Source: Acidobacteriota bacterium (lineage in GTDB: Bacteria; Acidobacteriota; Vicinamibacteria; Marinacidobacterales; Marinacidobacteraceae). Taken from it: a DNA stretch of 64,000 nucleotides. This document shows positions 1-64,000 of this stretch, piece after piece. The stretch is from positions 35,180 to 99,179 of the forward strand of contig JAJEIY010000001.1 in assembly GCA_022828085.1 (NCBI GenBank), in the 5' to 3' direction. Within the stretch, counting starts at the first letter, position 1. Every line of letters begins with the position of its first letter. The notes under the pieces are model-generated. The model was not told where the DNA came from, made no database searches, and was given only the letters and a program-made list of their open reading frames with translations. The position numbers were made by a program, and so were the translations under genes.

Positions 1-189
1 ACCCCGTCCACCGCGACCTCGCCGGCCTCCGGCGCCATCAGGCCGTAGAGCATCCGCAGCGTCGTGGACTTCCCGGCGCCGTTCGGGCCGAGGAGCCCCG
101 TGATCGCTCCGTCTTCCGCGGCGAAGCTCACGTCGTCCACCGCGACGACCTCGCCGAAGGTCTTGCGAAGACCCGAGACCCGGATCATT
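1..189 (-). CDS. ABC transporter ATP-binding protein (N-terminal part only; gene continues beyond window start)
   Basis: The reverse-strand translation from the ATG at 189 reads MIRVSGLRKTFGEVVAVDDVSFAAEDGAITGLLGPNGAGKSTTLRMLYGL, which contains a Walker A motif GPNGAGKST. Its start overlaps the stop of the upstream hydrolase as ATGA. Confidence 0.8.
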
Positions 190-1702
190 GTTGGTTGCCC
201 GGTCTGGGATCGACCGGTCCGGTGGCCGACCGCCAGAACGGCGGCCGCGCGACGCCGGACAGACAGGACGCATCCAGGCCCGCCGGATCGGCGCCATCGA
301 AGAACTCGCCGATCAGCCGCGTCGCGCAGCCGGCCCGGAGGGTGCCGTGCCCGGTCCCCGGGACGACCAGATGCCGCGAATTCGGCAGCGTCGCCGCCGC
401 GTGCTCCCCCCACCGCGGCGGGGTGACCGGATCGAGCTCCCCGGACAGGATGAGGACCGGCGCGTCCGAACGCACCGGTTCGCGGTAGCCGTCCGGGATC
501 TCGCCGCGTGGCCAGACGGCGCACGCCTCGAGCATCTGCTCGGTCATGAGTTCGCCGACGAAACTCTCCTCGGCGGCGTCCGCGGCCTCGTCGAGCGTCA
601 GGAAGGGAACGTCCTCGGCGCACAGGACCGACAGGAACATGCCGATCGCCAGTTGGGGCCCGGCGACCGGGTCGGCGAACACCATCAGGGGTCCGAAGTC
701 ACCGTCGAGGGCGCTCTCCACCATCAGGGGCACGAGGGCGGCGCTCGACGGGCTGTAGAGGACCGCCCGCAGCACGCCGGCCACCAGCTCGCGGTTGATG
801 GGGACCTCCTGCCAGTCCCCGGTTCGCGGGTGGCGGATCCGGTACTCGCGGGGCGGGTCCTGATCGAGGCTCGCGAGGAGCGTCTCGATCGAGTCCCGCA
901 GGCCGGGAAAGCGGGCGTCGCACGCCGGGTCGGCGCCGCAGGCGGCGGTGAGCAGGTTCAACGCCCGTTCGCCGTCCTCGGGAAAGTGGAGCGGGATCCG
1001 CATGTCCACCGGCGCCACTCCGTCGAGGACGACGCTCCGCACGCTGTCCGGATGCCGGCGGAGGAACACGGTGGCCGCCCGGGTGCCGTAGGAGCCGCCC
1101 CAGAGATTGACGGGTCCGTATCCCAGGGCGACCCGCACCTCCTCCAGATCGTCCATGGCGACCGGGGTGGTGTAGTGCTCCGGGCTCGCGTCCAGCGAGT
1201 CCAGGCAGTCCTGCCAGTCTTCCTCCGACAGTTCTTCGGGCATGCTGTCGAAGTACCCGGTCCGCTCTTCGAGGAAATCGCAAGTGAGCGGGTTGGATTC
1301 GCCCGTGCCGCGCTGGTCCACGAACACGGAGTCGCGATTCCGGAACAGGTCCGGGGCCAGGCCCCGCAGGAGCGGCGCGAGTTCCGTGGCCGCCTGCCCC
1401 GGCCCGCCGGCCAGGTAGAACACGGGGTCCGGCTCGGCGTTTTGTTCGGTGGCCGGGAGGACCATGATGTTCAGGCCGATCTTCCGTCCTTCGGGATCGG
1501 CCCGGTTCTCCAGAACCTCGAGGACCCCGCAGAGCGCGCCTTCGGGTCCCTCGCCGGGCGCGCAGTCCGAAACGACGCTCGCCGGCTCCGCTTCCCCGTC
1601 GGCCGGCTCCTCCGGGTCCTCGGACCCGGATCGGAGAAGGACCACGCCCCCGGCAATTCCCAGCGCGGCGAGGAGGCGCCACCTGCGTGGAATTCCTGAC
1701 AA
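185..1702 (-). CDS. Secreted alpha/beta hydrolase, S33 (TAP-like / proline iminopeptidase-like) peptidase family
   Basis: The ORF is 505 aa with an N-terminal signal-like region (LLAALGIAGGVVLL) and a nucleophile elbow GGSYG in an alpha/beta-hydrolase context. Its stop TGA overlaps the ATG of the downstream ABC ATPase, which suggests translational coupling. Confidence 0.75.
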   Translation of the reverse strand: MSGIPRRWRLLAALGIAGGVVLLRSGSEDPEEPADGEAEPASVVSDCAPGEGPEGALCGVLEVLENRADPEGRKIGLNIMVLPATEQNAEPDPVFYLAGGPGQAATELAPLLRGLAPDLFRNRDSVFVDQRGTGESNPLTCDFLEERTGYFDSMPEELSEEDWQDCLDSLDASPEHYTTPVAMDDLEEVRVALGYGPVNLWGGSYGTRAATVFLRRHPDSVRSVVLDGVAPVDMRIPLHFPEDGERALNLLTAACGADPACDARFPGLRDSIETLLASLDQDPPREYRIRHPRTGDWQEVPINRELVAGVLRAVLYSPSSAALVPLMVESALDGDFGPLMVFADPVAGPQLAIGMFLSVLCAEDVPFLTLDEAADAAEESFVGELMTEQMLEACAVWPRGEIPDGYREPVRSDAPVLILSGELDPVTPPRWGEHAAATLPNSRHLVVPGTGHGTLRAGCATRLIGEFFDGADPAGLDASCLSGVARPPFWRSATGPVDPRPGNQQ

Positions 1703-1798
1703 CTTGCCGAATCCTATTTCGTTCTCGTTCGGGGGCTTGCTACGCCGATGCCTGGCCGAACGTTCCCCTCCCGGACTCGGGAGTGGGGCCCGAACCCG

Positions 1799-4291
1799 TC
1801 AGGCGAGCCAGCTCTTCCGCGCCTGCGGGTGCTCGGACCGGAGCGCCTGCACCACATTCAGGCGGGAGGCGGCGGTGGCGGGCTGAAGCGCCGCCGCCAG
1901 TACGGCGGCGAGGAGCAGCAGCGGCACCAGGGCGTAGACGACCGGGTCGAGCGGCGTGATCTCGAAGAGCAGGGGACTCAGTTCACTGCCGGCCACGCGG
2001 ACGAGCACGAAGGCGAGGAGCAGCCCCGGTAACAGCCCGAAAGCCGCGATGCGCAGCGCGTCGCGGAGCACCAGCCGGCGGATGTCCGCCGGGGTGGCGC
2101 CGAATGCCATGCGCACGCCGTGCGACGGGACCCGCGCGTTCGCCTGGAACCCGACGACCCCGAAGACGCCCCAGGCGGCGAGCAGCAGCGCCGCGGCGGC
2201 GAAGCCGCCGAGAAGCAACGCGTAGAGCCGGGGCTGGGCGACCGATTCCCGGATGCGGTCTCCCAGCGTGCGGGGATTCAGGGCGGCCAACTCGGCGTCG
2301 ACTTCCCCGAGCCGGGCCGTGGCGGCTTCCAGGACGGAGGCGCCCGGCGCGTGCCGGAGCACCACGCTCCTCCGGATGACGTCTCCGCCGCCCGGCATCC
2401 GTTCGTCGCCGTCCAGGCGATAGAGGATCGGCTCGGGCGGCGTGTCCACGCCTTCCTCGTACACGTCGCCCACCACCCCGACGATCATGCCCATGCCCGC
2501 CAGTTCGAGACCGACCGGCGGGTCCGACAGGTACCGCTGGACGAGGCTCTCGTTCACGATCGAGACCGCGCCCGGGTTGGACCGGTCGCTCTCCTCGAAC
2601 GCCCGCCCCTCCCGGAGCGGGATCCCCATGGCCTGGAAATATCCCGGCGACACGCGGCGGAAAAGGGCGCGCGGCACCCGGTTCGGGTCGGTCGTGGGTG
2701 CTTCGTCGATCCGCTGGAAACCGATGACCGCCCGCTCCCCGCTCAGCGGAAGTGTGTCCACGACGCCTGCGTGGGTGACCCCGGGGACCGCAGCCAGGGA
2801 CTCGCGGATACGGTCGAACAGCGCGGTCTGTCCCGCGGTGTCCGGGTAGCGGTCGGCGGCGACCTGGACCTCGAAGACCGCGGTGTTCGCCGGCTCGTAC
2901 CCCGGCGGCGCGCTGACCAGGGCCAGGAAACTCCGGGTCAGCAGGCCGGCGCCGATCAGCAGCGGGAGCGCCAGCGCGAGCTGGAGGGCCGCGAAGAGGC
3001 CCCGGTATCCCAGGCCGCGCGAACTCGCGCCGAGCGGAGCCGATTCGCCCCGCGCCGAGGCGTCGAGCGCCGCTGCCGGGTCGCGCGAAGACGCCTTCAG
3101 CGCCGGGAGGGTTCCGAACAACAGCGCCGCAAGCCCGGCGACCCCGAACGTGAAGCCGACGACCCGGAGATCCACGCTCGCCGCCGCGAGCTGGGGCAGG
3201 CCGAGGACCGTCAGGGAACGCACCAGGCCGGCCCCGGCCACCGCCAGGAGGGCGCCGAAGGCCCCGGCGACCGCAGCCAGCAGCACGCTTTCCGCGAGCA
3301 GCCGGCGCACGAGGCGCGACCGGCCGGCGCCGAGGGCGCTCCGTACCGCGAGTTCCCGTTCCCGCCAGGCGGCGCGGGTGAGCAGCAGGTTCGCCACGTT
3401 CCCGCAGACGATGAGCAGCACGAGCAGGGTGACCCCGAAGAGCGCCATGAGCGGCTGCCGGATCCGGCGCGTGGAGCGCTCGGTGAACGAGCCGAGGTGC
3501 ACGCTCACGCCCTCGTTCAGCATCCGCTGGACCTCGCTCTCCTCGCTCAGCCGGGCGATGAGCGCCGCCGCTTCGTCCTCGGCCTGCTCGATGCCGACGC
3601 CGTCCCGCAGCCGGCCCACCACCTGGACCAGTTCGAGCCGGACCTGGCCGGGCTGGAGGTTGGCGGGCGGCTCCGTCGGGTAGGGGACGTAGATCTCGGT
3701 GGTGGGAATCGGGAAGCCGAAGTCCGGAGGCATGACGCCGACGATCTGAAAGCTCCGGTCGTTGAGACTGAGGGCCTGCCCGAGAATCCCGGGATCGCCT
3801 CCGAACTCCCGCACCCAGAAGGCGTGGCTCAGGATCACGACGGCGTCGCGCCCGGGGATCGCCTCTTCGGAACGGAAGGATCGCCCGAGTGCGGGTGGGA
3901 CGCCCAGGATCTCGAACAGCTCGGGTGACACCTGTTCCGCGGACAGCGGGCGCGGCTCGCCGGGAGCCGCCGAGAGTCCGCGGTAGGCGACCGGGCGGTC
4001 GCCGTACATCGCGAGCCCGTCGAACACCGTATTCGCGTCGCGCCAGCGGCGGAAGTGGTCGGTGGAGAACGCCGCCACCTCGTCCGGCATCGGAAGGCGG
4101 GGACGCCGTTCCCACACCTGCATCAGGCGTTCCGGCTCGTGGTAGTCGGGCGCCTTCAGCAGCACTCCGTAGACCGCCGAGAAGACGGTCGAAGTCGCCC
4201 CGATCCCGAGGGCGAGCGGAACGCACACCAGCAGCGCGAACCCCGGCCGCTTCGAGAGGCTCTTCAGCGCTTCAGCGAACTCGTGGAACAT
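1799..4291 (-). CDS. ADOP/MacB-like ABC transporter permease with duplicated FtsX domains
   Basis: The protein is about 830 aa with two 4-TM FtsX-like blocks separated by a large periplasmic domain. It begins with the typical N-terminus MFHEFAEALKSLSKRPGFALLV. The track ORF extends to 4318 (MRENCRGTAMFHEF); the ATG at 4291 is preferred. Confidence 0.8.
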   Translation of the reverse strand: MFHEFAEALKSLSKRPGFALLVCVPLALGIGATSTVFSAVYGVLLKAPDYHEPERLMQVWERRPRLPMPDEVAAFSTDHFRRWRDANTVFDGLAMYGDRPVAYRGLSAAPGEPRPLSAEQVSPELFEILGVPPALGRSFRSEEAIPGRDAVVILSHAFWVREFGGDPGILGQALSLNDRSFQIVGVMPPDFGFPIPTTEIYVPYPTEPPANLQPGQVRLELVQVVGRLRDGVGIEQAEDEAAALIARLSEESEVQRMLNEGVSVHLGSFTERSTRRIRQPLMALFGVTLLVLLIVCGNVANLLLTRAAWRERELAVRSALGAGRSRLVRRLLAESVLLAAVAGAFGALLAVAGAGLVRSLTVLGLPQLAAASVDLRVVGFTFGVAGLAALLFGTLPALKASSRDPAAALDASARGESAPLGASSRGLGYRGLFAALQLALALPLLIGAGLLTRSFLALVSAPPGYEPANTAVFEVQVAADRYPDTAGQTALFDRIRESLAAVPGVTHAGVVDTLPLSGERAVIGFQRIDEAPTTDPNRVPRALFRRVSPGYFQAMGIPLREGRAFEESDRSNPGAVSIVNESLVQRYLSDPPVGLELAGMGMIVGVVGDVYEEGVDTPPEPILYRLDGDERMPGGGDVIRRSVVLRHAPGASVLEAATARLGEVDAELAALNPRTLGDRIRESVAQPRLYALLLGGFAAAALLLAAWGVFGVVGFQANARVPSHGVRMAFGATPADIRRLVLRDALRIAAFGLLPGLLLAFVLVRVAGSELSPLLFEITPLDPVVYALVPLLLLAAVLAAALQPATAASRLNVVQALRSEHPQARKSWLA

Positions 4292-4364
4292 GGCGGTGCC
4301 GCGGCAATTCTCCCGCATGTCAGAACGCGCCCCGGACCGGCCCGTTCCCGCTCGGAGCGCCGGC

Positions 4365-5849
4365 CTACTCGCTGCGGGTCTTGGCCCGCTCTGCGAGTGG
4401 GCTTGGATAGATTTCGAGCAGCCCCGGTTCCGCCATCAGCGCCTCAATCGCATCCATTTCCATCGGCACGAACTCGGAGAGGTTCTCGGCGCCGTCCTCG
4501 GTGATCAGGATCACGTCCTCGAGGCGGATGTAGATCCGGTCCTCCGGCACCCGGAACTGGGGTTCGATGGTGAACACCATCCCCGGGGTCAGCGTGCCGT
4601 CGGCGTCACCCACGTCGTGGACCGCCATCCCCACGCCGTGCCCCATCGAGCTGCGTCCCGAAGCGCGGCGCCGGTAGGCGGCGACGAACGCTTCGGCGGC
4701 CGGCCGGTAGTGAGGCTTCGTGAAAGGCCACGTCCGCGCCAGCTCCTCCATCCGGGTGGCCGCTTCGCCCATGATGGTGGCCACGTCTCCCGGCCGGATG
4801 GCGTCCAGGATCGCCTCGTAACACGCCAGGTAGAACCCGTAGAGGTCGCGCTGCCAGGCGCTGAAGACGCCGTTCACCGGCCACATCCGGGTGACGTCGC
4901 TCGTGTAGTAACCGATGTCCGGGGCGTAGTCCATGAGGATCAGTTGCCCGTCTTCGAGCCGGCTCGCCCCGCGGTGGTAGTGCGGGTACCAGGCATTGGT
5001 CCCGGTCGCCACCAGCGAGTAGTAGGCCTCCGACTGGGCGCCGTCCCGGAAGAAGATGAACTTCCCGACGGCGTCGAGTTCGTGCTCGTAGATCCCGGGA
5101 CGGGTCGAGCGCATCGCCTCCATGAGCGTCAGTCCGGAGAGATCGGTCGCCTTGCGGATGAGGGCGACCTCCCGTTCGCTCTTGACCAGCCGCAGCCGGT
5201 CGAGCACCGGTGACAGGTCCTCGATGTCCAGCTTGGGGAAGCGGTTCCGGAGCCGGGCGGCGAAGTTCGCCTCCCGGGAGGGCCGGCCGTCCCACGGGTC
5301 GTTGGCGATGTCGGAGTTGCCCCGGGTGGCGAGGTCGCGGCTCATGCCGGCGAGCTCGGCGGGGCTGAGCGGGGTGTGAAGGGTCGGCGGGCGATTGCTC
5401 CAGGCCATCCGGGCTAGGTCGTCGCTCAGCTTCCAGGTTCCGAACACGTCGTCCACCCCGGTGAGTTCCCGGGCCAGGTCCGCGTCTTCCGCCGTCAGGA
5501 GGCGCCCCTCGGAGGCTTCCCGCCGGTCGTTCCGGTGCGGCAGGTAGAGCACCGAGCGCCGGGAGGCGCCGTCGAGCAGGAGGTAGGCGTGCGGCGTCTC
5601 CACCCCGGTGAGGTAGTAGAAGGAGTTGGTCTGCCGGAAGCGCTGGTAGGCGAGGGGGGAGCCGGCTCCCTGGAGGACCGCCGCGCCTCCCGGTCCGACC
5701 GCGTCGAGGACGGCGTCGCGGCGGGTCTGGAACTCTTCGGCGGGGAAATCCCGGGTGAAGATCGGGGCGTCCTGGGCCGTCGCGATCGAGGCGAACAGGC
5801 AGCCGATCAGGGCGGAGGTACAACGAACGGGAGTGGGCGTTGGGATCAT
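4365..5849 (-). CDS. Xaa-Pro aminopeptidase / prolidase (M24B family), secreted
   Basis: M24B signatures are present (HGVGMAVHDVG, pita-bread C-terminal domain), together with an N-terminal aminopeptidase-P-like domain. A signal peptide MIPTPTPVRCTSALIGCLFASIATAQ starts at the 31st codon of the track ORF. Confidence 0.85.
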   Translation of the reverse strand: MIPTPTPVRCTSALIGCLFASIATAQDAPIFTRDFPAEEFQTRRDAVLDAVGPGGAAVLQGAGSPLAYQRFRQTNSFYYLTGVETPHAYLLLDGASRRSVLYLPHRNDRREASEGRLLTAEDADLARELTGVDDVFGTWKLSDDLARMAWSNRPPTLHTPLSPAELAGMSRDLATRGNSDIANDPWDGRPSREANFAARLRNRFPKLDIEDLSPVLDRLRLVKSEREVALIRKATDLSGLTLMEAMRSTRPGIYEHELDAVGKFIFFRDGAQSEAYYSLVATGTNAWYPHYHRGASRLEDGQLILMDYAPDIGYYTSDVTRMWPVNGVFSAWQRDLYGFYLACYEAILDAIRPGDVATIMGEAATRMEELARTWPFTKPHYRPAAEAFVAAYRRRASGRSSMGHGVGMAVHDVGDADGTLTPGMVFTIEPQFRVPEDRIYIRLEDVILITEDGAENLSEFVPMEMDAIEALMAEPGLLEIYPSPLAERAKTRSE

Positions 5850-5926
5850 GGTCGGAGGGTCCCCCGGGTGGTTCGAACCGCACATTGGAGAGCGGAGTCG
5901 GGCGCTAGGCTTCCAATAGAAACAGA

Positions 5927-6838
5927 GTGAACATGACATTGGAAACTGAAAACGGACCTTCGCTTCCCCAGCCCGGCGTGCTGGCCGAGATCCCGTCCCA
6001 CGCGCGCTATCTGACCTTCCGGAGGCGCGCGTCCTCGCCCGGCCCGCGCGATGCGCTGGAGCGCCTCGCCGATCCCCATCCCGGGCTGCCGCTCGTCTTC
6101 GGCCTGGGCGCGTCCCTGGTGCGCGAACTGGGCGCCGAGGTCCCGGGGCTCCGGGAGTTCCCGGCCTCGAGCGGACCGGGGTTCACCGTCCCCTCCTCTC
6201 CCGCCGCGCTCTGGGTCTGGCTGCGGTCGGAGGAGCGCGGCGAGTTGGTCCATGAGACCCGCCGGGTGGAGAAGGCGCTCGCCGGCGTCTTCGTGCTGGA
6301 GGACGTGCTTGACGCATTCCGCTACCGGACGGGCCTCGACCTCACCGGCTACGAGGACGGAACCGAGAACCCGAAGGGCGAGGCGGCGGCGGAGGCGGCC
6401 ATCGTTTCCGGCAGCGGCCCCGGTCTGGACGGGTCGTCGTTCGCGGCGGTGCAGCAGTGGGTCCACGACCTCGACCGCTTCGAGTCCTTCTCGTCCCGGA
6501 CGCGGGACCACATCATCGGGCGCCGAAAGAGCGACAACGTGGAGCTCAAGGACGGGCCCGATGCGGCCCACGTCCAACGCACCGAACAGGAAGCCCCGGA
6601 CCCGCCCGTCTTTCTGCTCCGCCGCTCCATGCCCTGGGCGGACGCGCGCCGGGCAGGCCTCGTGTTCGTCGCCTTCAGCCGCAGCCTGGACGCCTTCGAG
6701 TACCACCTGTCTCGGATGACCGGGGCCGCCGACCGGATCGCGGATCACCTGTTCCGGTTCACCCGGCCGGTGACCGGGGCGTACTTCTGGTGTCCGCCCA
6801 TGCGGGACGGACGCGCCGACCTGAGCCTCCTCGGCTGA
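5927..6838 (+). CDS. Dyp-type peroxidase
   Basis: The DyP GXXDG motif DLTGYEDGTENPKG is present, and the length (about 300 aa) is typical of the DyP family. There is a GTG start at 5927 and an alternative ATG at 5933. Confidence 0.85.
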   Translation: MNMTLETENGPSLPQPGVLAEIPSHARYLTFRRRASSPGPRDALERLADPHPGLPLVFGLGASLVRELGAEVPGLREFPASSGPGFTVPSSPAALWVWLRSEERGELVHETRRVEKALAGVFVLEDVLDAFRYRTGLDLTGYEDGTENPKGEAAAEAAIVSGSGPGLDGSSFAAVQQWVHDLDRFESFSSRTRDHIIGRRKSDNVELKDGPDAAHVQRTEQEAPDPPVFLLRRSMPWADARRAGLVFVAFSRSLDAFEYHLSRMTGAADRIADHLFRFTRPVTGAYFWCPPMRDGRADLSLLG

Positions 6839-6893
6839 GTACCCGAACCGCCGCGGCGGACTGAGGGATTACCGTACGCGGCGCGGAACTTCC

Positions 6894-7562
6894 ATGCTGA
6901 CCCGTCGCCTCGTCGCCGAATTCCTCGGCACCGCCGGCCTGCTCGCGGTGATCATCGGCGCCGGCATCATGGCGGTCAACCTGTCGGGTGGGAACGACGG
7001 GGTGGCGCTCATCGGGACCACGGCGGCCATCGGCGCGGGCCTGGTCGTCCTCATCTGGCTCTTCGCCCCGGTGTCCGGTTGCCACATCAATCCCGCGGTG
7101 ACCTTGGCCTTCCTGCTCCGGAAGGAGATTTCCGGGCGCGACGCCGGGCTCTACGTGCTCGTGCAGGCGGCGGGCGGCCTCGCCGGGATGCTCGTGACCC
7201 ACCTGATGTTCGACCTGCCGCTCCTGCAGACCGCGACCCAGGTGCGGACCGGTCCGGGACAGTGGGTGTCCGAGGTGGTGGCCACCTTCGGGTTGATCCT
7301 GACGATCTTCGGCTGCATCAAGGTCCGCCCGCAGGCGGTGGCGGCCGCGGTGGGCATCTACATCTTCGCGGCCTGCTGGTTCACCGCTTCGACCTCGTTC
7401 GCGAACCCGGCGGTGACGCTCGCGCGGAGCTTCACGGACACCTTCTGTGGCATCCGCCCCCAGGACGCTCCCATGTTCGTGCTCATGGAGATCGTCGGCG
7501 CGCTCATCGCAACGCCGTTCGCAGCCTGGTTGTACCGCGCGAAGGACTCACCGGGATCCTGA
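6894..7562 (+). CDS. Aquaporin (MIP family channel)
   Basis: Two NPA boxes are present (HINPAVT and ANPAVTLAR), the protein has six hydrophobic segments, and it is 222 aa long. Confidence 0.9.
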   Translation: MLTRRLVAEFLGTAGLLAVIIGAGIMAVNLSGGNDGVALIGTTAAIGAGLVVLIWLFAPVSGCHINPAVTLAFLLRKEISGRDAGLYVLVQAAGGLAGMLVTHLMFDLPLLQTATQVRTGPGQWVSEVVATFGLILTIFGCIKVRPQAVAAAVGIYIFAACWFTASTSFANPAVTLARSFTDTFCGIRPQDAPMFVLMEIVGALIATPFAAWLYRAKDSPGS

Positions 7563-7563
7563 C

Positions 7564-8805
7564 TTGACGGAGCGCCCGGCGAAACCGGTGGAGGCCGTCG
7601 GGCGGATCGCCAGCCTGGACGTGCTGCGCGGTTTCGCGCTGCTCGGCATCCTGGTGATGAACATCCAGCTCTTTGCGATGCCGTTCGCCGCGTACCAGAA
7701 CCCGACGGCGTGGGGCGATCTCTCGGGGATCAACCTCGGCGTCTGGACCCTCAGTCACGGGTTGTTCGCGCTCAAATTCGTCACGCTGTTCTCGATCCTG
7801 TTCGGCGCCGGCATCGCCCTCTTCGCTGACCGGATCGAGGCGCGGGGCGGCCGGCCGGCGGGACTGCACTACCGGCGCATGTGGTGGCTCCTGGTCTTCG
7901 GGATGGCCCATGCCTATCTGCTGTGGAGCGGCGACATCCTGGTGGGGTATGCCCTCTGCGGCTCGGTGGTCTATCTGCTGCGCCGCCGCCGTCCACGGAC
8001 CCTGCTGGCGGCCGGCATCGCCCTCTTCTCGGTATCGAGCCTGGTGTTCCTGCTCCTGGGAGCCGTGCTGTCGCTGCCGGATGTCCCGGACGAAGCGATC
8101 CGGGAGATCGAGGCGCAGTGGGCTCCCTCTGCCACCGAACTCGATGACGAGGTTTTCGCCTACCGCGGGGACTGGAGCGAGCAGCAGGCCCAGCGGGTGG
8201 AGCATTCGCTCGGCGCTCAACTCTCCGTGTTTCCGTTGTTGCTGTTCTGGTTCAGCGGCGGCCTGATGCTGATCGGGATGGCGCTCTATCGCTGGGGGGT
8301 GCTGAGCGCCGAGCGGAGCGACGCGTTCTACGCCCGGCTGGCCACCGCCGGATTCCTGGTGGGTGCGCCGCTCATCGCGTTCGGCATCTGGTGGAACTTC
8401 GCCGGCGGCTGGAGTTGGGAGCGCTCGATGTTCTTCGGCACGCAGTTCAACCAGTGGGGCGCGGTGCCGATGGCGCTTGGGTATCTCGGCCTGGTGATGC
8501 TCGCGGTGCGCCGGGGCTTCCTGCCGGGTCTCCAGGCGCGCCTCGCGGCGGTGGGCCGGATGGCCTTCACGAACTACCTCCTGCAGACCATCCTCTGCAC
8601 CGCGATCTTCTACGGTCACGGGCTCAGCCTCTTCGCGAGCGTCGAGCGCTCCCAGCAGCTCCTGGTCGTCTTCGCGGTGTGGGCGCTCCAGCTCTGGCTG
8701 TCCCCGATCTGGCTGCGGCGGTTCTCCTATGGCCCGCTCGAATGGCTGTGGCGAACGCTGACCTACGGCCGCTTGCCCAGGGTCACCCGGAGCTCCGCCG
8801 CCTGA
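7564..8805 (+). CDS. DUF418 (YeiB-like) membrane protein
   Basis: The polytopic membrane protein carries the motif ASLDVLRGFALLGILVMN typical of the YeiB/DUF418 family. Its start is inferred as the TTG immediately after the aquaporin stop. The track ORF begins at 7447 inside the aquaporin gene. Confidence 0.6.
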   Translation: MTERPAKPVEAVGRIASLDVLRGFALLGILVMNIQLFAMPFAAYQNPTAWGDLSGINLGVWTLSHGLFALKFVTLFSILFGAGIALFADRIEARGGRPAGLHYRRMWWLLVFGMAHAYLLWSGDILVGYALCGSVVYLLRRRRPRTLLAAGIALFSVSSLVFLLLGAVLSLPDVPDEAIREIEAQWAPSATELDDEVFAYRGDWSEQQAQRVEHSLGAQLSVFPLLLFWFSGGLMLIGMALYRWGVLSAERSDAFYARLATAGFLVGAPLIAFGIWWNFAGGWSWERSMFFGTQFNQWGAVPMALGYLGLVMLAVRRGFLPGLQARLAAVGRMAFTNYLLQTILCTAIFYGHGLSLFASVERSQQLLVVFAVWALQLWLSPIWLRRFSYGPLEWLWRTLTYGRLPRVTRSSAA

Positions 8806-8914
8806 AGCCGGTAACGCCCGATCGGGTGCTGCTGCACAACCCACCCGTCATGGAAGCGGCGGAAGCGGCCTGAAACGGCGACCTCCAGTCGCCATCACCA
8901 CGCGTCAGTGCAGC

Positions 8915-9015
8915 AAGAGGGCGTTCCAAGCCGGGGGTGCCATCCGGGCAGACAGCCCTACGCGCTTGCGGGCCTGCGGCCCGCGTGCCGGTCGGAGACC
9001 GGCGTTCCAAGCCGT
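8915..9015 (-). repeat. Intergenic repeat element copy C (GGCTTGGAACGCC core plus two hairpins; reverse orientation)
   Basis: The copy contains CGCGTGCCGGTCGGAGACCGGCGTTCCAAGCCG, the reverse complement of the core seen at 28388, 62495 and 15543. Hairpin 2 is GCGGGCC-TGC-GGCCCGC. It is flanked by direct GCGTTCCAAGCC repeats at 8919 and 9001 and lies between convergent genes. Confidence 0.7.
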
Positions 9016-9017
9016 CA

Positions 9018-9048
9018 CGCCGCCGGTCGCTTCCGGCGGTGTCTTTCT
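9018..9048 (+). terminator. Candidate intrinsic terminator (plus strand)
   Basis: A stem GCCGCCGG/CCGGCGGT (8 bp including one GU) with loop TCGCTT is followed by GTCTTTCTAT. It lies between convergent genes downstream of repeat copy C. Confidence 0.35.
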
Positions 9049-10462
9049 ATGGTGCGGCGGGTCGCTCCGCGATGAGGTGTCCGATCGAGTTGGCGTAGTA
9101 GTCGACGAAGTGGCGGCGCGGCTCGAGGATCCGTAGGCGCCCCTTGTCGGCCTTCACCATCTGCCGTTGAATCAGGAGTTGGACTCCGAGTTCTACTGCC
9201 GGCTCCCAGTCTTCCCGGGGGATGTCGGGCTCGCCGAGGCGGGCCGCCAGCGTCTCCAGGATCTCGAAGGCGGCCGCCCGCGCCTCGGTCTTCGTGACGC
9301 CTTGATCGCCCCGGTCCCGAATGACCGTGGCCATCAGCGGTACCGGGAGCACCGGCATGATGTCCGCGATGCGCCGCATGAGGTCGTCGGCCAGCACCCC
9401 CACCTCGGCGAAGCGTTCCTCGCGGTCGACCGCCCGCGGGTCGAAGTCCCGACTCCGTAGCCACTCCCGGAGCGAGACCGGTGCGCCCACGCTGAGGGTC
9501 GCATGACCGAAGGGCTTCCAACGGCGGTTGAGCCGTAGCCAGAACTGGTGGCCCACGAACGCCGCGGTCGCTCGCCAGGACCCGAACCGCGTCGCCCGTT
9601 TGCCGCTGGCCTTCATGATCTGGAGGTTCTTGTCCTCGATGACCCGGTCGTAGTTCACCGCCACGGGCACGAACGCCACGTCGCGGCCCGTTTCGGGGTC
9701 GAAGGACCGCACCGCGTAGTCGAGGAGACCGAGACGCGGCCTCCTGAGCTTCCCGTCTTCCGAGAAGCGTCCCTCGATGAAGAACGCCTGCGGCACGCCG
9801 GCGCCGACGGCGGTCTTCACGTGAGCGGCCAGCACGGCGCGGTAGAGGGGACTCCCGGATCCACGGCGGACGAAGAAGCCGCCGAGGGCGCGGAGGAGGC
9901 CCTCGAGAGGCCAGTAGCGCGCCCATTCGCCCACCGCGAAGGAAAGGATGGCCCGGTCCGCGAGCGAGGTGGCCGCGATCACGTAGTCGAGGTTGCTGCG
10001 GTGGTTGAGGACGAAGACCGGGGTGGAGGTCCGGGCGGCCCGCACGATCGCCCCTTCGTCCACGTAACGGACCCGCACGCGGAAGAGATTCAGCATGATC
10101 CGCTTCACCGGGCCGTGAATGACCCGGAAGTAGAGGCCGGCGCTGAGCGAGGGAACGATCTCCTGGGCGTAACTGCGTGCCTCCGCGAGGGCGTCGCACT
10201 GGTCGGCTTCGCTCCGCTCCGTCTCCTTGAGGATCGCGTCCTGCACGAGCGGGTCCACCATCAGCAGGTCGGCCGTGCTGGTCGGCTTCAGGAGCTGGAA
10301 GGCGGACGGCTGGATCGCGAGCCGGCCCTGCGCCTCGTGGAAGGCGTGCGCGTTGCGCCGCTCCCGGCGCCGGCGCCAGAGCGGCCGGACGACCAGTCCG
10401 TAGAGGCACCCCGCCACCAGCAGCGCGAAGACGGGAAGCGGAACGGAGATGGATTCGAACAC
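9047..10462 (-). CDS. Glycerol-3-phosphate / lysophospholipid acyltransferase (PlsB-like GPAT family)
   Basis: The acyltransferase H(X)4D motif VLNHRSNLDY is present in a PlsB-like domain. The GTG start at 10462 is preferred because the upstream ATG at 10597 would overlap proS by 115 bp. Confidence 0.65.
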   Translation of the reverse strand: MFESISVPLPVFALLVAGCLYGLVVRPLWRRRRERRNAHAFHEAQGRLAIQPSAFQLLKPTSTADLLMVDPLVQDAILKETERSEADQCDALAEARSYAQEIVPSLSAGLYFRVIHGPVKRIMLNLFRVRVRYVDEGAIVRAARTSTPVFVLNHRSNLDYVIAATSLADRAILSFAVGEWARYWPLEGLLRALGGFFVRRGSGSPLYRAVLAAHVKTAVGAGVPQAFFIEGRFSEDGKLRRPRLGLLDYAVRSFDPETGRDVAFVPVAVNYDRVIEDKNLQIMKASGKRATRFGSWRATAAFVGHQFWLRLNRRWKPFGHATLSVGAPVSLREWLRSRDFDPRAVDREERFAEVGVLADDLMRRIADIMPVLPVPLMATVIRDRGDQGVTKTEARAAAFEILETLAARLGEPDIPREDWEPAVELGVQLLIQRQMVKADKGRLRILEPRRHFVDYYANSIGHLIAERPAAP

Positions 10463-10481
10463 GGCCTTCCGCCCCCGCCCG

Positions 10482-12239
10482 TCAGCCGAATTCCGGGACC
10501 CGGACGGCCTCCTCGATGCGGTCCAGGAGTTCCGTCCGGCGCGCGGTGAGGGCTTCGGCGAGGCTCTCCAGCGGCACGATTGCGGACGCGTCCTCACCCC
10601 GGATGCGAACCTCCGCTCCGCCGCGGCCCAGCGAGCGCCCCGAGATCACCACCCGCAGGGGGATGCCGATGAGGTCGGCGTCCGCGAACTTCACCCCCGC
10701 CCGCTCGTCCCGGTCGTCGAGCAGGACTTCGAGCCCGGCGTCCTGGAGTTCGTCGTGCAGTCGTTCCGCTGCCGCACCCGCCTGGTCCTCCGGCGCGCGC
10801 CCGGTCAGCGGAATCAGGTGGACGTCGTACGGGGACACGCTCATCGGCCAGCGGAGGCCGTTCTCGTCGTGGTGCTCTTCCGCCACGCAGGCGAGGAGCC
10901 GGCCCGAGCCGATGCCGTAGGAACCCATCCAGATGGGCCGCTCGGCGCCCTCGTCGTCGAGGAAGCGGGCGCCGGCGGCGTCGCCGTAGCGGGTGCCGAG
11001 CTGGAAGATGTTGCCGACCTCCACGCCCCGCGACGTGCGAAGCGCCTCCCCGCAGTCCGCGCAGGCGTGCCCGTCGTCCGCCACCGCGATGTCGGTAACC
11101 AGACCCGGGTCGTAGTCCCGCCCCGCGTTCACGTTCCGGAAGTGGACGTCGCGCTCGTTCGCGCCGGCCACCAGGTTCGGCGACGCCGGAATCGAGTCAT
11201 CGACCACCACGGTGCCCGTGGTCAAGCCGATCGGCGAGGCGTATCCCGGCGTGGCGCCGGCGTTCAGGATCGCCTCGTCCTCCGCGGGACGGAGCCACGA
11301 GGCGCCGACCGCGTTCGCGAGCTTGGTTTCGTTGACGTCCATGTCGCCGCGGATGATCGCGACCACGAGCTCCTCCCGGGCGCCGCCGTCGAGCCCCGCC
11401 GTGAGGAACACCGCCTTCGCCGTGCGGGCGGCCGGAATCTCCAGGAACGCGCTGAGTTCGTCGATGGTGCGGGCGCCCGGGGTATCGACCCGCTCGAGGG
11501 GCAGCGGGGCCTCCGGCTCCGCCGGGGTCTTGGCGAAGCGGGCGATCTGGCGGTTCGCCGAGTAGCCGCAGGCGTCGCAGAGGACCAGGGTGTCCTCGCC
11601 CACCGGCGTCAGGTACATGAACTCGTGCGCCTGGCTGCCGCCCATCATGCCGACGTCGGAGCCGACGGCGATCGTGGGCAGCCCGCAGCGCCAGAAGATG
11701 CGGAAGTAGGCCTCGTAGTGGGCGCGGTACTGGCGCTCGAGTCCCGCGGCGTCATGGTCGAGGGTGTAGGAGTCCTTCATGGTGAACTCGCGCACCCGGA
11801 TCAGTCCCGCCCGGGGCCGTGGATCGTCCCGGAACTTGGTCTGGATGTGGTAGACGAGCTGGGGGAGCTGCCGGTGGGAGCGGATCTCGCTCCGGCAGAG
11901 GTCGGCCACGACCTCTTCGTGGGTCATGGCGAGGACGAGATCGCTGTTCTTGCGGTCCTTGAACCGCGCCATCTCCGGCCCGACGGCGTCGTAGCGTCCC
12001 GACCGGCGCCAGATCTCGGCCGGATGGACGACCGGCATGGTCATCTCCTGGCCGCCGATCCGGTTCATTTCCTCCCGCAGGATGTCCTCGATGCGGGTGA
12101 TCGAGCGGTGCGCCAGCGGCAGGTAGGAATAAAGACCCTGGCCGAGCTGCCGGATGAAGCCCGCGCGGAGCAGCATCCGGTGGCTCTCGGCCTCGATTCC
12201 GGCGGGGGCCTCGCGCAGGGTGAGACCGAAGTGGTGGGA
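10482..12239 (-). CDS. proS: Proline--tRNA ligase (bacterial type)
   Basis: The protein runs from MRLSHHFGLTLREAPAGIEAESHRMLLRAGFIRQLGQGLYSYLPL to the C-terminus. It has class II aaRS motifs plus insertion/editing and anticodon-binding domains, and is about 585 aa long. The upstream part of the track ORF is a frame artefact. Confidence 0.92.
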   Translation of the reverse strand, partial: SHHFGLTLREAPAGIEAESHRMLLRAGFIRQLGQGLYSYLPLAHRSITRIEDILREEMNRIGGQEMTMPVVHPAEIWRRSGRYDAVGPEMARFKDRKNSDLVLAMTHEEVVADLCRSEIRSHRQLPQLVYHIQTKFRDDPRPRAGLIRVREFTMKDSYTLDHDAAGLERQYRAHYEAYFRIFWRCGLPTIAVGSDVGMMGGSQAHEFMYLTPVGEDTLVLCDACGYSANRQIARFAKTPAEPEAPLPLERVDTPGARTIDELSAFLEIPAARTAKAVFLTAGLDGGAREELVVAIIRGDMDVNETKLANAVGASWLRPAEDEAILNAGATPGYASPIGLTTGTVVVDDSIPASPNLVAGANERDVHFRNVNAGRDYDPGLVTDIAVADDGHACADCGEALRTSRGVEVGNIFQLGTRYGDAAGARFLDDEGAERPIWMGSYGIGSGRLLACVAEEHHDENGLRWPMSVSPYDVHLIPLTGRAPEDQAGAAAERLHDELQDAGLEVLLDDRDERAGVKFADADLIGIPLRVVISGRSLGRGGAEVRIRGEDASAIVPLESLAEALTARRTELLDRIEEAVRVPEFG

Positions 12240-12298
12240 GAGTCGCATCGGGGAAGCGGGGCGGAGTGTACTGACGACCCGAATGGTCGCCCCGCGTC

Positions 12299-13705
12299 TC
12301 AGGCGGCGGAAGATCGCCGCTCGGCGCTCGTCCGGCCCGCAGGTCCCGGCGGGAGCAACGGCATCTCGATCACTTCCTGATCGAGGTGGTCGCCCTTCGC
12401 CTCGCGGAGCAGTCGAAGCGCGTCCCCGAGGAGGAAGATGGAGCCGGCGATCACCACCTCGCCCTTCCGGCCGGCGAGCCGGCAGGCCTTGGCGAGCGCC
12501 TGCGGAACGTCCTCGACGGTTTCCGCGCGGGTGCCATTTCCGGCAAACACCCGCTCCGCGCTGTCCTTCAGGTCGGCAGTGGGGAGCGCGCGCCGGGTCG
12601 CCGCGGCGGTCAGCAAGACCCGCTCGAAGTGCGGCGCCAGCGGCGCCAGCATTTCCTCGACCCGCTTGTCGCGACTTGCCCCGAAGACCAGTACCCGCCG
12701 CCCGTTCGTGCCCAGGGTGTCCAGGTACTCCGAAAGTCGTTCGGCGCCGCTCGGATTGTGGGCGGCGTCGAGAAGAAATCGCGGACGGCCGTCGTCGGCG
12801 GGCAGCCATTCCAGCCGTCCCGGCCACCGGACCGCCGAGATGCCCTGGCGGACCCGGACCGGGTCGAGGGTTCCGAGCCTTTCCCGCGCGAAGAGCCGCT
12901 CCGCTCCCCGGACCGCGAGCGCCAGGTTGTCCAGTTGATGCCTGCCGGGAAGCGGCAACCAGAGGTCGTCGTAGGTCGCTACGGGGGTCGAAAGGGATCC
13001 GCAAGCGCCGGTTCGGTGGACGGTGCAATCGAGAGTCGTTTCCCGGGCCACGTCCCGGAAGCGGGCGCCGCGGTCCCGGGCGCTGGCCACGAGGACCTCG
13101 GCCGCTTCGGGATCCTGCCGGGCGATCAGCAGTTCACCGCCCGGCCGCGCCACCGCCCCCTTCTCTCCGGCGATCTCGCGCACCGTCTTCCCCAGATAGC
13201 GCTCGTGATCCAGGGCGATGCGGGTTACGAGTCCGAGCGGCGCGTCGGTCGCGGTCGTGGCGTCCCAGCGGCCGCCCATCCCCACCTCGAAGACCGCCGC
13301 GTCGACCTCGTGCCGGGCGAAGGCAAGGAAGGCGGCGCCGGTGATGGTCTCGAAGAACGACGGCTGCTGATCCGGCGGCAGACGCTCCGCCGCGCTGGCG
13401 ATATCGCCGATCAGGCCGGCGAATTCGTCCTCCGGAAGCTGGCGGCCGTTCACCAGAACGCGTTCGCCGATGGAAACGAGATGGGGCGAGGTGAAGCGCC
13501 CGGTTCGAAGCCCGTGGGCCCGGAGGATCGAGTCCAGGATGGCCACGGTCGAGCCCTTCCCGTTCGTCCCCGCGACGACCACCGACGGGAACCGGTGCTC
13601 GGGGTGGCCGAGCGCCCGGGCGAGCAGCCGGATGTTCCGGGTCCCCACCTTGACGTGGAACTGCTCGCGGCTCTTCAGGAAAGCGAGCGCCTCCTCGTAC
13701 CTCAT
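12299..13705 (-). CDS. folC: Bifunctional folylpolyglutamate synthase / dihydrofolate synthase
   Basis: A Mur-ligase family P-loop VVVAGTNGKGST is present within a FolC-like architecture. The start MRYEEALAFL lies 29 bp downstream of the accD stop, the classic accD-folC arrangement. Confidence 0.85.
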   Translation of the reverse strand: MRYEEALAFLKSREQFHVKVGTRNIRLLARALGHPEHRFPSVVVAGTNGKGSTVAILDSILRAHGLRTGRFTSPHLVSIGERVLVNGRQLPEDEFAGLIGDIASAAERLPPDQQPSFFETITGAAFLAFARHEVDAAVFEVGMGGRWDATTATDAPLGLVTRIALDHERYLGKTVREIAGEKGAVARPGGELLIARQDPEAAEVLVASARDRGARFRDVARETTLDCTVHRTGACGSLSTPVATYDDLWLPLPGRHQLDNLALAVRGAERLFARERLGTLDPVRVRQGISAVRWPGRLEWLPADDGRPRFLLDAAHNPSGAERLSEYLDTLGTNGRRVLVFGASRDKRVEEMLAPLAPHFERVLLTAAATRRALPTADLKDSAERVFAGNGTRAETVEDVPQALAKACRLAGRKGEVVIAGSIFLLGDALRLLREAKGDHLDQEVIEMPLLPPGPAGRTSAERRSSAA

Positions 13706-13733
13706 GGAAGTGAAGCGGAAGGAACCGCCGGCT

Positions 13734-14669
13734 CTACCGGGCGGTGCGGGCCAGCGCCGGCTCCGGTGCGGTCTGCACCGTGGCGGCGGTGTCCTTCTCC
13801 ACCGAAGCCGCGGCTTCGGCGGGTTCGTACATGAATCGCAGGAAACCGCCCAACACACCCCGAAGGTCCCGGCGGTGGACCACCCGGTCGAGCATCCCGT
13901 GGCGGAGCAGGAACTCCGAACGCTGGAAGCCGGGAGGCAGCTCGCCGCGGATCGTCTGCTGGATCACGCGGGGGCCGGCGAATCCGATCAGCGCTCCGGG
14001 CTCGGCAAGGTTCATGTCGCCGAGCATCGCGTAGCTGGCGGTGACACCCCCGGTCGTCGGATGGGTGAGCACCGAGATGTACGGCAGGCCCGCATCGTCG
14101 AGCACCGCGAGCGCCGCTGAGATCTTGGCCATCTGCATCAGCGAGAGGGCGCCCTCCTGCATCCGGGCGCCGCCCGAACAGGAGACCACGATCAGCGGGA
14201 TCCGGGCCTCGCAGGCCGCTTCCACCGCGCGGGTGATCTGCTCGCCCACCACGACGCCCATGCTGCCGCCGATGAAGGCGTACTCCATGACGGCGAGGAC
14301 CACCGGCGTGCGCTCGATCTCGGCGCGCACCACGATGACGGCGTCGTCGAGGCCAGTCTTCTCCGCGCCCTTCCGGAGCCGGTCGGAATAGTCCACCCGG
14401 TCGCGGAAGCGGAGGGGATCGTTGGAGCGGATGTCCGCGGAGATCTCCCGATAGACCCCCTCGTCAACCAGCATCTCGATGCGCTCGCGGGCGCCGAGCC
14501 GCAGGTGGAAGTCGCACCGGGGACAGACTTCGAGGTTCTCCCGGAGGGCCCGTCCGTAAACGATCTCGGAACAACCCTCGCAGCGGACGAAGAGGCCCTG
14601 CGGCACCTGGGGCCCGGGGCGACTGTCTCCGCTGGCGCCGGGATTCCCGCGCCCTTCCGAGGTGGACAT
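13734..14669 (-). CDS. accD: Acetyl-CoA carboxylase carboxyltransferase subunit beta
   Basis: The start MSTSEG is followed by an N-terminal Cys4 zinc finger (CEGCSEIVYGRALRENLEVCPRCDFH), then a carboxyltransferase domain, giving about 311 aa. The upstream part of the track ORF is junk. Confidence 0.9.
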   Translation of the reverse strand: MSTSEGRGNPGASGDSRPGPQVPQGLFVRCEGCSEIVYGRALRENLEVCPRCDFHLRLGARERIEMLVDEGVYREISADIRSNDPLRFRDRVDYSDRLRKGAEKTGLDDAVIVVRAEIERTPVVLAVMEYAFIGGSMGVVVGEQITRAVEAACEARIPLIVVSCSGGARMQEGALSLMQMAKISAALAVLDDAGLPYISVLTHPTTGGVTASYAMLGDMNLAEPGALIGFAGPRVIQQTIRGELPPGFQRSEFLLRHGMLDRVVHRRDLRGVLGGFLRFMYEPAEAAASVEKDTAATVQTAPEPALARTAR

Positions 14670-14782
14670 ATGAGCCGGGCATCCTAACAGAGGGGGCGCG
14701 TCGCGGCCTGACGGGAGGGGGCGTTCCCCGGCGGGTGTCGGCCCCCGCGATCTCCGTGTTTCCGGGCGAACTTTCCGCGGGT

Positions 14783-15382
14783 TCAGTCGATAAAGAGGGG
14801 CACGATGGCGGCGACGAGCAGCAGTCCCGTCGCGACGTTGAAGATCCGGAGCCGGTTGCGGCGCTTCAGGAGCCGCCCGATCCCGACTCCGAAGAGCGTC
14901 CAGACGGAAGCGCAGGCGTAGTTGACCGAGACGAAGCTCAGGGTGATCGCGCCCACTTCGAGGAAGAGGTCTCCCTCGACGGTGGTAAAGGCGCTGACGG
15001 CCCCGACGGCAACCACCCACCCTTTGGGGTTGACCCACTGGAACGCCGCGGCCTGAAGGAAGGTGAACGGGCGGCCGGGGCGTTCCGTCGCCGGTCCGGT
15101 TCCGCTGGCCGTGGCGATCCTCCAGGCCATCCAGAGGATGGCTGCCGAGCCCACGTACTTGAGGACGACGTGCACCGCGGGGGCGGCCTCGAAGACCCCC
15201 CCGAGGCCGAACCCCACCCCGGCCACCATGGCCGGATACCCGAGGCCGATGCCCAGGAGATGCGGGATCGTCCGCCGGTAGCCGAAGTTCGCCCCCGAGG
15301 CGGTGACCATGACGTTGTTGGGCCCGGGCGTGATCGACATGGAGAACGCGAAGAGCGCGACGGGGAGGATCAGGTCGAGCAT
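14783..15382 (-). CDS. LysE/RhtB family amino-acid exporter
   Basis: The 199-aa protein has six TM segments and the LysE-family N-terminus MLDLILPVALFAFSMSITPGPNN. Confidence 0.8.
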   Translation of the reverse strand: MLDLILPVALFAFSMSITPGPNNVMVTASGANFGYRRTIPHLLGIGLGYPAMVAGVGFGLGGVFEAAPAVHVVLKYVGSAAILWMAWRIATASGTGPATERPGRPFTFLQAAAFQWVNPKGWVVAVGAVSAFTTVEGDLFLEVGAITLSFVSVNYACASVWTLFGVGIGRLLKRRNRLRIFNVATGLLLVAAIVPLFID

Positions 15383-15519
15383 GCGAGGGACTGCTTTGGC
15401 GGGGAGGAATCTACTGTTGCCTCGCTGCGCTTCACGAGGGTCGGATTCATGTCCTTCGCGGCGCTACGCGCTGCGGTGCCGGGAGAAACGCCCAGGCGCG
15501 CGTCCTCCTGCGCACCGCG

Positions 15520-15636
15520 CCCGTCATGAGAATGGCGGAAACGGCTTGGAACGCCGGTCTCCGACCGGCACGCGGCCCGAAGGGCCGCAGGCGACGTGTC
15601 GCTGTTTGCCCCGATGGGACGCCGGGACAAACAGGT
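15520..15636 (+). repeat. Intergenic repeat element copy D (core plus hairpin 1, covarying hairpin 2 GCGGCCC-GAA-GGGCCGC, and a long CTGTTTG...CAAACAG hairpin)
   Basis: The core GGCTTGGAACGCCGGTCTCCGACCGGC lies at 15543-15569. It is preceded by GTCATGAGAATGGCG, cf. GCCGTGATGGCG in copy B. It forms an inverted pair with copy E. Confidence 0.7.
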
Positions 15637-15680
15637 GCCCTCGCTTCCGGTCGGCTCCGAAGGAGAGAGCCATGCCGCGG

Positions 15681-15755
15681 GTCGGCGTCACGACGTGCGC
15701 GGGGCGGAGCACCGCGCGTGCCGGTCGGAGACCGGCGTTCCAGGCCGGCGGCGTC
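15681..15755 (-). repeat. Intergenic repeat element copy E (reverse orientation; about 94% identical to copy B over about 90 bp)
   Basis: The reverse complement reads GCGCCGTGATGACGCCGCCGGCCTGGAACGCCGGTCTCCGACCGGCACGCGCGGTGCTCCGCCCCGCGCACGTCGTG. Confidence 0.75.
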
Positions 15756-15854
15756 ATCACGGCGCTTGACCGACCCGCAGGACTGCATTCTCACAGCAAA
15801 CTCGCGACGGCAATCGTCCCCGTCGTCACCACCCAACCAGGGACGGCGCAACGA

Positions 15855-16322
15855 ATGAAGCGCCTCAACCGCGTCCTCGTAGCGGCCGAAACCTGCGCAG
15901 CCGGCGCCCTCGTGGTCGCGGTCTGCGCCGTCGTCCTCCTTCAGGTCCTGATGCGCTACCTCTTCGCCGCCCCGAACCCCTGGAGCGAGGAGCTCTCGCG
16001 CTTCGCCTTCATCTGGGTGTCGCTGCTCGGGGCCTCGCTGGCGGTGGAGCACCGGGCCCACTTCGGGTTCGACCAGGTCACGAAGAAGCTGGCCCCACGG
16101 GTGAGGCGGACGGTGGAGCGGTTTGCCTGGGCGGTCGTGCTGGCGTTCTCCCTCGTCCTCATCACGACCGGAATCGCCTTGATGGACCTCACCCTGGGCG
16201 AGCGCTCCGCGGCGCTGAACCTGCCCGTCGCGCTCGTCTATGCGGCGGCGCCGGTGTCGGGGCTGCTGATGGCGATCCACCTGCTCGCCGGGCGGGCAGG
16301 CCGCGGCGAGGAGAACGGATGA
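15855..16322 (+). CDS. dctQ: TRAP transporter small permease subunit
   Basis: The 155-aa protein has four TM segments. Its start MKRLNRVLVAAE is in frame with the track ORF at its 185th codon. Its stop overlaps the dctM start as ATGA. Confidence 0.8.
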   Translation: MKRLNRVLVAAETCAAGALVVAVCAVVLLQVLMRYLFAAPNPWSEELSRFAFIWVSLLGASLAVEHRAHFGFDQVTKKLAPRVRRTVERFAWAVVLAFSLVLITTGIALMDLTLGERSAALNLPVALVYAAAPVSGLLMAIHLLAGRAGRGEENG

Positions 16323-17596
16323 TGGGCGGCCTGCTCCTCGGCGCCTTCGGCGCGCTGGTGGCGGCGGCGGTACCCATCGGCTTCGCGCTCGCCACCGCCG
16401 CCGTCATCGCCATCGTGGCGGCGGATCTGCCGCTCGTCCTCATCCCGCAGCAGATCGTCGCCGGGATGGACTCCTTCCCGATGCTCGCGGTGCCGCTTTT
16501 CATCCTGGCGGGCTTCCTCATGGACGTCGGGGGCATCAGCCGCCGGCTGGTGGCGCTCGCGCGTTCCCTGGTCGGACACCTCCCCGGGGGTCTCGGACAG
16601 GTGGTGATCATGGCCGAGATGTTCTTCTCGGGCGTCTCGGGCTCCACGTCCGCGGACGCGGCCGCCATCGGGGGCATCATGGTGCCCCAGCTCACCGCGA
16701 ACGGATACAGCCGGGAGCGCTCCACCGCGATCGTCTCGGCGGCGTGCGGGATGGGGATCCTGATTCCGCCGGCCATCGTGATGGTCATCTACGGCGTGAT
16801 CGGGGGCGTCTCCATCGGCGCCCTGTTCGTCGCCTCCATCGCGCCCGCCCTCCTCATCGCCGCGGGCCTGATGGCGCAGATCGGGTGGCAGGCGCGGCGG
16901 CAGGGGTGGCCGGCCGGCGAGCGCGCCTCCTTCGCAGACGTTCGCCGCGCCGGGCTCGACGCCGTGCTTCCGCTCTTCATGATCGTGGTCATCCTGGGCG
17001 GCATCCGCTTCGGCCTCTTCACGCCCACCGAGGCCGCGGCCGTCGCCGTCGCCTACGCGCTGCTGCTGGCCGGGCCGGTCTACCGGTCGCTGACCGCCCG
17101 GGGGCTCTGGGACAAGGTCGTCCAGACCGCTCTGGTGTCCGGGATGGTGCTCTTCGTGGTGGGCGCGGCCCGCCTCCTGGGCTGGGTCCTCGCGGTCGAG
17201 GAGGTGCCCCAGGCGCTCGCCTCCTCGGTGGTGGGAATGGGCGGCGGCGCGGCCGGCTTCCTGATCCTCACCATTCTCGTCTTCCTGCCGCTCGGCGCCA
17301 TCCTCGAGGGCGTGCCGGCGGTCGTCATGCTGACGCCGATCCTGCTGCCGATCGCGCGCCAGCTCGGGATCGACCCCGTGCACTACGGCGCCGTCATCGT
17401 GGCGACCCAGGGGATCTCCGTGTTCCTGCCCCCGGTGGGAGTCAGCCTCCTGGTGGCCTGCTCGGTGGGAGGGGTCGAGCCGGCGAAGGTCGCCCGGCCG
17501 CTCGCGCCCTACCTGGCGCTCATGCTGGCGCTCACCCTCGTCATCGCGTTTATGCCGGGCGTGGTGCTGTTCCTGCCGAACCTGCTCGGCTACTGA
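16319..17596 (+). CDS. dctM: TRAP transporter large permease subunit
   Basis: The 425-aa polytopic protein has DctM-family conserved blocks (FLMDVGGIS, MAEMFFSGVSGS). Confidence 0.9.
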   Translation: MMGGLLLGAFGALVAAAVPIGFALATAAVIAIVAADLPLVLIPQQIVAGMDSFPMLAVPLFILAGFLMDVGGISRRLVALARSLVGHLPGGLGQVVIMAEMFFSGVSGSTSADAAAIGGIMVPQLTANGYSRERSTAIVSAACGMGILIPPAIVMVIYGVIGGVSIGALFVASIAPALLIAAGLMAQIGWQARRQGWPAGERASFADVRRAGLDAVLPLFMIVVILGGIRFGLFTPTEAAAVAVAYALLLAGPVYRSLTARGLWDKVVQTALVSGMVLFVVGAARLLGWVLAVEEVPQALASSVVGMGGGAAGFLILTILVFLPLGAILEGVPAVVMLTPILLPIARQLGIDPVHYGAVIVATQGISVFLPPVGVSLLVACSVGGVEPAKVARPLAPYLALMLALTLVIAFMPGVVLFLPNLLGY

Positions 17597-17609
17597 GGAC
17601 CGCAAGGCG

Positions 17610-18992
17610 ATGGTGACGGACCTGTTCCTCGATTTCGCACTCATTTCCGGCCTGCTCGTCGTCGCGCACCTTCTCCGGACGTGGGTGCGGTTCTTCCAGG
17701 CCATCTTCCTGCCCACGCCGATCCTGGCCGGTCTCATCGGGCTCGCCGCGGGACCCGAGGGCGCGGATCTCCTCCCCTTCGCCCGCGACGCGTCCGGCGC
17801 TCCGGTGATGGGCCGCTACCCGGGCGAACTGATCGTGGTGCTCTTCGGCACCCTCTTCATGGGCTGGCGCCCGAACGCGCCGCGCTTCGGGCAGATGCTC
17901 CGCGACGTCGGAGACACCTTCTTCTACAACCTCTCGGCCTGGGTCGGCCAGTTCGGCCTCGCGCTCCTCTTCGCCGGCGCGGTCCTGATCCCGCTGTTCC
18001 CCGAGGTGGGCGGGCCCTTCGCCCTGATGCTTCCCGGCGGCTTCGTCGGCGGCCACGGCACCGCCACCGCCATCGGGTCGGTCCTCGCCGAACAGGGGTA
18101 CGCGGACGCCCTCCCCGTCGGATACACCTTCGCCACCATCGGACTCCTGGCGGCCGTGTTCGGTGGCGTCGCCGCGATCAACCTCGCCACCCGGGCGGGC
18201 TGGACCCGCCTCGTCTCCAGCCCGCACGAGCTTCCCGAAGACCAGCGGCGGGGCCTGATCGCACCGGAAGACGCCCGGGACGCCGTCAAGGAAACCGTCA
18301 GCCCGCTGGCCCTCGACACCCTTTCCTGGCACTTCGGACTCGTCCTGGCCGCCTACGGAGCCGCCCACGCCGCGAGCTGGGCGCTCCGGTCGGCGGGAAG
18401 CCTCTTCAACGCCCTCCCCATGTTCGCGCTCGCGGTGATCTGCGGCGCGCTGCTCCAGGGCGCGCTCAACCGGCTGGGCGTGGGCCGGAACGTGGACCGG
18501 GCCACGATGGCGCGCATCGGATCCTCCGTCTCGGACTTCCTGGTGGCCTTCGGGGTGGCCTCGATCCCGCTCTCGACGGTGGCGGCGTATGCGGCGCCCA
18601 TCCTGGTGATGTCCGCGTTCGGCTTCGCCCACGCGGCCCTCATCACCTGGTGGATCGCCCGCCGGACCTTCCGCAACTACTGGTTCGAGCGGGGCCTGTT
18701 CACGTTCGGTTACGCCACCGGCGTGGTCGGGATGGGGATCGCGCTGCTCCGCGTGGTGGACCCCCAGCGGAAGTCCGGAACGCTTGACGACTACGGCGTG
18801 GCGTACCTCCCGATCGCGGTGATCGAGATCGCCATCCTCACGACGCTGCCGCTGTGGGTCGCCGCCGGCGCCGTCTGGATGCCGGGTCTCGCGCTGACCG
18901 CCTTCGCGGCCGCGCTGCTGCTGCTCTCGTGGAAGTCGATCGGCTTCTTCCCGTCCGATCCCGGAATCCGTCGGGTGGGAGAGCCCGGATAG
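17610..18992 (+). CDS. Sodium/glutamate symporter family (GltS-like) membrane protein
   Basis: The 460-aa polytopic protein contains [16 protein letters not shown], matching the GltS signature region (SGGHGTGAA). Confidence 0.65.
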
Positions 18993-19018
18993 CTCTCGCG
19001 CGATGCGGCGCGAGGCCG

Positions 19019-19573
19019 TCAGTACCTGATGTCGGTCCGGCCGACCGTCATGCCGATGTTGCCGACCCGGCGGCCCATCGTGTAGTGCTCGCCGCTCCCG
19101 GCGGTCATCCCGAAGAACTCCACGGAAGGCACGATCAGGCGGCCACCGTCGTCAACCGCCCCCTCGACAGCGGTCGTCGCCACCACTTCCGCGATGAAAA
19201 GCTTCCGCACGGGCGGGACCTCAAGGGAAGCGATGGTGCGACACTCGCAGTGGATGGGGGACTCCTCCACGGTGGGCGCCGCGACCACGGACGCCGCGCC
19301 ACGGGTCAGGCCCGAGAGTTCGAACTTGTCGGCGACCCGGCTGGAGTTCATGTCCACGGTGTCGAACGCTTCGATCATGGAGGTCAGCGGGACGTTCAGC
19401 ACGAACTCGTCGTGGAGTTCGAGGAGTTCCCGCGCCTGATGCTCGAACCCCGCGCTCACCCCGATCTGGGGCGGGTCGCCGTTCACGACGAACGTCCAGA
19501 GCACCGAGACCTCGTCCGGGTCGCCGGGCCGGCCGTTCACGGTGAGCAGGATCGCCGGGCAGGGCGGGATCAT
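19019..19573 (-). CDS. Flavin reductase-like (FMN-binding split-barrel) domain protein
   Basis: The C-terminal 184 aa of the track ORF, from [43 protein letters not shown] onward, resemble flavin-reductase family proteins. The long upstream extension is antisense to the neighbouring beta-lactamase-like gene. Confidence 0.65.
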
Positions 19574-19846
19574 CGGGCCGGGCTCCGCCAGCGAGCGGCG
19601 CGGACCGGTGAGCGGCGGAGGGTTGGCCGGAGGCTCCATCACGCCCGGCGAGGCGCCTGTTCCCGCCCGCTCGCCGGGCCCGCATCCCCAGACCGCGGCG
19701 ATCGCTGCCGCCGCCGGTGCGTTTGCGAGAATCCGTCTTCGCGACCAGCCGGGCATGACGCCGCCGGACGATACCGCAGGTCTCGCACACCCGCGGGACC
19801 GGAAACGGGCGGACAGTGCAATGATCCGCCGCCTCGGGAGAAGGCC

Positions 19847-21175
19847 ATGAAATTCATCCGCGACAAGCCCGCGAACCGGGCCGGAGCGGCGCTGTCCGCT
19901 CTCGCAGTCGTCCTGGCAGCCCTCACCGGCGGGTGCGCGGCCCCTCCGCCCCCGGACAACTCCTCCGGACTGGACCCGGACCGGCTGGCCCGGCTCGATG
20001 CCGCCCTCGAGGACTACGTCGCCTCCGGCGCCCTTCCCGGCGCCGTGGCGCTCGTCGCCGGCCGCGAGGAAGTCCTGTACCTCAAGGCCTTCGGCTACCG
20101 CGACAAGGAGGCCGGAGATCCGCTCGAAACCGATGACATCTTCCGGATCGCCTCCCAGTCCAAGGCGGTCGTCAGCGTGGCGATCCTGATGCTGCAGGAG
20201 GAGGGACGGCTGCTGATTTCGGACCCGGTCGGCCGCCATCTCCCGGAGTACCTCGAAACCACCGTCGCGAGCGCGAACCCCGACGGAACCTACGACGTGG
20301 TCCCCGCGCGGCAGCCGATCACTATCCGGCACCTGCTCACCCACACCGCGGGGATCACGTACGGCGGGGGGACCGCCGCCGCCGCATGGGCGGAGGCGGA
20401 CATCACCGGCTGGTACTTCGCCCACCGGGAGGAGCCGGTCCGCGAAACGGTGCGCCGCATGGCCTCCCTCCCCTTCGAGGCCCACCCCGGCGACTACTGG
20501 GTCTACGGCTACGCGACGGACATCCTGGGCGCCGTGGTGGAGGTCGCCTCGGGAACGTCGCTCGACGAGTTCCTCCGGACCCGCATCTTCGAGCCACTGG
20601 GGATGGCGGACACCCACTTCTATCTCCCGCCCGAAAAGCGCGACCGCCTCACCGTGGTCTATTCGGCCGGCGAGGGCGGCTTCACCCGCGCACCCGATCC
20701 CGGCGGCATGGTGGGACAGGGGGCGTACGTGGACGGGCCGCGGACAAGCTTCTCCGGCGGCGCCGGCCTCCTTTCGACCGCCTCCGACTACGGGCGGTTC
20801 CTCCAGATGCTGCTGAACGGCGGGAAGCTCGGGGACGCCCGCATCCTCTCGCCGAAGAGCGTCGAGCTCATGACCGTGGACCATCTCGGCGGGCTGCTGG
20901 TCCGGGACCTGAACGACGCCAGCGCCGTGTTCGGCGCGGAAAGGGGGGTCGGATTCGGGCTCGGCTTCCGCGTGGTGGAGGACGTGGGCGCGCACGGCGC
21001 GCCCGGCTCGGAAGGCGTCTACGGGTGGGGCGGGGCCTACCACTCGAGCTACTGGGTGGACCCCGAGGAGGAGCTGGTCGCCGTCTATCTCGCGCAACTG
21101 ATCCCCTCCGGGAACCTGGACGACCACGCGAAGTTCCGCGCGCTCGTTTACCAGGCCATCGAGTCGGCCAACTGA
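19847..21175 (+). CDS. Serine hydrolase, beta-lactamase / DD-peptidase-like (S12 family), probable lipoprotein
   Basis: The start [30 protein letters not shown] provides a signal and lipobox-like Cys. An SxxK motif (ASQSK) and a class C beta-lactamase-like fold give about 442 aa. Confidence 0.8.
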
Positions 21176-21314
21176 CGGTGGAGGTCCCGGGACGATGTTC
21201 CGGGAGGCCCTGGCTCGATCCGGTTGACCTGAAACGGGCGCTATCGCGGAAAACGCAGGTGTACTTTCCAAAAAACCGCGTAATTTCGTAACTACGACTG
21301 CGAATGGGACACCG

Positions 21315-22736
21315 CTACGGGCGGTCCCGCGAAGGCCCGAGGATCAGTCCGTCCAGCTCGGCGTCGGGAATCGCCGCGAACTCGCGGGCGCGCCGGAAGT
21401 AGAAGAGCGCCCCGAGCGCGACCCAGGCGGCCAGGGCGATCCAGGAAGGCAGCGCCATGAAGCCGGGCATCCCGGGAACGCAGAGGAGGACCAGGAACCC
21501 GGCGGACAGGAGCGCACCGAGCACGGCTTCCACCCGCGCGCGCCGGCGGCGTGCCACCAAGAACGCCGCAAGACAGGTGTAGAGGTAGCCGCAGGCGGTG
21601 CCGACCGCGGCCATGTCCACCACCCAGACGATGACCTCGCGGCCGAACCAGGGCGCGAGCAGCGAAACCGCCCCGGTGAACAGCAGCGCGTTCCGCGGCG
21701 TGCCGCGGGCCGGGTCGACGCTGCCGAACCAGGCCGGCAGCAACCGCGCCCGTCCCATGCTGAACAGGAGGCGGCTGCTCGCCATGAAGAAGCCGTTGAT
21801 GCCCGTGAAGATGGCCGTGACGACGGCGACGCTCAGGATGGCCACGCCCGCCGCTCCCAGGCTCGCCCGCACCGTGGCGCCGGTCGCCCAGACGGACTCG
21901 CCGGCCACCAGTTCGCGCCAGGGCAGGACCACGCCGGTGGCCAAGAGCACCACCACGTACATCCCGGCACCCGCCACGATCGCCGCCGCCATCAGCCGGA
22001 ACGCCTTCCGGGCCGGGAACGCGAACTCCTCGGCGGCCTGCGGCAGGGTGTCGAAGCCGACGTAGAGCCAGGGCGAGATCGCGAGCATCGCCAGGACGCC
22101 GGTCCAGGCGGACCGGCCGGGGGCGAACCAGGGCTCCCAGTTGACCGCGCTGGCGCCGGGGGCGGTGAGCGCCCCGAGCCCCACCAGCGCCACCGCCGCC
22201 ACCATGAGGCCGGTCAGGATCGCCTGCGCCCTCCCGACGCCCTCGACGCCCCGGGAGTGAAGGGACCCGACCAGAACCACGGCGAACGCGGCAAGGGCGA
22301 CCTCCCCAGCGAACACCTCGAAGCCGGCGACCGTATAGAGGGCGCCCCGCGCGAACAACTCCGGCGCCAGGAACCTGCCGAGGACGGCGAGCGCGGTCGC
22401 GTTGAGCGGCACGATGCTCAGGTAGCCGAGGGCGAGGAGCCAGCCGCAGACCACCGCGTGGCGCCGGCCGGCGGCCCGGTAGGCGTAGGCGAACTCGGCC
22501 CCCGCCACCGGAAAGGCGCGGACCATGAGGCCGTAGCTCCGGGCGATCACGACCATCGCCAACCCGCCGAGCGCGATGCCCAGCGCCGCGCCGAGCGGCC
22601 CGGCGGTCTCGAGGAAGTCGCCGGCGAGGATGAAGCAGCCAAAGCCGATGACGCAGCCAAGCGCCAGCGACCCGACCTGGAGCGGCGCGAGAACCGGCCT
22701 CAGTCGCGGGCGGTGGCTCAGGGGTGCGTCAGGCAA
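21315..22736 (-). CDS. APC family amino acid permease
   Basis: The 473-aa protein has 12 TM segments and APC-type topology. Confidence 0.8.
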   Translation of the reverse strand: MPDAPLSHRPRLRPVLAPLQVGSLALGCVIGFGCFILAGDFLETAGPLGAALGIALGGLAMVVIARSYGLMVRAFPVAGAEFAYAYRAAGRRHAVVCGWLLALGYLSIVPLNATALAVLGRFLAPELFARGALYTVAGFEVFAGEVALAAFAVVLVGSLHSRGVEGVGRAQAILTGLMVAAVALVGLGALTAPGASAVNWEPWFAPGRSAWTGVLAMLAISPWLYVGFDTLPQAAEEFAFPARKAFRLMAAAIVAGAGMYVVVLLATGVVLPWRELVAGESVWATGATVRASLGAAGVAILSVAVVTAIFTGINGFFMASSRLLFSMGRARLLPAWFGSVDPARGTPRNALLFTGAVSLLAPWFGREVIVWVVDMAAVGTACGYLYTCLAAFLVARRRRARVEAVLGALLSAGFLVLLCVPGMPGFMALPSWIALAAWVALGALFYFRRAREFAAIPDAELDGLILGPSRDRP

Positions 22737-22828
22737 GGGTCACGTCCGGCAAGGTTCGGTTCGGTGGCGCGGATTATCCGGGTGCGGGGCATTGGTCGGT
22801 CGATCCGCGAATCCGTAGAGTTGCGGCC

Positions 22829-24031
22829 ATGAGAGTTTCCCGACGCGCCTTGCTGGGGTCAGCGCTCGCGCCCGCGGCGCTGGCGTGGGCCCCAGCCGCG
22901 CGCGCCGCGGCGCAGACCGCCGCCCGCCATTCCAGTTTCGATCCGTGGATCGAGATCCGGCCCGACCACGTGCGGCACAACGTCCGAGAGGTGAGCCGCC
23001 TCGTCGAGGGCCGCCCCATCCTGGCGGTCATCAAGAACAACGCCTACGGGATGGGCCTCAACAACATGGCGCGGATCCTGGAATCGGAGACCGCCGTAAT
23101 CGGCATGGCGGTCGTGAAGCTGAGCGAGGCCCTCGAGCTCCGCGACGCCGGGATCGCCAAGCCGGTTCTCCTGATGGGGCCTTTCGACGACGCCGACCTC
23201 GAAGAGGCGGTGATGCGCGGCATCACGCCGATGGTCTATACGCAGGTGGGCGACGCGCTCGACCGGCTGGCGGCGCGGCGGCAGTCGGCGGTCCCGGTGC
23301 AGGTCTGCGTCGACACCGGGATGGGCCGCGTCGGCATCTCGCACCGGCGCGCGGCCGGACTCATCGCCGATCTCGCCGGGCGCGACGGGGTGGACCTCGC
23401 CGGCACCATGACCACGCTGAACGAAGACCCCGAGTTCGAGAAGCTGCAACTCCGGCGGTTCCGGGAGGTCGAACAAATACTCGCCGCGAGCGGGATCGCC
23501 ATGGGCAGGCGGCACGCGGCTTCGAGCTACGGCCTGTTCGACAACCCGCCGGCCTACCTCGATGCGGTCCGGCCCGGCATGGCGCTCTTCGGTCAGTACT
23601 CGACCCAGCGGTTCCGTGAGCTGGATCTGCTCGACCTGCGACCGTCCATGAGCCTGAAGGCGCGGGTGGCGCTCGTGAAACGCCTGGAAGCGGGCGACAC
23701 CGCCGGTTACGAGGCGGCCTACCGGGCGGACCGGGACGTCTGGATCGCGACCGTCCCCGCGGGTCACGTAGACGGGGTTCCGCGGATCGCGGCCAACGGC
23801 GGGTGGGTGAGGATCCGCGACACGCGCTACCCGATCATCGCCAGCGTTTCCGCAAGCCACACGATCGTGGAGATCGGGCCGGAAAAGACCGTGGAGGCGG
23901 GTGACGTCGCCACCTATTTCGACTGGCGGGACGGTTCGCGGCCCGAGGACGCGAGCGCGGCTTCCGGCGCTTCGGTCTACGACCTCGTCATGCACCTGAA
24001 CCCCACGCTGCCGCGGCGACTCGTCTCCTGA
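22829..24031 (+). CDS. alr: Alanine racemase with twin-arginine (Tat) signal peptide
   Basis: MRVSRRALLGSALAPAALAWAPAARAAAQ is a Tat signal. The PLP-lysine motif AVIKNNAYGMG (cf. VVKANAYGHG) and an Alr fold give about 400 aa. Confidence 0.8.
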   Translation: MRVSRRALLGSALAPAALAWAPAARAAAQTAARHSSFDPWIEIRPDHVRHNVREVSRLVEGRPILAVIKNNAYGMGLNNMARILESETAVIGMAVVKLSEALELRDAGIAKPVLLMGPFDDADLEEAVMRGITPMVYTQVGDALDRLAARRQSAVPVQVCVDTGMGRVGISHRRAAGLIADLAGRDGVDLAGTMTTLNEDPEFEKLQLRRFREVEQILAASGIAMGRRHAASSYGLFDNPPAYLDAVRPGMALFGQYSTQRFRELDLLDLRPSMSLKARVALVKRLEAGDTAGYEAAYRADRDVWIATVPAGHVDGVPRIAANGGWVRIRDTRYPIIASVSASHTIVEIGPEKTVEAGDVATYFDWRDGSRPEDASAASGASVYDLVMHLNPTLPRRLVS

Positions 24032-24107
24032 ACCAGCCTTCCGGCCCTCCGCCTCGAACGGAACATTCCCCGCCACGGCGACGTTCGGGGCCATCGGGGA
24101 CGACGAA

Positions 24108-24851
24108 ATGGCGCGCCTGACCGACTACCGGGTCCTCACCTTCGACTGCTACGGGACCCTGATCGACTGGGAGGCGGGGATCTGGGAGGCGTTGCAACCG
24201 GTCATCCGGTCGAACGGCGCCGCGGGACTCACGCGGGGCGAGGTCCTCCGCGCCTTCGCGCGCTTCGAGGGACAGCACGAGCACGCGACCCCGGACCTTG
24301 CCTACCCGGACCTCCTCGCCCGCGTGCACCGGGACCTGGCGGGGAGCTTCGGCCTGCGGACCGACCCGGAGCTCGACGCCGGTTTCGGAAACTCCGTGCC
24401 CCGCTGGCCGGCGTTCCCCGACAGCGCAGCGGCCCTCCAGATCCTGAAACGCCACTTCCGGCTCGTGATCCTCTCCAACGTCCACCGGGACGGCATCGCC
24501 GCCTCCGCCCGCACGCTCGGCGTCGAGTTCGACGCCTTCTACACCGCCGAGGACATCGGCTCCTACAAGCCGTCGGACGCGAACTTCGAGTACCTGATCG
24601 ACCACCTGAAGTCGGACTTCGGGCTGGAGCGGGGTGAGGTCCTGCACACCGCGCAGAGTCTCCACCACGACCACGTCCCGGCGAACCGGTTCGGCCTCGC
24701 GAGCGCCTGGATCGATCGCCAGCGGCTCTCGGAGGGCGGGAGCTGGGGCGCGACCGCCAGGGTCGCCGCGATGCCGCGGCTCGACTTCATCTTCTTCACG
24801 CTCGGCGAGATGGCGGATGCGGTGACCGCCGAGCTGGAGGAAAGGAGCTAG
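24108..24851 (+). CDS. HAD-superfamily hydrolase (haloacid dehalogenase type II-like)
   Basis: The nucleophile motif FDCYGTLIDW (DxYGT) is present and the protein is 247 aa. Confidence 0.8.
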   Translation: MARLTDYRVLTFDCYGTLIDWEAGIWEALQPVIRSNGAAGLTRGEVLRAFARFEGQHEHATPDLAYPDLLARVHRDLAGSFGLRTDPELDAGFGNSVPRWPAFPDSAAALQILKRHFRLVILSNVHRDGIAASARTLGVEFDAFYTAEDIGSYKPSDANFEYLIDHLKSDFGLERGEVLHTAQSLHHDHVPANRFGLASAWIDRQRLSEGGSWGATARVAAMPRLDFIFFTLGEMADAVTAELEERS

Positions 24852-24890
24852 GGGACGCCCGCCCTCGCGGGTCCGGGGTTCAACGTTCGA

Positions 24891-25757
24891 TCAGCCCAGG
24901 ATCGCCCGGTCCAGCACCAGCACCAGGATCAGCGCCGGAACGTAGGCGATGGACGCTTTCAGAACCCGCCGCGCATCCGGCTTGCCCCGGCTCCACCGGA
25001 ACTCGGCGGCCGCGGTCATGAACCAGATCGCGAGCGCGGCGGCGCCGACGAAGTAGATCCATCCCGCCAGCGACAGCGCGACGGGCCAGAGGCTCAGCGC
25101 GGCGAGAAGGACCGTGAAGAACAGGGTCTGCCGCACCGTCGAACGTCCCGACGGATCCACCGCCGGGAGCATCACGAAGCCCCCCTGCCCGTAGTCCTCG
25201 CGGTACATCCAGGCGAGCGGCAGGAAGTGCGCCATCTGCCAGGCGACGAGGATCGAGAACATCGCCGCGCCGCCCCAACCCACGGACCCGGTGGCCGCGG
25301 TCCAGCCGCAGAGCGCCGGCAGGGCGCCCGGGACCGTGCCCACGAGGGTGTTCCAGTGGGTCCGGCGCTTCAGGGGCGTGTACACGAAAACGTAGAGGAG
25401 GACGGTCAGAAGCGTCAGGCCGCCGGTCAGCGGGTTGACGGCCAGCGCGAGCACCCCGGTCCCCGCCGCGGCGAGGCCGATCCCGCTGCCGAGCGCCGCC
25501 GAGGGCGCGAGGCGTCCCGACGGCAGCGGACGCCCCCGCGTCCGGCGCATGCCGGCGTCCTCTTCCCGTTCGACCCAGTGGTTCAGGGCGCCGGCGCCCC
25601 CGCTGGCGAGGGTGACGCCGAGGAGGAGCAGGAGGAGCCGGCTCCAGCCGAAGAACTCCGCCGGCGCCAGCACGAATCCTCCCGCCGACGACAGCGCGAC
25701 GACGAGCGCGATCTCGGGCTTCGTGAGCTCGAGGTACGGGGTGAGATTCGGCCGCAC
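24891..25757 (-). CDS. ctaB: Protoheme IX farnesyltransferase (heme O synthase)
   Basis: The N-terminus YLELTKPEIALVV matches the UbiA family, with CyoE/CtaB-like TM topology over 288 aa. Confidence 0.88.
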   Translation of the reverse strand: MRPNLTPYLELTKPEIALVVALSSAGGFVLAPAEFFGWSRLLLLLLGVTLASGGAGALNHWVEREEDAGMRRTRGRPLPSGRLAPSAALGSGIGLAAAGTGVLALAVNPLTGGLTLLTVLLYVFVYTPLKRRTHWNTLVGTVPGALPALCGWTAATGSVGWGGAAMFSILVAWQMAHFLPLAWMYREDYGQGGFVMLPAVDPSGRSTVRQTLFFTVLLAALSLWPVALSLAGWIYFVGAAALAIWFMTAAAEFRWSRGKPDARRVLKASIAYVPALILVLVLDRAILG

Positions 25758-25760
25758 GGG

Positions 25761-26690
25761 TCAGGTTGAGGTGACCGGGTTCCGGCCCCAGCGGTGGGTG
25801 CCGAGCGCGGCCAGCACCGCACCCGCCATCAGCAGCGCGCCGATCACCGCGTGCGAGGTGTTCACCACCACCTGCACGTTGCTCGGCTGGAGCATCCCGG
25901 CGTCGTCGAGGGTGACCAGGTAGGCAGTCAGCCCCAGGATCAGTTGCAGATCCACCAGGCCGGCGAGCACCCACGACCCCCGGTGCAGCACCCGCGAGTT
26001 CCGGTACCCGTTCCAGACCCGGAGCAGGAAGGCCGCCACCACGGCAGCCACCAGGACGGCCCCGCCGATGTGGAGTCCGACGAGCCACGGATGGATCCCG
26101 GTGCCGGGATGGCGGAGCAGGGCGCCGAGGATGATCTGGAGCCAGACGGCGGCGGGGGCGGCGAGGGCGAGCCGCCAGAGGCGTTGGTCGCGGGGACCGT
26201 CCCTCGCGGCATCCAGGCTCAGCCACCACTTCGAGGTAAAGGCCGCCAGCGCCACGACCAGCCCGAGGAAGAGTTGCGCCGTCGCGGCGTGGACGACCGC
26301 CAGGTCGAGCGACAGCCACACCACCCGCAGCCCGCCCAGCAGGCCCTGGAAGGACACGAGGGCCAGCGCGCCGAGGGCGAGCCGGCGGAGCCAGCGCCGG
26401 GACTCCGCGAACCACGTCCAGACGCCGAGGATGGTGGTCAGGAATCCGACCAGCAGCCCGAGCAGCCGGTGGCCGTGCTCGGCGAGGAGCGGCGTGACCC
26501 GCCACCATCCCGGCCAGGGATTGAAGGGGTCGTAGGAGTCGTAGGACGACGGCCAGTCGGGGACGGCGAGGCCCGCCTCGATACTGGTGACGAACGCGCC
26601 CCACCCCATGAGCAGGAGGGTGGAGAGGACCGTCAGGACGGTGAACCGGTGCCGCCACCGCATCCCTGCCGCGCCCGAGTTCCTGGCCAT
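25761..26690 (-). CDS. ctaA: Heme A synthase (CtaA/COX15 family)
   Basis: The polytopic protein has paired His-containing helices (HGHRLLG, HAATAQ), lies immediately upstream of ctaB and is about 300 aa. Confidence 0.75.
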   Translation of the reverse strand: MARNSGAAGMRWRHRFTVLTVLSTLLLMGWGAFVTSIEAGLAVPDWPSSYDSYDPFNPWPGWWRVTPLLAEHGHRLLGLLVGFLTTILGVWTWFAESRRWLRRLALGALALVSFQGLLGGLRVVWLSLDLAVVHAATAQLFLGLVVALAAFTSKWWLSLDAARDGPRDQRLWRLALAAPAAVWLQIILGALLRHPGTGIHPWLVGLHIGGAVLVAAVVAAFLLRVWNGYRNSRVLHRGSWVLAGLVDLQLILGLTAYLVTLDDAGMLQPSNVQVVVNTSHAVIGALLMAGAVLAALGTHRWGRNPVTST

Positions 26691-26720
26691 ACCGAAGCGG
26701 CGAAACGATAGCCGTGCGCC

Positions 26721-27218
26721 TCAGCCCCGCGCCCGGTAGAACGTGATCAGGTCCTGACTCGGCGGCGGCTCTGCGCCGAGTTGGCGGAGCATGGTCGTCA
26801 CCTGTCCCCGGTGGTAGCTGGCGTGGTTGACGACGTGCTGCAGCATTTCCCGGAACACCGAGCGCGCCGGCACGCCGCCGAGGGCCGCATATTCCATCTC
26901 GCGGCCGATTCCGTCCGGTCCGAGCCCGTCGACGAAGCTCCGTATCCGCCGCTCTTCCTCGTCCCAGCGAGTCCGGATGTCCTGGACCGTCCCGAAGTCC
27001 TCGGGCGCCAGGTGGGCGCTCGGCCCCTGCCCCTCCCAGCGCGAGCACCAGATCCACTCGGCCGAGACGAGGTGGACGAGCGTGCCGCGGATGGAACCAA
27101 AGCTGTTGCCGAGGTCCCGGTGGAACTCGAGGGGAGGAATCCGCGCGACGGCGTCGAGCAACCGGTCCCGGGCCCAGTAGTGGTAGTCGAGGAGGGCGAT
27201 CAGGGCTTCGTACGACAT
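26721..27218 (-). CDS. DinB/YfiT-like metal-dependent hydrolase family protein
   Basis: The 165-aa protein has DinB_2-like His motifs (HLVSAEWIW, HASYHRGQV). Confidence 0.7.
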   Translation of the reverse strand: MSYEALIALLDYHYWARDRLLDAVARIPPLEFHRDLGNSFGSIRGTLVHLVSAEWIWCSRWEGQGPSAHLAPEDFGTVQDIRTRWDEEERRIRSFVDGLGPDGIGREMEYAALGGVPARSVFREMLQHVVNHASYHRGQVTTMLRQLGAEPPPSQDLITFYRARG

Positions 27219-27275
27219 CCCCGCAGCCTACCGCCGCGCCCCGATTTCCCCGCCTCCGCGATACCGTAGAACGCC

Positions 27276-27878
27276 ATGACGCTGGCGCAGCTCGCCGCCT
27301 TCAACGTCACCCTGCTGGTGGCGATGTTCAGCCCCGGGCCGGCGCTCCTGGTCGCGGTCCAGACCAACCTGAGCGCCGGACGGCGCGCCGGAATCGCCGT
27401 TGGGTGCGGCCTCGGCCTGATGGCGGCGACCTGGACGCTGATGGCGCTCGTCGGTTTCGCGGTGGTCTTCGAGGTGTTCCCGGCGGCGTACACGGGCGCC
27501 CGGGTCGCCGGGGCGCTCTATCTCCTCTACGTCGCCTACCGGATGTGGCGGGGCGCCTCGGCTCCCGCGGGCGCGCTCCCGGAGCCGGCCCGCCGGGCCT
27601 TCCGTCAGGGCCTCTTCATCAACGTGTTCAACCCGAAGGCGGTCCTCTTCGCGGCGGCGGTCCTCATCGCGATCTTTCCGGGCGGGCTGGGCGCCGTGAA
27701 CAGTGCGCTCATCGCCGTCAACCACCTCCTGATCGAAATCTCGTTCTACACGGCCCTCGCCTTCTGCCTGAACACCGAGGCGGTCGCCGGACGCTACCTG
27801 CGGGCGAAGACCTGGATCGACCGCGGCGCGGCGGCGGTCCTCGGGGCGCTGGGACTGCGGATCCTCCTGAGCCGCTGA
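27276..27878 (+). CDS. LysE/RhtB family amino-acid exporter (second copy)
   Basis: The 200-aa protein begins MTLAQLAAFNVTLLVAMFSPGPA and has a LysE-type six-TM topology. Confidence 0.8.
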   Translation: MTLAQLAAFNVTLLVAMFSPGPALLVAVQTNLSAGRRAGIAVGCGLGLMAATWTLMALVGFAVVFEVFPAAYTGARVAGALYLLYVAYRMWRGASAPAGALPEPARRAFRQGLFINVFNPKAVLFAAAVLIAIFPGGLGAVNSALIAVNHLLIEISFYTALAFCLNTEAVAGRYLRAKTWIDRGAAAVLGALGLRILLSR

Positions 27879-27919
27879 GGTCCGGCCGGCATGCAGGGGT
27901 AGCACGCGCCGGCCCGGGA

Positions 27920-28363
27920 GTGAACGTGTTCCGCTTCGTGGCCGCTTCGGACCCGGTCGAGATCGAAGCGCCCGCGGAACGGGTGTGGGACATCCTCGTG
28001 GACTTCGAGCGCTACGGGGAATGGAACCCGTTCACCACCCGGGTCGAGGCGAGCCTCGAAATCGGTGCGCCCGTCATGCTGCACGTCAGGCTCGGGTGGC
28101 TGAAGCGGAAACAGCCCGAGCGGATCGAGACCGTCGAACCCCCGCATCTCCTGGCCTGGGGCACCACGATGGGCCATCCCGTCCTGCTGTCGGCGCTCCG
28201 GGAGCAGAGGGTGGAAGCGCTGGGCGAAACGCGCTGCCGCTACTCGACGACGGACCGGACGACCGGGCTGCTGACGCCGCTGGTGGCGCTCCTCTTCGGC
28301 CGCCTCATCCGCCAGGGCTTCAACGACCTCGCGGCCGCCCTGAAAACCCGCGCAGAAGCGTAA
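27920..28363 (+). CDS. SRPBCC (START/Bet v1-like, polyketide cyclase-like) family protein
   Basis: The roughly 147-aa protein from a GTG start contains ERVWDILVDFERYGEWNP, typical of SRPBCC ligand-binding proteins. The track ORF upstream overlaps the LysE gene. Confidence 0.55.
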   Translation: MNVFRFVAASDPVEIEAPAERVWDILVDFERYGEWNPFTTRVEASLEIGAPVMLHVRLGWLKRKQPERIETVEPPHLLAWGTTMGHPVLLSALREQRVEALGETRCRYSTTDRTTGLLTPLVALLFGRLIRQGFNDLAAALKTRAEA

Positions 28364-28375
28364 GGCGCAACGCCG

Positions 28376-28444
28376 GACGGCGCCGCCGGCTTGGAACGCC
28401 GGTCTCCGACCGGCACGCGCGGCGCTCCGAGCCGCGCACGTCGC
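28376..28444 (+). repeat. Intergenic repeat element copy A
   Basis: The copy reads GGCGCCGCCGGCTTGGAACGCCGGTCTCCGACCGGCACGCGCGGCGCTCCGAGCCGCGCACGTCG, with hairpin 1 at 28398-28414 and hairpin 2 at 28417-28437 (GCGCGGC...GCCGCGC). It lies between convergent genes. Confidence 0.75.
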
Positions 28445-28508
28445 AACCCCAACCAGCCTCACGGCGCGTGCCGCCGGGAACGCCCACCCAGCACAGATCG
28501 CCGACCGA

Positions 28509-29090
28509 TCACCGGTCGTGCATGCCCTTCCCCTCGAGAATCCGCGTCGCGTGCTTCTCGATCCGCGCCGCACGCGTCTTCGACTGTTTCGCCGCCCCGA
28601 AGAAGAGGTTGTATCCCCGCTGCCGCCCCGGCGTCAGCGCCTCGAAGGCCGCCCTGAACTCAGGGTCCGACTCCATCCTCGCCAAGAGTTCCTCCACCAG
28701 CACCAAATCGTGCTTCTGGTTGAAGTCCACCCTCAAGCCGGCCCGTTCCACCTCGATGGCGTTTTCGAGAGTGGCGCGAATGATCGGTTCCTTCTCCTCG
28801 ATTTCCTCGACGCTCGTGAACCGCAGTTGACGGGACGCCTGTGAGTGGGGTCCCGGGGGAATGAGCAGCCCGTGCGGGTTGTCCAGCAGGGCTCCCTTGA
28901 AGAAGCCAAGGTCGCAGGTGTGCTTGAACCCGCCGAGGATGACCACGTTCGCTCCCTGAAAGGTGTAGCAGGGCTGGCGCCACTTGAGCTCTTCCGAGAA
29001 CGGGTAGTCGAGCAGGATCGCCCGAAGTCGCTGCTTCTCCGCCCGCCAGTCCCTGGTGTGCTGGAAGTACCGGTCGAGTCTGGAAGCCAT
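28509..29090 (-). CDS. YdeI/OmpD-associated family protein (DUF1801-like)
   Basis: The 193-aa protein is recognised by overall family resemblance (FQGANVVILGGFKHTCDLGFFKG). It is the last gene of the minus-strand peptidase cluster. Confidence 0.5.
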   Translation of the reverse strand: MASRLDRYFQHTRDWRAEKQRLRAILLDYPFSEELKWRQPCYTFQGANVVILGGFKHTCDLGFFKGALLDNPHGLLIPPGPHSQASRQLRFTSVEEIEEKEPIIRATLENAIEVERAGLRVDFNQKHDLVLVEELLARMESDPEFRAAFEALTPGRQRGYNLFFGAAKQSKTRAARIEKHATRILEGKGMHDR

Positions 29091-29129
29091 GACGAATCAC
29101 AAGTCGCATCGCAATGCCGAGGGCCTTCC

Positions 29130-30572
29130 CTACCGCACCCGGCGCGAGTAGTTCACCCCCACGAAGATCCGGGTGACCTCGCCCGCGTCGTTCACCTCGA
29201 AGCGCACGAGCTCCCCGTGCGCACCGAAGCCGTCGCTTTCCAGCCGGAAGACGTGGGGGGTATCGGTCGGCTTCAGCACCCCCTTCGAACCGTTCGGATC
29301 CTCGGAGAGGGGCGACAGGATCACCAGGTCGTTCTCCTGGCGGAGCACGGCGGTGTCCCCGCTCCGCCTCCGGTAGGTCCCGAGGTAGATGTCCCAGTCG
29401 GAGGACCAGACTGCCGGTTTCTCCTTTTCGGCGCGGGCGGCGGCAAGCGCGGGGGCGACCCATTCGAAAGCCTTGTCGAGGTAGCGGCCGGGATTGCCGT
29501 CACCGCCGTTCGTGAACACGACGACGCCGATCTTCTCCCCCGGGCTGAGCTGCGTCTGGGTCCGGTAGCCGGGATACCCGCCGCCGTGGCCGATCAGGTC
29601 GCGGTCTTCGGTGTGGCGCACCGAGAAACCGAGGCCCCAACCGCTGTTCCAGGAGGACTGGAGCCAGTGGACCCGCTGCATCTCCAGCAGGGTGTTGCTG
29701 GCGAGGACCTCCTCGCTGCGGCGGTCGCGGACCCGCATCTGCCAGGAGAGGAAGCGGAGCATGTCGGGGACCGTGGAGGAAAGGCCGGTCGCGGGGTCGA
29801 ACGACCGCGCGTCCACGAACGGGAAGACCTCGCGGGGGCCATCGGGAATCCGGCGGCCGTAGCCGGTCGCGAGCCGGTCCTGCTGGTCTGCCGGGACCTG
29901 GCCGACGCTGGTGGAGTCCATCCCCAGCGGTTTCAGAATCCCGTCGGTCACGAGGTCGGCGAAGGAGTCGCCGGTGGCGGCTTCGGCCACCATGCCGGCG
30001 AGGGTGAACCCGAGGTTCGAGTACTTCCACTTGGTCTCGGTGGCGTAGGTGGTCTCCTGATCCGAGACCGTTTCCCGCAGGGCCTCGACCTCCGGGAACT
30101 CGAAGTCGGTCCAGGCGGGATGGATGGACTCGCGCGGCAGCCCCGCGGTGTGGGTCAGCAGGTGGCGGACGGTGACCGGCCGCGCCTCCGGATGCCGGTT
30201 CCGGATGTCGAACCACGGCAGGTGCTCGGTGACCGGGTCGTCGAGGCGGAGCTTCCCGGCGTCGCGGGCGCGCATCACCGCGATCGCGGTGAAGAGCTTC
30301 GAGTGGGAGGCGATCCGGAAGATGGAGTCCGCGCTCATCGGGACCGGGGGATCCAGCGAGGCGTGGCCATAGGCCTTCACCCACACCGGTTCCTGGTCGT
30401 GAACGATGCCGATCACCAGCCCGGGCAGGCCGCCGAATTCCATCTGGCTCTGGATCCACGTGTCCAGCAGGGTGATGCCCGCCTGCACCGGGGAGTCGGG
30501 GCTCTCCTGGGCGACGGCCGGGGCCGCCGCGAAGAGCAGGACGAAGAGCAGGGCTCGTACCCGCATGGTCAT
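29130..30572 (-). CDS. Secreted serine hydrolase, beta-lactamase / D-aminopeptidase-like (S12 family) with C-terminal extra domain
   Basis: A signal peptide MTMRVRALLFVLLFAAAPAVAQ precedes an SxxK motif (ASHSK), giving about 480 aa. The track ORF extends to 31232 but the upstream part overlaps the M14 gene. Confidence 0.8.
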   Translation of the reverse strand: MTMRVRALLFVLLFAAAPAVAQESPDSPVQAGITLLDTWIQSQMEFGGLPGLVIGIVHDQEPVWVKAYGHASLDPPVPMSADSIFRIASHSKLFTAIAVMRARDAGKLRLDDPVTEHLPWFDIRNRHPEARPVTVRHLLTHTAGLPRESIHPAWTDFEFPEVEALRETVSDQETTYATETKWKYSNLGFTLAGMVAEAATGDSFADLVTDGILKPLGMDSTSVGQVPADQQDRLATGYGRRIPDGPREVFPFVDARSFDPATGLSSTVPDMLRFLSWQMRVRDRRSEEVLASNTLLEMQRVHWLQSSWNSGWGLGFSVRHTEDRDLIGHGGGYPGYRTQTQLSPGEKIGVVVFTNGGDGNPGRYLDKAFEWVAPALAAARAEKEKPAVWSSDWDIYLGTYRRRSGDTAVLRQENDLVILSPLSEDPNGSKGVLKPTDTPHVFRLESDGFGAHGELVRFEVNDAGEVTRIFVGVNYSRRVR

Positions 30573-30604
30573 TCCTCCCGTCGGAAGACGATGGCGCCGT
30601 CCCC

Positions 30605-33600
30605 CTAGTTCGAGAACTGGTCCCGCCGCGCCGCCTTGACCGGCCGGGGCCGGAAGAGTGACAGCCGCACCCCGTCGGTGAAGTCCTCCTCGAAGCGCTG
30701 GACCTCCCAGTCGCTCTCGTACATGAGCTTCACCACCGACATCAGGTAGCCGAACTGGCCGCGGGCCGCGATCTTGTCCATCCACTCCGGACCCGCCGTC
30801 TCGTCGGGCATGTCGCAGCCGAGATCGAGCACGGTGATCTGCGGGTGGCGCTCGATGAACATCCTCCCGTTCGGATCCGGCCGCTTCCACATCGAGCTCA
30901 CGTAGATCTCGTCGCTGAACGAACCGCCCTCCTGGAACGAATAGGAGTGGTCGAAGAGGATGTTCATCCCTTCGTAGATCTCGAGCCGGAACGGGTCGGG
31001 CTGGTAGCGGCGGGCGTACTTCTCGAAGCGGTGGACGAGACGCTCGTTCGCGGCGCGGATGTCGGCGACGCCCTGCACCTCCTCGATGATCCGCTCCCGC
31101 AGCTCGGCTCCCACGGGCTTGTGGTCCGGGTAGTTCGGATCGTCGATGTGATGCAGGTTGATGTGGTAGCCGCGGGGGATCCAGAAAGCCAGGAACCAGG
31201 GCACCTTGTAGCCGGCGAACTGGTGGACCCACTCGTGGCTCGGGTAGCCGTGGGGGTTCATGTAGACGTCCGGGAGCCAGCGGTAGTAGATCTGCCGGCG
31301 CACCAGGGCCTCGGGCAAAAGCGGATCGTCATCCCAGATATAGGCGCCCACGTCCCGCGCCACCGAACTCCAGTAGCCGCCGTGCAGGATGTAGGTCGGC
31401 CGGAGCTTGTGGAACTCGAAGTGGTTCGCCGCCCCGTCCGGGTTCTCCATCGGGTGGTAGACGATGTTCATCCGTTCCAGGTACTTCCGGTAGTCGGGAT
31501 CGGTCGCCACCAGTTCCATGAACCGCATGGCCCCACTGGTCGCCGAGACCTCGTTCGAGTGCTGGCGGGTGGTGATGAAGAGGACGGGCTTCAGCGCGCT
31601 TGCCTTCGCCTGCGAGAAGAGCTGGGCCTCGTGCGGCAGCATCACGTCCATCGCCCAGACGTTCCGGCCGCGGTAGGTGCGGCCCGCGACGTAGGCGTTG
31701 AACTCGGGGAAGCTTTGGAGCCGCGGGATGAGTTCCTCCTCCAGTTCGTCCGGTCCGATCACATGGTCCCAGGTGACGAACTGCTCGCCGGGGGTCGGCT
31801 CGATGGTCTCGATACCGCCCGGCTGGGTGAGGAGCGTCGGGTCCACCGGCCGCACCGACTCCTCGATCGCCGCGTTCCCGATCCGCGCCGACAGCGCCAA
31901 TTCCTCAAGCCGCGCGTAGCCGAGCGCCGTCCGGAGCGCGCCGGCGGCCTGCATCTCTCGGAGACCCTCCACCATCCGCCCGACGGTCCGGGCCGTCTCG
32001 AAGTCCTCGGCATCCACACTGGCCGTAAGCCGCGCGGCGCCCTCGGCGCCCGCCCGCACCTTCACCGAAGTGATCCGGGGCCGCGATACGTCCAGCTCGG
32101 TCAGCCCGATCCGGCGCTCGCCCACCGCGCCGTCCCGCGTCGTCCACTGCACCGCGATCTCGGGGTGCGGCACGGCGTTGCCCACGAACCGCACCCGCAC
32201 CTCGGGCGGACCCTCCCGCGGCGGATGGATCATCGGCATGAGCCGCCCGGGGGCAACCTCCCGGCTCCCCGATTCCTGGCCGCTGAAGATGCCCCAGAAG
32301 TCGATGGTGCTGAAGGTGAGGTCCTCGTGGAGCGAGTCCATCGGGGAGATCCGCTCCTCATCGAGGTCCAGCCGGAAGTCCGGCTCGCTCATCTTGATGT
32401 CCAGGAAGAAGTCCCGGAAGAAGGGCTGGTTCCTGAGGCTCAGGTCGCCCCGGGTGTACTCCCGCGCGTACTCGAACATCCTCGGCTGCGCGTCGTGCTG
32501 GTAGTAGTCCCAGAGGCGCTCGGGATCGGTGCGGACGTGGACGTCGGCGATCTCCTCGCCGTTCACCAACGCCCGGAACCCGCCGGTCGTGGCGTGGATG
32601 CTGGCGGTCGGGACGTAGGGGAAGTACTCGCGCGTCATGAAGCGCGGCGCGAAGCGGTCCTCGTGCAGCACCCGTCCCACGTCGTCCGTGACCTCCACCT
32701 CGTACTCCATCGGCCCCTCGTCCACCTTCACGAACTCGGTGTCATCCACGTCGATCCCCAGTTCCCGCGCCAGGATCCAGTCGATCGGGAAGATCTCCTG
32801 GAGCCAGCGGATGTCCTGCCCGTACCAGCGCTCGTTCGCCGGGTAGTGCGCGGTCGGGAACCGCACCGTGATCCGGCCGACGTCCTGGCCCTGGACCGCG
32901 GGGAGCACGTAGTCGGCGAGCCAGCTGAACCCCTGCTTGTAGGCGCAGATGACCCGGACCCGGGTCTCCGCGGCGCCGGCTTCACGGAGCGCGGACTCGA
33001 ACTCCTCCTGGAGCCGCATCCGGATTTCGGGCGACTCGCTGACCAGGATCTCGACCTCCACCCGGTCCCCGGCGCCGACCCGCGACACGACGTCGGCGGT
33101 GAACCGCTCCCGCAGTTCGTCCACCTCCCAGCCGAGGTCGAGTTCCTCGTCGAAGACGGTGACCGGCCCGTAGCGTGAGGCCGCCGTGACGGAGACCTCC
33201 GGTACCCCGGTCGCCTCCCGGAGCCGCTCCTCCAGGAACACCCCCACTTCCGCGCTGGCCTCTTCGAGGAAGACGTCCACTTCCAGCGACGTGATGTCAC
33301 CGCCGGACCACATCCCGCTCAGGTCGTCGAGGTGGACGAGCGCCCGGGCCGCCTGCCCGGCGCTGGAGCGCGACCGCAGGAAGGCGCGAGCGTCCTCCTC
33401 GATGGCGCTGAAGTCCACCTCGCCGCGGCGGGTCTCCCAGAGCGAGGGGAGCCGTCCGGCCAGATACGCCGCCGCGGCGTCGAGCCCGGAGGCGTCACCG
33501 CCGCGGACCCGCACCGCCGGGGAGTCTCCGAACGCGCCCGGGACGATCTCCACGACTCCCTCGCCGGGGTCGAGCGCCCGGCCGCCCGGTAGCGACGCCG

Positions 33601-34765
33601 CGAGATTCCCCGGGCCGATCAGCACCGGATTCGGGAGCACCGACGGATCCTCGATGTCCCCCTCCACGAAGGCGATCGGGAGGGTCAGGCCGGTGGTCTC
33701 GAGCCCGATGCGGGCGGCGAGGTCCACCGCGCCCAGTACCGGGCCGGCCCCGGCGCCGATGACGAGCACCGTCTCGGACTCGTCGGGGATCATGTCGTCC
33801 CCGCGCGAGTCGCCGAGCAGGCCGTCCGTCGTGTAGAGCTTCGTCAGATTCAGCGGCGCGGCTTTCGGCTGCCACGGGTTCTCCGGGAAACGGCTCTTGT
33901 AGGGAGGCCCGAACCGGTCCACCACCACCCCGTTCCCGTCGGGGAGCTGGAAATCGAGGGCTCCCGCGCCGTAGTAGTTGAGCCGCACCGCCCGGCGGTC
34001 GGTGAACCGCGCCTGTCCCACGCGGTGGTCGGCGGCGAGCTCGTCGAGAACCTCGGCGGCGTTCCCGGGATCCACCACGTCGAGCGCCATGACGAGGCGG
34101 GTGACCTGCTCCCGGCCGTCTTCGTAGACGGCTTCGGTGGCCCGGACCCCGTCCACGTCCACCCGGCTCTCGCCCAGAAACTCCTCGACGTCGTCCATCA
34201 CCGAGGAGATCGTGTCGCTCCGGAGCTGCCACAGGTAGGGCAATCGGGCGGAGGCCGAGTTCGCCGCGTAGAGCGTCCCCGCCGGGTCGGCGCCGGCGAC
34301 CACGACCGCGTCCGGACCCCCGAACGGGGCCGGGACGATGGCGAAGAGCCCCTGCCCCGGCGTCAGTCCGGCGAGGCTGATGCGCCCATCCTCCTCGAGT
34401 TGCCGGACCCAGCGGTTCGACCGGCCCACCAGGAAGAGCGGCGGGGTCTCCGCGCCGGGTTCGATGTCCGCATCGAGGACCGCCAGGCCGGGCGTGAAGG
34501 CCGACGACTCGAAGCCCAGCCGGGCCGCGATGTTGGCGGCGGCCGCCACCTCCTCGGGCGCCGGACTGGCGGGCAGCACGATCCGGGCGTTGATGAAGTC
34601 CACCACGCCGTCGCCGTTCCGGTCCTCGAGGAAGACGCCGGGAGCGAAGACGTCCTCGAGTCCGGCGAGGGACTGGTCCTGTTGCGCCTTTCCCGCCGGG
34701 GCGGAGTAGAGCAGGGTGAGGGCCGTGAGCGGCCCCACGATCCACGCGGTGCGCTTCGGACGCAT
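30605..34765 (-). CDS. Very large secreted protein (1386 aa) with C-terminal M14 zinc carboxypeptidase domain
   Basis: A signal peptide MRPKRTAWIVGPLTALTLLYSAPAGKAQ precedes about 1000 aa with no recognised domain. The C-terminal region has M14 motifs HSNE (HxxE zinc ligands) and HPMENPDG. Confidence 0.75.
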   Translation of the reverse strand: MRPKRTAWIVGPLTALTLLYSAPAGKAQQDQSLAGLEDVFAPGVFLEDRNGDGVVDFINARIVLPASPAPEEVAAAANIAARLGFESSAFTPGLAVLDADIEPGAETPPLFLVGRSNRWVRQLEEDGRISLAGLTPGQGLFAIVPAPFGGPDAVVVAGADPAGTLYAANSASARLPYLWQLRSDTISSVMDDVEEFLGESRVDVDGVRATEAVYEDGREQVTRLVMALDVVDPGNAAEVLDELAADHRVGQARFTDRRAVRLNYYGAGALDFQLPDGNGVVVDRFGPPYKSRFPENPWQPKAAPLNLTKLYTTDGLLGDSRGDDMIPDESETVLVIGAGAGPVLGAVDLAARIGLETTGLTLPIAFVEGDIEDPSVLPNPVLIGPGNLAASLPGGRALDPGEGVVEIVPGAFGDSPAVRVRGGDASGLDAAAAYLAGRLPSLWETRRGEVDFSAIEEDARAFLRSRSSAGQAARALVHLDDLSGMWSGGDITSLEVDVFLEEASAEVGVFLEERLREATGVPEVSVTAASRYGPVTVFDEELDLGWEVDELRERFTADVVSRVGAGDRVEVEILVSESPEIRMRLQEEFESALREAGAAETRVRVICAYKQGFSWLADYVLPAVQGQDVGRITVRFPTAHYPANERWYGQDIRWLQEIFPIDWILARELGIDVDDTEFVKVDEGPMEYEVEVTDDVGRVLHEDRFAPRFMTREYFPYVPTASIHATTGGFRALVNGEEIADVHVRTDPERLWDYYQHDAQPRMFEYAREYTRGDLSLRNQPFFRDFFLDIKMSEPDFRLDLDEERISPMDSLHEDLTFSTIDFWGIFSGQESGSREVAPGRLMPMIHPPREGPPEVRVRFVGNAVPHPEIAVQWTTRDGAVGERRIGLTELDVSRPRITSVKVRAGAEGAARLTASVDAEDFETARTVGRMVEGLREMQAAGALRTALGYARLEELALSARIGNAAIEESVRPVDPTLLTQPGGIETIEPTPGEQFVTWDHVIGPDELEEELIPRLQSFPEFNAYVAGRTYRGRNVWAMDVMLPHEAQLFSQAKASALKPVLFITTRQHSNEVSATSGAMRFMELVATDPDYRKYLERMNIVYHPMENPDGAANHFEFHKLRPTYILHGGYWSSVARDVGAYIWDDDPLLPEALVRRQIYYRWLPDVYMNPHGYPSHEWVHQFAGYKVPWFLAFWIPRGYHINLHHIDDPNYPDHKPVGAELRERIIEEVQGVADIRAANERLVHRFEKYARRYQPDPFRLEIYEGMNILFDHSYSFQEGGSFSDEIYVSSMWKRPDPNGRMFIERHPQITVLDLGCDMPDETAGPEWMDKIAARGQFGYLMSVVKLMYESDWEVQRFEEDFTDGVRLSLFRPRPVKAARRDQFSN

Positions 34766-34776
34766 GACGTACTCCC

Positions 34777-37700
34777 TTATTGGCGTTCGGATTCCACGAT
34801 GCCGCGGAGCTCCGCGAGCAGTCCGGTGAGCACCGGATCCAGGTCGTCGAACCGCTCGAACGCGGAATCGGTCGGCTGCGAGTCAGCCCCCTCGACGTAC
34901 CCGTACAGAAGGTCGAGCTGCTGGATGAGCTTCGGGGCGTAGTCCTGGTCCTCGCGGTCGAAGTCCTCGGGAAGCGGCACCAGTTCCCGTTCGATCCGGG
35001 TGAGCCGTTCCGCGACGGACGCCGACGCCCCCTCGCGCAGCTCCCGGATCTCCGCCACCGCCCGGTGGAGATCCGTGATCCGGTCCCGGATCCTGAGCAG
35101 CAGATCGAACTGGCTCTGGAACTCCTCGGCCGTCGTCGTCACCCGCGGATCGGGCAGCACCTCGATCGGCTGCGTCCCGCTCCAACCCTCGGTCGAGACC
35201 CGGACCTGGTACGTCCCCGGCACCACCAGCGGCCCGAGCGGCGCCCCGCCGAACGCCGAGGGATGCCTGAGATCCCATACGAAGCGGTTCAGCCCCGCAT
35301 TGAAGAAGGTGCTCTCCTCCTTGAAGAAGGGCGCCTCCGGCCGGGCGATCACCGAGGGGTCCCTGGGGTCGTCCTCGCTTGAGAACCGCCGGAGGACCTC
35401 CCCCGCCCCGTCGAGGATCTCGAGGGTCACCTCACCCTCGGGAGCCTCGGCGAACCAGGTGTAGATCGTCGTGCCGTTCGGCGCGTCGGTGCCCTGCCGG
35501 TCCCGGGTGATGCGGGCGCCACCGTAGAGGTCCCGCGGGTTGGCCACCGACCGCCAGCCTCCCACGTACTCGTCCACGGCCTCCTCTTCCGCGGTCCGCA
35601 CCCGGTGGGCGTCCCGCGGCGCGAAGAGATGCGCGCCCGACGCCGCCACCTCATCCGTCAACTGGTGGAGCGGGGACAGGTCGTCGAGGATCCAGAAGGA
35701 ACGGCCCTTCGTCGAGAGCACCAGGTCTTTCTCGTGGACGACCAGGTCGGTCACGGGGGCCACCGGGAAGTTGAGCTGGAGCGACTGCCAGTGCGCGCCG
35801 TCGTCGAAGGACACGAACACCCCGTATTCGGTGCCGGCGTAGAGCAGACCTTTCCGGTCGGGATCCTCCCGGACCACCCGTACCCATTGGTCGGCGGGGA
35901 TCCCGTTCGTCCCGTCGGTGAGCAGCGTCCAGGTCTCCCCGAAGTCGTCGGTGCGGAAGACGTAGGGCCGGAAGTCGTCGAGGCGGAAACGCACTACCGA
36001 GATGAAGGCGCGCCCCGCGGTGTGCGGGGAGACCTCCAGGATGTTCACCGTCCCCGAGTCCGGCATGTCCGCCGGGGTGATGTTCCGCCAGTTCTCCCCG
36101 CCGTCCCGGGAGAGGTGGACGAGCCCGTCGTCGGTGCCGGCCCAGAGCACGCCGGGAATGTGCTTCGATTCGGCCAGCGCGAAGATCGTGCAGTAGACCT
36201 CCTCGCTCGTCACCTCCCGGGTGATGGGGCCGCCCCAGGTGTTCATCCGCTCCGGGTCGCCCGTCGTCAGGTCGGGGCTGATGATCTCCCAGGTCTGGCC
36301 CTCGTTCGTCGAGCGGTGGACCACGTGCGAGGCGTGGTAGAGCACGTTCGGGTCGTGCGGCGAGAGCACGATGGGCGCGGTCCGCTGGAACCGGTAGCGG
36401 AGATGTTTCGCCGGCATCCCCCCCACCTCGGGATACGCCTTGATGGGCCGGATCTGGCCGGTCGCGCGGTCGAAACGGGTGATCGCTCCGCTCGTGCTCC
36501 CGGAGAAGACGATGTTCGGGTTGTCGGGCCGGATGACCGCAACCCCGCCCTCCATGCCGCCGACGCCGTCCCAGTGCTGGAGCTGGAGGCGCATTCCGTA
36601 GTGGCCGGACCGGCTCGGCACCGAGATCACCTCCCAGGTGTCCTGCGCCGAGCCGTAGACCCGGTAGGGGAACTGGTTGTCCACGCTCACCCGGTACATC
36701 TCGGAAGTCGGCTGGTTTAACTGGCTCGACCAGGTGCGGCCGGCATTCCAGGAGACGTTCGCGCCGCCGTCGTTGCCCTGCACCATGATCCGGTTGTTGC
36801 CGGGGTTGATCCAGAGGTCGTGGTTGTCGCCGTGCGGGGTTGCGATGAGGTCGAACGTCTCCCCGGCGTCGTCCGAGCGGTGGAAGTAGCGGCTCACCAC
36901 GTAGACCCGGTCCACGTCCACCGGGTCCGCGTAGATGTGCATGTAGTACCAGGGCCGGTTCTGGAGTTCGCGGTCGTCGTTGATGAGCTGGAAGGACGCG
37001 CCGGCGTCGTCCGAGCGGTAGACGCCGCCGTCCCGGGCCTCCACGAGGGCCCAGACCCGGTTCGGATTCGCGGCGGACACGGAGACTCCCGTCCGCCCGA
37101 TCATTCCCGTGGGAAGTCCGTTCGTGAGTTCGGTCCAGGTATCCCCGCCGTCCGTGGTCTTGTAGATGCCGCCCTCCTCACTGCCCGAGATGATGGTCCA
37201 GGGCTTCCGCTCCGCGGTCCACATGGTGGCGTAGAGCACGCTCGGGTCGGACGGGTCCATCGCGATGTCGTTCGCACCGGTCCGCTCGCTGACGTAGAGC
37301 ACCTTCTCCCAGGTGGCGCCGCCGTCGGTGGTCCGGAACACCCCGCGCATCTCGTTCGGCCCGAAGGCGTGGCCCAGGACCGCCGCGAAGGCGACGTCGG
37401 GATCTTGCGGATGGATCACCACGCGGCCGATCTGCCCGGCGTCATGAAGCCCGACGTTCGTCCAGCTTTCGCCACCGTCGGTGGACTTGTAGATCCCGTC
37501 TCCGGGGGAGATGTTGCCCCGGATGCAGGCCGAGCCGCTGCCGGCGTAAACGACGGCCGGGTCGGAGTCTGCCACATCGATGGCGCCGATCGAACTCGAG
37601 CCGTAGTACCCGTCCGAGACGTTGACCCAGCTCTCGCCGGCGTCCGTGGTCTTCCAGAGCCCGCCGCCGTTCGTGCCCATGAAGTAGGTCCAGGGCTCTT

Positions 37701-37863
37701 CGGCGATGCCGGTCACCGCGGTGACCCGGGAGCCCTTGTGGGGCCCGATCATGCGGTACTTGAGCGCCTGGTAAGTGGCGGGGTCGTAGACGTCGTTCTG
37801 CGTGCCGCCAGCGGCCGGCGCCGCGAAGAGCGTCAGGGCCAGTAGCCGGGTGGTGAGTCTCAT
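34777..37863 (-). CDS. Secreted BNR/Asp-box repeat double beta-propeller protein (sialidase/GH74/sortilin-like)
   Basis: At least nine Asp-box-like repeats are present (TTDGGATWEKV, TTDGGDTWTEL, STNEGQTWEII, SRDGGENWRNI, TDDFGETWTLL and others). A signal peptide MRLTTRLLALTLFAAPAAG leads a protein of about 1030 aa. Confidence 0.8.
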   Translation of the reverse strand: MRLTTRLLALTLFAAPAAGGTQNDVYDPATYQALKYRMIGPHKGSRVTAVTGIAEEPWTYFMGTNGGGLWKTTDAGESWVNVSDGYYGSSSIGAIDVADSDPAVVYAGSGSACIRGNISPGDGIYKSTDGGESWTNVGLHDAGQIGRVVIHPQDPDVAFAAVLGHAFGPNEMRGVFRTTDGGATWEKVLYVSERTGANDIAMDPSDPSVLYATMWTAERKPWTIISGSEEGGIYKTTDGGDTWTELTNGLPTGMIGRTGVSVSAANPNRVWALVEARDGGVYRSDDAGASFQLINDDRELQNRPWYYMHIYADPVDVDRVYVVSRYFHRSDDAGETFDLIATPHGDNHDLWINPGNNRIMVQGNDGGANVSWNAGRTWSSQLNQPTSEMYRVSVDNQFPYRVYGSAQDTWEVISVPSRSGHYGMRLQLQHWDGVGGMEGGVAVIRPDNPNIVFSGSTSGAITRFDRATGQIRPIKAYPEVGGMPAKHLRYRFQRTAPIVLSPHDPNVLYHASHVVHRSTNEGQTWEIISPDLTTGDPERMNTWGGPITREVTSEEVYCTIFALAESKHIPGVLWAGTDDGLVHLSRDGGENWRNITPADMPDSGTVNILEVSPHTAGRAFISVVRFRLDDFRPYVFRTDDFGETWTLLTDGTNGIPADQWVRVVREDPDRKGLLYAGTEYGVFVSFDDGAHWQSLQLNFPVAPVTDLVVHEKDLVLSTKGRSFWILDDLSPLHQLTDEVAASGAHLFAPRDAHRVRTAEEEAVDEYVGGWRSVANPRDLYGGARITRDRQGTDAPNGTTIYTWFAEAPEGEVTLEILDGAGEVLRRFSSEDDPRDPSVIARPEAPFFKEESTFFNAGLNRFVWDLRHPSAFGGAPLGPLVVPGTYQVRVSTEGWSGTQPIEVLPDPRVTTTAEEFQSQFDLLLRIRDRITDLHRAVAEIRELREGASASVAERLTRIERELVPLPEDFDREDQDYAPKLIQQLDLLYGYVEGADSQPTDSAFERFDDLDPVLTGLLAELRGIVESERQ

Positions 37864-37909
37864 CGTTGCTCCTTTCTGCGGAAGGGACGATCGGGGCACG
37901 GCCTCCCCG

Positions 37910-38422
37910 TTACTCGAGCCGACGATAGATCACCTGAACGGCGGGCCCGGACTCCTCGGTACGGCGGGGCAGGTCCACGAACATCCGGTCGCCCTCCACC
38001 CGGACTTTGGCGACCGATTCGAGGCCGATGATGTCCGGCCCGAGGCTGACGTCCCACTGGCGCCGGAGCGTGTCCCCCTCGATCTGGTAGGTGCCGGCGG
38101 TACCGGAGTAGTTGAGAAGCTGCTCGTAGTGCGCCACCTGTTCCTCGGGCGGGAGTTCCGCGAGTTCCGCGGCCGAACGGGCGGTCCGGTTGTTGTCCAT
38201 GCGGGCAAGGCAGTGGTAGCCGTTCGTGAAGACCCAGATGCCGCTCCAGGTGGAGTCGTCCCGGACCAGCTCCCCAGTCTCGGTGTTCGTCTCCGAGACG
38301 AAGGCCCAGACCCCGGTGATGAGGGTGCCCTCGTCCTCCTCTTCCATCGGGGGCGCCGGGGTGCAAGCGGCCAGCAAGAGCGCAGCACTCGCCGCGAGCA
38401 GCAACAGATCGGTGGTCTTCAT
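37910..38422 (-). CDS. Lipoprotein, lipocalin-like small secreted protein (hypothetical)
   Basis: MKTTDLLLLAASAALLLAAC supplies a signal and lipobox Cys, and the protein is 170 aa. Confidence 0.55.
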   Translation of the reverse strand: MKTTDLLLLAASAALLLAACTPAPPMEEEDEGTLITGVWAFVSETNTETGELVRDDSTWSGIWVFTNGYHCLARMDNNRTARSAAELAELPPEEQVAHYEQLLNYSGTAGTYQIEGDTLRRQWDVSLGPDIIGLESVAKVRVEGDRMFVDLPRRTEESGPAVQVIYRRLE

Positions 38423-38450
38423 ATCGGATCTCCCCTGAGTTCTTCGGATC

Positions 38451-39800
38451 TCACACCGCCTCCGAAGGCCGGTAGAAGTTGAAGTTCGCGACCCGGAGCG
38501 CCGGCATCAGGTTGCCGTTCAGGCCCGAGGACCCGAAGCTCGCCGCGTTGTAGGGACGTGACGCGTCCTCGATGTTGTTTGCGAACTCGTCGAGCCGCAG
38601 CGAATACCAGGCGTTTTCGAGCGGCCCGGCGAGCTGGCCGTCCTCGATCCGGAAGAGACCGTTCCGCGTCATCCCGTTGACATGCGGCGGATCGATGGTC
38701 CGGAGCATGGTGTTCCAGTTCTGGGTCATCAGGATCCCCCGGTCCACGCCCGCGATCACGTCTTCGAGCGACTTCGACGCACCGTCCCCCACCAGGTGGA
38801 CCGCGGGACCGTTCTCCCCGCCCGGCACGTTGCGGAGCACGCCTTCCTCGACCCAGACCCGTTCCCCGAGCGGCATGCCGCCGGGACCGTAGGGGCTCCC
38901 CATGATCTGCGGATGGCCGGGTTGGGTGCTGAGACTCAGGTGTTCGCTCGCCACCCGGGCGCCCGCCTCGGACGGGGTCCCCCAGGCGCCCACGGTGCGC
39001 GCCGACCCGCTCCAGAGCCGCATCAGGAGCCCGATGAAAGAGGCAGCCGCCGACGGCTCGAGCACGACCGTGTGCGGCCCCATCTCGAACGGCTGCGGGT
39101 CCACCGAACCGAGCGCCTTCCGGGTCGCGACGTCGGTGATCCCGGGGATGTCCAGATCGGCGAAGCGCCGCCGGTCCCCGACCGCCGCCCAGCCGGAACC
39201 GACACGGCTCGAATCGCGCCCGGTGGTGGCGTCGGAACGCACGGTGACCGCGTACCCGGTCTTGGTCGCCCGCCGGTAGAACCAGGCGCCGGCGCTGTTC
39301 GCGTGCGCCTCCAGCGTGTCGTCCACGTGGAAGTAGCCCGAGCCGTTCAGCCCCTCGGCTTGCAGGCGCTCGATCACCCCGGCCACGGGCTGGTGTCGCT
39401 CCTCGTCGGTGAGCGCCGCGGTCGCCTCGTCGAAACCCGGGATTTCCGGGTACTCCTCGGGACCATGGAGCGGCCGGTGGGACCCGTTCGGGGCGGCCGC
39501 CCGGGCGATCGCCTCCGCGCGCGCCACCGCATCGCGGATCCCCGCCGGGTCGAGCTGATTCGTGATCGCGGCCCCTTCCCGGTTGCCGAAGGCCACGTGC
39601 ACCTGGAGCGGGTGGCAGGGCATCACCACCGTGTCGTCCCGGATGTAGCTGTTCGAGAAGCGGATGACCTTGGTGGATCCGCAGACGACCTCCCGGTTCA
39701 CCTCGTGGTACCAGGCCATCGTGAGTTCGACCTCGTCCGCGGTGGCCGCCTCGAACGCGGTGTCGAAAATGCCGCGGACCTGCTCTTCAGTGAGGATCAA
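38451..39800 (-). CDS. pmbA: TldD/PmbA family metallopeptidase (PmbA/TldE-like partner), no signal peptide
   Basis: TldD/PmbA-family homology runs from LILTEEQVRGIFDTAFEAATADEVELTMAWYHEVN to the C-terminus. The inferred TTG start overlaps the tldD stop as TTGA. The upstream part of the track ORF is antisense/frame junk. Confidence 0.65.
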   Translation of the reverse strand: MILTEEQVRGIFDTAFEAATADEVELTMAWYHEVNREVVCGSTKVIRFSNSYIRDDTVVMPCHPLQVHVAFGNREGAAITNQLDPAGIRDAVARAEAIARAAAPNGSHRPLHGPEEYPEIPGFDEATAALTDEERHQPVAGVIERLQAEGLNGSGYFHVDDTLEAHANSAGAWFYRRATKTGYAVTVRSDATTGRDSSRVGSGWAAVGDRRRFADLDIPGITDVATRKALGSVDPQPFEMGPHTVVLEPSAAASFIGLLMRLWSGSARTVGAWGTPSEAGARVASEHLSLSTQPGHPQIMGSPYGPGGMPLGERVWVEEGVLRNVPGGENGPAVHLVGDGASKSLEDVIAGVDRGILMTQNWNTMLRTIDPPHVNGMTRNGLFRIEDGQLAGPLENAWYSLRLDEFANNIEDASRPYNAASFGSSGLNGNLMPALRVANFNFYRPSEAV

Positions 39801-41416
39801 CTCGCCGGCCCTCCCACGTTCAGGTTCCGGAACCGCGCCCAGGGCGCCCCGTGGGTGTTGTGGTTCCGCTGGGTCGGCTGCCCGATGTCGTCCGAATCGA
39901 GCGCCGCCGGCTCCCAGGACGCCGGGTCCGTGACCGTCTCCAGCCGGTGCCAGAGCTCGCTCGGGTTCTTGCCGTAGTAGTGGGCGCCCCGGAGCATCCG
40001 GGTCGTCCGGCCGTTCTCGATCTCCCAGACCGCGTTCCCGGTGTAGGTGTGGTAGCGCCGCTGGTAGTCCTGGACGATCCGGCTCGAGAACCCGCGGAAG
40101 AGGAGCCCGCGCCGGGTGTCGGCGATGAGTTCCTCCGGTGAGGGAGCGTCCTGGCCACCCGGTTCGAGGCTCAGGTTCGGCATCCGCCCCTGCGGCACCC
40201 GGTCCCACGACTCGGTCATGCAGCAGCCGCGGCTCGCCTCTTCACCCACGTAGGTGGCGAACTCGCGGGTGGTCTGGAAACCCACCAGCTTCCCCTCCCG
40301 CACCACGTCCCATTCCTGCGTCTTGACCCCTTCGTCGTCATAGCCGCAGGTGGAACGGAGCATCGGGCGGCTGCGGTCGCCCACGAAGTTCATGACCGGG
40401 GAGCCGAACTCGTAGCTCCCCATGTCCTCGGCGGCGAGGAAGGTGCTGCCCGCGAAGTTCGTCTCCACCAGCACCGTCCGGTTGAGTTCGGTCGGATGTC
40501 CGATCGTCTCGTGCTCGAAGAGGCAGATGTTCTGCGGGTCCATGACCACGTCCAGCTGGCCGCTGAAGTCGATGATCGGGGCTTTCGCCTTCTCCACCGC
40601 CTCGGCGGCGATCCGCTCGGCGTGGCTGGGCAAGTCGAGCCCGCGGATGTACTCGTAGCCGATGTTCAGCGGGTTGACGAAGAACCGCCGCTGCGCGGTG
40701 ACCCCATCCACCCGGGCTCGGGCGAAGAAGGACCCGTCCGAGCGGACGAGGCGCTGCTGGATCTCCGCGCCCTCCGAGTTTGCGTAGAACTTGTTCTCGT
40801 CCCAGAAGTCGAGCCAGGAGAAGGCCCGGTCCGTCTGGGGATTCTTCCGGACCTCTTCATTGATCCGGAGCAGGAGAGCGACCTTCTCGTCGAGAGGCAC
40901 CGTGAACGGGTCCTCCTCGTGGGGCGTGACCCAGGTGTCCACATGCACGGGCTCCGGGACCAGCCGGATCGGCTCGGGCACCGTCAGCGCGGCCTTCTCC
41001 GCCAGGTCGCACGCCAGTCCGGCCACCGCGACCGCCTCGTCCTCGCTGAGCACGGGGCTGGCGGCAAATCCCCAGGCGCCGTTCTTGAGGACCCGGACGT
41101 TGAGCCCGATGTCCACCTTCTCCAGCACGTGCTCGGGCGAGGACCCGTAGTGCCACTCGCCGGGGACGCCCTTGATCGCCTGGTCGTCGGCGGCGATCGT
41201 CTGGATGAGGTTCCGGACCACCCGCACATCCGCGAACGTCGAGCCGCGGCTGGTGGTCACGCGGAGGGCCGCGTCCGCGAGCCCCTTCTTCCACTCGACG
41301 TCCTCGATGAGTTCGTGGGCCGGACGGGGGGCGGCGCAACGTGTGAGCCCGAAGGGCAGGACGACCGCGGCCGTGCCCCCGCAAAGCCGCACGAACTGGC
41401 GACGGGTGATGTCCAT
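39797..41416 (-). CDS. tldD: TldD family metallopeptidase with twin-arginine signal peptide
   Basis: MDITRRQFVRLCGGTAAVVLPFGLTRC is a Tat signal. A TldD-like domain of 539 aa follows, with the HExxxH-like region FEHETIGH. Confidence 0.8.
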   Translation of the reverse strand: MDITRRQFVRLCGGTAAVVLPFGLTRCAAPRPAHELIEDVEWKKGLADAALRVTTSRGSTFADVRVVRNLIQTIAADDQAIKGVPGEWHYGSSPEHVLEKVDIGLNVRVLKNGAWGFAASPVLSEDEAVAVAGLACDLAEKAALTVPEPIRLVPEPVHVDTWVTPHEEDPFTVPLDEKVALLLRINEEVRKNPQTDRAFSWLDFWDENKFYANSEGAEIQQRLVRSDGSFFARARVDGVTAQRRFFVNPLNIGYEYIRGLDLPSHAERIAAEAVEKAKAPIIDFSGQLDVVMDPQNICLFEHETIGHPTELNRTVLVETNFAGSTFLAAEDMGSYEFGSPVMNFVGDRSRPMLRSTCGYDDEGVKTQEWDVVREGKLVGFQTTREFATYVGEEASRGCCMTESWDRVPQGRMPNLSLEPGGQDAPSPEELIADTRRGLLFRGFSSRIVQDYQRRYHTYTGNAVWEIENGRTTRMLRGAHYYGKNPSELWHRLETVTDPASWEPAALDSDDIGQPTQRNHNTHGAPWARFRNLNVGGPAS

Positions 41417-41438
41417 CGTGCCCTCCCCGAAGGCCGGT

Positions 41439-41466
41439 GGCGCGGTCCTCCGGAGAGGACCGCGCC
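41439..41466 (-). promoter_or_regulatory. Intercistronic perfect 12-bp stem-loop between TBDR stop and tldD start (attenuator / mRNA-processing candidate)
   Basis: The sequence is GGCGCGGTCCTC-CGGA-GAGGACCGCGCC. No U-run follows, and tldD starts about 20 nt downstream. Confidence 0.45.
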
Positions 41467-41480
41467 AAATGTGAGTCGGC

Positions 41481-44333
41481 CTAGAAGCGAATCCGGAGCG
41501 CCAGCTCGATCTGCCGGGCCTCGGACACCTGCGTCGACTGTCCGAAGCCTCCGGAACGGAGGTTGCCGTTCGGAGGGAAGTAGTTGGCGCGGTTCAGCAG
41601 GTTGAACACCTGGAAGATGGCCTCGGCGTAGGCGTTGTCGCCGAACCGGAACTCCTTCGCCGCCAGCACGTCCACGGTGGCGTAGGCGGGACACTCGACC
41701 GAGGAAACCGTCGACAGCCCGTTCGCGGTCCGGTAGGCGTTCGCCGCATTCAGATCGAGATCGCGGCAGCCGTCCCGGAGGTTGATCCCCGGTGGCCGGT
41801 CTCCGCCGATGCCGTCCCCGTTCAGGTCGCTGCCCGCCGTGACGTTGAACGGCAGGGCGCTCTGGTAGCGGACGATGCCGCTCAGGTTGACACCCCCCGG
41901 CAGCATCGCGAGGCCGCTGAGGGTGAGGCGGTGCCGCCGGTCCGCGGGCACGTGCCCGTAGTCGGAACCACGGTTGTAGTGGTCGGCGGGGAACGTCTCC
42001 GAGTCGGCCTGCACGTCAGCCAGCGTGTAGGAGCCGAGCATCTGCCAGTTGTCCGCGAGCCGCTTCGTCACTCTCGCCGACAGGGCGCGGTACTTCATCT
42101 CGCCGTCCGTCATGCCGGCCGTGACCCGGCCGATCGGGGCGTAGGGTCGTTCGCCTCCCGCCGTCAACGGGTAGTTGAAGTCGATCTGCGTGTGCTGGTT
42201 GAAACCGTCGGCGGCGATGCCGTCGAGGCTGATGCTCAGATCGTCCCCGAGCTGGATGCTGTAGCCCAGGCTGTACTGGTTGGTGTAAGGCGTCCGGTTC
42301 TCGTTGCCCTGGACGGAGTAGTTCCGCTGGGAACGCGCTACCTCGAAGGGGTCCTGCCCCTGATACGGATCGGGATAGCTGGGATTCTGGATCACCACCA
42401 GCAGGTCCTCGGGATTCCGCTCGGCGCGGGGCGCGCCGTTGGCCCGGTAACGGTTGTAGAAGACCCCCCAGGCGGCCCGCACCGACTGGCGGCCGTCGCC
42501 GGTCGGATCCCACACCAATCCCAGCCGGGGGCCGAAGTTGTCGTTGTCCCCGCGGGTGCTGTTGTCGTAGAACGGGAAGAGGGACGGATCGAGCCGGCCG
42601 GCCGGGCGCACGACCCGGTCCCGGACCAGGATCTCGGGCACCGTTTCCTCGAGCAGGTTCTCGTTCCAGACGCCCTGCTGCAGGTCATACCGCAGACCGA
42701 GGTTCAGCGTGAGCCGGGGGTTCACGATCCAGGTATCGCTGATGTAGATGGAGTGCTCCGTGTTCTCGAAATCGTCGTAGCGGGGCAGAAGCCGCTGCCG
42801 GAACCGGTCGGGGTGGGTGGACGGATCGTTCGGGTCGTACGGCGCGTCGGAGGAGAACCACCACTCTTCGGCGACGCCGACGTTGTCCGGTTCCCAGTCA
42901 ATGAACGTGAGGTCCACGCCGAGCTTCAGCTCGTGGCCCCCAACGTAGTGGGAGATGTCGTTCTTGACCTGGATGTGGAGTTCCGGCCCCAGGAACGCGG
43001 ACTGGCTCCCGGTGCGGAGACTGGGGCGGTTGATGAGGGGCCCGACATCCACGCGCTCGGCCGGGAACTCGCCGGAGGCGCTCCACTTCTGGTGTCCGGG
43101 GGGCCAGCCGATGTAGGTGGCGTGCGCCACCTGGACCCGGAAGTCGTTGAAAGTGTTGGGGCTCAGGAACCAGGTCTCGCCCAGCACCAGTGAGTGCCGT
43201 GGAGCCCCGAAGCTGAAGCCGCTGCTCGCCGCCCGGATGCCGCCGGAGCCGCGGTGAGTCAGTTCGTTGTTGTGGTGCGCGTAGCGGGCGAACAGGCGGT
43301 GATCGTCGTTGATGGCGTAATCGAGGCGCGCGAACCCCATGAAGTTCCAGTCCGGCTTCTCAAAGGTGCCCTCCTCGGAAGGAAACGCGCCTCCGGTGTT
43401 CACCGTGAAGAAGGAGGTCTCGTCGGTGTACTCGGCGGAGAGGTAGAAATGGGCCTTGTCCTCGACGATCGGGCCACCGAGCGATCCGCCGAACTGGTGG
43501 CGGGAGAAATCGGGCTTTTCGTCCTGAAACACCGTCTTCGAGTTCAGCGCCTTGGTGCGGAAGAACTCGAAGACGCTGCCGCTGACCCGGTTCGTGCCAC
43601 TTTTGGTGACCACGTTCAGGTAGCCGCCCTGCGCGAAACCGAAGTCGGCGCTGGCGTTGAACGCCTGGACCTTGAACTCGGCAATGCCTTCCTGCGGAAA
43701 GTCCTGCCGCGGCTCGCCCTGCTGCTGCCAGTTGTTGCTCACCCCGTCCACGTAGAAACCGTTCGAATAGAACGTGACGCCGGCGCCGATGTTGACGTTG
43801 TTGTAGAAAACGCCGCGGATCGCATCCTGACTGGTGGCGGGACTCAGCGTGGCCAGATCGAGCCACTTCCGTCCCTGCATCGGCAGGACCTCCACCTGTT
43901 CCTCGGTGATGATGGTGGAGAAGTCCGCCTGCCGGGACTCGATGAGTGGGGCGGATGCGGTGACGGTGACCGCCTCCTCGACTCCGGCCAGTTCCAGCGA
44001 GATGTTGAGCGTCACCTGCTGCGCCACCTGCAGCCGCAGGCCCTCGTTGGTGACGGTCTGGAACCCATCGAGGCTCGCCATCACCGCGTAGGTGCCGACC
44101 GGAAGCGAGGGCACCTGGTACAGGCCGTCCCCTCCGGAGGTCACCGTCCGCTGCAGCCCGGTTTCGGCGTTCGTGACGGTGACGGTCACTCCGGGCAACG
44201 CGTCCCCGGTGGCGTCGGTTACGCGCCCGTAGACGCCTGCTTCCTGGGCGGCCGCGGTGACGGCCACTCCGACGAGCAGCGCTGCGAACAGCACCGCCAG
44301 GGGCCTCGCCCCGATGCAGTTACCGAAATTCAT
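41481..44333 (-). CDS. TonB-dependent outer-membrane receptor with N-terminal carboxypeptidase-regulatory-like (CarbopepD_reg) domain
   Basis: A signal peptide MNFGNCIGARPLAVLFAALLVGVAVTAAAQ is followed by GRVTDATGDALPGVTVTVTNAETG, a CarbopepD_reg domain. Plug and barrel regions follow, the C-terminus ends in aromatic F, and the protein is about 950 aa. Confidence 0.88.
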   Translation of the reverse strand: MNFGNCIGARPLAVLFAALLVGVAVTAAAQEAGVYGRVTDATGDALPGVTVTVTNAETGLQRTVTSGGDGLYQVPSLPVGTYAVMASLDGFQTVTNEGLRLQVAQQVTLNISLELAGVEEAVTVTASAPLIESRQADFSTIITEEQVEVLPMQGRKWLDLATLSPATSQDAIRGVFYNNVNIGAGVTFYSNGFYVDGVSNNWQQQGEPRQDFPQEGIAEFKVQAFNASADFGFAQGGYLNVVTKSGTNRVSGSVFEFFRTKALNSKTVFQDEKPDFSRHQFGGSLGGPIVEDKAHFYLSAEYTDETSFFTVNTGGAFPSEEGTFEKPDWNFMGFARLDYAINDDHRLFARYAHHNNELTHRGSGGIRAASSGFSFGAPRHSLVLGETWFLSPNTFNDFRVQVAHATYIGWPPGHQKWSASGEFPAERVDVGPLINRPSLRTGSQSAFLGPELHIQVKNDISHYVGGHELKLGVDLTFIDWEPDNVGVAEEWWFSSDAPYDPNDPSTHPDRFRQRLLPRYDDFENTEHSIYISDTWIVNPRLTLNLGLRYDLQQGVWNENLLEETVPEILVRDRVVRPAGRLDPSLFPFYDNSTRGDNDNFGPRLGLVWDPTGDGRQSVRAAWGVFYNRYRANGAPRAERNPEDLLVVIQNPSYPDPYQGQDPFEVARSQRNYSVQGNENRTPYTNQYSLGYSIQLGDDLSISLDGIAADGFNQHTQIDFNYPLTAGGERPYAPIGRVTAGMTDGEMKYRALSARVTKRLADNWQMLGSYTLADVQADSETFPADHYNRGSDYGHVPADRRHRLTLSGLAMLPGGVNLSGIVRYQSALPFNVTAGSDLNGDGIGGDRPPGINLRDGCRDLDLNAANAYRTANGLSTVSSVECPAYATVDVLAAKEFRFGDNAYAEAIFQVFNLLNRANYFPPNGNLRSGGFGQSTQVSEARQIELALRIRF

Positions 44334-44713
44334 ACCCGTCTCCTTTCTGGGTGAACGCGCCTGTCGGGAGGCGCTACGGACAGATGCAGTCGCGCAACCG
44401 GGCAACCGGAGGAACGCGATCCGTCCATGAACTCAACGGAGAGCCCGCCCGGAGGCGGCCCGCGACGCCCGCTTGAGCCAAAGCGCGCCGTCCAGCGGAC
44501 AGGTTGCTTCGAGACATGTCGCGGTTAGCTCTCCTCGGTTGCGCGTAACAGCCGCAACCGATTTGGAAACCCCATTAACTCGCCTCGGGGGGGTGCGCCG
44601 TCAAATGCGACTCCTTCACTCCGACTTTGCGCCTCCACCACCGGGTCGGCCACCGGGGCCAGGGGGCCGCCGGCGGCGCCACCACAGTCCTCCCTGCTAA
44701 TCTCCCCAGTCCC

Positions 44714-45166
44714 ATGCAAAGACGCGATGCGCTCCGGGCGACGCTGCTCCTGATCGCCGCTCCCGCGGTCACGAGAGCCGCCCGCGACGGCCGCGAGGTC
44801 ATCGTTGCCGGCCGCGCGGTCTGCCTGAGGAACGGCGAGCCGGGACCGGTGGCGGACTGCTCCTTCGGCGAGCAGTTCGGAATCGAGACGCCGGACGGCA
44901 CGATCCACCGGCTGGATCCGACGGACCTGCGCGTCGAGATCCTCACCGACGAACGGGTGAGCCGGCATCCGCTGGAAGTTGCGCTCTGGCAGGAGGACGG
45001 GCTCGGCAAGATCATCCGCCTCTACACGATCCAGGACGGCGAGACGATCGAGCCCTACTACTTCTGCTTCACCTGCAACATCACCTCGCACCTCCCGGGA
45101 CCCTGCTGGTGCTGCCAGGAGGATTTCGAGTTCCAGGAGCGCTCCGCGCACCCGTCCACGGACTGA
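44714..45166 (+). CDS. Small secreted Cys-rich hypothetical protein (Tat-like signal)
   Basis: The signal MQRRDALRATLLLIAAPAVTRAARDG is followed by a mature region with 7 Cys, including YYFCFTCNITSHLPGPCWCCQ. No family was recognised. Confidence 0.5.
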   Translation: MQRRDALRATLLLIAAPAVTRAARDGREVIVAGRAVCLRNGEPGPVADCSFGEQFGIETPDGTIHRLDPTDLRVEILTDERVSRHPLEVALWQEDGLGKIIRLYTIQDGETIEPYYFCFTCNITSHLPGPCWCCQEDFEFQERSAHPSTD

Positions 45167-45202
45167 CCGCCGGCCCCCCTCGGGGGCAAGGGCCGCGGCC
45201 CC

Positions 45203-45631
45203 TCAGCGAACCGGATTGCGCCAGCGCAATCCGGAGAAACGCGCGAAGTCCCAGTCGTTCGAATGCAGTTCCGCCTGGTGCTCAATGGCAAGTGCCGCCA
45301 GGTGCGCGTCCATCACCAGTGAGGAACCGATTGCGGGGCCGCGCAGGAGCCCTTCCAGCACGTCGAGATGGGACGGCCCCGGCGCCAGAATACGCGCGCA
45401 GGGTTCCGCGAGCCAGCGCCGGCACTCGGCGAGCGCTTCCTCGACACTCATGGGTGTCGCGACCGCCCGCCGGCTGGAAACCACTCTGGCGAAACCCAGC
45501 ATGACCATCCAGGAGAGACCCACTGGTTCGTTCCCTGAAAGGCACTGTTCCCACCAGCTTCGGGCGGCCTCGTGTTGCGGGGAATCCTTGTTGTAGGCGT
45601 AGACCAGAAGGTTGACGTCGGGAACGACCAA
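45203..45631 (-). CDS. vapC: Type II toxin-antitoxin system VapC toxin (PIN domain)
   Basis: The 142-aa protein has PIN acidic residues (MVVPDVNLLVYA...D...E...D) and lies 4 bp downstream of vapB. Confidence 0.8.
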   Translation of the reverse strand: MVVPDVNLLVYAYNKDSPQHEAARSWWEQCLSGNEPVGLSWMVMLGFARVVSSRRAVATPMSVEEALAECRRWLAEPCARILAPGPSHLDVLEGLLRGPAIGSSLVMDAHLAALAIEHQAELHSNDWDFARFSGLRWRNPVR

Positions 45632-45635
45632 GGCT

Positions 45636-45923
45636 CTAGGAACCGCCGATATCCCGGCGAGCCTTCTCGAGGAACCGGTCCACTTCGAGTTCGTCCACCA
45701 ACTGGTTCAGCTTGAGGGGATCGACCCCGGGAGCCCACCCCAGGGGCCGGGCCTTCACTCGGAAGGGTTCCCGAGGAGCCGCTGGTTTCTCGCCAACAGC
45801 GATGCCGCGCCGGAGAACCTCGTTCACCACGCTCTTGAACGACCTGCCGCTGTGGCGGGCGGTCTCCCGAAGAACTCGTCCGAGGTCGTCGTCAATCGTC
45901 AGGGTCGTTCGCACGCTGAACAT
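45636..45923 (-). CDS. vapB: Type II antitoxin VapB (RHH/CopG-like)
   Basis: The 95-aa protein has an N-terminus MFSVRTTLTIDDDLGRVLRETAR typical of VapB antitoxins. Confidence 0.75.
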   Translation of the reverse strand: MFSVRTTLTIDDDLGRVLRETARHSGRSFKSVVNEVLRRGIAVGEKPAAPREPFRVKARPLGWAPGVDPLKLNQLVDELEVDRFLEKARRDIGGS

Positions 45924-45943
45924 CTTAGCATCACATCAACTAG

Positions 45944-45955
45944 ACATCATGATGT
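45944..45955. promoter_or_regulatory. Perfect 12-bp palindrome ACATCATGATGT 21 bp upstream of vapB (candidate VapB operator)
   Basis: The palindrome was read directly from the sequence. Type II antitoxins commonly autoregulate via palindromic operators. Confidence 0.45.
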
Positions 45956-46022
45956 GTCACAGTGGGCCGCCCCCGCTTTTCCAGAGCGAGGCCCCACCCC
46001 TTCCCCGCGCTAGGTTTCCGTC

Positions 46023-47444
46023 GTGCCGATTGTCCTGCTTGCCGCCCTGCTGTTGATGGTCCCGGCGGCTGTTCCCGCCCAGGGACGCGACCGGCCCACG
46101 GACACTGAACTGGGCTGGCTGGAGTCTTTCCTGATGACCGAGGAAGAGCGCGGCGCCGCCATCGAGGCGTTCACGCACGGCGACCGGGAGGCCTTCCGGC
46201 GTCTGTTCTGGATGCGCCGGGACCCGGACCCGTCCACTCCCCAGAACGAGACCCTCGACCTCTATCTGGCGCGGGTCCGGCTCGCCGATTCGAACTTCTC
46301 CGAGGACGGCGGGTACGGCGGGGATGACCGGTCGCGCGTCTTCGTGCTGCTCGGCATGCCGGTGCAGGCGCTCCCCCAGCCCGCCACCGAAGAGACTCCG
46401 GAAGGCCTCCTCTGGGCCTTCCCTCCCGACCCGGAGAACGGCCTTGCGGACACCCTGGAGGCGCTCTATTACCGGGACGAGGAGGGCCTGCTCTTCCTCG
46501 AGAACCGCGCCGCCGTTGACGGGAGCCTGGAAGCGATGAGGCGGCGTCTCATCGCCCGGCCGGGGATCGGCTTCGAACGCGACGAGGAGGGGCGGCTCGT
46601 GATCCCGAACCTCCCGGCGGGAGGATCGGAACGAGCCCGGCGCGTGCTCGCCGGCCTGAGCGGCGACGGTCCGCCCGGGGACGGGTTTTCCTTCCGGGTC
46701 ACCCCGGCCTACTTCCGGGTGGACGACCGCGCGACCTACGTGGCGCTGCTTTTCGAGACTCCCGCGGATGCGCTCGCCCCCGGGACGGATGGCCAGTTGG
46801 CGGCTTCGCTGTTCGCCAAGACCGCATCCGCCGAGGCGGAAGGCCCGGGAGCCGCAACCTACCGGCTCGAGACGGCGCACACCGAGATCCGGTCCGCGGA
46901 AGGCCTCGTCCGTTTCGAGGCCTCGCTGGTGCTGCCTCCGGGCCGGCACCGACTGCTGCTCGGCGTCGTGGACGAGCAGTCGGACGCCTTCGGCACCGCC
47001 CGGCTGGACATCGAGACGCCGGCCTTTCCCGAGGCCGAGCCCGGGTTCTCCTCGGTGGTCCTCTACGGGGACACCACCATGCAGGAATACAGCGGCCGCG
47101 TTCCCGGACGAGCCTTTCAATTCGGGCGCACCCACTTCGAGCCCCGGTCAACGGCGGTGTTCCGGCAGGACGAGACGCTCGGCGCGTTCTATTTCTTCTA
47201 CCCGGGGGAACGCGTGGACGACGGGGAGCTACCGGAGATCGTGGCCGAGTACACCCTGAGCCGGGAGGGACGGGACACCGGTTTCGTCCGTCCGGAGGCG
47301 CTTCCCACGAGTACCCGCCAGGCCGCTGCGAATGCGGAGATCGAATTGAGCGACTTCGCGCCCGGCCGCTACGAACTCGGAATCCGCGTCCTCTACGGCG
47401 AGCAGGTCTACGAGACGCGGAAGGCGTTCACGCTGGTCCGCTGA
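46023..47444 (+). CDS. Secreted GWxTD-domain-like protein
   Basis: A signal peptide MPIVLLAALLLMVPAAVPAQ is followed by the block FWMRRDPDPSTPQNETLDLYLARVRLADSNFSEDGGYGGDDRSRVFVLLGMP. This resembles the GWxTD family (W..RDPDP.TP.NE...Y..R......G[WY]..DR....G.P), with a degenerate GWxTD (GYGGDD). Confidence 0.45.
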   Translation: MPIVLLAALLLMVPAAVPAQGRDRPTDTELGWLESFLMTEEERGAAIEAFTHGDREAFRRLFWMRRDPDPSTPQNETLDLYLARVRLADSNFSEDGGYGGDDRSRVFVLLGMPVQALPQPATEETPEGLLWAFPPDPENGLADTLEALYYRDEEGLLFLENRAAVDGSLEAMRRRLIARPGIGFERDEEGRLVIPNLPAGGSERARRVLAGLSGDGPPGDGFSFRVTPAYFRVDDRATYVALLFETPADALAPGTDGQLAASLFAKTASAEAEGPGAATYRLETAHTEIRSAEGLVRFEASLVLPPGRHRLLLGVVDEQSDAFGTARLDIETPAFPEAEPGFSSVVLYGDTTMQEYSGRVPGRAFQFGRTHFEPRSTAVFRQDETLGAFYFFYPGERVDDGELPEIVAEYTLSREGRDTGFVRPEALPTSTRQAAANAEIELSDFAPGRYELGIRVLYGEQVYETRKAFTLVR

Positions 47445-47454
47445 GCCAGTAGGC

Positions 47455-47508
47455 GCGTTTCGCCTTCCTGCGGTCGGCGATGCCGGCCGGAGGCCGGCGC
47501 TCCAGCGT
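47455..47508 (-). repeat. Diverged member of the repeat family (subfamily GCGTTTCGC...GCCGGCCGGAGGCCGGCGCTCC)
   Basis: Hairpin GCCGGC-CGGAG-GCCGGC lies at 47482-47498 between convergent genes. The copy shares the GCGTTTCGC leader and GCGCTCC tail with the copy at 52779. Confidence 0.55.
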
Positions 47509-48000
47509 TCAGGGCCGGCACTGCCCCGTGACGACCGTGTCGTTGTCCTCCATGTAGTGGACTTCGTACGGGCATTCGATCCCGGTGATTCCGGCGAACT
47601 TCCCGGTGCCGCCGGTGAACACGAAGGCACCCTGGCCGCCGCCCCCGGCCTCGACGTCGCCCGAGTCCCGATGGGCCTCCAGAAACACCTCGTCCTCGTC
47701 GGGATCGTGGAGCGTGCAATGCGAGTCGATGTCGATCGCGGAACCCTCGACCTTGATGGCGGTGGCGCAGGTCCCGTGGAGCCGGGATTCCTCGGTGAAC
47801 GGGCTGTCCGGACCCGCGTAGGGAATGGTCAGCACGCCATGCAGCGAGCCGGCCGTAAGCGAGTGATCCCCGTGCCCGATGGTGGTGTAGTCCCGCTGCC
47901 CGACGAAGACGAAGCGGAAAACGTCGTCGGCCTGCGCGAAGGCGGACGCGGAGGCACCCGCGAGCATGGCGGCGAGCAACGACAGACGCGTCAGGAACAT
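47509..48000 (-). CDS. Secreted hypothetical protein
   Basis: The 163-aa protein has a signal peptide MFLTRLSLLAAMLAGASASAFAQ, 4 Cys and no recognised domain. Confidence 0.5.
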   Translation of the reverse strand: MFLTRLSLLAAMLAGASASAFAQADDVFRFVFVGQRDYTTIGHGDHSLTAGSLHGVLTIPYAGPDSPFTEESRLHGTCATAIKVEGSAIDIDSHCTLHDPDEDEVFLEAHRDSGDVEAGGGGQGAFVFTGGTGKFAGITGIECPYEVHYMEDNDTVVTGQCRP

Positions 48001-48035
48001 GAGTACCTCCTTTGACGTCCCCGGGAATTCCGGGT

Positions 48036-48875
48036 TCAGGAACCGAGATGTTCCCGGAAGAAGCGGACGGTCATCGGCCAGGCCTGCGAGGACGCCGTCA
48101 GATTCCGTCCCTCGCGGCCGTCCTGGGCGCGCAGGAACCCGTGCCCCGCGCCGTCGAAGATCTCCACCTGGAAGGACTTGCCGAGTTCCTCCATCCGGTT
48201 CTGCGCCGGCGGAATCGTCTCGTTCACCCGCGCGTCGTCCTCGCCGTAGAGGCCGAGCACGGGGGCCTCGACGGCGGCGAGCGCCTCGCTGTCAGGTGAG
48301 GTCCCGTAGTAGACGATCGCCGCGCCGAGCTCCGGATCGTGGGTGGCGAAGGTGAAGCTCGTGCGCCCGCCCCAGCAGAAGCCGACCACCCCGTAGGAAT
48401 CGCGGGCGGCAGGAAGCGCGGTGGCCCAGTCCGCCACCGCCTTCAGCCGGGTGTGCACCTCATCGCGGTCGAGCGCCCGGATCAGCGCCCGCGCCCCGTC
48501 GCCATCCACCGAATCGGTCCGCCCCCCGTCCGGCCCCTTGCCGGTCAGCAGGTCGGGAGCGACCGCGATGAAGCCCTGCGCCGCCAGCTCGTCGGCCACC
48601 CCCCGGATCCAGTCGGTGAGCCCGAAGATCTCGTGAATGACCACGACCACCGGCGCGGTATCCGACCGCTCCGGATAGACGATCCAGGACTCGACGGCGT
48701 CGCCGCCCGGCGCCGGCACCGAGACCCACTCCCCGTGCCGCGGGGAGGTGTTCAGCCGGTCGCGGGCGGTGTCGGCGGAGCCGGGGAGCTGCTGAGCGTA
48801 AGCCGACCCGGCGGTCAGAAAAACGGCGCCGACGAGCGGCGCGGCAAAACGCGGAAGGGAGCGGAACGGGCGCAT
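48036..48875 (-). CDS. Dienelactone hydrolase family protein, secreted
   Basis: A signal MRPFRSLPRFAAPLVGAVFLTAGSAYAQ precedes a DLH fold with nucleophile GFCWGG and a HGF His motif, giving about 279 aa. The upstream track extension is junk. Confidence 0.8.
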   Translation of the reverse strand: MRPFRSLPRFAAPLVGAVFLTAGSAYAQQLPGSADTARDRLNTSPRHGEWVSVPAPGGDAVESWIVYPERSDTAPVVVVIHEIFGLTDWIRGVADELAAQGFIAVAPDLLTGKGPDGGRTDSVDGDGARALIRALDRDEVHTRLKAVADWATALPAARDSYGVVGFCWGGRTSFTFATHDPELGAAIVYYGTSPDSEALAAVEAPVLGLYGEDDARVNETIPPAQNRMEELGKSFQVEIFDGAGHGFLRAQDGREGRNLTASSQAWPMTVRFFREHLGS

Positions 48876-48921
48876 TCGCCGAGTATAGTCCTGGCCAACC
48901 GAGCCGATTCCAACCGAAAGA

Positions 48922-49656
48922 ATGAGCAGCGAGACACCCGGTAACCGCCCGGGAAGCATGCACGGCGGCGCCCCGCCGCGCGGCGGGTGGTGGGCGGCGC
49001 CGGCCGCCCTGGGCCTCCTGGTGTCCATCTGGGCGGTCTTCTTCTACGCGCCCACGGAACTCACGATGGGTGACCTGCAGCGGCTCTTCTACTTCCACAT
49101 TTCCTCGTGGTGGCTCGCCTTCGCCGCCTTCCTGCTGGTCGCGGGGGCCAGCGTCGCGTGGCTCCGCACCCGGGACCCGCGCTACGACACGGCGGCTCTC
49201 GCTGCGGCCGAGATCGGGACGCTCTTCGCCACCACCGGACTCGCGATGGGGATCATCTGGGCAAAGCCCGCGTGGGGCATCTGGTGGACGTGGGACGCCC
49301 GGCTGACCACCGCCTTCGTCCTCTGGCTGATCTACGTCGGCTACCTGATGCTTCGCGGCTATGTGGACGACCCGACCCGGCGGGCGAACCTGGCCGCCGT
49401 GCTCGGCATCCTCGGCGGCGCCGACGTCCCCATCGTCTATTTCTCGATCCGCTGGTGGCGCACCCAGCATCCGGCGCCGGTGATCATGGGCGGGCCGGAT
49501 TCCGGGTTGCATCCCGACATGTGGATCACGCTGCTCATTTGCCTCGCCGCGTTCACCTTCCTCTTCATCTGGCTCTTCCAGTGGCGAATGGAGCTCGGGC
49601 GGGAAGCGCGCGCCCTGGAAGCGCTTCGGCAGCAGCGGCTCGCGGAAGCGCCATGA
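48922..49656 (+). CDS. ccmC: Heme exporter protein CcmC (cytochrome c maturation, system I)
   Basis: The WWD domain motif WGIWWTWDARLT is present in a six-TM protein of 244 aa. Confidence 0.85.
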   Translation: MSSETPGNRPGSMHGGAPPRGGWWAAPAALGLLVSIWAVFFYAPTELTMGDLQRLFYFHISSWWLAFAAFLLVAGASVAWLRTRDPRYDTAALAAAEIGTLFATTGLAMGIIWAKPAWGIWWTWDARLTTAFVLWLIYVGYLMLRGYVDDPTRRANLAAVLGILGGADVPIVYFSIRWWRTQHPAPVIMGGPDSGLHPDMWITLLICLAAFTFLFIWLFQWRMELGREARALEALRQQRLAEAP

Positions 49657-49796
49657 ACGACTGGCTTTCCGCCGGCTACACCGCCTTCTTCGTGCTGCTC
49701 GGGGCGTACGTGGTCCGCTTGGGACTCCTCGAACGCACTCTCCGCCGTGAACGGGCGCGGCTGGCAGAACACGAAGCCCGATCGGAAGACCCGTGA
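49650..49796 (+). CDS. ccmD: Heme exporter protein CcmD (small single-TM protein)
   Basis: The 48-aa protein MNDWLSAGYTAFFVLLGAYVVRLGLLERTLRRERARLAEHEARSEDP overlaps the ccmC stop as ATGA. Its size and position fit CcmD. Confidence 0.5.
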   Translation, partial: AMNDWLSAGYTAFFVLLGAYVVRLGLLERTLRRERARLAEHEARSEDP

Positions 49797-50518
49797 GACG
49801 GCTCGACGGCGTTGCGGCGCTGATCACCGGCGCCTCCTCGGGGATCGGGCGCGGCCTCGCCGGGGTCTTCCTCCGGGAAGGAGCGCGGGTCTTCCTCACG
49901 GCACGCGGTGAGGACCGCCTCCGGGAGACCGCCGGGGAACTCGAAGCGGCGCACCCGGGGCGGATCGGCCACGCCGCCTCGGACGTCGGCGATCCGGAAT
50001 CGGCCGGGACGATGGTTCTGGCCGCGCTCGCCCGCTTTCCCGACCTTTCGGTCCTCGTCAACAACGCGTCGATCCTGGGGGTGCGGGCGCCCATCATCGA
50101 GCAGGATCCCAAGGTCTGGGAGGACACTTTGCGAATCAATACCGCGAGCCTCCTCTACGTGACGAAGCCGCTCCTCCCGGCCTTCCTCGAACGGGAAACC
50201 GCTTCCATCATCAATGTCAGCTCGACGGTCGGCCGGATCGGCAAGCCCAACTGGGGCCCGTACGCGGTGTCCAAGTTCGGCCTCGAGGGGTTCACCCAGA
50301 CGCTCGCCGCGGAGCTCGAGGACACCGGCGTCCGGGTGAACAGCGTCAATCCGGGAGCCACCCGCACCCCGATGCGGGCCGCCGCCTATCCGGCGGAGGA
50401 TCCCCTCACCCTCCCGACACCGGAGGACATCGCCGAGGTCTTCGTCTACCTCGCGTCTCGGGAATCGGCCGGGATCACCGGCCAGGCCCTGAACGCCCGC
50501 GACTACTTCCGGTCGTAA
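49793..50518 (+). CDS. SDR family short-chain dehydrogenase/reductase
   Basis: The motifs TGASSGIG (NAD(P) binding) and YAVSK (catalytic YxxxK) are present. A GTG start overlaps the ccmD stop as GTGA. Confidence 0.85.
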   Translation: MRRLDGVAALITGASSGIGRGLAGVFLREGARVFLTARGEDRLRETAGELEAAHPGRIGHAASDVGDPESAGTMVLAALARFPDLSVLVNNASILGVRAPIIEQDPKVWEDTLRINTASLLYVTKPLLPAFLERETASIINVSSTVGRIGKPNWGPYAVSKFGLEGFTQTLAAELEDTGVRVNSVNPGATRTPMRAAAYPAEDPLTLPTPEDIAEVFVYLASRESAGITGQALNARDYFRS

Positions 50519-50528
50519 TCCCAGCCAG

Positions 50529-51830
50529 ATGAGCGTCGGCGAGCGCTTCGGGACCCGCTTCGGGACCGCGATGACGCTCATCGGGGTCGCCGTGGGTCTC
50601 GCGAACGTCTGGCGGTTCCCCTACATGGCGGGGCAATACGGGGGTGGGGCGTTCGTCGCCATCTACGTCGCCTTCGTCCTGCTGCTCGGGGCCCCGGCGC
50701 TGATCGCCGAGTGGAGCCTGGGAAGGCTGACCCGCGCGGGTCCCGGCGGCGCCTTCACCAGCATCGGGATGCCCGGCGGCCGCTTCATCGGCGGCCTGCT
50801 CTTCCTGACCGTGTTCATGGCCTGCTCCTACTACACGGTCGTGGTGGCCCAGGTCCTCTTCTACGCCGCGCTCGGTGGTGTGGTCGTCGAGCCCGAGGCG
50901 TTCTACGCCCGGAACTTCGGCGGCATGACGGGGCTGAACCTCAGCCTCACCGTGCTCGTGTTCGGGGCGATGGGCCTGGTCGCCGCCTTCGGGGTGCAGC
51001 GGGGCGTCGAGCGCCTGTCACGGATCGCCATGCCGCTCGTCGCGATCGGCCTCGTCGTCGTCGCCGTCCGGTCGGTCACGCTGCCGGGCGCCTCCGAGGG
51101 CATCCGCTACCTCCTCTGGCCCGATCTCGGAAGCGTGAGCGCCGAGACGTTCCTGGCCGCGCTCGGGCAGGCGTTCTTCAGCCTCTCGCTCGGCGGCACC
51201 TTCTTCCTCGCCTACGGCAGCTACCTGCCCTCGAACGCCAACCTGCGCCGACTGTCGGGCACGACGATCTTCGGCGACTCGGGCGCCGCCATCCTGGGCG
51301 GGCTCGCGGTGCTGCCGGCGGCCTTCGCCCTCGGAGTGGAGCCGGCCTCGGGTCCGCCGCTCGTCTTCTTCACCCTGCCCCGCGTCTTCGCCGCCATGCC
51401 CGGCGGCGAGTTCTTCGGGCCGGTCTTCTTCCTCGCCCTCTTCCTGGCCGCCTTCCTTTCGGCCCTCGCCGCGCTCGAAGTCATCGTCAACTCGGCGGTT
51501 CCCTGGACCGGCTGGAGCCGGCGGACGGTGGTCGGCGCAGCGGTCGCCCTTCAGATCCCCCTGGCGCTCCCTTCGATGGTCAGCTCCGACTACCTGGGCT
51601 GGAGCGACCTGATCTGGGGCTCGACCATGCAGCCCATCGGCTCGGCGCTCACCCTGATCGGCCTCGGGTTCTTCGTCTCCCGGGGCCGGGCGCTCGCCGA
51701 GGCGAGCCGGGGCTCGGCGCAGCCGCTCGGCGGCCTCTGGCTCTTCTGGATCCGCTGGGTCATCCCCGCGGCCATCGTGGTGGTGCTGTTCTGGGGCTGG
51801 AGCGGGACGCTGCGGGAGCTCTTCTCGTGA
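50529..51830 (+). CDS. Sodium-dependent transporter, NSS/SNF family
   Basis: The NSS signature GLANVWRFPY is present in a polytopic protein of 433 aa. Confidence 0.85.
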   Translation: MSVGERFGTRFGTAMTLIGVAVGLANVWRFPYMAGQYGGGAFVAIYVAFVLLLGAPALIAEWSLGRLTRAGPGGAFTSIGMPGGRFIGGLLFLTVFMACSYYTVVVAQVLFYAALGGVVVEPEAFYARNFGGMTGLNLSLTVLVFGAMGLVAAFGVQRGVERLSRIAMPLVAIGLVVVAVRSVTLPGASEGIRYLLWPDLGSVSAETFLAALGQAFFSLSLGGTFFLAYGSYLPSNANLRRLSGTTIFGDSGAAILGGLAVLPAAFALGVEPASGPPLVFFTLPRVFAAMPGGEFFGPVFFLALFLAAFLSALAALEVIVNSAVPWTGWSRRTVVGAAVALQIPLALPSMVSSDYLGWSDLIWGSTMQPIGSALTLIGLGFFVSRGRALAEASRGSAQPLGGLWLFWIRWVIPAAIVVVLFWGWSGTLRELFS

Positions 51831-52750
51831 GCGGGGAAGGAGCGCCGCTCCGCGTCCGGCACGGGGCGCTCCACTTCTTCGTCCGGGAAGCGCTGAAGCG
51901 CGTTCGCCTGGCGCCGGAACTGGCGTCGCAGACGGCGGACGCAATGGTGGCGGCCAACCTCGCCGGCGAGGACGCGGACGGGGTGGCCTGGCTGCCCGAC
52001 CTGGCCGGCAAGCTCTCCACCCGGCACGTCAACACCGCGCCGGAAATGAAGCTGGTGGCCTCCTCGGGCGGGACGGCGGTCCTCGACGGCGACAACGGAC
52101 CGGGACCCGCCGTCGCCCATCGGGCAATGACCGAGGCCATCGGCGGAGCGAACCGGCACGGCGTCGGCAGCACCGCGGTGCGCCGCGGGAACCGTCTGGG
52201 CTCGGCGGGAAACGCCGCAGCCCTGGCCCTGCCCCACCAGATGGCGGGCATCGCGATCGCCGGCGATCCGCAGCATCCGGAAGCCGGCGCCCCTCCCGCC
52301 GCGGCCCAGCCGGTGGCGCTCGGCATCGCGGTGCCGACCGCGGAAACCGCCGCGCCGCTCGTCCTGAATCTCCGCTTCCCCGACGGCGGCGACCGGGATC
52401 TGGCGCTCGCGCTGGCGCTCGAATTCCTCGTCAGTCTCGGGGGCGCCGCGCTCCCCGCGGAATTCACCGCCGAACCCCGGCCCGAACCCGTGCACGGCGG
52501 GACCGGACAGTTGTTCCTCGCCTTCCGGGTCCGGGCCTTCGCTCCCTGGGCCGGCTTCCGCAACCGGATGGTGGAACGGCTCGCCCAACTGCGGCGGGCC
52601 CGGATCGACTATCCGGGGCAGGAAGCCGCCGCCGTCGAGGAGGAACGCCGCACCCGGGGAATCCTCCTCGACCTGAAGACAACGGACTCCCTGCGCCAGC
52701 TCGCCTACCAGCTCGGCATGAACGAGATCTGGGACCGCCTGGGGAAGTAG
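51827..52750 (+). CDS. Ldh_2 family (malate/L-lactate/sulfolactate dehydrogenase-like) oxidoreductase, tentative
   Basis: A GTG start overlaps the NSS stop as GTGA, giving 307 aa. The region AANLAGEDADGVAWLPDLAGKL resembles the Ldh_2 N-terminal block, but the canonical SHG is missing. Confidence 0.45.
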   Translation: MSGEGAPLRVRHGALHFFVREALKRVRLAPELASQTADAMVAANLAGEDADGVAWLPDLAGKLSTRHVNTAPEMKLVASSGGTAVLDGDNGPGPAVAHRAMTEAIGGANRHGVGSTAVRRGNRLGSAGNAAALALPHQMAGIAIAGDPQHPEAGAPPAAAQPVALGIAVPTAETAAPLVLNLRFPDGGDRDLALALALEFLVSLGGAALPAEFTAEPRPEPVHGGTGQLFLAFRVRAFAPWAGFRNRMVERLAQLRRARIDYPGQEAAAVEEERRTRGILLDLKTTDSLRQLAYQLGMNEIWDRLGK

Positions 52751-52778
52751 CGGGAGACGCCAAGAGCTGGCAGCGGCG

Positions 52779-52825
52779 TGCGTTTCGCGGCCTGCGGCCG
52801 CGATGCCGGCTGGAGGCCGGCGCTC
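52779..52825 (-). repeat. Diverged member of the repeat family between convergent genes
   Basis: Hairpin GCGGCC-TGC-GGCCGC lies at 52787-52801 and hairpin GCCGGC-TGGAG-GCCGGC at 52806-52822, with the shared tail GCGCTCC. Confidence 0.55.
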
Positions 52826-54886
52826 CTAACGATGGACGAAGGTCGCCGGGGTGCGGGGGCCGTTCTCGATGAAGTTCCGGACCCCGATGCGCATGTCCTC
52901 GAGCGCGCAGCCCTCACCGAAGAGCCGTATCTCGTGCTCCAGTCCGGCGGCGAGATCCATCGCGGCGCCCTCGCGGACCGCCCGCTGGATGAACCCGTCC
53001 ACAGCGCGGGAGAGATGGCCGAGGTCCACGTCCGGACACGTCCCCGGGGTGGAGATCGGTCCCGCCGGCATCGCCGGCAGCACGCGTTCACCCCGCGCGG
53101 CTTCGGCGACGACCTGAACCGCCCGCTCCCGGAGCCGCTCGCCGGGGACCAGCTCGCTGACGAGTCCGAGTTCGAGCGCCTCCGCCGCCGAAACCGGCCG
53201 CCCGGTCCGCAGGATTTCCCAGGCGGCCTCCACCCCGATGAGCCGGGGCAGCCGCTGGGTGCCGCCGGCGCCCGGAATGATCCCCAGATTCGGCTCCGGC
53301 TGCATCGCGAGCACCCTGAGCCCCTCGCGGCCGATCCGGGCGTGGCAGGCCATGGCCAGCTCGTTGCCACCGCCGACCGCCATTCCGTTCAGGGCGCAGA
53401 CGACGGGCTTCGGAAGGCCGGCGATGCGGTTCAGCACCTCGTGCGAGGCCCGGGAGAGCCGCTCGCCGTCCTCCGGGCCCCCGATCCGCGCCAGCGTCCG
53501 CACGTCGGCGCCGGAAACGAACGCCTTCACCCCGAAGCCGGTGATCACCATTCCGAGGACGCGGTCGTCCGCCGCCACTTCGGCCAGGTGGGCATCCAGC
53601 TCCCGGAAGACGTCCTCGTCCAGCGCGCCGAGCACCTCCGGCCGCCGGATGGTCAGCACCGCCACCGCGCCCGGCCCCGCCGGAACGTCGCGCCGGCCCA
53701 CCCGGGAGACCGGCCGGGATGTCCACTCGGGCAGGTGTCCGGCGAACCCGGCGGGATCGAAGAAGTCCGGCTCCCGCTCCCGGTAGGAGGCGAGGAGGTC
53801 CGAGACCCGCGCCACCCCCAGTTTCCGCATGAGCCCGAAGGGATGCACCACCGCCAGGGCGAGATGGCAGGACATGTCCAGATCCGGGACGGAGATCGCT
53901 CCGTCCGCGGCGGTCCAGGCGGCAAGTCCCAGATACGCGGCGGTGATCCGTTCCTCGATCCGCGCCCGGCGGTCCTCGGGAACGAACACCTCTTCACCGC
54001 GCGCGGGCACGTCCCACACCCGGCCGGTGGGCCCCTCCTCCGCCACCGCCTCCTCGAGCAGCCGCGGAACCCGGAACCAGGGGTGGAGACGCTCGTGCAT
54101 CTCGGCAAACCCCTCGTAGGTGATCGGGTTGCCGCCGGTCAGGTTCATGGCGGTGAATGGTCCGATCCCGAGCCGGAGCGCCCGGCGGGCGACGTCGTCC
54201 ACCTCCTTCGAGGTCCCGAGCCCCTCCTCGACCGCAAGCGCCGCCGCCAGGAAGAGCCCTTCGAAGATGGGGTTCAGGGCGTGGCCGAACCGGCTCGCGA
54301 CGGCCACCGGCACCTTGCCGATCTCTTCGTAAAAGCCCAGCAACCACGGCACGAGGCCGCGCGCGGGTTCGGCGGCGACGATCTCCACGACCGGGTTGCG
54401 CTCCGCCGGGAAGAAGTAGTGCGCCACCGCCGCGCGGCGCGGTTCGGCCAGCCCGGAGAAGATCCGGGACGGCTCGATGTGGGAGGAGTTCGAGAGCAGC
54501 ACCGCCTCGGGGCCGGCGAGCTCCTCAACCGAGGCGAAGATGCGCCGCTTGATCGCGAGGTCCTCGGATGCCGCCTCGATGACGAGGTCCACCCCGGCGA
54601 GCCGGCTGTAGTCGCTCGTGAACCCGACGGAGCCGCGCATCCGTTCGGCCTGGGAATCCCGAAACGCGCCCGAGCGGACCCCCTTGTCGATCTTGCCGAA
54701 CACCTTCTCGCGGCCGGACGCGAGCGCGGCCTCGGAGATGTCGAGGACGACCGTGCCCACCCCGTGGGGGGAGAGGGTCTTGACCAGATGAAGGGCGATG
54801 TCGGGTCCGATCTGACCCGAGCCGATGACGGCGGCGCGGCGGATCTCCCGGCCGCGCCAGGAAAAGCTCCCTGGCTGACTGTCCAC
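52826..54886 (-). CDS. Fused 3-hydroxyacyl-CoA dehydrogenase (N-terminal) / enoyl-CoA hydratase (C-terminal) fatty-acid oxidation protein
   Basis: The N-terminal Rossmann motif AVIGSGQIGPDIA belongs to an HCDH domain. The C-terminal crotonase fold (VITGFGVKAFVSGADV, NGMAVGGGNELAM) completes a 686-aa protein. Confidence 0.85.
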   Translation of the reverse strand: MDSQPGSFSWRGREIRRAAVIGSGQIGPDIALHLVKTLSPHGVGTVVLDISEAALASGREKVFGKIDKGVRSGAFRDSQAERMRGSVGFTSDYSRLAGVDLVIEAASEDLAIKRRIFASVEELAGPEAVLLSNSSHIEPSRIFSGLAEPRRAAVAHYFFPAERNPVVEIVAAEPARGLVPWLLGFYEEIGKVPVAVASRFGHALNPIFEGLFLAAALAVEEGLGTSKEVDDVARRALRLGIGPFTAMNLTGGNPITYEGFAEMHERLHPWFRVPRLLEEAVAEEGPTGRVWDVPARGEEVFVPEDRRARIEERITAAYLGLAAWTAADGAISVPDLDMSCHLALAVVHPFGLMRKLGVARVSDLLASYREREPDFFDPAGFAGHLPEWTSRPVSRVGRRDVPAGPGAVAVLTIRRPEVLGALDEDVFRELDAHLAEVAADDRVLGMVITGFGVKAFVSGADVRTLARIGGPEDGERLSRASHEVLNRIAGLPKPVVCALNGMAVGGGNELAMACHARIGREGLRVLAMQPEPNLGIIPGAGGTQRLPRLIGVEAAWEILRTGRPVSAAEALELGLVSELVPGERLRERAVQVVAEAARGERVLPAMPAGPISTPGTCPDVDLGHLSRAVDGFIQRAVREGAAMDLAAGLEHEIRLFGEGCALEDMRIGVRNFIENGPRTPATFVHR

Positions 54887-54892
54887 CGGCCC

Positions 54893-56452
54893 CTACCGAT
54901 CCTCGTCCGAAATCCGTGACTGCCAGCGCTCGATCTGCCGGGCCGCGGCGTCCCGGCCGCCGAGGCCGAAGGCCACCGCGAACGCCACCGCCACCGCGCC
55001 CAGCACGATGCCGAAGGCCAGCTCGATGATCTCGTTGGCAATGCCCATCTGGCGGAGGCCCACCGCGGTCGTGAACAGCAGGATGCCGACCCGCGCCGCC
55101 AGCGCGAGCAGCCGCGCCTGCGGGACCCGGCTGGCGCTGATGGCGCGCGCCGACAGGTTCGCGAGGAAGACCCCGAAGCCCAGGAACACCACCCCCAGCA
55201 GGAACTGGCCGGTGAACTGGAGGAGCCGGGTGAGCAGCCCCGCCGCGTTGTCGAACCCCACCAGGCTCGCCGCCTCGATGCTCGCGAACAGCATGATGAG
55301 CGCGAGCACCACCACCCGCACGACGTTCGAGGCCGTGTGGTCGTCGGCCGTCGCGGTGCTGGTCAGCCCGATCCGGGTCAGGACGTGGTCGAAGCCGGCC
55401 TGCCGGAGGAGGTCGCAGGTCAGGTTCGCGATGACGCGTCCCACCACGTAGGCGGTGAGCAGGAGCGCCACCGCGACCAGCAGGAGCGGCAACGCGCTGA
55501 AGACCCGCCCGAGCATGTCGCTCGCCGGCCGCGTGATCACGTCGAGGCTCAGCCGGTCGAGCCCGGTCAGGATCACCGGGAAGAGCACCAGCAGGTAGGT
55601 GATCCCGCCGAGCAGCGCCGACGGGGTCCGCGAACCCAGGATCCGCCGGAGCCCGAGCCGCTCCGTCGCCCGGTCGAGCCCCACCGCGGCGAGCAGGTTC
55701 GTGACGACCGCCTTCGCGATCCGGGCAATGAACCACCCGACCAGGAAGATGATGATGGCGCCGAGCGCGTTCGGCAGGAAGGTGATGACCTGATTCACGA
55801 CCGTCTCGATCGGGAGCAGCACCCCCTCCAGGTCGAGCGCCGCCAGGATAGGCGGCAGGAACAGGAGGAGGACGACCCAGTAGACGATCTCGGGCACCGC
55901 GTGCGAGACCCGGCCCGGCGGCCGCTCGCTCCCCCGGTCGAGCCGCTCGTCCACGCCGGCCGCCTCGAGGGCGACCCGCACCGCGCGGCGGAGCACGGCG
56001 GCGAGGACCCAGGCCGCAAGGAGCAGCACGAGCGCCCGCCCCAACTGGGCGACCATCCCCATGATGCGGCCCAGCAGGGTCCCGCCGATGCCTCCGATCG
56101 CGGAGACGTCCACGACCGACGCGACCGCGGCCACGACCAGGATCAGGAGCCCCCAGAAGACGATCCGGCCCGCGATCGCCTCGACGTCCTGCTGGGAGGC
56201 CCGTTCGGGCCCGAGCGCCAGCCGGACGCCGCCGGCGACCCGGGAGGCGATCCGCTCGCGAAGACCCAGCCGGAAAAGGGCCCGGCGGAGCAGGATGACC
56301 ACCACCAGCGCGAAACCGAAAGCGGCCACCAGGACGCCCAGCGCGATCACCAGGTGACCCACGGTCGTGTCGAAGATCGGGGGCATCCGGCGCAGCAGGT
56401 CCGACAGGGCTTCGAGCATTTGCGGGATGGTAGTGAATCCGTCGTCCGCCAT
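54893..56452 (-). CDS. Polytopic membrane protein with conserved TM-helix repeats (MscS-like N-terminal region; no MscS beta-domain seen)
   Basis: The 519-aa protein has repeated hydrophobic helix pairs. No catalytic motif was recognised. Confidence 0.45.
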   Translation of the reverse strand: MADDGFTTIPQMLEALSDLLRRMPPIFDTTVGHLVIALGVLVAAFGFALVVVILLRRALFRLGLRERIASRVAGGVRLALGPERASQQDVEAIAGRIVFWGLLILVVAAVASVVDVSAIGGIGGTLLGRIMGMVAQLGRALVLLLAAWVLAAVLRRAVRVALEAAGVDERLDRGSERPPGRVSHAVPEIVYWVVLLLFLPPILAALDLEGVLLPIETVVNQVITFLPNALGAIIIFLVGWFIARIAKAVVTNLLAAVGLDRATERLGLRRILGSRTPSALLGGITYLLVLFPVILTGLDRLSLDVITRPASDMLGRVFSALPLLLVAVALLLTAYVVGRVIANLTCDLLRQAGFDHVLTRIGLTSTATADDHTASNVVRVVVLALIMLFASIEAASLVGFDNAAGLLTRLLQFTGQFLLGVVFLGFGVFLANLSARAISASRVPQARLLALAARVGILLFTTAVGLRQMGIANEIIELAFGIVLGAVAVAFAVAFGLGGRDAAARQIERWQSRISDEDR

Positions 56453-56583
56453 CCGGCGGCGGGCCCAAAGAAAGGCTGCCGGACCGGCGGCTACCCCCGA
56501 TCCCGGTGGTAAATTCCGCCGAATTCAGGGCCCCGCCCGCCGATTCCGGTCTGGATTCCGGGTTCCCTCAAAGGAGTTGAATC

Positions 56584-57888
56584 ATGCGGCGCAGGCGGTT
56601 TCTGAGTTCGGTGGGCGAAGCCGGCGGCGCCGCGCTCGTCACCACCCTGTTCGGCCCGGAAACGATCCGGAACGTCGAGGCCGCGGCGCAGCGGACCGCG
56701 GGAACAAGCCCGGAAGACCTCGCGCGCGACGAGAACTACTGGAGCGAGATCCAGCAGGCGTTCAGCGTCACGCGTTCGATCATCAACCTGAACAACGGTG
56801 GGGTCTGCCCCTCACCCCGCATGGTCACCGAGGCGTTCGTCCGCTACATCTGGGAATCGGAGGAGGCCCCCGTCTACACGATGTGGCAGATCCTCCAGCC
56901 CCGGAAGGAAAACGTCCGCCAGCGGCTCGCGGTGCTGTTCGGATGCGACCCCGAGGAGGTCGCGCTCGTCCGCAACACCTCGGAAGCCATGGAGATCCTG
57001 CTGCTGGGCATGGATCTCCAGTCCGGCGACGAGATCCTCACCACCACCCAGGACTACGGTCGGATGCTCACCACCATCCGCCAGCGGACGCGCCGCGAGG
57101 GCATCGATCTCAAGTTCATCCAGATCCCGACCCCGGCCGAGACCGACGAGGAGGTCGTGGAGGGGTTCCGCGGCGCCATCACCGACAAGACCCGGATCAT
57201 CCTGATGTCCCACCAGATCAACCTCACCGGGCAGATCCTGCCGGTGAAGGCGGTCTGCGACCTGGCCCGCGAACGCGGCATCGAGGTCATGGTGGACGGG
57301 GCGCACTCGTTCGCCCAGTTCGACTTCAAGCTCGAAGACATCGGCTGCGACTACTTCGGCACCAGCCTTCACAAGTGGCTCCTCGCCCCCAAGGGCACCG
57401 GGATGCTCTACGTGAAGAAGGACAAGATCCCGAAGATCTGGCCCATGATGCCCGCCCCCGAGCGCATGGACGAGGACATCCGCAAGTACGAGGAGATCGG
57501 CACCCATCCCGCCGCCAACTTCGTGGCGGTCGGAGAAGCGATCACCTTCCACAACACGGTGGGCGCGAAGAACAAGGAGGCCCGGCTCCGCTATCTGAAG
57601 GACACCTGGGCCGATCGCCTGTCAGCACTCCCCAATACCGAACTCCACACTTCGCGCAACCCCAGGTTGAGCTGCGCCATCGGCAACATCAACCTGACGA
57701 CCGTCGAACCGCCCCGGCTCCGCGACTACTTCTGGGAGAAGCACCACATCATCGTCACTCCCATCATGCACGAGGAGTTCCAGGGACTCCGGATCACTCC
57801 GAACCTCTACACGACCATGGCCGAGCTCGACTACTTCTGCAACGTGTACGAGGACATCGCGCGGAACGGCCTTCCCAAGTCGGCCTGA
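56584..57888 (+). CDS. Class V aminotransferase / cysteine-desulfurase-like PLP enzyme with twin-arginine signal
   Basis: MRRRRFLSSVGEAGGAALVTTLFGP is a Tat signal. The PLP-lysine motif is SLHKWLLAPKGTG, and the protein is 434 aa. A strong RBS AAAGGAG lies 8 nt upstream. Confidence 0.8.
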   Translation: MRRRRFLSSVGEAGGAALVTTLFGPETIRNVEAAAQRTAGTSPEDLARDENYWSEIQQAFSVTRSIINLNNGGVCPSPRMVTEAFVRYIWESEEAPVYTMWQILQPRKENVRQRLAVLFGCDPEEVALVRNTSEAMEILLLGMDLQSGDEILTTTQDYGRMLTTIRQRTRREGIDLKFIQIPTPAETDEEVVEGFRGAITDKTRIILMSHQINLTGQILPVKAVCDLARERGIEVMVDGAHSFAQFDFKLEDIGCDYFGTSLHKWLLAPKGTGMLYVKKDKIPKIWPMMPAPERMDEDIRKYEEIGTHPAANFVAVGEAITFHNTVGAKNKEARLRYLKDTWADRLSALPNTELHTSRNPRLSCAIGNINLTTVEPPRLRDYFWEKHHIIVTPIMHEEFQGLRITPNLYTTMAELDYFCNVYEDIARNGLPKSA

Positions 57889-57943
57889 TTCTCATGAACG
57901 TCGGTCCCGGTCCGGCGCGCGGCACGCCGGTGCGGCTGTTCTC

Positions 57944-59446
57944 ATGACCCACACCGCCGTGCATCCCGGCGCCGCTCCCGCGTTCCGCCAGTACGACCAC
58001 AACCCGACGTTCTACGACGAGATGTTCGAAGGCGACGGGTCTCCGCGCCAGCACTGCTCCGATTTCTTCGAGACCATCCGGGAGACGCCGCCGGATGACC
58101 TGCGGCAGATTCAGGAGCGGGTCACGCGGTCGTTCCTTCACGAGGGGATCACCTTCACCGTCTACGGCGACGAACAGACCATCGAGCGCGTCTTCCCGAT
58201 CGACTGCCTCCCCCGGATCGTGCGCGGAGACGAATGGGACGACGTCGCCCGCGGGCTGGAACAGCGGCTCCGGGCGCTCAACCTGTTCCTCCACGACATC
58301 TACCACCGGGGCCACATCATCCGCGACGGGGTGATCCCCGCCGAACTGGTCTACGGCAACAAGCACTACCGGATCGAGATGCGGGGCGTCGAGGTCCCCC
58401 ACGGCGCCTACGTCTCGGTCTGCGGCACCGACCTCGTGCGCACCCACGACGGGTTCGCGGTGCTCGAGGACAACCTCCGGGTGCCGTCCGGCGTCAGCTA
58501 CATGCTCGCCTGCCGGGATGCGATCAAGCGCAGCATGCCGCGCCTGTTCCGGCGTTCCCGGGTCCGGGACGTGGAGCAGTACAGCCGGCTGCTGCTCGAG
58601 ACGCTCCGGTCGCTCGCGCCGCCGCAGGTGAGCGATCCGAGCATCGTCCTGCTCACCCCCGGCGTCTACAACTCGGCCTACTACGAGCACGCCTTCCTCG
58701 CCCGCCAGATGGGCATCGAACTCGTCGAGGGACGCGACCTGCTCGTCCACAACCGGCGGGTGTACATGCGGACGACCGCCGGGCTCCGGCAGGTGGACGT
58801 GATCTACCGGCGCATCGACGACGACTTCATCGACCCGGTCACGTTCCGCGAGGACTCGGTGCTCGGAGTGCCCGGGCTCTTCCACGCGTACCGGGCGGGC
58901 CGGGTGGTGATCGCGAACGCCCCCGGGACCGGCGTGGCCGACGACAAGGCCGTCTATGCCTACGTGCCGCGCATCATCAAGTACTACCTGGGCGAGGAAT
59001 CGCTCATCAAGCCCATTCCAACCACTCTTTGCCGGGAGCGGGAGGGCCTTGCCTACACCCTCGCCAATCTGGACAAGCTGGTCGTGAAGATGGTGGGTGA
59101 GTCCGGCGGCTACGGGATGCTGGTCGGTCCTCACGCCTCGGCAACCGAACAAAAGGAGTTCGCGGCGGCGCTCCGGGCGAACCCGGACGACTACATCTCC
59201 CAGCCGACGCTCGCCCTGTCCCGGGCCCCCTGCCTTATCGGGGCCCATATCGAGCCGCGGCACGTGGACCTGCGGCCGTTCATCCTGCAGTCGGAACGGA
59301 CCGAGATCGTGCCCGGCGGCCTCTGCCGGGTCGCGCTCAAGAAGGGCAGCCTGGTGGTGAATTCCAGCCAGGGCGGCGGCTCCAAGGACGCCTGGATCGT
59401 GGATGTTCCGGAGGCGGCCGGGCCTGCTGCCGCCGCAAGCGCCTGA
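57944..59446 (+). CDS. Circularly permuted ATP-grasp type 2 protein (DUF404/DUF407)
   Basis: The 500-aa protein has conserved blocks (VIANAPGTGVADDKAVYAYVP, SGGYGMLVGPHA) characteristic of the cp-ATP-grasp family. It is the first gene of the cpATP-grasp / alpha-E / transglutaminase triad. Confidence 0.85.
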   Translation: MTHTAVHPGAAPAFRQYDHNPTFYDEMFEGDGSPRQHCSDFFETIRETPPDDLRQIQERVTRSFLHEGITFTVYGDEQTIERVFPIDCLPRIVRGDEWDDVARGLEQRLRALNLFLHDIYHRGHIIRDGVIPAELVYGNKHYRIEMRGVEVPHGAYVSVCGTDLVRTHDGFAVLEDNLRVPSGVSYMLACRDAIKRSMPRLFRRSRVRDVEQYSRLLLETLRSLAPPQVSDPSIVLLTPGVYNSAYYEHAFLARQMGIELVEGRDLLVHNRRVYMRTTAGLRQVDVIYRRIDDDFIDPVTFREDSVLGVPGLFHAYRAGRVVIANAPGTGVADDKAVYAYVPRIIKYYLGEESLIKPIPTTLCREREGLAYTLANLDKLVVKMVGESGGYGMLVGPHASATEQKEFAAALRANPDDYISQPTLALSRAPCLIGAHIEPRHVDLRPFILQSERTEIVPGGLCRVALKKGSLVVNSSQGGGSKDAWIVDVPEAAGPAAAASA

Positions 59447-59448
59447 TC

Positions 59449-60423
59449 ATGCTCGCGCGCGTCGCCGACAACCTCTACTGGATGAGCCGGTACCTGGAGC
59501 GGTCGGACCAGACGATCCGTCTCCTGGGGGTCCAGGTGCGCTCGGTGACCGACAACACCTCCGCCCAGGTGGCTGCCGGCTGGACCCGGCTCTTCCGCAG
59601 CCTGAAGGTGGCGCCTCCCGGGGGCGACCCGCTCTACGGCGATCAGCTCGAGGACTCGTTCCTGCTCGCCGACGCCTACACGCTCGCGGACTTCATGAGT
59701 TTCGAGCGCGACAACCCCGGCTCGATGGTGTCCCTGTGGGGCATGTCGCGGGAGAACGCCCGGCAGGCGCGGCAGGAAATCACCCAGGAGATGTGGGGTC
59801 AGCTCAACCGAACCTACCTCTCGCTCCGCGACACGCAACTGCACTTCTTCTGGAACAAGGAACCCGAGAACTTCTACAAGGAGACATCCGCGCAGATCTA
59901 CCTCTTCCGGGGAGTGACCGACAACGGCCTGCGGCACGGACTTGCCTGGGACTTCATCCGGCTCGGGCGGTTCATGGAGCGCATCCAGGTGACCACCGAG
60001 ATTCTCGACAACTACCGCCCGGCCCTCGACGACGAGGACACCGACCTGGACTGGTCGCTCCTGCTCCGCAACTGCGCCAGTTTCGAGCCCTACTGCCGCC
60101 ACTACACGCCCGAAATCGATCCCTGGAAGGTGATGACCTTCCTGATCCACGAACCGGAGTCACCCCACACCCTCCGCTTCGCCGCCGAGGAGATCAGAAA
60201 CGGCCTGGGACGCATCGATCCCGCCGGCGGCGCCCGCCACCCCCTGCAGGCCGCGCACCGGATCGCCGGGCAGCTTCGGGCGCTGCTCGTCTACGGATCC
60301 CAGGACCGGGAGGACCTTGCGGGCACGCTTGCCGAGGTGCGCCGGCTCTCCCGCGGGCTCCACGACGAGATCTACCGCCGCTACATCTTCTATCCCGCGG
60401 ACCAGGCCCTGCCGGGAAGATAA
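59449..60423 (+). CDS. Alpha-E domain protein (DUF403)
   Basis: The 324-aa protein has the characteristic start MLARVADNLYWMSRYLERSDQTIRLL. Its start lies 3 bp after the ATP-grasp stop. Confidence 0.85.
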   Translation: MLARVADNLYWMSRYLERSDQTIRLLGVQVRSVTDNTSAQVAAGWTRLFRSLKVAPPGGDPLYGDQLEDSFLLADAYTLADFMSFERDNPGSMVSLWGMSRENARQARQEITQEMWGQLNRTYLSLRDTQLHFFWNKEPENFYKETSAQIYLFRGVTDNGLRHGLAWDFIRLGRFMERIQVTTEILDNYRPALDDEDTDLDWSLLLRNCASFEPYCRHYTPEIDPWKVMTFLIHEPESPHTLRFAAEEIRNGLGRIDPAGGARHPLQAAHRIAGQLRALLVYGSQDREDLAGTLAEVRRLSRGLHDEIYRRYIFYPADQALPGR

Positions 60424-60443
60424 GGGCCCGCGCGACCAGCCAC

Positions 60444-61364
60444 GTGACCTCCGAAGACACCCTCTACCGCATCGAACACGTGACCCGGTTCCGGTATTCG
60501 GAACCGATCCGGGAAGCCGTCGTCACGCTCTACCTCGAGCCCCGCAGCGACGCTTCCCAGCATCTCAGGTCCTTCCAGATCCTCACGGATCCCGGCGCCG
60601 AACTCGGCAGCTACGAGGACTGCTTCGGAAACGCGGTGCACTTCTTCGACGTGCCCGGCGAGCACGAACAACTGACGGTCACCTCCCGGTCCCTCGTTGC
60701 CCTCCACGCCAGCGATCCCGATGAAGCCAGGGGATCGGCCTGGGACGATCTGCAGGAACTGCGGACCCCTTCGACGTGGCATCTGCTCCACCCCACCCCG
60801 CTGACCCGGCCGACCGCCGCGCTGGACGCCTTCGTCGCCCGGCACGGGATCGAGCGCGGCGAAACGCCGCTGGCGTCCGTTCGCGAACTGACTTCCCGCA
60901 TTCACGAAGCGCTCGACTTCGAGCGGGGACGAACGCGGGTGGACTCACCGATCGACGATGCCCTGGCGGCGGAAAGCGGGGTCTGTCAGGACTTCTCCCA
61001 CATCATGCTCGCCATCGTGCGGGGCTGGGGGATCCCCGCTCAATACGTCTCGGGGTACCTCTTCCCGGTTCACAAGGGACGGGAGCAGGCCATGGCGCAG
61101 GCCAGCCACGCCTGGATCGAGTGCCTCCTCCCGGGCCTCGGCTGGGTGGGCGCCGACCCCACCAACAACACGGTTTCTCCGAGACATCACGTCCGGGTCG
61201 CGAGCGGGCGGGACTATCGTGACGTTCCACCCACCCGCGGCACCTTTCGGGGATCCGCTCAGCAGGAGCTGGAGGTCGGCGTCAAGATTTCGATGGTGGA
61301 TCCGGAACCCTCGGGCGGTCCCGCGCCCCCCGCAGACGTGCAATCCCCAACCCGCGGGCGGTGA
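60444..61364 (+). CDS. Transglutaminase-like family protein (N-terminal transglutaminase-N domain plus cysteine-protease core)
   Basis: The protein starts at GTG (VTSEDTLYRIEHVTRFRYSEP). The catalytic Cys motif GVCQDFSH and downstream His/Asp residues give about 306 aa. The long upstream track extension is junk. Confidence 0.8.
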   Translation: MTSEDTLYRIEHVTRFRYSEPIREAVVTLYLEPRSDASQHLRSFQILTDPGAELGSYEDCFGNAVHFFDVPGEHEQLTVTSRSLVALHASDPDEARGSAWDDLQELRTPSTWHLLHPTPLTRPTAALDAFVARHGIERGETPLASVRELTSRIHEALDFERGRTRVDSPIDDALAAESGVCQDFSHIMLAIVRGWGIPAQYVSGYLFPVHKGREQAMAQASHAWIECLLPGLGWVGADPTNNTVSPRHHVRVASGRDYRDVPPTRGTFRGSAQQELEVGVKISMVDPEPSGGPAPPADVQSPTRGR

Positions 61365-61440
61365 CGGACCGCGGAGGAACCCGCCTTTGTGTGTTGCGAT
61401 TCGCCCGGAAAACGCCGAGTATTCCTCTGTCGCGCGGCGC

Positions 61441-61474
61441 GTCCGCCGGGTTTCTGACCGGTTTCCCGGCGGAC
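61441..61474. promoter_or_regulatory. Perfect 10-bp inverted repeat GTCCGCCGGG-N14-CCCGGCGGAC upstream of the rsbW-like gene
   Basis: The repeat lies 40 bp upstream of the 61512 start, has no U-run, and a TTGACG hexamer lies just downstream. Confidence 0.35.
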
Positions 61475-61511
61475 GTGGGTTCCACCACAGGCTGCTAAAG
61501 TTGACGCCCCG

Positions 61512-61988
61512 ATGGCACCGAGGCGCGGCCCAGCCGGTAAGTCGAAGGCTCCCGCCTTCTCCTGCAAGCTGGACAAGAACCTGGGCGAACTCAGCGAGAT
61601 GCTCGTGGCGCTCGAGGAGTTCGCAGAGAAACATGGCGTGTCGCCGCTCCAGAGCCAGCGAATCACGCTCTCGGTGGACGAACTGGTCACCAACATCATC
61701 AAGTATGGAACCCAGGCACTCGAACACACCCACATCCACTTGTGGGCCACGATCGTGGACGGGACGTTTCACATCGAAATCGAGGATCACGGGATACCAT
61801 TCGACCCGTTTCACGAGGCGCCGGTCCCCGACACGACCCTTCCCCTCGAGGAGAGGCCGATCGGAGGGCTTGGTGTTTTTCTCGTTCAGTCCCTCATGAC
61901 CACGACCAATTACGAACGAATCAAGGATCGAAACCGGATCACCCTGACCCGGTCGCTAACAGCCGGCGACCAGGAGGAAACTCAATGA
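61512..61988 (+). CDS. Anti-sigma regulatory factor, RsbW/SpoIIAB-like Ser/Thr kinase (HATPase_c)
   Basis: The 158-aa protein has HATPase_c G-boxes (IEDHGIPFDP, GGLGVFLVQSLM). Confidence 0.75.
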   Translation: MAPRRGPAGKSKAPAFSCKLDKNLGELSEMLVALEEFAEKHGVSPLQSQRITLSVDELVTNIIKYGTQALEHTHIHLWATIVDGTFHIEIEDHGIPFDPFHEAPVPDTTLPLEERPIGGLGVFLVQSLMTTTNYERIKDRNRITLTRSLTAGDQEETQ

Positions 61989-62323
61989 ACCTGACGGATG
62001 AAACGAAGAACGGAGTTCTCGTGCTGTCGCCCCAGGGGCGCATCGACACCCGCACGAGCAGCGAGTTCGAGCAGGCGGTGATGGCGCACGCCATCGGGCC
62101 GGAAGGCGCGACCCAGGTGGTGATGAATTTCGGCGGGCTGGACTACATCAACTCGACGGGGATGCGCGTCCTGCTGATCCTCGCCAAGCGGCTGGCCGGC
62201 GTGAAGGGCAAGCTGGTGCTCTGCGAGATGAAGGAGCACATTCTCGAAGTCTTCAAGATCAGCGGCTTCAACCAGATCCTGACGATCACCGACACCGAAG
62301 CCGACGCTCTCGAGCGCTTCTAG
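61985..62323 (+). CDS. STAS-domain anti-sigma factor antagonist (RsbV/SpoIIAA-like)
   Basis: The 112-aa protein has the conserved phospho-acceptor region DYINSTGMRVLL. An ATGA overlap joins it to the upstream kinase gene. Confidence 0.8.
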   Translation: MNLTDETKNGVLVLSPQGRIDTRTSSEFEQAVMAHAIGPEGATQVVMNFGGLDYINSTGMRVLLILAKRLAGVKGKLVLCEMKEHILEVFKISGFNQILTITDTEADALERF

Positions 62324-62480
62324 CACCGCGCGTCAGTCCCGGGCGGGCTGACCGGCGGGTGCCAAGACCGCGCTTCGCCGGGTCCCGGGACCAAGATGAC
62401 ACGGGAGCGTGACACGCCTGACAACGGCCGGGAACGCCCGCCAGTGGCTGTGAAGATGCCGTCCCGCGGGTCGGCCAAGA

Positions 62481-62563
62481 GCCGTGATGGCGCCGCCGGC
62501 TTGGAACGCCGGTCTCCGACCGGCACGCGCGGTGCTCCGCACCGCGCACGTCGTGGCGTCGAC
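62481..62563 (+). repeat. Intergenic repeat element copy B
   Basis: The copy reads GCCGTGATGGCGCCGCCGGCTTGGAACGCCGGTCTCCGACCGGCACGCGCGGTGCTCCGCACCGCGCACGTCGTGGCGTCGACC. Hairpin 1 lies at 62508-62524 and hairpin 2 at 62527-62547 (GCGCGGTG/CACCGCGC). Confidence 0.75.
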
Positions 62564-62751
62564 CTGCTGGATGGTTGCTCGCTAGTGCCCGCAACTGAGC
62601 AGACCGGAGGTTCCCGGATCTCTGGCGCCCGTGGACTGGCCCACGGCGAAGCGCCGTCGGCGTCCGACGGCCCGGGCGTCCGTCGCCCGGACGCCAGCAC
62701 ACCTATACTCCGGCGGCTGGTCCCACCGCACGCCTCAAGACGTGGATTCCG

Positions 62752-63546
62752 ATGGCTGACATCCCCTGGCGCATCATCAGCGGCGACGGTCCGCTGGTAG
62801 CCACCGCGATCCACCACGGACACGACGTCCGTCCGGAAATCCGGGAACGAATGGCGCTCCCCGAACACAAGCGACTCAACGAGGAGGACCCCTTCACCGG
62901 CCCGTTCACCGCCGTTGCGCCCACCCGGATTGTCGTGGAGCGCTCGCGTTTCGAGGTGGACCTCAACCGTCCGCGCGAAAACGCCGTCTACCGCCGCCCC
63001 GAGGACGCCTGGGGCCTCCGCGTTTGGCGGGACGAACTCCCGGATGACGTCTGCGCCCGATCGCTGGCCATCCACGACGCGTTCTATGCAACGCTTCGGG
63101 GAATCCTCGAGGAGAAGGAACGACGCTACGGCGCCTTCGTGGTGTTCGACCTCCACAGCTACAACCACCGCCGCGACGGTCCGGACGCTCCCGCGCAGGA
63201 TCCCGCCGCGAACCCGGAGGTCAACCTGGGGACCGGGTCCATGGACCGGCACCGCTGGGGAGCCCTCGCCGACCGGTTCATGGAGGACCTGCGGTCCTTC
63301 GACTTCGGAGGGCGCCACCTCGACGTCCGGGAAAACGTCCGGTTCCGCGGCGCTCAGCTCTGCCGCTTCGTCCACACCAACTTCGCCGAGAGCGGCTGCG
63401 GGCTCGCGATCGAGTTCAAGAAGTTCTTTATGGACGAATGGACCGGCGAGACCCATCCGGGAATCCACGGGCGGATTCCGCAGGCGCTGCGCGCCACCGT
63501 CCCGGGGATCCTCGAAGAGTTGGAGAAGGTGCGCGCCGGGCGCTGA
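62752..63546 (+). CDS. N-formylglutamate amidohydrolase family protein
   Basis: The 264-aa protein has FGase-family blocks (FVVFDLHSY, CGLAIEFKK). Confidence 0.7.
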   Translation: MADIPWRIISGDGPLVATAIHHGHDVRPEIRERMALPEHKRLNEEDPFTGPFTAVAPTRIVVERSRFEVDLNRPRENAVYRRPEDAWGLRVWRDELPDDVCARSLAIHDAFYATLRGILEEKERRYGAFVVFDLHSYNHRRDGPDAPAQDPAANPEVNLGTGSMDRHRWGALADRFMEDLRSFDFGGRHLDVRENVRFRGAQLCRFVHTNFAESGCGLAIEFKKFFMDEWTGETHPGIHGRIPQALRATVPGILEELEKVRAGR

Positions 63547-63570
63547 GATGGCGCCGCAACCGCGCTGCCG

Positions 63571-64000
63571 GTGATACCCGCCCGCTTTCTGCGCTCGGCC
63601 GCCGGGCGGCTGGCCGCGGACCAACCCCTCCGGCGCCAGCTTCCGGACTGGGGCCGGGTCCACATCGACCGGCAGCTCCCCTTTGTCTGCGTGTACCGGC
63701 GTCCGCGGAGGGCGCCGGACGGCCTCACCGGGCGGCTGATCACCACGCAGGCGTCGTACGTGGTCGGCGCCGAGGACGAAATCGCCCCCTTGGTACGAAC
63801 CGTCGCGACCACCCTCTCGCCGGTTTTCGGCGGGTTTCTGGTTCTCGAAGTCTGGGAGACGCCCATCCGGGAACTGCCGGGAGAACCCGGCGCCGTCGCT
63901 CCGGGTTTCCGGATCCTCGCCCCGCGCGGGGAGGGCCTCTCCTCCACAGTCCAGGCGCTGGCCGCCGGGCTGACGGGAGTCCGCGTCTACAAGCATCCCG
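63571..64000 (+). CDS. Hypothetical protein, 5' fragment running off the window; possibly DUF1704 / QEGLA-motif family
   Basis: An open frame from a GTG translates as VIPARFLRSAAGRLAADQPLRRQLPDWGRVHIDRQLPFVCVYRRP... with no stop before the window end. The family assignment rests on recollection of N-terminal blocks only. Confidence 0.3.
   Translation, partial: MIPARFLRSAAGRLAADQPLRRQLPDWGRVHIDRQLPFVCVYRRPRRAPDGLTGRLITTQASYVVGAEDEIAPLVRTVATTLSPVFGGFLVLEVWETPIRELPGEPGAVAPGFRILAPRGEGLSSTVQALAAGLTGVRVYKHP

What the first reader, a model, noticed from the sequence alone, without database searches (positions are those of the whole stretch)
15520..15760. Inverted pair of repeat copies (BIME/MITE-like) occupying the divergent promoter region between lysE and dctQM
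Copy D (plus orientation, 15543-15636, with an extra long CTGTTTG...CAAACAG hairpin) and copy E (minus orientation, 15681-15755) face each other about 140 bp apart. They lie inside the 470-bp spacer between the LysE exporter start (15382) and dctQ start (15855). This geometry resembles bacterial interspersed mosaic elements or a non-autonomous MITE. Its position could influence transcription of the TRAP permease genes.
Basis: seen in the sequence. Interest (0 to 1): 0.5.

Follow-up and report, generated by a model that had tools for sequence, protein, structure and literature searches.

The report
REP/BIME-like repeat pair in Acidobacteria
The inverted pair is real: two copies of an abundant, apparently undescribed double-hairpin repeat family of marine and sponge Acidobacteria, sitting where the transporter operon dctPQM was broken and rearranged; this is a new family of a known kind of element.

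Summary
Arms 15542-15574 (+) and 15715-15747 (-) are 32/33 complementary and 140 nt apart. They lie in the 472-nt spacer between lysE and dctQ.

They are two of seven copies in the window of one repeat family. A unit has a 5' foot (GGAAC or GGAGC), an invariant 7-bp hairpin with a TCC loop, one A, and a second hairpin whose sequence varies but stays paired. The covariation is strong.

The family is abundant in Vicinamibacteria-class Acidobacteriota genomes assembled from metagenomes. It lies mostly between convergent genes or just after stop codons. It forms tandem arrays, and inverted dimers that always face tail to tail and carry unlike second hairpins. That behaviour matches REP/BIME/REPIN-type elements, not a classical MITE, and no target-site duplication is present.

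Nearly the whole lysE-dctQ spacer is a mosaic of family modules, and the same three-unit composite recurs at other loci in other genomes.

Relatives have dctP-dctQ-dctM. The dctP|dctQ junction is empty in one relative. In another it holds one unit read in frame inside dctP. In a third it holds the composite in the opposite orientation. The window has no dctP.

No cognate transposase was found. Mobilisation by a single-strand-DNA HUH-Y1 enzyme is inferred only. No public contig confirms the lysE-dctQ adjacency.

The parts
14783..15382 (-). lysE (LysE-type exporter), left flank of the spacer
   Evidence: Pfam PF01810, E 8.5e-15. The identical protein is on contigs L003-L006, all of which end inside the repeats.
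15426..15484 (-). Remnant of a third family unit ('T3' type; first hairpin partly deleted, second hairpin GCGGCGC-TAC-GCGCTGC). It includes a 24-nt piece resembling the dctQ 5' end of relative L110.
   Evidence: Aligns to the reverse complement of L110 ~9998-10022: local score 23 against shuffles 9.1+-1.5, 0 of 500 reach it. The L110 counterpart scores 24.6 bits with model R1. T3 units are compared.
15485..15541 (+). Leader module of unit D. The reverse complement of 15485-15510 is the conserved CAGGAGGAC-N8-(A/C)TGG.CGTTTC module, which looks like a ribosome-binding site plus ATG (CTG in the window).
   Evidence: Homology with L001 and L027 starts exactly at GAAACGCCC. The module has 12 copies in the fetched loci and is conserved in all six composites of alignment A8.
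15542..15593 (+). Unit D (type 2) core: foot GGAAC, hairpin 1 at 15553-15569 (GCCGGTC-TCC-GACCGGC), hairpin 2 at 15572-15588 (GCGGCCC-GAA-GGGCCGC)
   Evidence: Model R1, 41.7 bits, E 4.4e-9. The DNA fold shows two adjacent hairpins.
15602..15634 (+). Strain-specific hairpin CTGTTTGCCCCG / CGGGACAAACAG in the tail of D
   Evidence: 12-nt arms, 92% complementary. The right arm is altered in L001, and there is no equivalent in L110, L074 or L027.
15632..15658 (+). 27-nt stretch 26/27 identical to coding DNA of the TonB-dependent receptor gene at 44091-44117 (unexplained)
15694..15747 (-). Unit E (type 2) core: hairpin 1 at 15720-15736, hairpin 2 at 15697-15717, followed on its own strand by ACGTCGT
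   Evidence: Model R1, 40.5 bits, E 9.1e-9. The stretch 15670-15797 is 89% identical over 128 nt to copy C at 62447-62574.
15748..15800 (-). Leader module of unit E (GCTGTGAGAATGCAGTCCTGCGGGTCGGTCAAGCGCCGTGATGACGCCGCCGGCC)
   Evidence: The same module precedes copy C and units in L010, L033, L118, L111 and L113.
15798..15854 (+). Tail of a type-1 unit, as found inside the 3' end of dctP in L112, running up to the dctQ ATG
   Evidence: 78% identity over 51 nt to L112 9956-10006, E 3e-8.
15855..17596 (+). dctQ (15855-16322) and dctM (16319-17596), the TRAP membrane components, with no dctP upstream
   Evidence: Pfam. tblastn with the DctP of L111 finds no DctP in the window or in L001. Relatives have dctP-dctQ-dctM.
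8964..9014 (-). Family unit A (type 2), between convergent genes
   Evidence: Model R1, 46.2 bits. Sequence.
28387..28440 (+). Family unit B (type 2), between convergent genes
   Evidence: Model R1, 42.6 bits. Sequence.
47456..47509 (-). Family unit (type 1), 5 nt after the stop codon of the gene at 47509-48000 (-)
   Evidence: Model R1, 68.6 bits.
52781..52832 (-). Family unit F (type 1), overlapping the stop codon of the gene at 52826-54886 (-)
   Evidence: Model R1, 61.2 bits. Sequence.
62447..62574 (+). Family unit C (type 2 with long leader), downstream of the STAS gene at a synteny breakpoint
   Evidence: Model R1, 47.1 bits at 62497-62550.

Best explanation
D and E are two members of a high-copy family of interspersed palindromic DNA repeats of the REP/BIME/REPIN kind, found in Vicinamibacteria-class Acidobacteriota.

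A core unit has five parts:
- a 5' foot, GGAAC (type 2, as in D and E) or GGAGC (type 1);
- an invariant 7-bp hairpin with a TCC loop;
- a single A;
- a second hairpin whose sequence differs between subfamilies but stays paired;
- a 30-60-nt tail.

Units occur singly, in head-to-tail arrays and as tail-to-tail inverted heterodimers. D-E is such a heterodimer. Together with a third, degraded unit and a shared leader it forms a roughly 375-nt composite that recurs at unrelated loci in other genomes.

Shown: the family, its structure and covariation, its gene-end location, its dimer geometry, its presence/absence polymorphism between relatives, and its coincidence with synteny breaks. At this locus those breaks include loss of dctP from dctPQM and opposite orientation of the composite in a 96%-related genome.

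Inferred: the units spread and recombine at the DNA level, most likely as single-stranded hairpins recognised by a sequence- and structure-specific HUH-Y1 enzyme (RAYT or class-3 TnpA-like) encoded once elsewhere in the genome. Here they act as a rearrangement hot spot, not as a dedicated regulator of dctQM.
For: Family and chance:
- The 28-nt core occurs 5 times exactly in the window against 0 expected.
- Model R1 finds 7 units in the window and 245 in 745 kb of fetched loci.

Structure:
- In 41 distinct type-1 units 96.4% of cells pair.
- 7 pairs change on both sides.
- The covariation score is 0.276 against 0.074 in shuffles, reached by 0 of 500.
- Hairpin 1 covaries: GGTC/GACC, GGCC/GGCC, GACC/GGTC.

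DNA-level signs:
- G.T (5) is no commoner than A.C (8) in 56 distinct second hairpins.
- Loop, foot and linker are invariant.
- Tandem arrays reach 7.2 copies of a 118-nt unit.
- All 11 inverted dimers are '> <', none '< >'.
- The dimer arms carry different second hairpins.

Location:
- Units occupy 36 of 86 convergent, 44 of 376 co-directional and 14 of 95 divergent intergenic regions; 3 units are intragenic.
- Many type-1 units start 0-13 nt after a stop codon.

Polymorphism between relatives:
- dctP|dctQ is empty in L111, holds one unit read in frame in L112-114, and holds the 3-unit composite in L110.
- dctM|glt is empty in the window and L112, and holds 1 unit in L110 and 3 units in L111.
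- Downstream of the STAS gene, units occur only where the next gene differs.

Composite:
- The same architecture is seen in six loci from five assemblies.
- Window 15426-15778 aligns to the minus strand of L110 at 69%, E 2e-47.

Resemblance to known HUH substrates (a lead from the supplementary table of PMC6006769):
- Hairpin 1 looks like subclass 2.7 REPs, such as GTAG-GACCGACC-TCCA-GGTCGGTCC.
- One second-hairpin subfamily (CGCC-GA-CC-loop-GG-GA-GGCG) has the architecture of hairpins beside class-3 TnpA-Y1 genes of Solibacter and Legionella.
Against: - No Y1/RAYT or class-3 transposase motif was found in the window or in about 0.9 Mb of repeat-bearing loci. No protein family recurs next to the units.
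- The canonical GTAG foot of REPs is absent. The CnGA foot described for class-3 hairpins is also absent.
- D and E themselves carry plain second hairpins, not the G.A-mismatch type.
- In co-directional intergenic regions units favour the sense orientation (29 against 12), and they sit right after stop codons. This would also fit a role in RNA.
- Exact insertion boundaries could not be defined at nucleotide resolution, because the filled and empty alleles are only about 90% identical.
Confidence: 0.7

Rival explanations
1. The units are functional RNA elements. In this reading they are 3'-UTR stem-loops that end or stabilise transcripts, or modulate translation termination, and they are conserved by selection on the RNA. 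D and E would then shape the lysE and dctQ leaders.
For: Both hairpins covary strongly. Type-1 units often start 0-13 nt after a stop codon in the sense orientation. Sense exceeds antisense 29 to 12 in co-directional regions. The D-E region folds far better than shuffles, z = -5.7.
Against: No Rfam family matches at the gathering score, and only chance-level hits appear at E<=10. There is no excess of G.U over A.C pairs. No U-tract follows the hairpins, and the terminator scan found none. Units occur in both orientations, as tandem arrays, as inverted dimers and inside ORFs. They are present or absent at orthologous sites in close relatives. In D and E neither unit follows a gene end.
Confidence: 0.15
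2. D plus E is a classical MITE. This would be a deletion derivative of an insertion sequence with 33-nt terminal inverted repeats, moved by a DDE transposase and flanked by a target-site duplication.
For: The terminal inverted arms are 32/33 identical. The same composite recurs at different loci. An empty orthologous site exists.
Against: No direct repeat bounds the pair or the wider composite (sequence). Each arm is a complete unit that also occurs alone or in head-to-tail arrays. The two arms carry different second hairpins. No transposase gene with these ends was found in 0.9 Mb.
Confidence: 0.05
3. The lysE|D-E|dctQ adjacency is an assembly join across a repeat. In the real genome lysE-D... 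and ...E-dctQ would lie at two different loci. This concerns the context of the pair, not the pair itself.
For: Every public contig of this population stops in the repeats. L003 (100% identical) ends at 15689, L002 starts at 15693, and L004-L006 end in or before D. In the same sample as L003, contig L001 links D'-E'-dctQ to a glyoxalase gene instead of lysE. No gene product spanning the junction is on record.
Against: L003 carries lysE, all of D and the whole D-E spacer, and ends about 5 nt short of unit E as model R1 defines it. L001 shows the same spacer running on into E and dctQ. The D allele of the window matches L003 and differs from L001 at 11 positions, which fits two strains better than two loci in one genome.
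Confidence: 0.15
4. The pair is an operator-like array of protein-binding sites that evolved in place to control the divergent lysE and dctQ promoters.
For: The pair lies between divergent gene starts. The invariant 23-nt core implies sequence-specific recognition by some protein.
Against: The same core occurs hundreds of times, mostly at gene 3' ends. The spacer is not ancestral: relatives have dctP overlapping dctQ. No sigma-70-like promoter was detected.
Confidence: 0.03

Closest known systems
REP sequences, BIMEs and REPINs (E. coli, Pseudomonas, Stenotrophomonas), mobilised by RAYT (TnpA-REP) HUH-Y1 proteins; GTAG/CGTC-tagged repeats of Di Nocera et al. 2013 (PMC3733652)
   Same: Short GC-rich hairpins with a conserved unpaired foot. 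Hundreds of copies. Extragenic, enriched downstream of genes and between convergent genes. Inverted dimers of fixed geometry, often heterodimers as in the Y/Z REPs of BIMEs. Clusters and mosaics with other motifs. Occasional intragenic copies. Variable between strains.
   Different: The foot is GGAGC or GGAAC, not GTAG. The core has two adjacent hairpins, the first invariant and the second varying by subfamily. The 23-nt core is identical across different orders of Vicinamibacteria. No RAYT was found near any unit. Dimer arms are 150-210 nt apart, further than in typical REPINs.
Hairpins flanking class 3 TnpA-Y1 genes (Quentin et al. 2018, PMC6006769), about 600 copies in the acidobacterium Solibacter usitatus
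   Same: Same phylum. High copy number. One second-hairpin subfamily of this family (CGCC-GA-CC-loop-GG-GA-GGCG) shares the architecture of a 4-bp stem, a tandem G.A mismatch, a 2-bp stem and a small loop with CCGC-GA-CC-GTAA-GG-GA-GCGG.
   Different: The 5' foot CnGA is absent. The hairpin is always preceded by the invariant first hairpin. D and E do not carry this hairpin type. No class 3 gene was found.
Mosaic intergenic repeats such as RIMEs of rhizobia and Correia/NEMIS elements of Neisseria (own knowledge)
   Same: Composite intergenic elements with inverted ends that sit next to genes, can be co-transcribed, and mark rearrangement points.
   Different: Correia elements are true MITEs with a TA target duplication and IS-like ends. 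Here there is no duplication, and the ends are self-contained hairpin units.

Membership tests
REP / BIME / REPIN (RAYT-associated) | Short palindromic unit, high copy number, mainly extragenic | tested here: met
   7 units in 64 kb and 245 in 745 kb of loci. Only 3 of 178 core hits are intragenic.
REP / BIME / REPIN (RAYT-associated) | Conserved unpaired GTAG (GT[AG]G) or CGTC tetranucleotide at the foot of the hairpin | tested here: not met
   The foot is GGAGC or GGAAC. CGTC follows the second hairpin in units B, C and E, and GCGTAG follows it in unit A, but not at the canonical position.
REP / BIME / REPIN (RAYT-associated) | Inverted doublets of fixed geometry, able to fold into one long hairpin | tested here: met
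   All 11 inverted dimers are '> <'. They are heterodimers. D pairs with E in the minimum-free-energy fold.
REP / BIME / REPIN (RAYT-associated) | A cognate single-copy Y1 transposase gene flanked by the repeats | tested here: inconclusive
   None was found in the window or in about 0.9 Mb around the units. Whole genomes could not be scanned.
REP / BIME / REPIN (RAYT-associated) | Gain or loss at orthologous sites in related genomes | tested here: met
   The dctP|dctQ, dctM|glt and STAS-downstream sites all vary.
MITE | Terminal inverted repeats | tested here: met
   33-nt arms, 32/33 identical. Each arm is, however, an independent unit.
MITE | Target-site duplication flanking the element | tested here: not met
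   No direct repeat lies at 15541|15748 or at the composite edges 15484|15801. A GGAACG motif 80-89 nt downstream in about 10% of single units marks the head of a neighbouring unit, not a duplication.
MITE | Parent IS with the same ends | tested here: inconclusive
   No transposase lies between or beside the units in the fetched loci.
Class 3 TnpA-Y1-associated hairpins | Hairpin with tandem G.A internal mismatch and a CnGA 5' foot, flanking a class 3 gene | tested here: inconclusive
   The hairpin architecture is present in about 20 type-1 units, but not in D or E. The CnGA foot is absent. No gene with NHVH...Y----Q was found.
Any Rfam RNA family | Score at or above the family's gathering threshold | tested here: not met
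   0 matches in the whole window. Only chance-level hits (E 0.6-2.5) appear in 15380-15860.
CRISPR array | Regularly spaced identical repeats separated by unique spacers | tested here: not met
   In the tandem arrays the whole 84-118-nt unit is repeated, 'spacer' included. The window copies are kilobases apart.

The most novel reading that the evidence does not exclude
The family would be the substrate of a still unidentified HUH-Y1 system (class 3 or RAYT subclass 2.7-like) that has persisted across orders of Vicinamibacteria. Its bipartite recognition signal would be an invariant GGAR-C hairpin with a TCC loop plus an exchangeable second hairpin that sets the subfamily and the pairing partner. 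The system would actively remodel gene ends: it supplies stop codons, becomes translated C-terminal extensions as in DctP, and breaks or inverts operons such as dctPQM.
Probability: 0.25. Interest if true: 0.55.

Novelty: new member of a known kind. Interest (0 to 1): 0.4.

Why it matters
- The work gives a first description of a REP/BIME-type repeat family in Vicinamibacteria, including marine and sponge-associated lineages known only from MAGs.
- These repeats break short-read assemblies, because contigs end inside them. They can also create chimeric joins, which matters for binning and for reading synteny.
- They mark sites of operon disruption, inversion and in-frame gene extension, so they shape genome evolution in these uncultured bacteria.
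- The two-hairpin core, with one constant and one exchangeable hairpin, offers a defined substrate for finding the cognate enzyme.
- For annotation of this window, dctQM should be read as an orphaned remnant of dctPQM, not as a unit with its own ancestral divergent promoter.

Tried and rejected
- Rfam at gathering and at permissive thresholds: nothing meaningful.
- Search for a RAYT: tblastn with an E. coli YafM sequence recalled from memory, and HUH...Y motif regexes for classes 1-3, on the window and all loci. All were negative. This is a weak negative, because such genes are single-copy.
- Search for any protein family recurrently adjacent to units: only ordinary housekeeping families.
- ORFs between inverted pairs about 500 nt apart (L025, L069): only spurious high-GC ORFs.
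- ECF-sigma promoter reading of GGAAC-N16-17-CGT: the spacing and the -10 element do not fit (by eye).
- CsrA-sponge reading (GGA loops on the reverse strand): rejected, because units are mostly sense to genes and so present UCC loops.
- 'Portable ribosome-binding site' reading of the CAGGAGGAC-N8-ATG module: 6 of 12 copies face a gene, so there is no preference.
- A simple inversion model for the window against L110: the right-hand junction looks like the native L112 junction, so more than one event is needed. The history was left unresolved.
- Literature search for the core sequence: no paper holds it.
- JGI metagenome scans: 0 hits for the dimer pattern and 1 uninformative hit for the D leader.
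- Viral contigs: 0 hits.
- Look-ups of exact flanking proteins for strain-level empty sites at copy B and at the unit at 47456-47509, and of a junction-spanning product: not on record.

Full report
**Observation**

The spacer between lysE (14783-15382, minus strand) and dctQ (15855-16322, plus strand) is 472 nt.
- It holds a 33-nt inverted repeat. The arms are 15542-15574 and 15715-15747, 32/33 complementary, with 140 nt between them.
- The 28-nt core TGGAACGCCGGTCTCCGACCGGCACGCG occurs five times exactly in the window, against none in 100 shuffles.
- A covariance model built later finds seven units in the window at E<=1e-8: 8964-9014 (-), 15542-15593 (+, 'D'), 15694-15747 (-, 'E'), 28387-28440 (+), 47456-47509 (-), 52781-52832 (-) and 62497-62550 (+).
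- The extra CTGTTTG...CAAACAG hairpin (15602-15634) is real. It is degraded in a 97%-identical allele and absent from homologous composites, so I regard it as incidental.

**Anatomy of a unit**

I compared the window copies with about 180 copies fetched from other genomes. A core unit has these parts, in order:
- a 5' foot, GGAGC in 'type 1' or (CTT)GGAAC in 'type 2', which includes D and E;
- hairpin 1, a 7-bp stem with an invariant TCC loop. Its stem covaries: GCCGGTC/GACCGGC, GCCGGCC/GGCCGGC, GCCGACC/GGTCGGC;
- a single A;
- hairpin 2. In type 1 it opens with TCG and closes with CGA followed by AAC, and its inner stem differs completely between subfamilies while staying paired;
- a tail of 30-60 nt.

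On 41 distinct type-1 units the structure is well supported:
- 96.4% of cells pair;
- seven pairs show changes on both sides;
- the covariation score is 0.276 against 0.074+-0.010 in shuffles, reached by 0 of 500;
- slid controls give at most 0.056.

G.T pairs (5) are not commoner than A.C pairs (8) in 56 distinct second hairpins. This fits a palindrome constrained as DNA, or on both strands, better than a one-strand RNA. Single units fold as two adjacent hairpins. The D-E region folds with D paired to E, z = -5.7.

**Distribution**

Nearly all come from Acidobacteriota MAGs: Vicinamibacteria, Ca. Marinacidobacterium (class Vicinamibacteria) and several sponge-associated bins. A few are in Opitutaceae and one is in a deltaproteobacterial bin.
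- The model finds 245 units in 745 kb of these loci.
- Viral contigs hold none. JGI metagenomes hold almost none.
- Rfam has no match, and no paper in the searchable library holds the core sequence.

**Context**

I wrote a codon-usage gene caller that reproduces the gene tables returned for the same DNA. With it:
- units lie in 36 of 86 convergent, 44 of 376 co-directional and 14 of 95 divergent intergenic regions of the loci, and 3 units are intragenic;
- many type-1 units begin 0-13 nt after a stop codon, and some overlap it;
- in co-directional regions sense orientation is favoured about 2:1, 29 against 12;
- all eleven inverted dimers are '> <' (tails facing), never '< >', and their two arms carry different second hairpins;
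- head-to-tail arrays of 84-118-nt units reach at least 7 copies.

D-E is therefore a typical dimer in a minority location, a divergent region.

**The locus in relatives**

DctQ homologues at 90-96% identity lie on long contigs. Their downstream synteny matches the window: dctM, Glt_symporter, flavin reductase, beta-lactamase and so on. Upstream they have adh_short-dctP. The dctP|dctQ junction exists in four states:
- Empty. In L111 the dctP stop overlaps the dctQ start as ATGA.
- One type-1 unit inside the 3' end of dctP, read in frame. In L112-L114 DctP is 394 aa instead of 349 aa.
- A 375-nt insert holding an inverted type-2 pair plus a third unit, in L110, the closest relative at 96%.
- The window and L001. 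Here dctP is absent and the composite lies in the opposite orientation: window 15426-15778 aligns to the minus strand of L110 at 69%, E 2e-47.

The alignment extends past the repeat into a 24-nt piece that matches the dctQ 5' end of L110 (score 23 against 9.1+-1.5 in shuffles). The 57 nt just upstream of the window's dctQ ATG match the tail of the L112 unit. Apart from 43 nt next to lysE, the whole spacer is repeat-family mosaic. A single inversion does not explain all the junctions, so I leave the history unresolved.

Two further sites show the same behaviour:
- The dctM|glt spacer is 13 nt in the window and L112, but holds one unit in L110 and three in L111.
- Downstream of a highly conserved STAS gene, units are present only in the genomes where the next gene differs.

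**The composite**

The arrangement is a T3 unit (-), a shared leader, a core (+), a spacer of 90-110 nt, a core (-) and a leader. It recurs in six loci from five assemblies at unrelated positions. D-E is thus one copy of a repeated doublet, comparable to a REPIN or a specific BIME type. I found no target-site duplication around it. A GGAACG motif 80-89 nt downstream of about 10% of single units is the head of a neighbouring or truncated unit.

**Assembly caveat**

All public contigs of this population stop in the repeats:
- L003 (100% identical) ends at 15689.
- L002 starts at 15693.
- L004-L006 end in or before D.

In the same sample as L003, contig L001 joins D'-E'-dctQ (99.7% identical over 3.6 kb) to a glyoxalase gene plus a type-1 unit instead of lysE. 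Homology with the window starts exactly at the left edge of the D module, GAAACGCCC. This is either a strain-level rearrangement at the repeat or a sign that the window's lysE-dctQ join is chimeric. D-E contiguity itself is independently supported by L001.

**Mechanism**

Shown:
- a sequence- and structure-conserved palindromic family;
- gain and loss between relatives;
- fixed dimer geometry;
- coincidence with synteny breaks.

Inferred:
- propagation at the DNA level through single-stranded hairpins recognised by an HUH-Y1 enzyme.

The inference rests on analogy with REP/RAYT systems (PMC3733652, PMC3116915) and on two resemblances in the supplementary table of PMC6006769:
- Hairpin 1 (a GGAGC foot, then a 7-bp stem with a TCC loop) looks like subclass 2.7 REPs, such as GTAG-GACCGACC-TCCA-GGTCGGTCC.
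- One second-hairpin subfamily (CGCC-GA-CC-loop-GG-GA-GGCG, with covarying stems and a conserved tandem G.A mismatch) has the architecture of hairpins beside class 3 TnpA-Y1 genes. That paper reports about 600 such hairpins in the acidobacterium Solibacter usitatus.

These resemblances are leads, not tests. The canonical GTAG and CnGA feet are absent. No Y1 gene was found in the window or in about 0.9 Mb around units, and no other protein family recurs beside them.

**Rival readings**

The rivals considered are an RNA element, a classical MITE, a local operator and an assembly artefact. They are weighed in the Rival explanations section.

**Verdict**

- The BIME-like reading is supported, and the MITE/TSD reading is not.
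- The 'divergent promoter' framing is replaced by 'rearrangement scar in a broken dctPQM operon'.
- This is a new family of a known kind of element, of moderate interest.

Noticed in passing
window 15632-15658 and 44091-44117; L087 4882-4902: A 27-nt stretch in the D-E spacer is 26/27 identical to coding DNA of the TonB-dependent receptor gene (motif YQVPSLPVGTY). The same 21-mer is in the TonB receptor gene of another genome. Its origin is unexplained; capture or gene conversion are possibilities.
   Followed up: partly
window 15485-15510 (reverse strand); L110 9930-9998: A conserved module CAGGAGGAC-N8-ATGG.CGTTTC looks like a ribosome-binding site plus start codon. In L110 its 19-codon ORF ends on the dctQ start. 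In the window it has CTG and faces lysE. Of 12 copies, half face a gene.
   Followed up: partly
L112 9894-10004 (also L113, L114): A type-1 unit is read in frame as a 45-residue C-terminal extension of the periplasmic binding protein DctP.
   Followed up: partly
window 15855-17596: dctQ-dctM has no dctP in the 64-kb window or in contig L001, whereas all close relatives have dctP-dctQ-dctM. The membrane components appear orphaned.
   Followed up: yes
window 62324-62415; L115-L124 ~1840-1930: About 90 nt after the STAS (anti-sigma antagonist) gene stop are conserved in at least six aligned loci (window, L117, L118, L119, L123, L124) even though the next gene differs. The stretch includes the hairpin GTCAGTCCCGGGCGGGCTGAC. 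It may be a conserved 3' element or small RNA.
   Followed up: no
L029 1-853; L083 212-766; L036 1400-1871; L048; L064: Head-to-tail arrays of whole 84-118-nt units, up to 7.2 copies at 93% identity, occur in Ca. Marinacidobacterium genomes.
   Followed up: partly
L065, L067, L092, L108 (second hairpin of type-1 units): An extra stretch of about 20 nt (CCCAGTTCTCCCGGTGGGGGT) lies nested inside the second hairpin of the CGCC-GA-CC subfamily, suggesting insertion into the hairpin itself.
   Followed up: no
L039 1748-1846; L081 4853-4884: The same 23-nt first-hairpin core occurs in two Opitutaceae (Verrucomicrobiota) genomes, once as an inverted pair around another hairpin between convergent genes. 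The module is not confined to Acidobacteriota.
   Followed up: partly
ends of L002-L006 and L125: Public short-read contigs repeatedly end inside family units. The repeats fragment assemblies of these organisms.
   Followed up: yes
window 17597-17609 against L110 11755-11946 and L111 11752-12104: The dctM-glt spacer is 13 nt here but holds 1 or 3 units in relatives. In the filled alleles the dctM stop codon changes from TGA to TAG.
   Followed up: yes

What the first reader, a model, noticed from the sequence alone, without database searches (positions are those of the whole stretch)
38451..41416. Tat-exported TldD with a signal-less PmbA/TldE partner joined by a TTGA overlap: possible Tat hitchhiker export of a TldD/E heterodimer
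TldD begins MDITRRQFVRLCGGTAAVVLPFGLTRC, a twin-arginine signal. The adjacent PmbA-like gene has no N-terminal signal. Its only plausible start is a TTG overlapping the tldD stop, which implies translational coupling. Characterised TldD/TldE form a heterodimeric proteolytic chamber in the cytoplasm. Tat can export pre-folded oligomers using the signal of one subunit. If that happens here, the complex would act on periplasmic peptides imported by the upstream TBDR.
Basis: inference. Interest (0 to 1): 0.6.

Follow-up and report, generated by a model that had tools for sequence, protein, structure and literature searches.

The report
Tat-signal TldD with signal-less PmbA partner
A two-subunit peptide-cutting enzyme that is cytoplasmic in E. 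coli here carries a folded-protein (Tat) export signal on its catalytic subunit only, a pattern repeated in dozens of unrelated bacteria, so the pair is probably exported together into the cell envelope.

Summary
On the minus strand, a 539-aa TldD-type gene (39797-41416) begins MDITRRQFVRL...; this passes the curated Tat-signal model TIGR01409 (21.4 bits, cut-off 16.7). A 449-aa PmbA/TldE-type gene (38451-39800) starts at a TTG inside a TTGA overlap with the tldD stop, 9 nt after GGAGG, and has no signal.

The asymmetry is general. In a survey of about 80 non-redundant loci, 63 TldD-like genes have an RR-type N-terminus. 51 of them have an adjacent PmbA-like gene (49 unique), and none of those has a signal. 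In 25 of the 49, an in-frame stop lies fewer than 15 codons upstream, so a hidden signal is impossible.

The Tat-type TldDs also replace the cysteine zinc ligand of E. coli TldD with aspartate (61 of 63). Signal-less relatives keep cysteine (16 of 18).

The best explanation is cytoplasmic assembly of a TldD/E-type heterodimer and co-export by Tat hitchhiking. This is inferred, not shown.

The proposed link to the upstream TonB-dependent receptor is weak. That gene is adjacent only in relatives at 91% identity or more. The conserved neighbours are a lipocalin-like lipoprotein, a Sortilin/BNR protein and an M14 peptidase.

No paper in the searched library links TldD/PmbA with Tat.

The parts
39797..41416 (-). 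TldD-type catalytic subunit gene, 539 aa
   Evidence: All three Pfam PmbA_TldD domains are present. The family profile hits E. coli TldD 5nj5_A at E 3.9e-37. The AlphaFold model (pLDDT 87.8) is closest to E. coli TldD 5njc_C, E 1e-37, TM 0.81.
41336..41416 (-). Tat-type signal peptide region, residues 1-27: T-R-R-Q-F-V-R motif, h-region LCGGTAAVVLPFGL, conserved Cys27
   Evidence: TIGR01409 scores 21.4 bits against a cut-off of 16.7. R5 is invariant, and R6 and F8 are at least 90% conserved, in 61 homologues. Residues 1-30 have low pLDDT.
40496..40513 (-). HExxxH metal-binding motif (HETIGH, residues 302-307)
   Evidence: Located. H302, E303 and H307 are invariant in alignments A1 and A2.
39890..39892 (-). 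Asp509, at the alignment column of the E. coli TldD third zinc ligand Cys454
   Evidence: Profile alignment to 5nj5_A; column comparison.
39797..39815 (-). Coupling junction: GGGAGGG (39815-39809), 9-nt spacer, then TTG start (39800-39798) overlapping the TGA stop (39799-39797)
   Evidence: Read directly from the sequence. The same -4 overlap occurs in L001-L008, L010, L011, L037 and L093.
38451..39800 (-). PmbA/TldE-type non-catalytic partner gene, 449 aa, no signal peptide, no HExxxH
   Evidence: Pfam PmbA_TldD_3rd. No HExx(x)H motif. The AlphaFold model has pLDDT 92.1. TM-scores are higher to TldE/PmbA-type chains (6j6a_A 0.79, 1vl4 0.82, 1vpb 0.80) than to E. coli TldD (0.68-0.70), though E. 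coli PmbA itself gives only about 0.71.
41481..44405 (-). Upstream TonB-dependent receptor-like outer-membrane protein. The likely start is the ATG at 44333 (MNFGNC...).
   Evidence: Pfam CarboxypepD_reg and OMP_b-brl_4. It is adjacent only in L001-L007.
37910..38422 (-). Lipocalin-like lipoprotein (MKTTDLLLLAASAALLLAAC...)
   Evidence: Pfam Lipocalin_5. It is conserved downstream of the pair in L011 and L093.
34777..37899 (-). Sortilin/BNR-repeat protein with a Sec-type N-terminus (MRLTTRLLALTLFAAPAAG...)
   Evidence: Pfam Sortilin-Vps10 and BNR. Conserved in L011 and L093.
30605..34765 (-). 1386-aa M14 carboxypeptidase-domain protein with an S-layer-like domain and a Sec-type N-terminus
   Evidence: Pfam Peptidase_M14 and S_layer_C. 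Conserved in L093.

Best explanation
The pair encodes an envelope-located version of the TldD/TldE heterodimeric metalloprotease.

Shown: TldD has a twin-arginine signal. PmbA has none and cannot have a hidden one. The two genes are translationally coupled. This asymmetry is conserved in a very large family.

Inferred mechanism: the two subunits are made in roughly equal amounts from the coupled genes. They fold, bind metal and close into the hollow heterodimer in the cytoplasm. The roughly 105-kDa complex is then carried across the inner membrane by the Tat translocase on the single signal of TldD, which is the hitchhiker route. In the periplasm it degrades unfolded peptides in its internal chamber. 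In sister lineages it is probably tethered by a lipidated Cys at the end of the signal; in this window's clade that is doubtful.

The third metal ligand has changed from Cys to Asp. This would suit an oxidising compartment.

In this lineage the pair sits in an operon of exported proteins: an outer-membrane receptor, a lipocalin-like lipoprotein, a Sortilin/BNR protein and a large M14 carboxypeptidase. This suggests a role in breaking down extracellular protein or peptide.
For: 1. Tat signal. TIGR01409 is above its cut-off for the window protein. It hits 32 of 61 homologue N-termini at E <= 0.01, and other Tat-signal models hit a few more. Pfam TAT_signal hits 24 of 61. RRxF is the only conserved feature of an otherwise unconserved N-terminus.

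2. No signal on the partner. There are 0 hits among 41 partner N-termini, and none of 77 database homologues has an N-terminal extension. In 25 of 49 partners, fewer than 15 in-frame codons lie upstream before a stop, for example L009 with 7, L030 with 0 and L050 with 0.

3. Obligate pairing. 51 of 63 Tat-type TldD genes have an adjacent co-directional partner. 11 of the other 12 lie near a contig end, and only L074 truly lacks one. 29 of 39 downstream partners start within 25 nt of the tldD stop, several with -4 or -1 overlaps.

4. E. coli TldD is active only together with TldE, and the two form a closed shell (PMC5810440). The window proteins match TldD-type and TldE-type folds respectively.

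5. Independent sign of a change of compartment. There is Asp at the Cys454 column in 61 of 63 Tat-type proteins, against Cys in 16 of 18 signal-less ones.

6. Operon context. The other five operon proteins all begin with Sec or lipoprotein signals. A second Tat-signal protein, an alanine racemase, lies in the same window.

7. Hitchhiking on a single-subunit signal is an established Tat mode (PMC10924467 and PMC4273604).
Against: There is no experimental or structural evidence that these two proteins bind each other or leave the cytoplasm. I could not run a heterodimer prediction.

The window protein does not reach the Pfam TAT_signal threshold (12.7 against 22.7 bits).

The region after the h-region (LTRC-AAP) is neither a canonical lipobox (Arg at -1) nor a clear AxA site.

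I did not check for tatA or tatC genes in this genome.

Some loci have T-P-T or T-P-T-P-T arrays, so the subunit ratio is not always 1:1.

The Cys/Asp-versus-signal association may reflect only a few ancestral events.

A Sulfolobus TldD homodimer has been reported as active, a report the E. coli study says is at odds with its own finding (PMC5810440). TldD alone in the periplasm is therefore conceivable.
Confidence: 0.62

Rival explanations
1. Only TldD is exported. It works in the periplasm alone or as a homodimer. The PmbA-like protein stays in the cytoplasm, either as a homodimer with its own function or as a dedicated folding or holding partner for TldD before export.
For: PmbA/TldE proteins crystallise as hollow homodimers without a catalytic site (PMC5810440). 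T-P-T and T-P-T-P-T arrays show unequal gene numbers. One Tat-type TldD (L074) has no partner within 5 kb. No signal of any kind is present on the partner.
Against: Adjacency and translational coupling are kept across the whole family, in both Tat-type and signal-less pairs, which fits a stoichiometric complex better. E. coli TldD has no activity without TldE. In the window, PmbA is the only signal-less product in an operon of exported proteins.
Confidence: 0.2
2. The RR N-terminus is not an export signal here, or it acts as an uncleaved N-in membrane anchor. In that case both proteins act on the cytoplasmic side like E. coli TldD/E.
For: The window sequence is below the Pfam TAT_signal cut-off. 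The cleavage region is atypical (LTRC-AAP). Tat machinery genes were not checked.
Against: TIGR01409 is above its cut-off. RRxF plus a hydrophobic region is conserved while the rest of the N-terminus is not. Sister lineages carry canonical lipoboxes after the h-region, such as PLTGC and PLAGC. The cysteine metal ligand is lost specifically in RR-bearing members. The operon partners are all exported proteins.
Confidence: 0.1
3. The PmbA start is mis-assigned, and the real protein carries its own signal from an upstream start.
For: The PmbA frame is open for 147 codons upstream in the window. One homologue (L034) has an upstream MKEKTVTRRAILGVGGVSSANRT stretch.
Against: The window extension has no hydrophobic segment and no RR motif. 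25 of 49 homologous partners have an in-frame stop within 15 codons. The L034 stretch gives no TIGR01409 hit even at E <= 1. The start position, the Shine-Dalgarno sequence and the structured helix from residue 5 all agree with the TTG.
Confidence: 0.02

Closest known systems
E. coli TldD/TldE (PmbA) microcin-processing metalloprotease (PDB 5NJ5 series; PMC5810440)
   Same: It has the same two-subunit make-up. One subunit is of TldD type with HExxxH and three PmbA_TldD domains. The other is of TldE type without the motif. Fold matches are E 1e-37 with TM 0.81 for TldD, and TM about 0.7-0.8 to TldE-type chains for the partner.
   Different: E. coli TldD has no signal peptide (chain residue 39 aligns with profile position 48). 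Only about 18-19% of residues are identical in the structural alignment, and a single-sequence search of the PDB finds nothing. The third zinc ligand, Cys454, is Asp509 here. The window genes are adjacent and overlapping; from my own knowledge, not tested here, the E. coli genes are unlinked.
Tat hitchhiker complexes: NiFe hydrogenase small and large subunits, formate dehydrogenase, PaoABC (PMC10924467, PMC4273604)
   Same: One subunit carries the twin-arginine signal, the co-encoded partner has none, and the complex is expected to assemble before export.
   Different: The examples described in the papers I read are redox enzymes with complex cofactors. This would be a metalloprotease. Co-export is not demonstrated here.
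Signal-less members of the same TldD-like clade (about 485-495 aa; cyanobacterial and other), with their adjacent partners
   Same: About 36-40% identity to the window TldD, the same adjacent PmbA-like partner, often with the same -4 overlap.
   Different: They have no N-terminal signal, they keep the CGKGQP cysteine ligand (16 of 18), and their partners carry a different N-terminal extension, for example ...KTWPKLTSRDEFRFL.

Membership tests
TldD/TldE (PmbA) heterodimeric metalloprotease family (Pfam PmbA_TldD) | Catalytic subunit with the three PmbA_TldD domains and a TldD-like fold | tested here: met
   PF01523, PF19290 and PF19289 are all above their cut-offs. The profile hits 5nj5_A at E 3.9e-37. 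Foldseek hits 5njc_C at E 1e-37, TM 0.81.
TldD/TldE (PmbA) heterodimeric metalloprotease family (Pfam PmbA_TldD) | HExxxH metal-binding motif in TldD | tested here: met
   HETIGH at residues 302-307. H302, E303 and H307 are invariant in 40 and 61 homologues.
TldD/TldE (PmbA) heterodimeric metalloprotease family (Pfam PmbA_TldD) | Conserved C-terminal Cys (E. coli Cys454) as third metal ligand | tested here: not met
   The aligned residue is Asp509 (LDSDDIGQP). Asp occupies this column in 61 of 63 Tat-type members. Asp may take over the role, but this is untested.
TldD/TldE (PmbA) heterodimeric metalloprotease family (Pfam PmbA_TldD) | Second subunit of TldE/PmbA type lacking the HExxxH motif | tested here: met
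   The 449-aa protein has no HExx(x)H. The Foldseek top hit is TldE 6j6a_A. TM-scores are 0.79-0.82 to TldE-type chains and 0.68-0.70 to TldD, though E. coli PmbA itself gives only about 0.71.
TldD/TldE (PmbA) heterodimeric metalloprotease family (Pfam PmbA_TldD) | Physical heterodimer with activity that depends on both subunits | not testable with these tools
   Only single-chain prediction was available. The heterodimer is inferred from conserved adjacency and coupling and from E. coli biochemistry.
Tat (twin-arginine) substrates | N-terminal S/T-R-R-x-F-L-K-type motif followed by a moderately hydrophobic region | tested here: met
   T-R-R-Q-F-V-R followed by LCGGTAAVVLPFGL. TIGR01409 scores 21.4 bits against 16.7. 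Pfam PF10518 scores only 12.7 against 22.7.
Tat (twin-arginine) substrates | Recognisable signal-peptidase I or II cleavage site after the h-region | tested here: inconclusive
   LTRC-AAP has Arg at -1, which is not a canonical lipobox, and there is no clear AxA site. Sister lineages have PLTGC, PLAGC and PLVGC. No signal-peptide predictor was available.
Tat (twin-arginine) substrates | Tat translocase genes (tatA/tatC) present in the genome | not tested
   Only 64 kb of the genome is held. A second Tat-signal protein (an alanine racemase, 22829-24031) in the window is indirect support.
Tat hitchhiker complexes | Signal on one subunit only; the partner has no Sec, Tat or lipoprotein signal | tested here: met
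   This holds in the window and in 49 of 49 partners of Tat-type TldDs. 25 of the 49 have no room for a signal.
Tat hitchhiker complexes | The partner is found outside the cytoplasm, and its export depends on the signal-bearing subunit | not testable with these tools
   This requires fractionation or genetics.

The most novel reading that the evidence does not exclude
A very large, phylogenetically broad clade of TldD/E-type proteases has moved to the periplasm. It occurs in Acidobacteriota, Myxococcota, Planctomycetota and other lineages; one search returned 7973 of 8000 scored candidates at E <= 1e-50. The move would have been made by putting a Tat signal on the catalytic subunit only, with obligatory piggy-back export of the pre-assembled protease shell and a matching Cys-to-Asp remodelling of the metal site. 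As far as the searched literature shows, this would be the first protease exported by Tat hitchhiking, and it would show that the enigmatic TldD/E family has a major extracytoplasmic branch.
Probability: 0.55. Interest if true: 0.65.

Novelty: new variant of a known kind. Interest (0 to 1): 0.55.

Why it matters
All characterised TldD/E proteases are cytoplasmic, and their general physiological role is still unclear. An abundant envelope-located branch would widen what the family is thought to do, for example periplasmic peptide turnover or nutrition in soil and marine Acidobacteriota and other phyla.

It would also add a non-redox protease to the Tat hitchhiker substrates. The examples in the papers read here are cofactor-bearing oxidoreductases. 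That would support the idea that Tat is chosen whenever a complex must be closed and metal-loaded before export.

The Cys-to-Asp ligand switch that tracks the signal gives a simple sequence marker for the exported type. It is also a testable idea about how metal sites adapt to an oxidising compartment.

Tried and rejected
- A single-sequence search of the PDB with the window TldD found nothing. A family profile was needed.
- 1VPB (Bacteroides BT3649) was considered as a solved orthologue of the partner family. It is only a distant relative.
- A tblastn search of plasmid records for annotated cultured examples returned only signal-less or partial matches.
- A cluster look-up to obtain organism names returned none.
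- The third homologue search, made to find a tractable host, returned only Acidobacteriota, Vicinamibacterales and Luteitalea MAG names.
- Papers mention operons with two 'TldD proteins' in Xanthomonas and Stenotrophomonas. I could not verify that these are of the Tat type.
- The one partner with an upstream RR-containing stretch (L034) was tested against TIGR01409 and gave no hit.
- The promoter and terminator scan of the operon gave nothing above the shuffled expectation.
- Adjacency of the TonB-dependent receptor as a family feature was tested and rejected.
- I did not attempt a heterodimer structure prediction. The structure tool takes one chain, and only sequences from the window or from the homologue searches.
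- My automatic RR classifier missed weakly hydrophobic or variant motifs (RK, KR, RQ; L053, L073, L081, L084, L085). I reclassified L073 by eye, and the others were counted as 'variant' by a second pattern.
Full report
**What is in the window**

Both genes lie on the minus strand. The TldD-like ORF runs from 41416 down to 39797 (539 aa) and begins MDITRRQFVRLCGGTAAVVLPFGLTRCAAPRP.

The junction reads ...GTG GGA GGG CCG GCG AGT TGA TCC... The TTG at 39800-39798 shares two bases with the TGA stop at 39799-39797, and a GGAGG lies 9 nt upstream of it. From that TTG the PmbA-like ORF runs to 38451 (449 aa) and begins (M)ILTEEQVRGIFDTAFEAATADEV.

[quoted passage not shown] HETIGH (residues 302-307) is present in the first protein. 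No HExx(x)H is present in the second.

**Is the Tat signal real?**

The first 40 residues of TldD score 21.4 bits on NCBIfam TIGR01409 TAT_signal_seq (curated cut-off 16.7, E 2e-4). The PmbA N-terminus gives nothing. The Pfam TAT_signal model gives only 12.7 bits against a cut-off of 22.7, so that test is not passed.

In an alignment of 61 homologues at 32-68% identity, the N-terminal region is otherwise unconserved. R5 is invariant, and R6 and F8 are at least 90% conserved. That is how a functional targeting motif behaves.

The AlphaFold model (pLDDT 87.8) is disordered or low-confidence over residues 1-30 and well folded from about residue 33.

**Can PmbA have a hidden signal?**

In the window its frame is open for 147 codons upstream, inside tldD. 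That stretch has no hydrophobic segment (maximum 12-residue Kyte-Doolittle mean 0.5) and no RR motif.

All 77 database homologues start at the same position with no extension.

The start codon at that position is TTG in six of the seven close genomes. It is ATG in L004 and L011, and TTG with the same TTGA overlap in the 69%-identical L093.

The PmbA model (pLDDT 92.1) is confident from residue 1, with its first helix at residues 5-18. The TTG therefore gives a complete domain, and the next ATG (Met28) would truncate it.

**How general is the asymmetry?**

I collected three sets of loci:
- 7 genome loci at 91-98% identity, from Acidobacteriota, Vicinamibacteria and Candidatus Marinacidobacterium MAGs;
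- contexts of four more distant homologues;
- 80 metagenome loci found with a family alignment.

I classified all long open frames in the loci fetched up to then, and in the window, with my own TldD-type and PmbA-type HMMs.

After removing near-duplicates, 63 TldD-like genes have an RR-type N-terminus (59 RR and 4 with RK, KR or RQ variants). Of these, 51 have an adjacent co-directional PmbA-like gene, giving 49 unique partners. Of the 12 without a partner, 11 lack sequence on at least one side because of contig ends. Only one (L074) has room on both sides and no partner.

None of the 49 partners has a signal-like N-terminus. In 25 of them an in-frame stop lies fewer than 15 codons upstream of the conserved start (for example L009 with 7, L014 with 3, and L030, L050 and L065 with 0). 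A cryptic signal is impossible in those.

Curated models agree:
- TIGR01409 hits 32 of 61 TldD N-termini at E <= 0.01, and other Tat-signal models hit a few more. It hits 0 of 41 partner N-termini.
- Pfam TAT_signal hits 24 of 61 TldDs and 0 of 41 partners.

One partner (L034) has an upstream MKEKTVTRRAILGVGGVSS stretch, but it gave no hit.

Of the 39 downstream partners, 29 start within 25 nt of the tldD stop, several with -4 or -1 overlaps.

A second subgroup of 18 genes has no signal on TldD. 15 of them still have the adjacent partner, so pairing is a family-wide trait and the signal is an addition on one subunit.

**What the proteins are**

A single-sequence search of the PDB with the window TldD finds nothing. 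The family profile hits E. coli TldD (5nj5_A) over its full length at E 3.9e-37, and TldE at only 1.8e-12.

The TldD model is closest to E. coli TldD chains (E 1e-37, TM 0.81). For the PmbA model the Foldseek top hit is T. kodakarensis TldE (6j6a_A). Its TM-scores are higher to TldE/PmbA-type chains (0.79-0.82) than to E. coli TldD (0.68-0.70), although E. coli PmbA itself gives only about 0.71.

According to PMC5810440:
- E. coli TldD and TldE form a closed spherical heterodimer.
- Activity needs both subunits.
- The metal is held by the two His of HExxxH plus Cys454.

**A second, independent mark of the exported type**

At the column of Cys454 the window protein has Asp509 (LDSDDIGQP).

In the locus survey, 61 of 63 RR-type proteins have Asp there, and 16 of 18 signal-less proteins keep Cys (CGKGQP). 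The database set shows the same trend: 83 with RR and Asp, 4 with RR and Cys, 16 with no RR and Cys, and 12 with no RR and Asp. Many of that last group look like N-terminally truncated gene calls.

Replacing a thiolate ligand with a carboxylate would make sense in the oxidising periplasm. This is an inference, and the association may rest on only a few ancestral events.

**Conserved cysteine at the end of the signal**

Cys27 of the window protein aligns with canonical lipoboxes in sister lineages: PLTGC, PLVGC and PLAGC, and less canonically PFGGC and PLPGC. Some members are therefore probably Tat-dependent lipoproteins.

In the window clade the sequence is LTRC. Arg at -1 does not fit the usual lipobox, so lipidation here is doubtful.

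**Genomic context**

In the window, six minus-strand genes follow each other with gaps of 10-64 nt or an overlap:
1. TonB-dependent-receptor-like protein
2. TldD
3. PmbA
4. lipocalin-like lipoprotein (LAAC lipobox)
5. Sortilin/BNR protein
6. 1386-aa M14 carboxypeptidase-domain protein

Every product except PmbA begins with a Sec, lipoprotein or Tat signal.

The receptor is adjacent only in the relatives at 91% identity or more. In L011 (68% TldD identity) a homologous receptor gene lies about 4 kb upstream on the opposite strand. In L093 (PmbA 69% identical) no receptor gene is called within 6 kb upstream of the pair. Both of those loci keep the lipocalin, Sortilin and, in L093, M14 genes. Nearly all other loci have unrelated neighbours.

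A second Tat-signal protein lies in the same window: an alanine racemase at 22829-24031 that begins MRVSRRALLGSALAPAALAWAPAARAAAQ. This suggests that the organism uses Tat.

**Mechanism proposed**

Shown:
- a Tat signal on one subunit;
- no signal possible on the other;
- translational coupling;
- conservation of all three features.

Inferred:
- The subunits assemble and bind metal in the cytoplasm.
- The roughly 105-kDa shell is exported on TldD's signal.
- The complex degrades unfolded peptides in the envelope.

Hitchhiking on the signal of one subunit is established for hydrogenases, formate dehydrogenases and PaoABC (PMC10924467 and PMC4273604).

**Rivals**

- Only TldD is exported and PmbA has a cytoplasmic role (confidence about 0.2).
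- The RR N-terminus does not drive export (about 0.1).
- The PmbA start is mis-assigned (about 0.02; tested here and not supported).

**Novelty**

Full-text searches combining TldD or PmbA with twin-arginine, Tat, signal peptide, periplasmic or hitchhiking terms found no paper that makes this connection. The key structural paper mentions no signal peptide or periplasm. Source annotations say only 'TldD/PmbA family protein' or 'TldD protein'.

The family is very large. 7973 of 8000 scored candidates reached E <= 1e-50 in one search.

Both the protease family and the export mode are known. Their combination, and the ligand switch, appear to be undescribed. I therefore rate this a new variant of a known kind, of moderate to good interest. 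The central step, co-export, is still unproven.

Noticed in passing
window 39890-39892 (Asp509 of TldD); loci L008-L091: The third zinc ligand of E. coli TldD (Cys454) is Asp in 61 of 63 Tat-signal members. It stays Cys in 16 of 18 signal-less members of the same clade. This may be an adaptation of the metal site to the periplasm.
   Followed up: partly
window 41336-41338 (Cys27 of TldD); P0004-P0007, L093: The Cys at the end of the Tat signal is conserved. In sister lineages it sits in canonical lipoboxes (PLTGC, PLAGC, PLVGC), which suggests Tat-dependent lipoproteins. The window clade has an atypical LTRC.
   Followed up: partly
L012, L014, L015, L084 (also P-T gene order in L061, L063, L067-L069, L087): Some loci carry T-P-T or T-P-T-P-T arrays, in which two or three Tat-signal TldD paralogues flank one or two signal-less partners. 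The subunit gene ratio is therefore not always 1:1.
   Followed up: no
window 22829-24031 (+): A 400-aa alanine racemase (both Pfam domains) has a classical Tat-like N-terminus, MRVSRRALLGSALAPAALAWAPAARAAAQ. It is a candidate periplasmic PLP racemase.
   Followed up: partly
window 30605-38422 (-); L011, L093: A module of lipocalin-like lipoprotein, Sortilin/BNR protein and a roughly 1380-aa M14 peptidase with an S-layer-like domain is conserved downstream of the TldD/PmbA pair, down to about 66-69% identity. The upstream TonB-dependent receptor is not conserved.
   Followed up: partly
window 45203-45923 (-): A PIN-domain protein and a FitA-like ribbon-helix-helix protein lie just upstream of the operon. 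They look like a VapBC-type toxin-antitoxin pair.
   Followed up: no
L034 6666-6806: The partner gene has an in-frame upstream stretch, MKEKTVTRRAILGVGGVSSANRT, with an RR motif but a weak hydrophobic region. It gives no Tat-model hit. It could be a degenerate or nascent signal.
   Followed up: partly

What the first reader, a model, noticed from the sequence alone, without database searches (positions are those of the whole stretch)
48922..52750. Orphan ccmC-ccmD pair translationally chained to an SDR, an NSS transporter and an Ldh_2-like dehydrogenase
The ccmC (WWD motif WGIWWTWD) and ccmD genes appear without ccmA/B upstream or ccmE/F/H downstream. Instead the chain of overlaps is ccmC-ATGA-ccmD-GTGA-SDR, then a 10-bp gap, then NSS-GTGA-Ldh_2-like. 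The CcmC/D heme-handling proteins are thus embedded in an operon with a sodium symporter and two oxidoreductases. This suggests either a split ccm system or a non-canonical use of CcmCD. The heme A/O genes ctaA-ctaB lie 23 kb away.
Basis: partly seen in the sequence, partly recalled or inferred. Interest (0 to 1): 0.5.

Follow-up and report, generated by a model that had tools for sequence, protein, structure and literature searches.

The report
Displaced tail of a split ccm cluster
The ccmC-ccmD pair is the normal, intact last part of a cytochrome c maturation gene cluster that rearrangements have moved away from its partner genes in this group of sponge- and coral-associated Acidobacteria; it now sits in front of unrelated genes, which is an ordinary result.

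Summary
ccmC (48922-49656), a 47-codon ccmD (49653-49796), a YciK-like SDR, an MhsT-like Na+ symporter and an Ldh_2 dehydrogenase are chained by ATGA, GTGA, a 10-bp gap and GTGA. No other ccm gene lies in the 64 kb.

The unusual interpretation is not supported. In 70 of 77 assessable related loci, ccmC directly follows ccmB at the end of a ccmE-F-H-x-x-A-B-C-D cluster. In a related Vicinamibacteria chromosome, four inserted genes separate ccmB from ccmC by 5.4 kb.

In a sister sponge MAG, 89-90% identical and collinear with the window, one contig carries ccmE-F-H-x-x-A-B. It carries ccmCD-SDR-NSS-Ldh_2 49.5 kb downstream on the same strand. That distal cluster has no ccmC or ccmD, so this pair is the only copy.

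The heme-binding residues are intact and dN/dS is 0.12-0.39.

The SDR is dispensable to the arrangement. A coral MAG has ccmD-ATGA-NSS directly, and another relative has a toxin-antitoxin pair in the SDR's place.

Verdict: a split but canonical (Cys-type CcmE) System I. The passenger genes are neighbours by descent. Interest is low.

The parts
48036..48875 (-). Dienelactone hydrolase family gene, divergent from ccmC. It is one of the genes inserted between ccmB and ccmC in this clade.
   Evidence: PF01738 DLH, E 1.4e-41. The start at 48875 gives 279 aa, the length called in all relatives. It sits between the GWxTD gene and ccmC in L004, L005 and L001.
48876..48921 (.). 46-bp divergent intergenic region with a conserved GAGTATAGT element (TATAGT at 48884-48889). 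This is a candidate -10 box for ccmC, or on the other strand (TATACT) for a near-leaderless DLH transcript. It is inferred, not shown.
   Evidence: The CGAGTATA core is invariant in six relatives whose intergenic sequence is otherwise diverged. The consensus promoter scan found nothing.
48922..49656 (+). ccmC, the WWD-domain heme-handling membrane protein of System I (244 aa).
   Evidence: PF01578, 101 bits. TIGR01191 ccmC is the best NCBIfam hit at 141 bits, below the cut-off of 186. E. coli CcmC (7F02_C), E 2.2e-23, with aligned FYFH / WGIWWTWDARLT / WWRTQH. dN/dS 0.12-0.19.
49653..49796 (+). ccmD, a small single-helix partner of CcmC of the CcmD_alt type (47 aa).
   Evidence: ATGA overlap with ccmC. 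A 40-67 aa ORF of the same pattern follows ccmC in about 65 of 78 further loci, most often with the same 4-bp overlap. 28 of 35 of these hit TIGR04391 and 6 hit TIGR03141. The custom HMM gives E 2.6e-8. dN/dS 0.34-0.39. On its own it scores only E 0.18.
49793..50518 (+). YciK-like short-chain dehydrogenase/reductase. It is a lineage-specific passenger between ccmD and NSS.
   Evidence: PF00106, E 1.5e-50. NF006509 YciK, 213 bits, below the cut-off of 269. PDB YciK, E 4e-49. Absent at this position in L004 and L005.
50529..51830 (+). NSS-family Na+-dependent transporter, MhsT-like. Probably an amino-acid symporter.
   Evidence: PF00209, E 8.6e-42. NF037979, 95.8 bits, above its cut-off. MhsT 4US3, E 1.2e-51 over residues 5-421.
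51827..52750 (+). Ldh_2-family (malate/L-lactate/sulfolactate-type) dehydrogenase, paired with the NSS gene by a 4-bp overlap throughout the clade.
   Evidence: PF02615, 124.5 bits. Closest solved relative is L-sulfolactate dehydrogenase 2X06, E 4.8e-25, N-terminal half only. The NSS-Ldh_2 overlap is conserved in L001 and L004. A convergent FadB-like gene starts at 52826, which ends the unit.

Best explanation
This is the displaced 3' end of a canonical System I cytochrome c maturation cluster, the variant with a Cys-type CcmE. It belongs to a marine-invertebrate-associated Vicinamibacteria (Acidobacteriota) lineage.

The ancestral order is ccmE-F-H-x100-x387-A-B-C-D, with ccmCD last. In this clade, genes were inserted between ccmB and ccmC: DUF5916, a 165-aa ORF, a GWxTD protein and a reverse-strand dienelactone hydrolase. 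Further rearrangement then moved the two halves tens of kb apart.

Because the inserted hydrolase points the other way, ccmCD lost the cluster's promoter. It must now be transcribed from the short DLH-ccmC spacer. Transcription probably reads through into whatever lies downstream:
- NSS-Ldh_2, the ancestral downstream neighbours.
- In the window's sub-lineage, an SDR inserted between ccmD and NSS.

Shown: gene identities, junctions, the series of arrangements in relatives, and the presence of the other ccm genes in sister genomes.

Inferred:
- CcmCD here does what E. coli CcmCD does. It takes up heme, positions it in the WWD domain and loads it on CcmE. CcmAB encoded elsewhere releases holo-CcmE to CcmFH.
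- The five genes are co-transcribed.
- The source genome itself carries the rest of the system.
For: (1) In 70 of 77 assessable loci from many phyla, ccmB ends directly upstream of ccmC on the same strand. In 57, ccmF is also upstream.

(2) Chromosome OY729431.1 (CcmC 81% identical) reads ccmF-H-x-x-A-B-DUF5916-x165-GWxTD-DLH(-)-ccmC-ccmD. The x165, GWxTD and DLH genes are the same ones that precede ccmC in the window.

(3) Contig VYGC01000149.1 of GCA_009842065.1 has ccmE...ccmB at 7212-13019 and ccmC at 62506-63240, on the same strand. Its ccmC region is 89-90% identical to the window and collinear with window 35264-52750.

(4) NCBI accession blocks place CcmC and CcmF in the same MAGs: MXZ61155/MXZ61196, MYF15782/MYF15741, MXW37706/MXW37408, MDE2710596/MDE2710247.

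(5) The distal clusters end ccmB-DUF5916 with no ccmC.

(6) The two His ligands and the WWD motif align with E. coli CcmC.

(7) Purifying selection acts on all five genes.

(8) The SDR is replaced by a SocA/Panacea pair in L004 and is absent in L005, where ccmD overlaps NSS by ATGA.

(9) CcmCD is a self-sufficient heme-loading module that forms holo-CcmE without CcmAB (PMC12077264, read). Separate transcription from ccmAB is therefore mechanistically unproblematic.
Against: - The source genome itself was not found in any collection. The presence of ccmABEFH in it is inferred from sisters at about 90% nucleotide identity.
- CcmC scores below NCBI's curated ccmC cut-off (141 vs 186 bits). ccmD alone is not significant against public models.
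- The ccmCD-NSS-Ldh_2 adjacency has survived from 100% down to 72% CcmC identity while the flanks were reshuffled. That could hint at selection for co-expression.
- No promoter was detected by consensus scan, and no transcript data exist.
Confidence: 0.85

Rival explanations
1. Non-canonical use. CcmCD has been recruited into a functional unit with the SDR, the Na+ symporter and the Ldh_2 dehydrogenase. For example, heme handling could be tied to uptake and oxidation of an imported substrate. The translational chaining would reflect that function.
For: There are four-base start/stop overlaps at three of four junctions. ccmD is followed by NSS-Ldh_2 in every member of this clade examined, including L005 at 72% CcmC identity.
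Against: - NSS, Ldh_2 or the SDR follow ccmC in essentially none of 78 loci outside the clade: 1 weak Ldh_2 hit and 1 SDR hit within 3 kb.
- The SDR position is occupied by a toxin-antitoxin pair with 65-90 nt spacers in L004 and is empty in L005.
- None of the three passengers has a heme-related family assignment.
- From general knowledge, 4-bp overlaps are the commonest junction between adjacent same-strand genes in compact high-GC genomes.
Confidence: 0.05
2. True orphan. The source genome, unlike its sisters, has lost ccmABEFH, and this ccmCD is a remnant on its way to decay.
For: No other ccm gene and no CXXCH protein lies in 64 kb. The source genome could not be retrieved.
Against: - dN/dS is 0.12-0.19 for ccmC and 0.34-0.39 for ccmD against three relatives.
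- All catalytic residues are intact.
- MAGs in the window's own 90% CcmC cluster carry CcmF, for example MDE2710596 and MDE2710247.
Confidence: 0.05
3. Degenerate duplicate of a complete ccmABCDEFGH operon elsewhere.
For: None found.
Against: - The distal clusters of four related genomes run ccmB directly into DUF5916 with no ccmC or ccmD.
- This copy is intact and under purifying selection.
Confidence: 0.02

Closest known systems
E. coli CcmC-CcmD of the CcmABCD/E heme-loading complex (PDB 7F02-7F04, 8CE1; PMC9616876, PMC10457321, PMC12077264)
   Same: The length is the same (244 vs 245 aa). The WWD motif WGxWWxWDARLT and both flanking His residues align. A small single-helix partner is encoded immediately downstream. 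CcmCD is known to load CcmE without CcmAB.
   Different: - The phmmer match to E. coli CcmC is only moderate (E 2.2e-23, 86 bits, query residues 24-201). Percent identity was not computed.
- It falls below the TIGR01191 cut-off.
- The partner is of the CcmD_alt type (TIGR04391), not the proteobacterial CcmD.
- It is encoded tens of kb from ccmAB.
Variant System I with Cys-type CcmE (CXXXY), described for archaea and Desulfovibrio-type bacteria (own knowledge: Allen et al. 2006)
   Same: All related clusters examined encode a CcmE with AKCASKY in place of the His-containing motif. The order is ccmE-F-H-...-A-B-C-D.
   Different: These clusters also contain a CcmH (PF03918) and two conserved unknown ORFs. 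As I recall, the variant was described as lacking CcmH. This was not checked in the literature here.
Split ccm loci in other bacteria, e.g. Shewanella oneidensis ccmABCDE / ccmFGH (PMC3769277)
   Same: System I genes are divided into separately transcribed units by intervening genes.
   Different: The break here falls between ccmB and ccmC, not between ccmE and ccmF. The distance is about 50 kb rather than two genes. Four other loci in my sample also have ccmC without ccmAB within 9-10 kb: L016, L064, L071 and L082.
MhsT (NSS), YciK (SDR) and L-sulfolactate dehydrogenase ComC (Ldh_2) as nearest characterised relatives of the passenger genes
   Same: Family-level similarity: E 1.2e-51, 4e-49 and 4.8e-25.
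   Different: None reaches an equivalog cut-off. The substrates are unknown. Ldh_2 aligns well only in its N-terminal half.

Membership tests
CcmC (System I heme-handling WWD protein) | Tryptophan-rich WWD motif in a periplasmic loop | tested here: met
   WGIWWTWDARLTT aligns with WGTWWVWDARLTS of E. coli CcmC.
CcmC (System I heme-handling WWD protein) | Two conserved histidines flanking the WWD domain (E. coli His60 and His184; residue numbers from own knowledge) | tested here: met
   FYFHISS aligns with IYLHVPA, and WWRTQHP aligns with WWNTLHQ.
CcmC (System I heme-handling WWD protein) | Score above curated family thresholds | tested here: inconclusive
   Pfam PF01578 gives 101 bits against a cut-off of 29.9, so it is met. 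NCBIfam TIGR01191 gives 141.1 bits against a cut-off of 186, so it is not met, but it is far ahead of CcsB at 48 bits.
CcmC (System I heme-handling WWD protein) | Genomic association with ccmA/B and ccmE/F/H | tested here: inconclusive
   Not met inside the 64-kb window. Met in 70 of 77 homologous loci and, at 5.4 kb and 49.5 kb, in the closest relatives.
CcmC (System I heme-handling WWD protein) | Binds heme and loads it on CcmE | not testable with these tools
   This needs heme staining or holo-CcmE formation assays.
CcmD (CcmD_alt_fam, TIGR04391) | Small single-helix protein encoded immediately after ccmC | tested here: met
   47 aa with an ATGA overlap and a hydrophobic stretch at residues 4-24.
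CcmD (CcmD_alt_fam, TIGR04391) | Sequence match to the family model | tested here: inconclusive
   Alone it scores 11.8 bits, E 0.18, against a cut-off of 24. 28 of 35 positional homologues match, with best E 6.6e-16. An HMM of 32 out-of-clade homologues scores it 27.8 bits, E 2.6e-8.
CcmD (CcmD_alt_fam, TIGR04391) | Is translated | not testable with these tools
   The only indirect support is dN/dS of 0.34-0.39 and conservation of the reading frame.
YciK-family SDR | Equivalog-level score | tested here: not met
   NF006509 gives 213 bits against a cut-off of 269. It is a member of the SDR superfamily (PF00106, 171.8 bits).
NSS / SNF transporters | Pfam and NCBIfam family thresholds | tested here: met
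   PF00209 gives 143.9 bits against 27. NF037979 gives 95.8 bits against 50.
Ldh_2 dehydrogenases | Pfam threshold and full-length match | tested here: inconclusive
   PF02615 gives 124.5 bits against 38.8. The best stretch covers only profile positions 5-170 of 333. No equivalog is reached.
Single five-gene operon | Co-transcription of ccmC through Ldh_2 | not testable with these tools
   The genes share a strand, with overlaps or a 10-bp gap. There is no convincing internal terminator. No RNA data are available.

The most novel reading that the evidence does not exclude
The ccmCD-NSS-Ldh_2 unit has persisted in this host-associated Vicinamibacteria clade while everything around it was reshuffled. 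It might be kept together by selection, so that heme loading of CcmE is co-regulated with uptake and oxidation of a host-derived amino or sulfonated acid. That would make CcmCD expression independent of the rest of the Ccm machinery.
Probability: 0.05. Interest if true: 0.4.

Novelty: new member of a known kind. Interest (0 to 1): 0.12.

Why it matters
It matters little beyond annotation.

- It shows that an apparently orphan ccmCD in a contig-sized window should be read as the detached end of a ccmE-F-H-A-B-C-D cluster.
- NCBI names for the close relatives vary. Some sister proteins are called CcsA, but this protein is a CcmC.
- The split fits the biochemical finding that CcmCD works as a module separable from CcmAB.
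- It gives a small natural series of intermediate arrangements: contiguous, then 5.4 kb apart, then about 50 kb apart.

Tried and rejected
- An exact look-up of the window's CcmC found nothing.
It returned relatives of at most 81% identity and not the source genome. The rest of the ccm system therefore had to be located in sister genomes.
- The ABC ATPase fragment at window 140-3 (-) resembled the CcmA N-terminus at 46-50% over about 45 residues. I rejected it as ccmA. In the collinear relative L102 that gene is followed by an ABC-2 permease, and no ccm gene lies within 10 kb beyond the window's left edge.
- The MacB-type permease seen near ccmE in L087 is not syntenic with the window's MacB gene.
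- Public models alone do not recognise the 47-aa ORF. This was resolved with positional homologues.
- The sigma-70 scan found no promoter. The terminator-like hits are weak stems inside coding sequence.
- Two literature searches for scattered ccm genes mostly returned plant mitochondrial papers.
- No CXXCH protein was found in the window, so the client cytochromes could not be named.
Full report
**Observation**

The window is about 70% G+C. On the + strand the five ORFs lie exactly as described:
- ccmC, 48922-49656.
- A 47-codon ORF, 49653-49796, sharing ATGA with the ccmC stop.
- An SDR, 49793-50518, sharing GTGA.
- A 10-bp gap.
- An NSS transporter, 50529-51830.
- An Ldh_2 protein, 51827-52750, sharing GTGA.

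All five have the third-position G+C excess of real genes in this genome: 0.75 for the small ORF and 0.88-0.95 for the others. The Pfam assignments are strong.

Upstream lies a reverse-strand dienelactone hydrolase. Orthologues put its start at 48875, which leaves a 46-bp divergent spacer. Downstream lies a convergent FadB-like gene.

No other ccm gene is in the window. This rests on tblastn with CcmA, B, E, F and H of close relatives. It also rests on Pfam scans of almost all other genes. No called gene in the window has a CXXCH motif. ctaB and ctaA are at 24891-26720 on the minus strand.

**Identity of ccmC**

- The protein matches E. coli CcmC of the solved CcmABCD complex (7F02_C, E 2.2e-23). 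The match to the System II CcsBA is much weaker (E 5.5e-4).
- The alignment pairs FYFH with the E. coli first histidine ligand. It pairs WGIWWTWDARLT with the WWD motif and WWRTQH with the second histidine.
- TIGR01191 (ccmC) is the best NCBIfam hit at 141 bits. That is below the curated 186, and CcsB scores 48.

It is therefore a divergent but clear CcmC, not a CcsA as some sister proteins are named at NCBI.

**Identity of ccmD**

Alone, the 47-aa ORF is invisible to public models. TIGR04391 gives E 0.18, and Pfam gives nothing relevant.

I extracted the ORF that starts at the ccmC stop in all fetched loci. About 65 of 78 further genomes have a 40-67 aa ORF there. It shares a YLxAAY...W...F.Y...RR...L..E pattern, and most often the same 4-bp overlap.
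- 28 of 35 non-redundant members hit TIGR04391 CcmD_alt_fam, with best E 6.6e-16.
- 6 hit the classical TIGR03141.
- An HMM built only from the 32 members outside the window's clade scores the window ORF 27.8 bits (E 2.6e-8). The next of 351 small ORFs in the window scores 3.7 bits.

The ORF is a CcmD-family gene.

**Lineage**

- The nearest proteins come from sponge and coral metagenome-assembled genomes labelled Acidobacteria or Vicinamibacteria.
- Sister contigs are 89-92% identical in nucleotides to the window. They are collinear with it apart from a few insertions.

**What the arrangement is**

I fetched 78 further loci with a CcmC homologue, spanning Acidobacteriota and several other phyla.
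- In 70 of the 77 with enough upstream sequence, ccmB ends just before ccmC on the same strand.
- In 57 of them, ccmF is also upstream.
- The common order is ccmE-ccmF-ccmH-x100-x387-ccmA-ccmB-ccmC-ccmD.

ccmCD is thus the last pair of the ancestral cluster. Whatever follows it is simply the next gene along.

The Vicinamibacteria chromosome OY729431.1 (CcmC 81% identical) shows an intermediate state. Its order is ccmF-H-x-x-A-B, then DUF5916, a 165-aa ORF, a GWxTD protein and the reverse-strand DLH, then ccmC-ccmD. The 165-aa ORF, the GWxTD protein and the DLH are the same genes that precede ccmC in the window.

In the sister sponge MAG GCA_009842065.1, a single 73.9-kb contig holds both parts on the same strand, 49.5 kb apart:
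- ccmE-F-H-x-x-A-B-DUF5916-DUF5916 at 7.2-17.4 kb.
- DLH(-)/ccmC-ccmD-SDR-NSS-Ldh_2, with ccmC at 62.5 kb.

NCBI protein accession blocks independently place CcmC and CcmF in the same MAGs in at least seven assemblies.

The distal clusters in four relatives run from ccmB straight into DUF5916 without a ccmC. The pair studied here is therefore the only copy, not a duplicate.

dN/dS against three relatives is 0.12-0.19 for ccmC and 0.34-0.39 for ccmD.

**The passenger genes**

- The SDR is YciK-like.
- The transporter is closest to the amino-acid symporter MhsT.
- The Ldh_2 protein is closest, in its N-terminal half, to L-sulfolactate dehydrogenase.

NSS and Ldh_2 follow ccmCD throughout this clade, but the SDR does not. 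OY729431.1 has a SocA/Panacea pair with ordinary spacers in its place. The coral MAG L005 has ccmD overlapping NSS directly by ATGA.

Outside the clade, none of the three genes is associated with ccmC. There was one weak Ldh_2 hit and one SDR hit within 3 kb among 78 loci.

The chain is best read in three steps. NSS-Ldh_2 are the ancestral downstream neighbours of the ccm cluster. An SDR was later inserted in the window's sub-lineage. Tight packing with 4-bp overlaps is common in such genomes (general knowledge).

**Mechanism**

From published work, CcmCD accepts heme, positions it in the WWD domain and attaches it to CcmE without CcmAB. ATP hydrolysis by CcmAB then releases holo-CcmE towards CcmFH (PMC12077264, read; PMC9616876 and PMC10457321 listed).

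A ccmCD unit transcribed apart from ccmAB is therefore mechanistically unproblematic.

Because the inserted DLH gene is on the opposite strand, ccmCD must have its own promoter in the 46-bp spacer. A GAGTATAGT element there is invariant among otherwise diverged relatives. Its role is inferred only, and the consensus scan found no promoter.

Co-transcription with the SDR, NSS and Ldh_2 is likely from the geometry but is untested.

**Comparison and novelty**

This is an ordinary CcmC/CcmD of the System I variant with a Cys-type CcmE. All related clusters read AKCASKY at the CcmE heme-binding motif.

Split ccm loci are documented, for example in Shewanella (PMC3769277). Four other loci in my own sample also lack ccmAB near ccmC.

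The only new elements are the particular break point between ccmB and ccmC and the lineage. I rate it a new member of a known kind, with low interest.

**Limits**

- The source genome itself was not retrievable. The presence of the rest of the system in it is inferred from sisters at about 90% nucleotide identity.
- In one collinear relative, the 10 kb beyond the window's left edge holds no ccm gene. The distal cluster is therefore further away or on the other side.

Noticed in passing
L007-L088 (e.g. L088:7212-7667; L085:9309-9752): Nearly every related cluster encodes a CcmE with AKCASKY, a Cys in place of the heme-binding His. This is the 'variant System I' type, yet a CcmH (PF03918) is also present in the same clusters.
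   Followed up: partly
L004:1708-3173, with homologues in most of L007-L084: Two conserved ORFs of about 100 and about 387 aa lie between ccmH and ccmA in most acidobacterial-type ccm clusters. They have no Pfam match. They may be uncharacterised accessory Ccm components, for example CcmI or CcmG substitutes.
   Followed up: no
L004:4578-6764; L085:15483-17663; L087:15362-17551; L088:12992-17387: One or two DUF5916 genes follow ccmB in the marine Vicinamibacteria clusters, overlapping the end of ccmB. They occupy the place where ccmC sits in other lineages.
   Followed up: no
window 45203-45923 (-): A PIN-domain (VapC-like) gene and a 95-aa upstream partner form a toxin-antitoxin-like pair. 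The sister contigs lack it: there is a blastn gap between window 45170 and 46004. This points to a recent insertion.
   Followed up: partly
window 38397-41480: A PmbA/TldD metallopeptidase pair is present here and in L001. It is absent at the same place in L092, L093 and L095, so this is an indel polymorphism among sister lineages.
   Followed up: no
window 50529-51830: Against L001 and L093, the NSS gene has dS 0.19 and dN/dS 0.03, with 98% protein identity. Its four neighbours have dS 0.45-0.62. This suggests recent recombination or unusually strong constraint or codon bias (GC3 0.95).
   Followed up: no
window 48879-48889: The CGAGTATA core of the CGAGTATAGT element, next to the DLH start codon, is invariant in six relatives despite a diverged spacer. 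It reads as a -10-like box on both strands. On the minus strand it lies only 6 nt from the DLH ATG, so the DLH mRNA may be leaderless.
   Followed up: partly
L081:1137-1853; L084:4905-5612: Two Dehalococcoidia loci also have an SDR (32-33% identical to the window's) about 200 bp downstream of ccmC-ccmD. This is probably coincidence.
   Followed up: no
L016, L064, L071, L082: Four unrelated loci have ccmC with no ccmA, B, F or H within 9-10 kb upstream. The ccmB|ccmC break has therefore arisen more than once.
   Followed up: no
window 10646-12298, 18993-21314, 29097-30604, 60424-62598: My GC3-based gene filter called no ORF in these stretches of 1.5-2.3 kb. They were not examined further.
   Followed up: no
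window 57698-60423: A circularly permuted ATP-grasp gene is followed by an Alpha-E domain gene. This is a conserved pair of unknown function, also present in the sister contigs.
   Followed up: no
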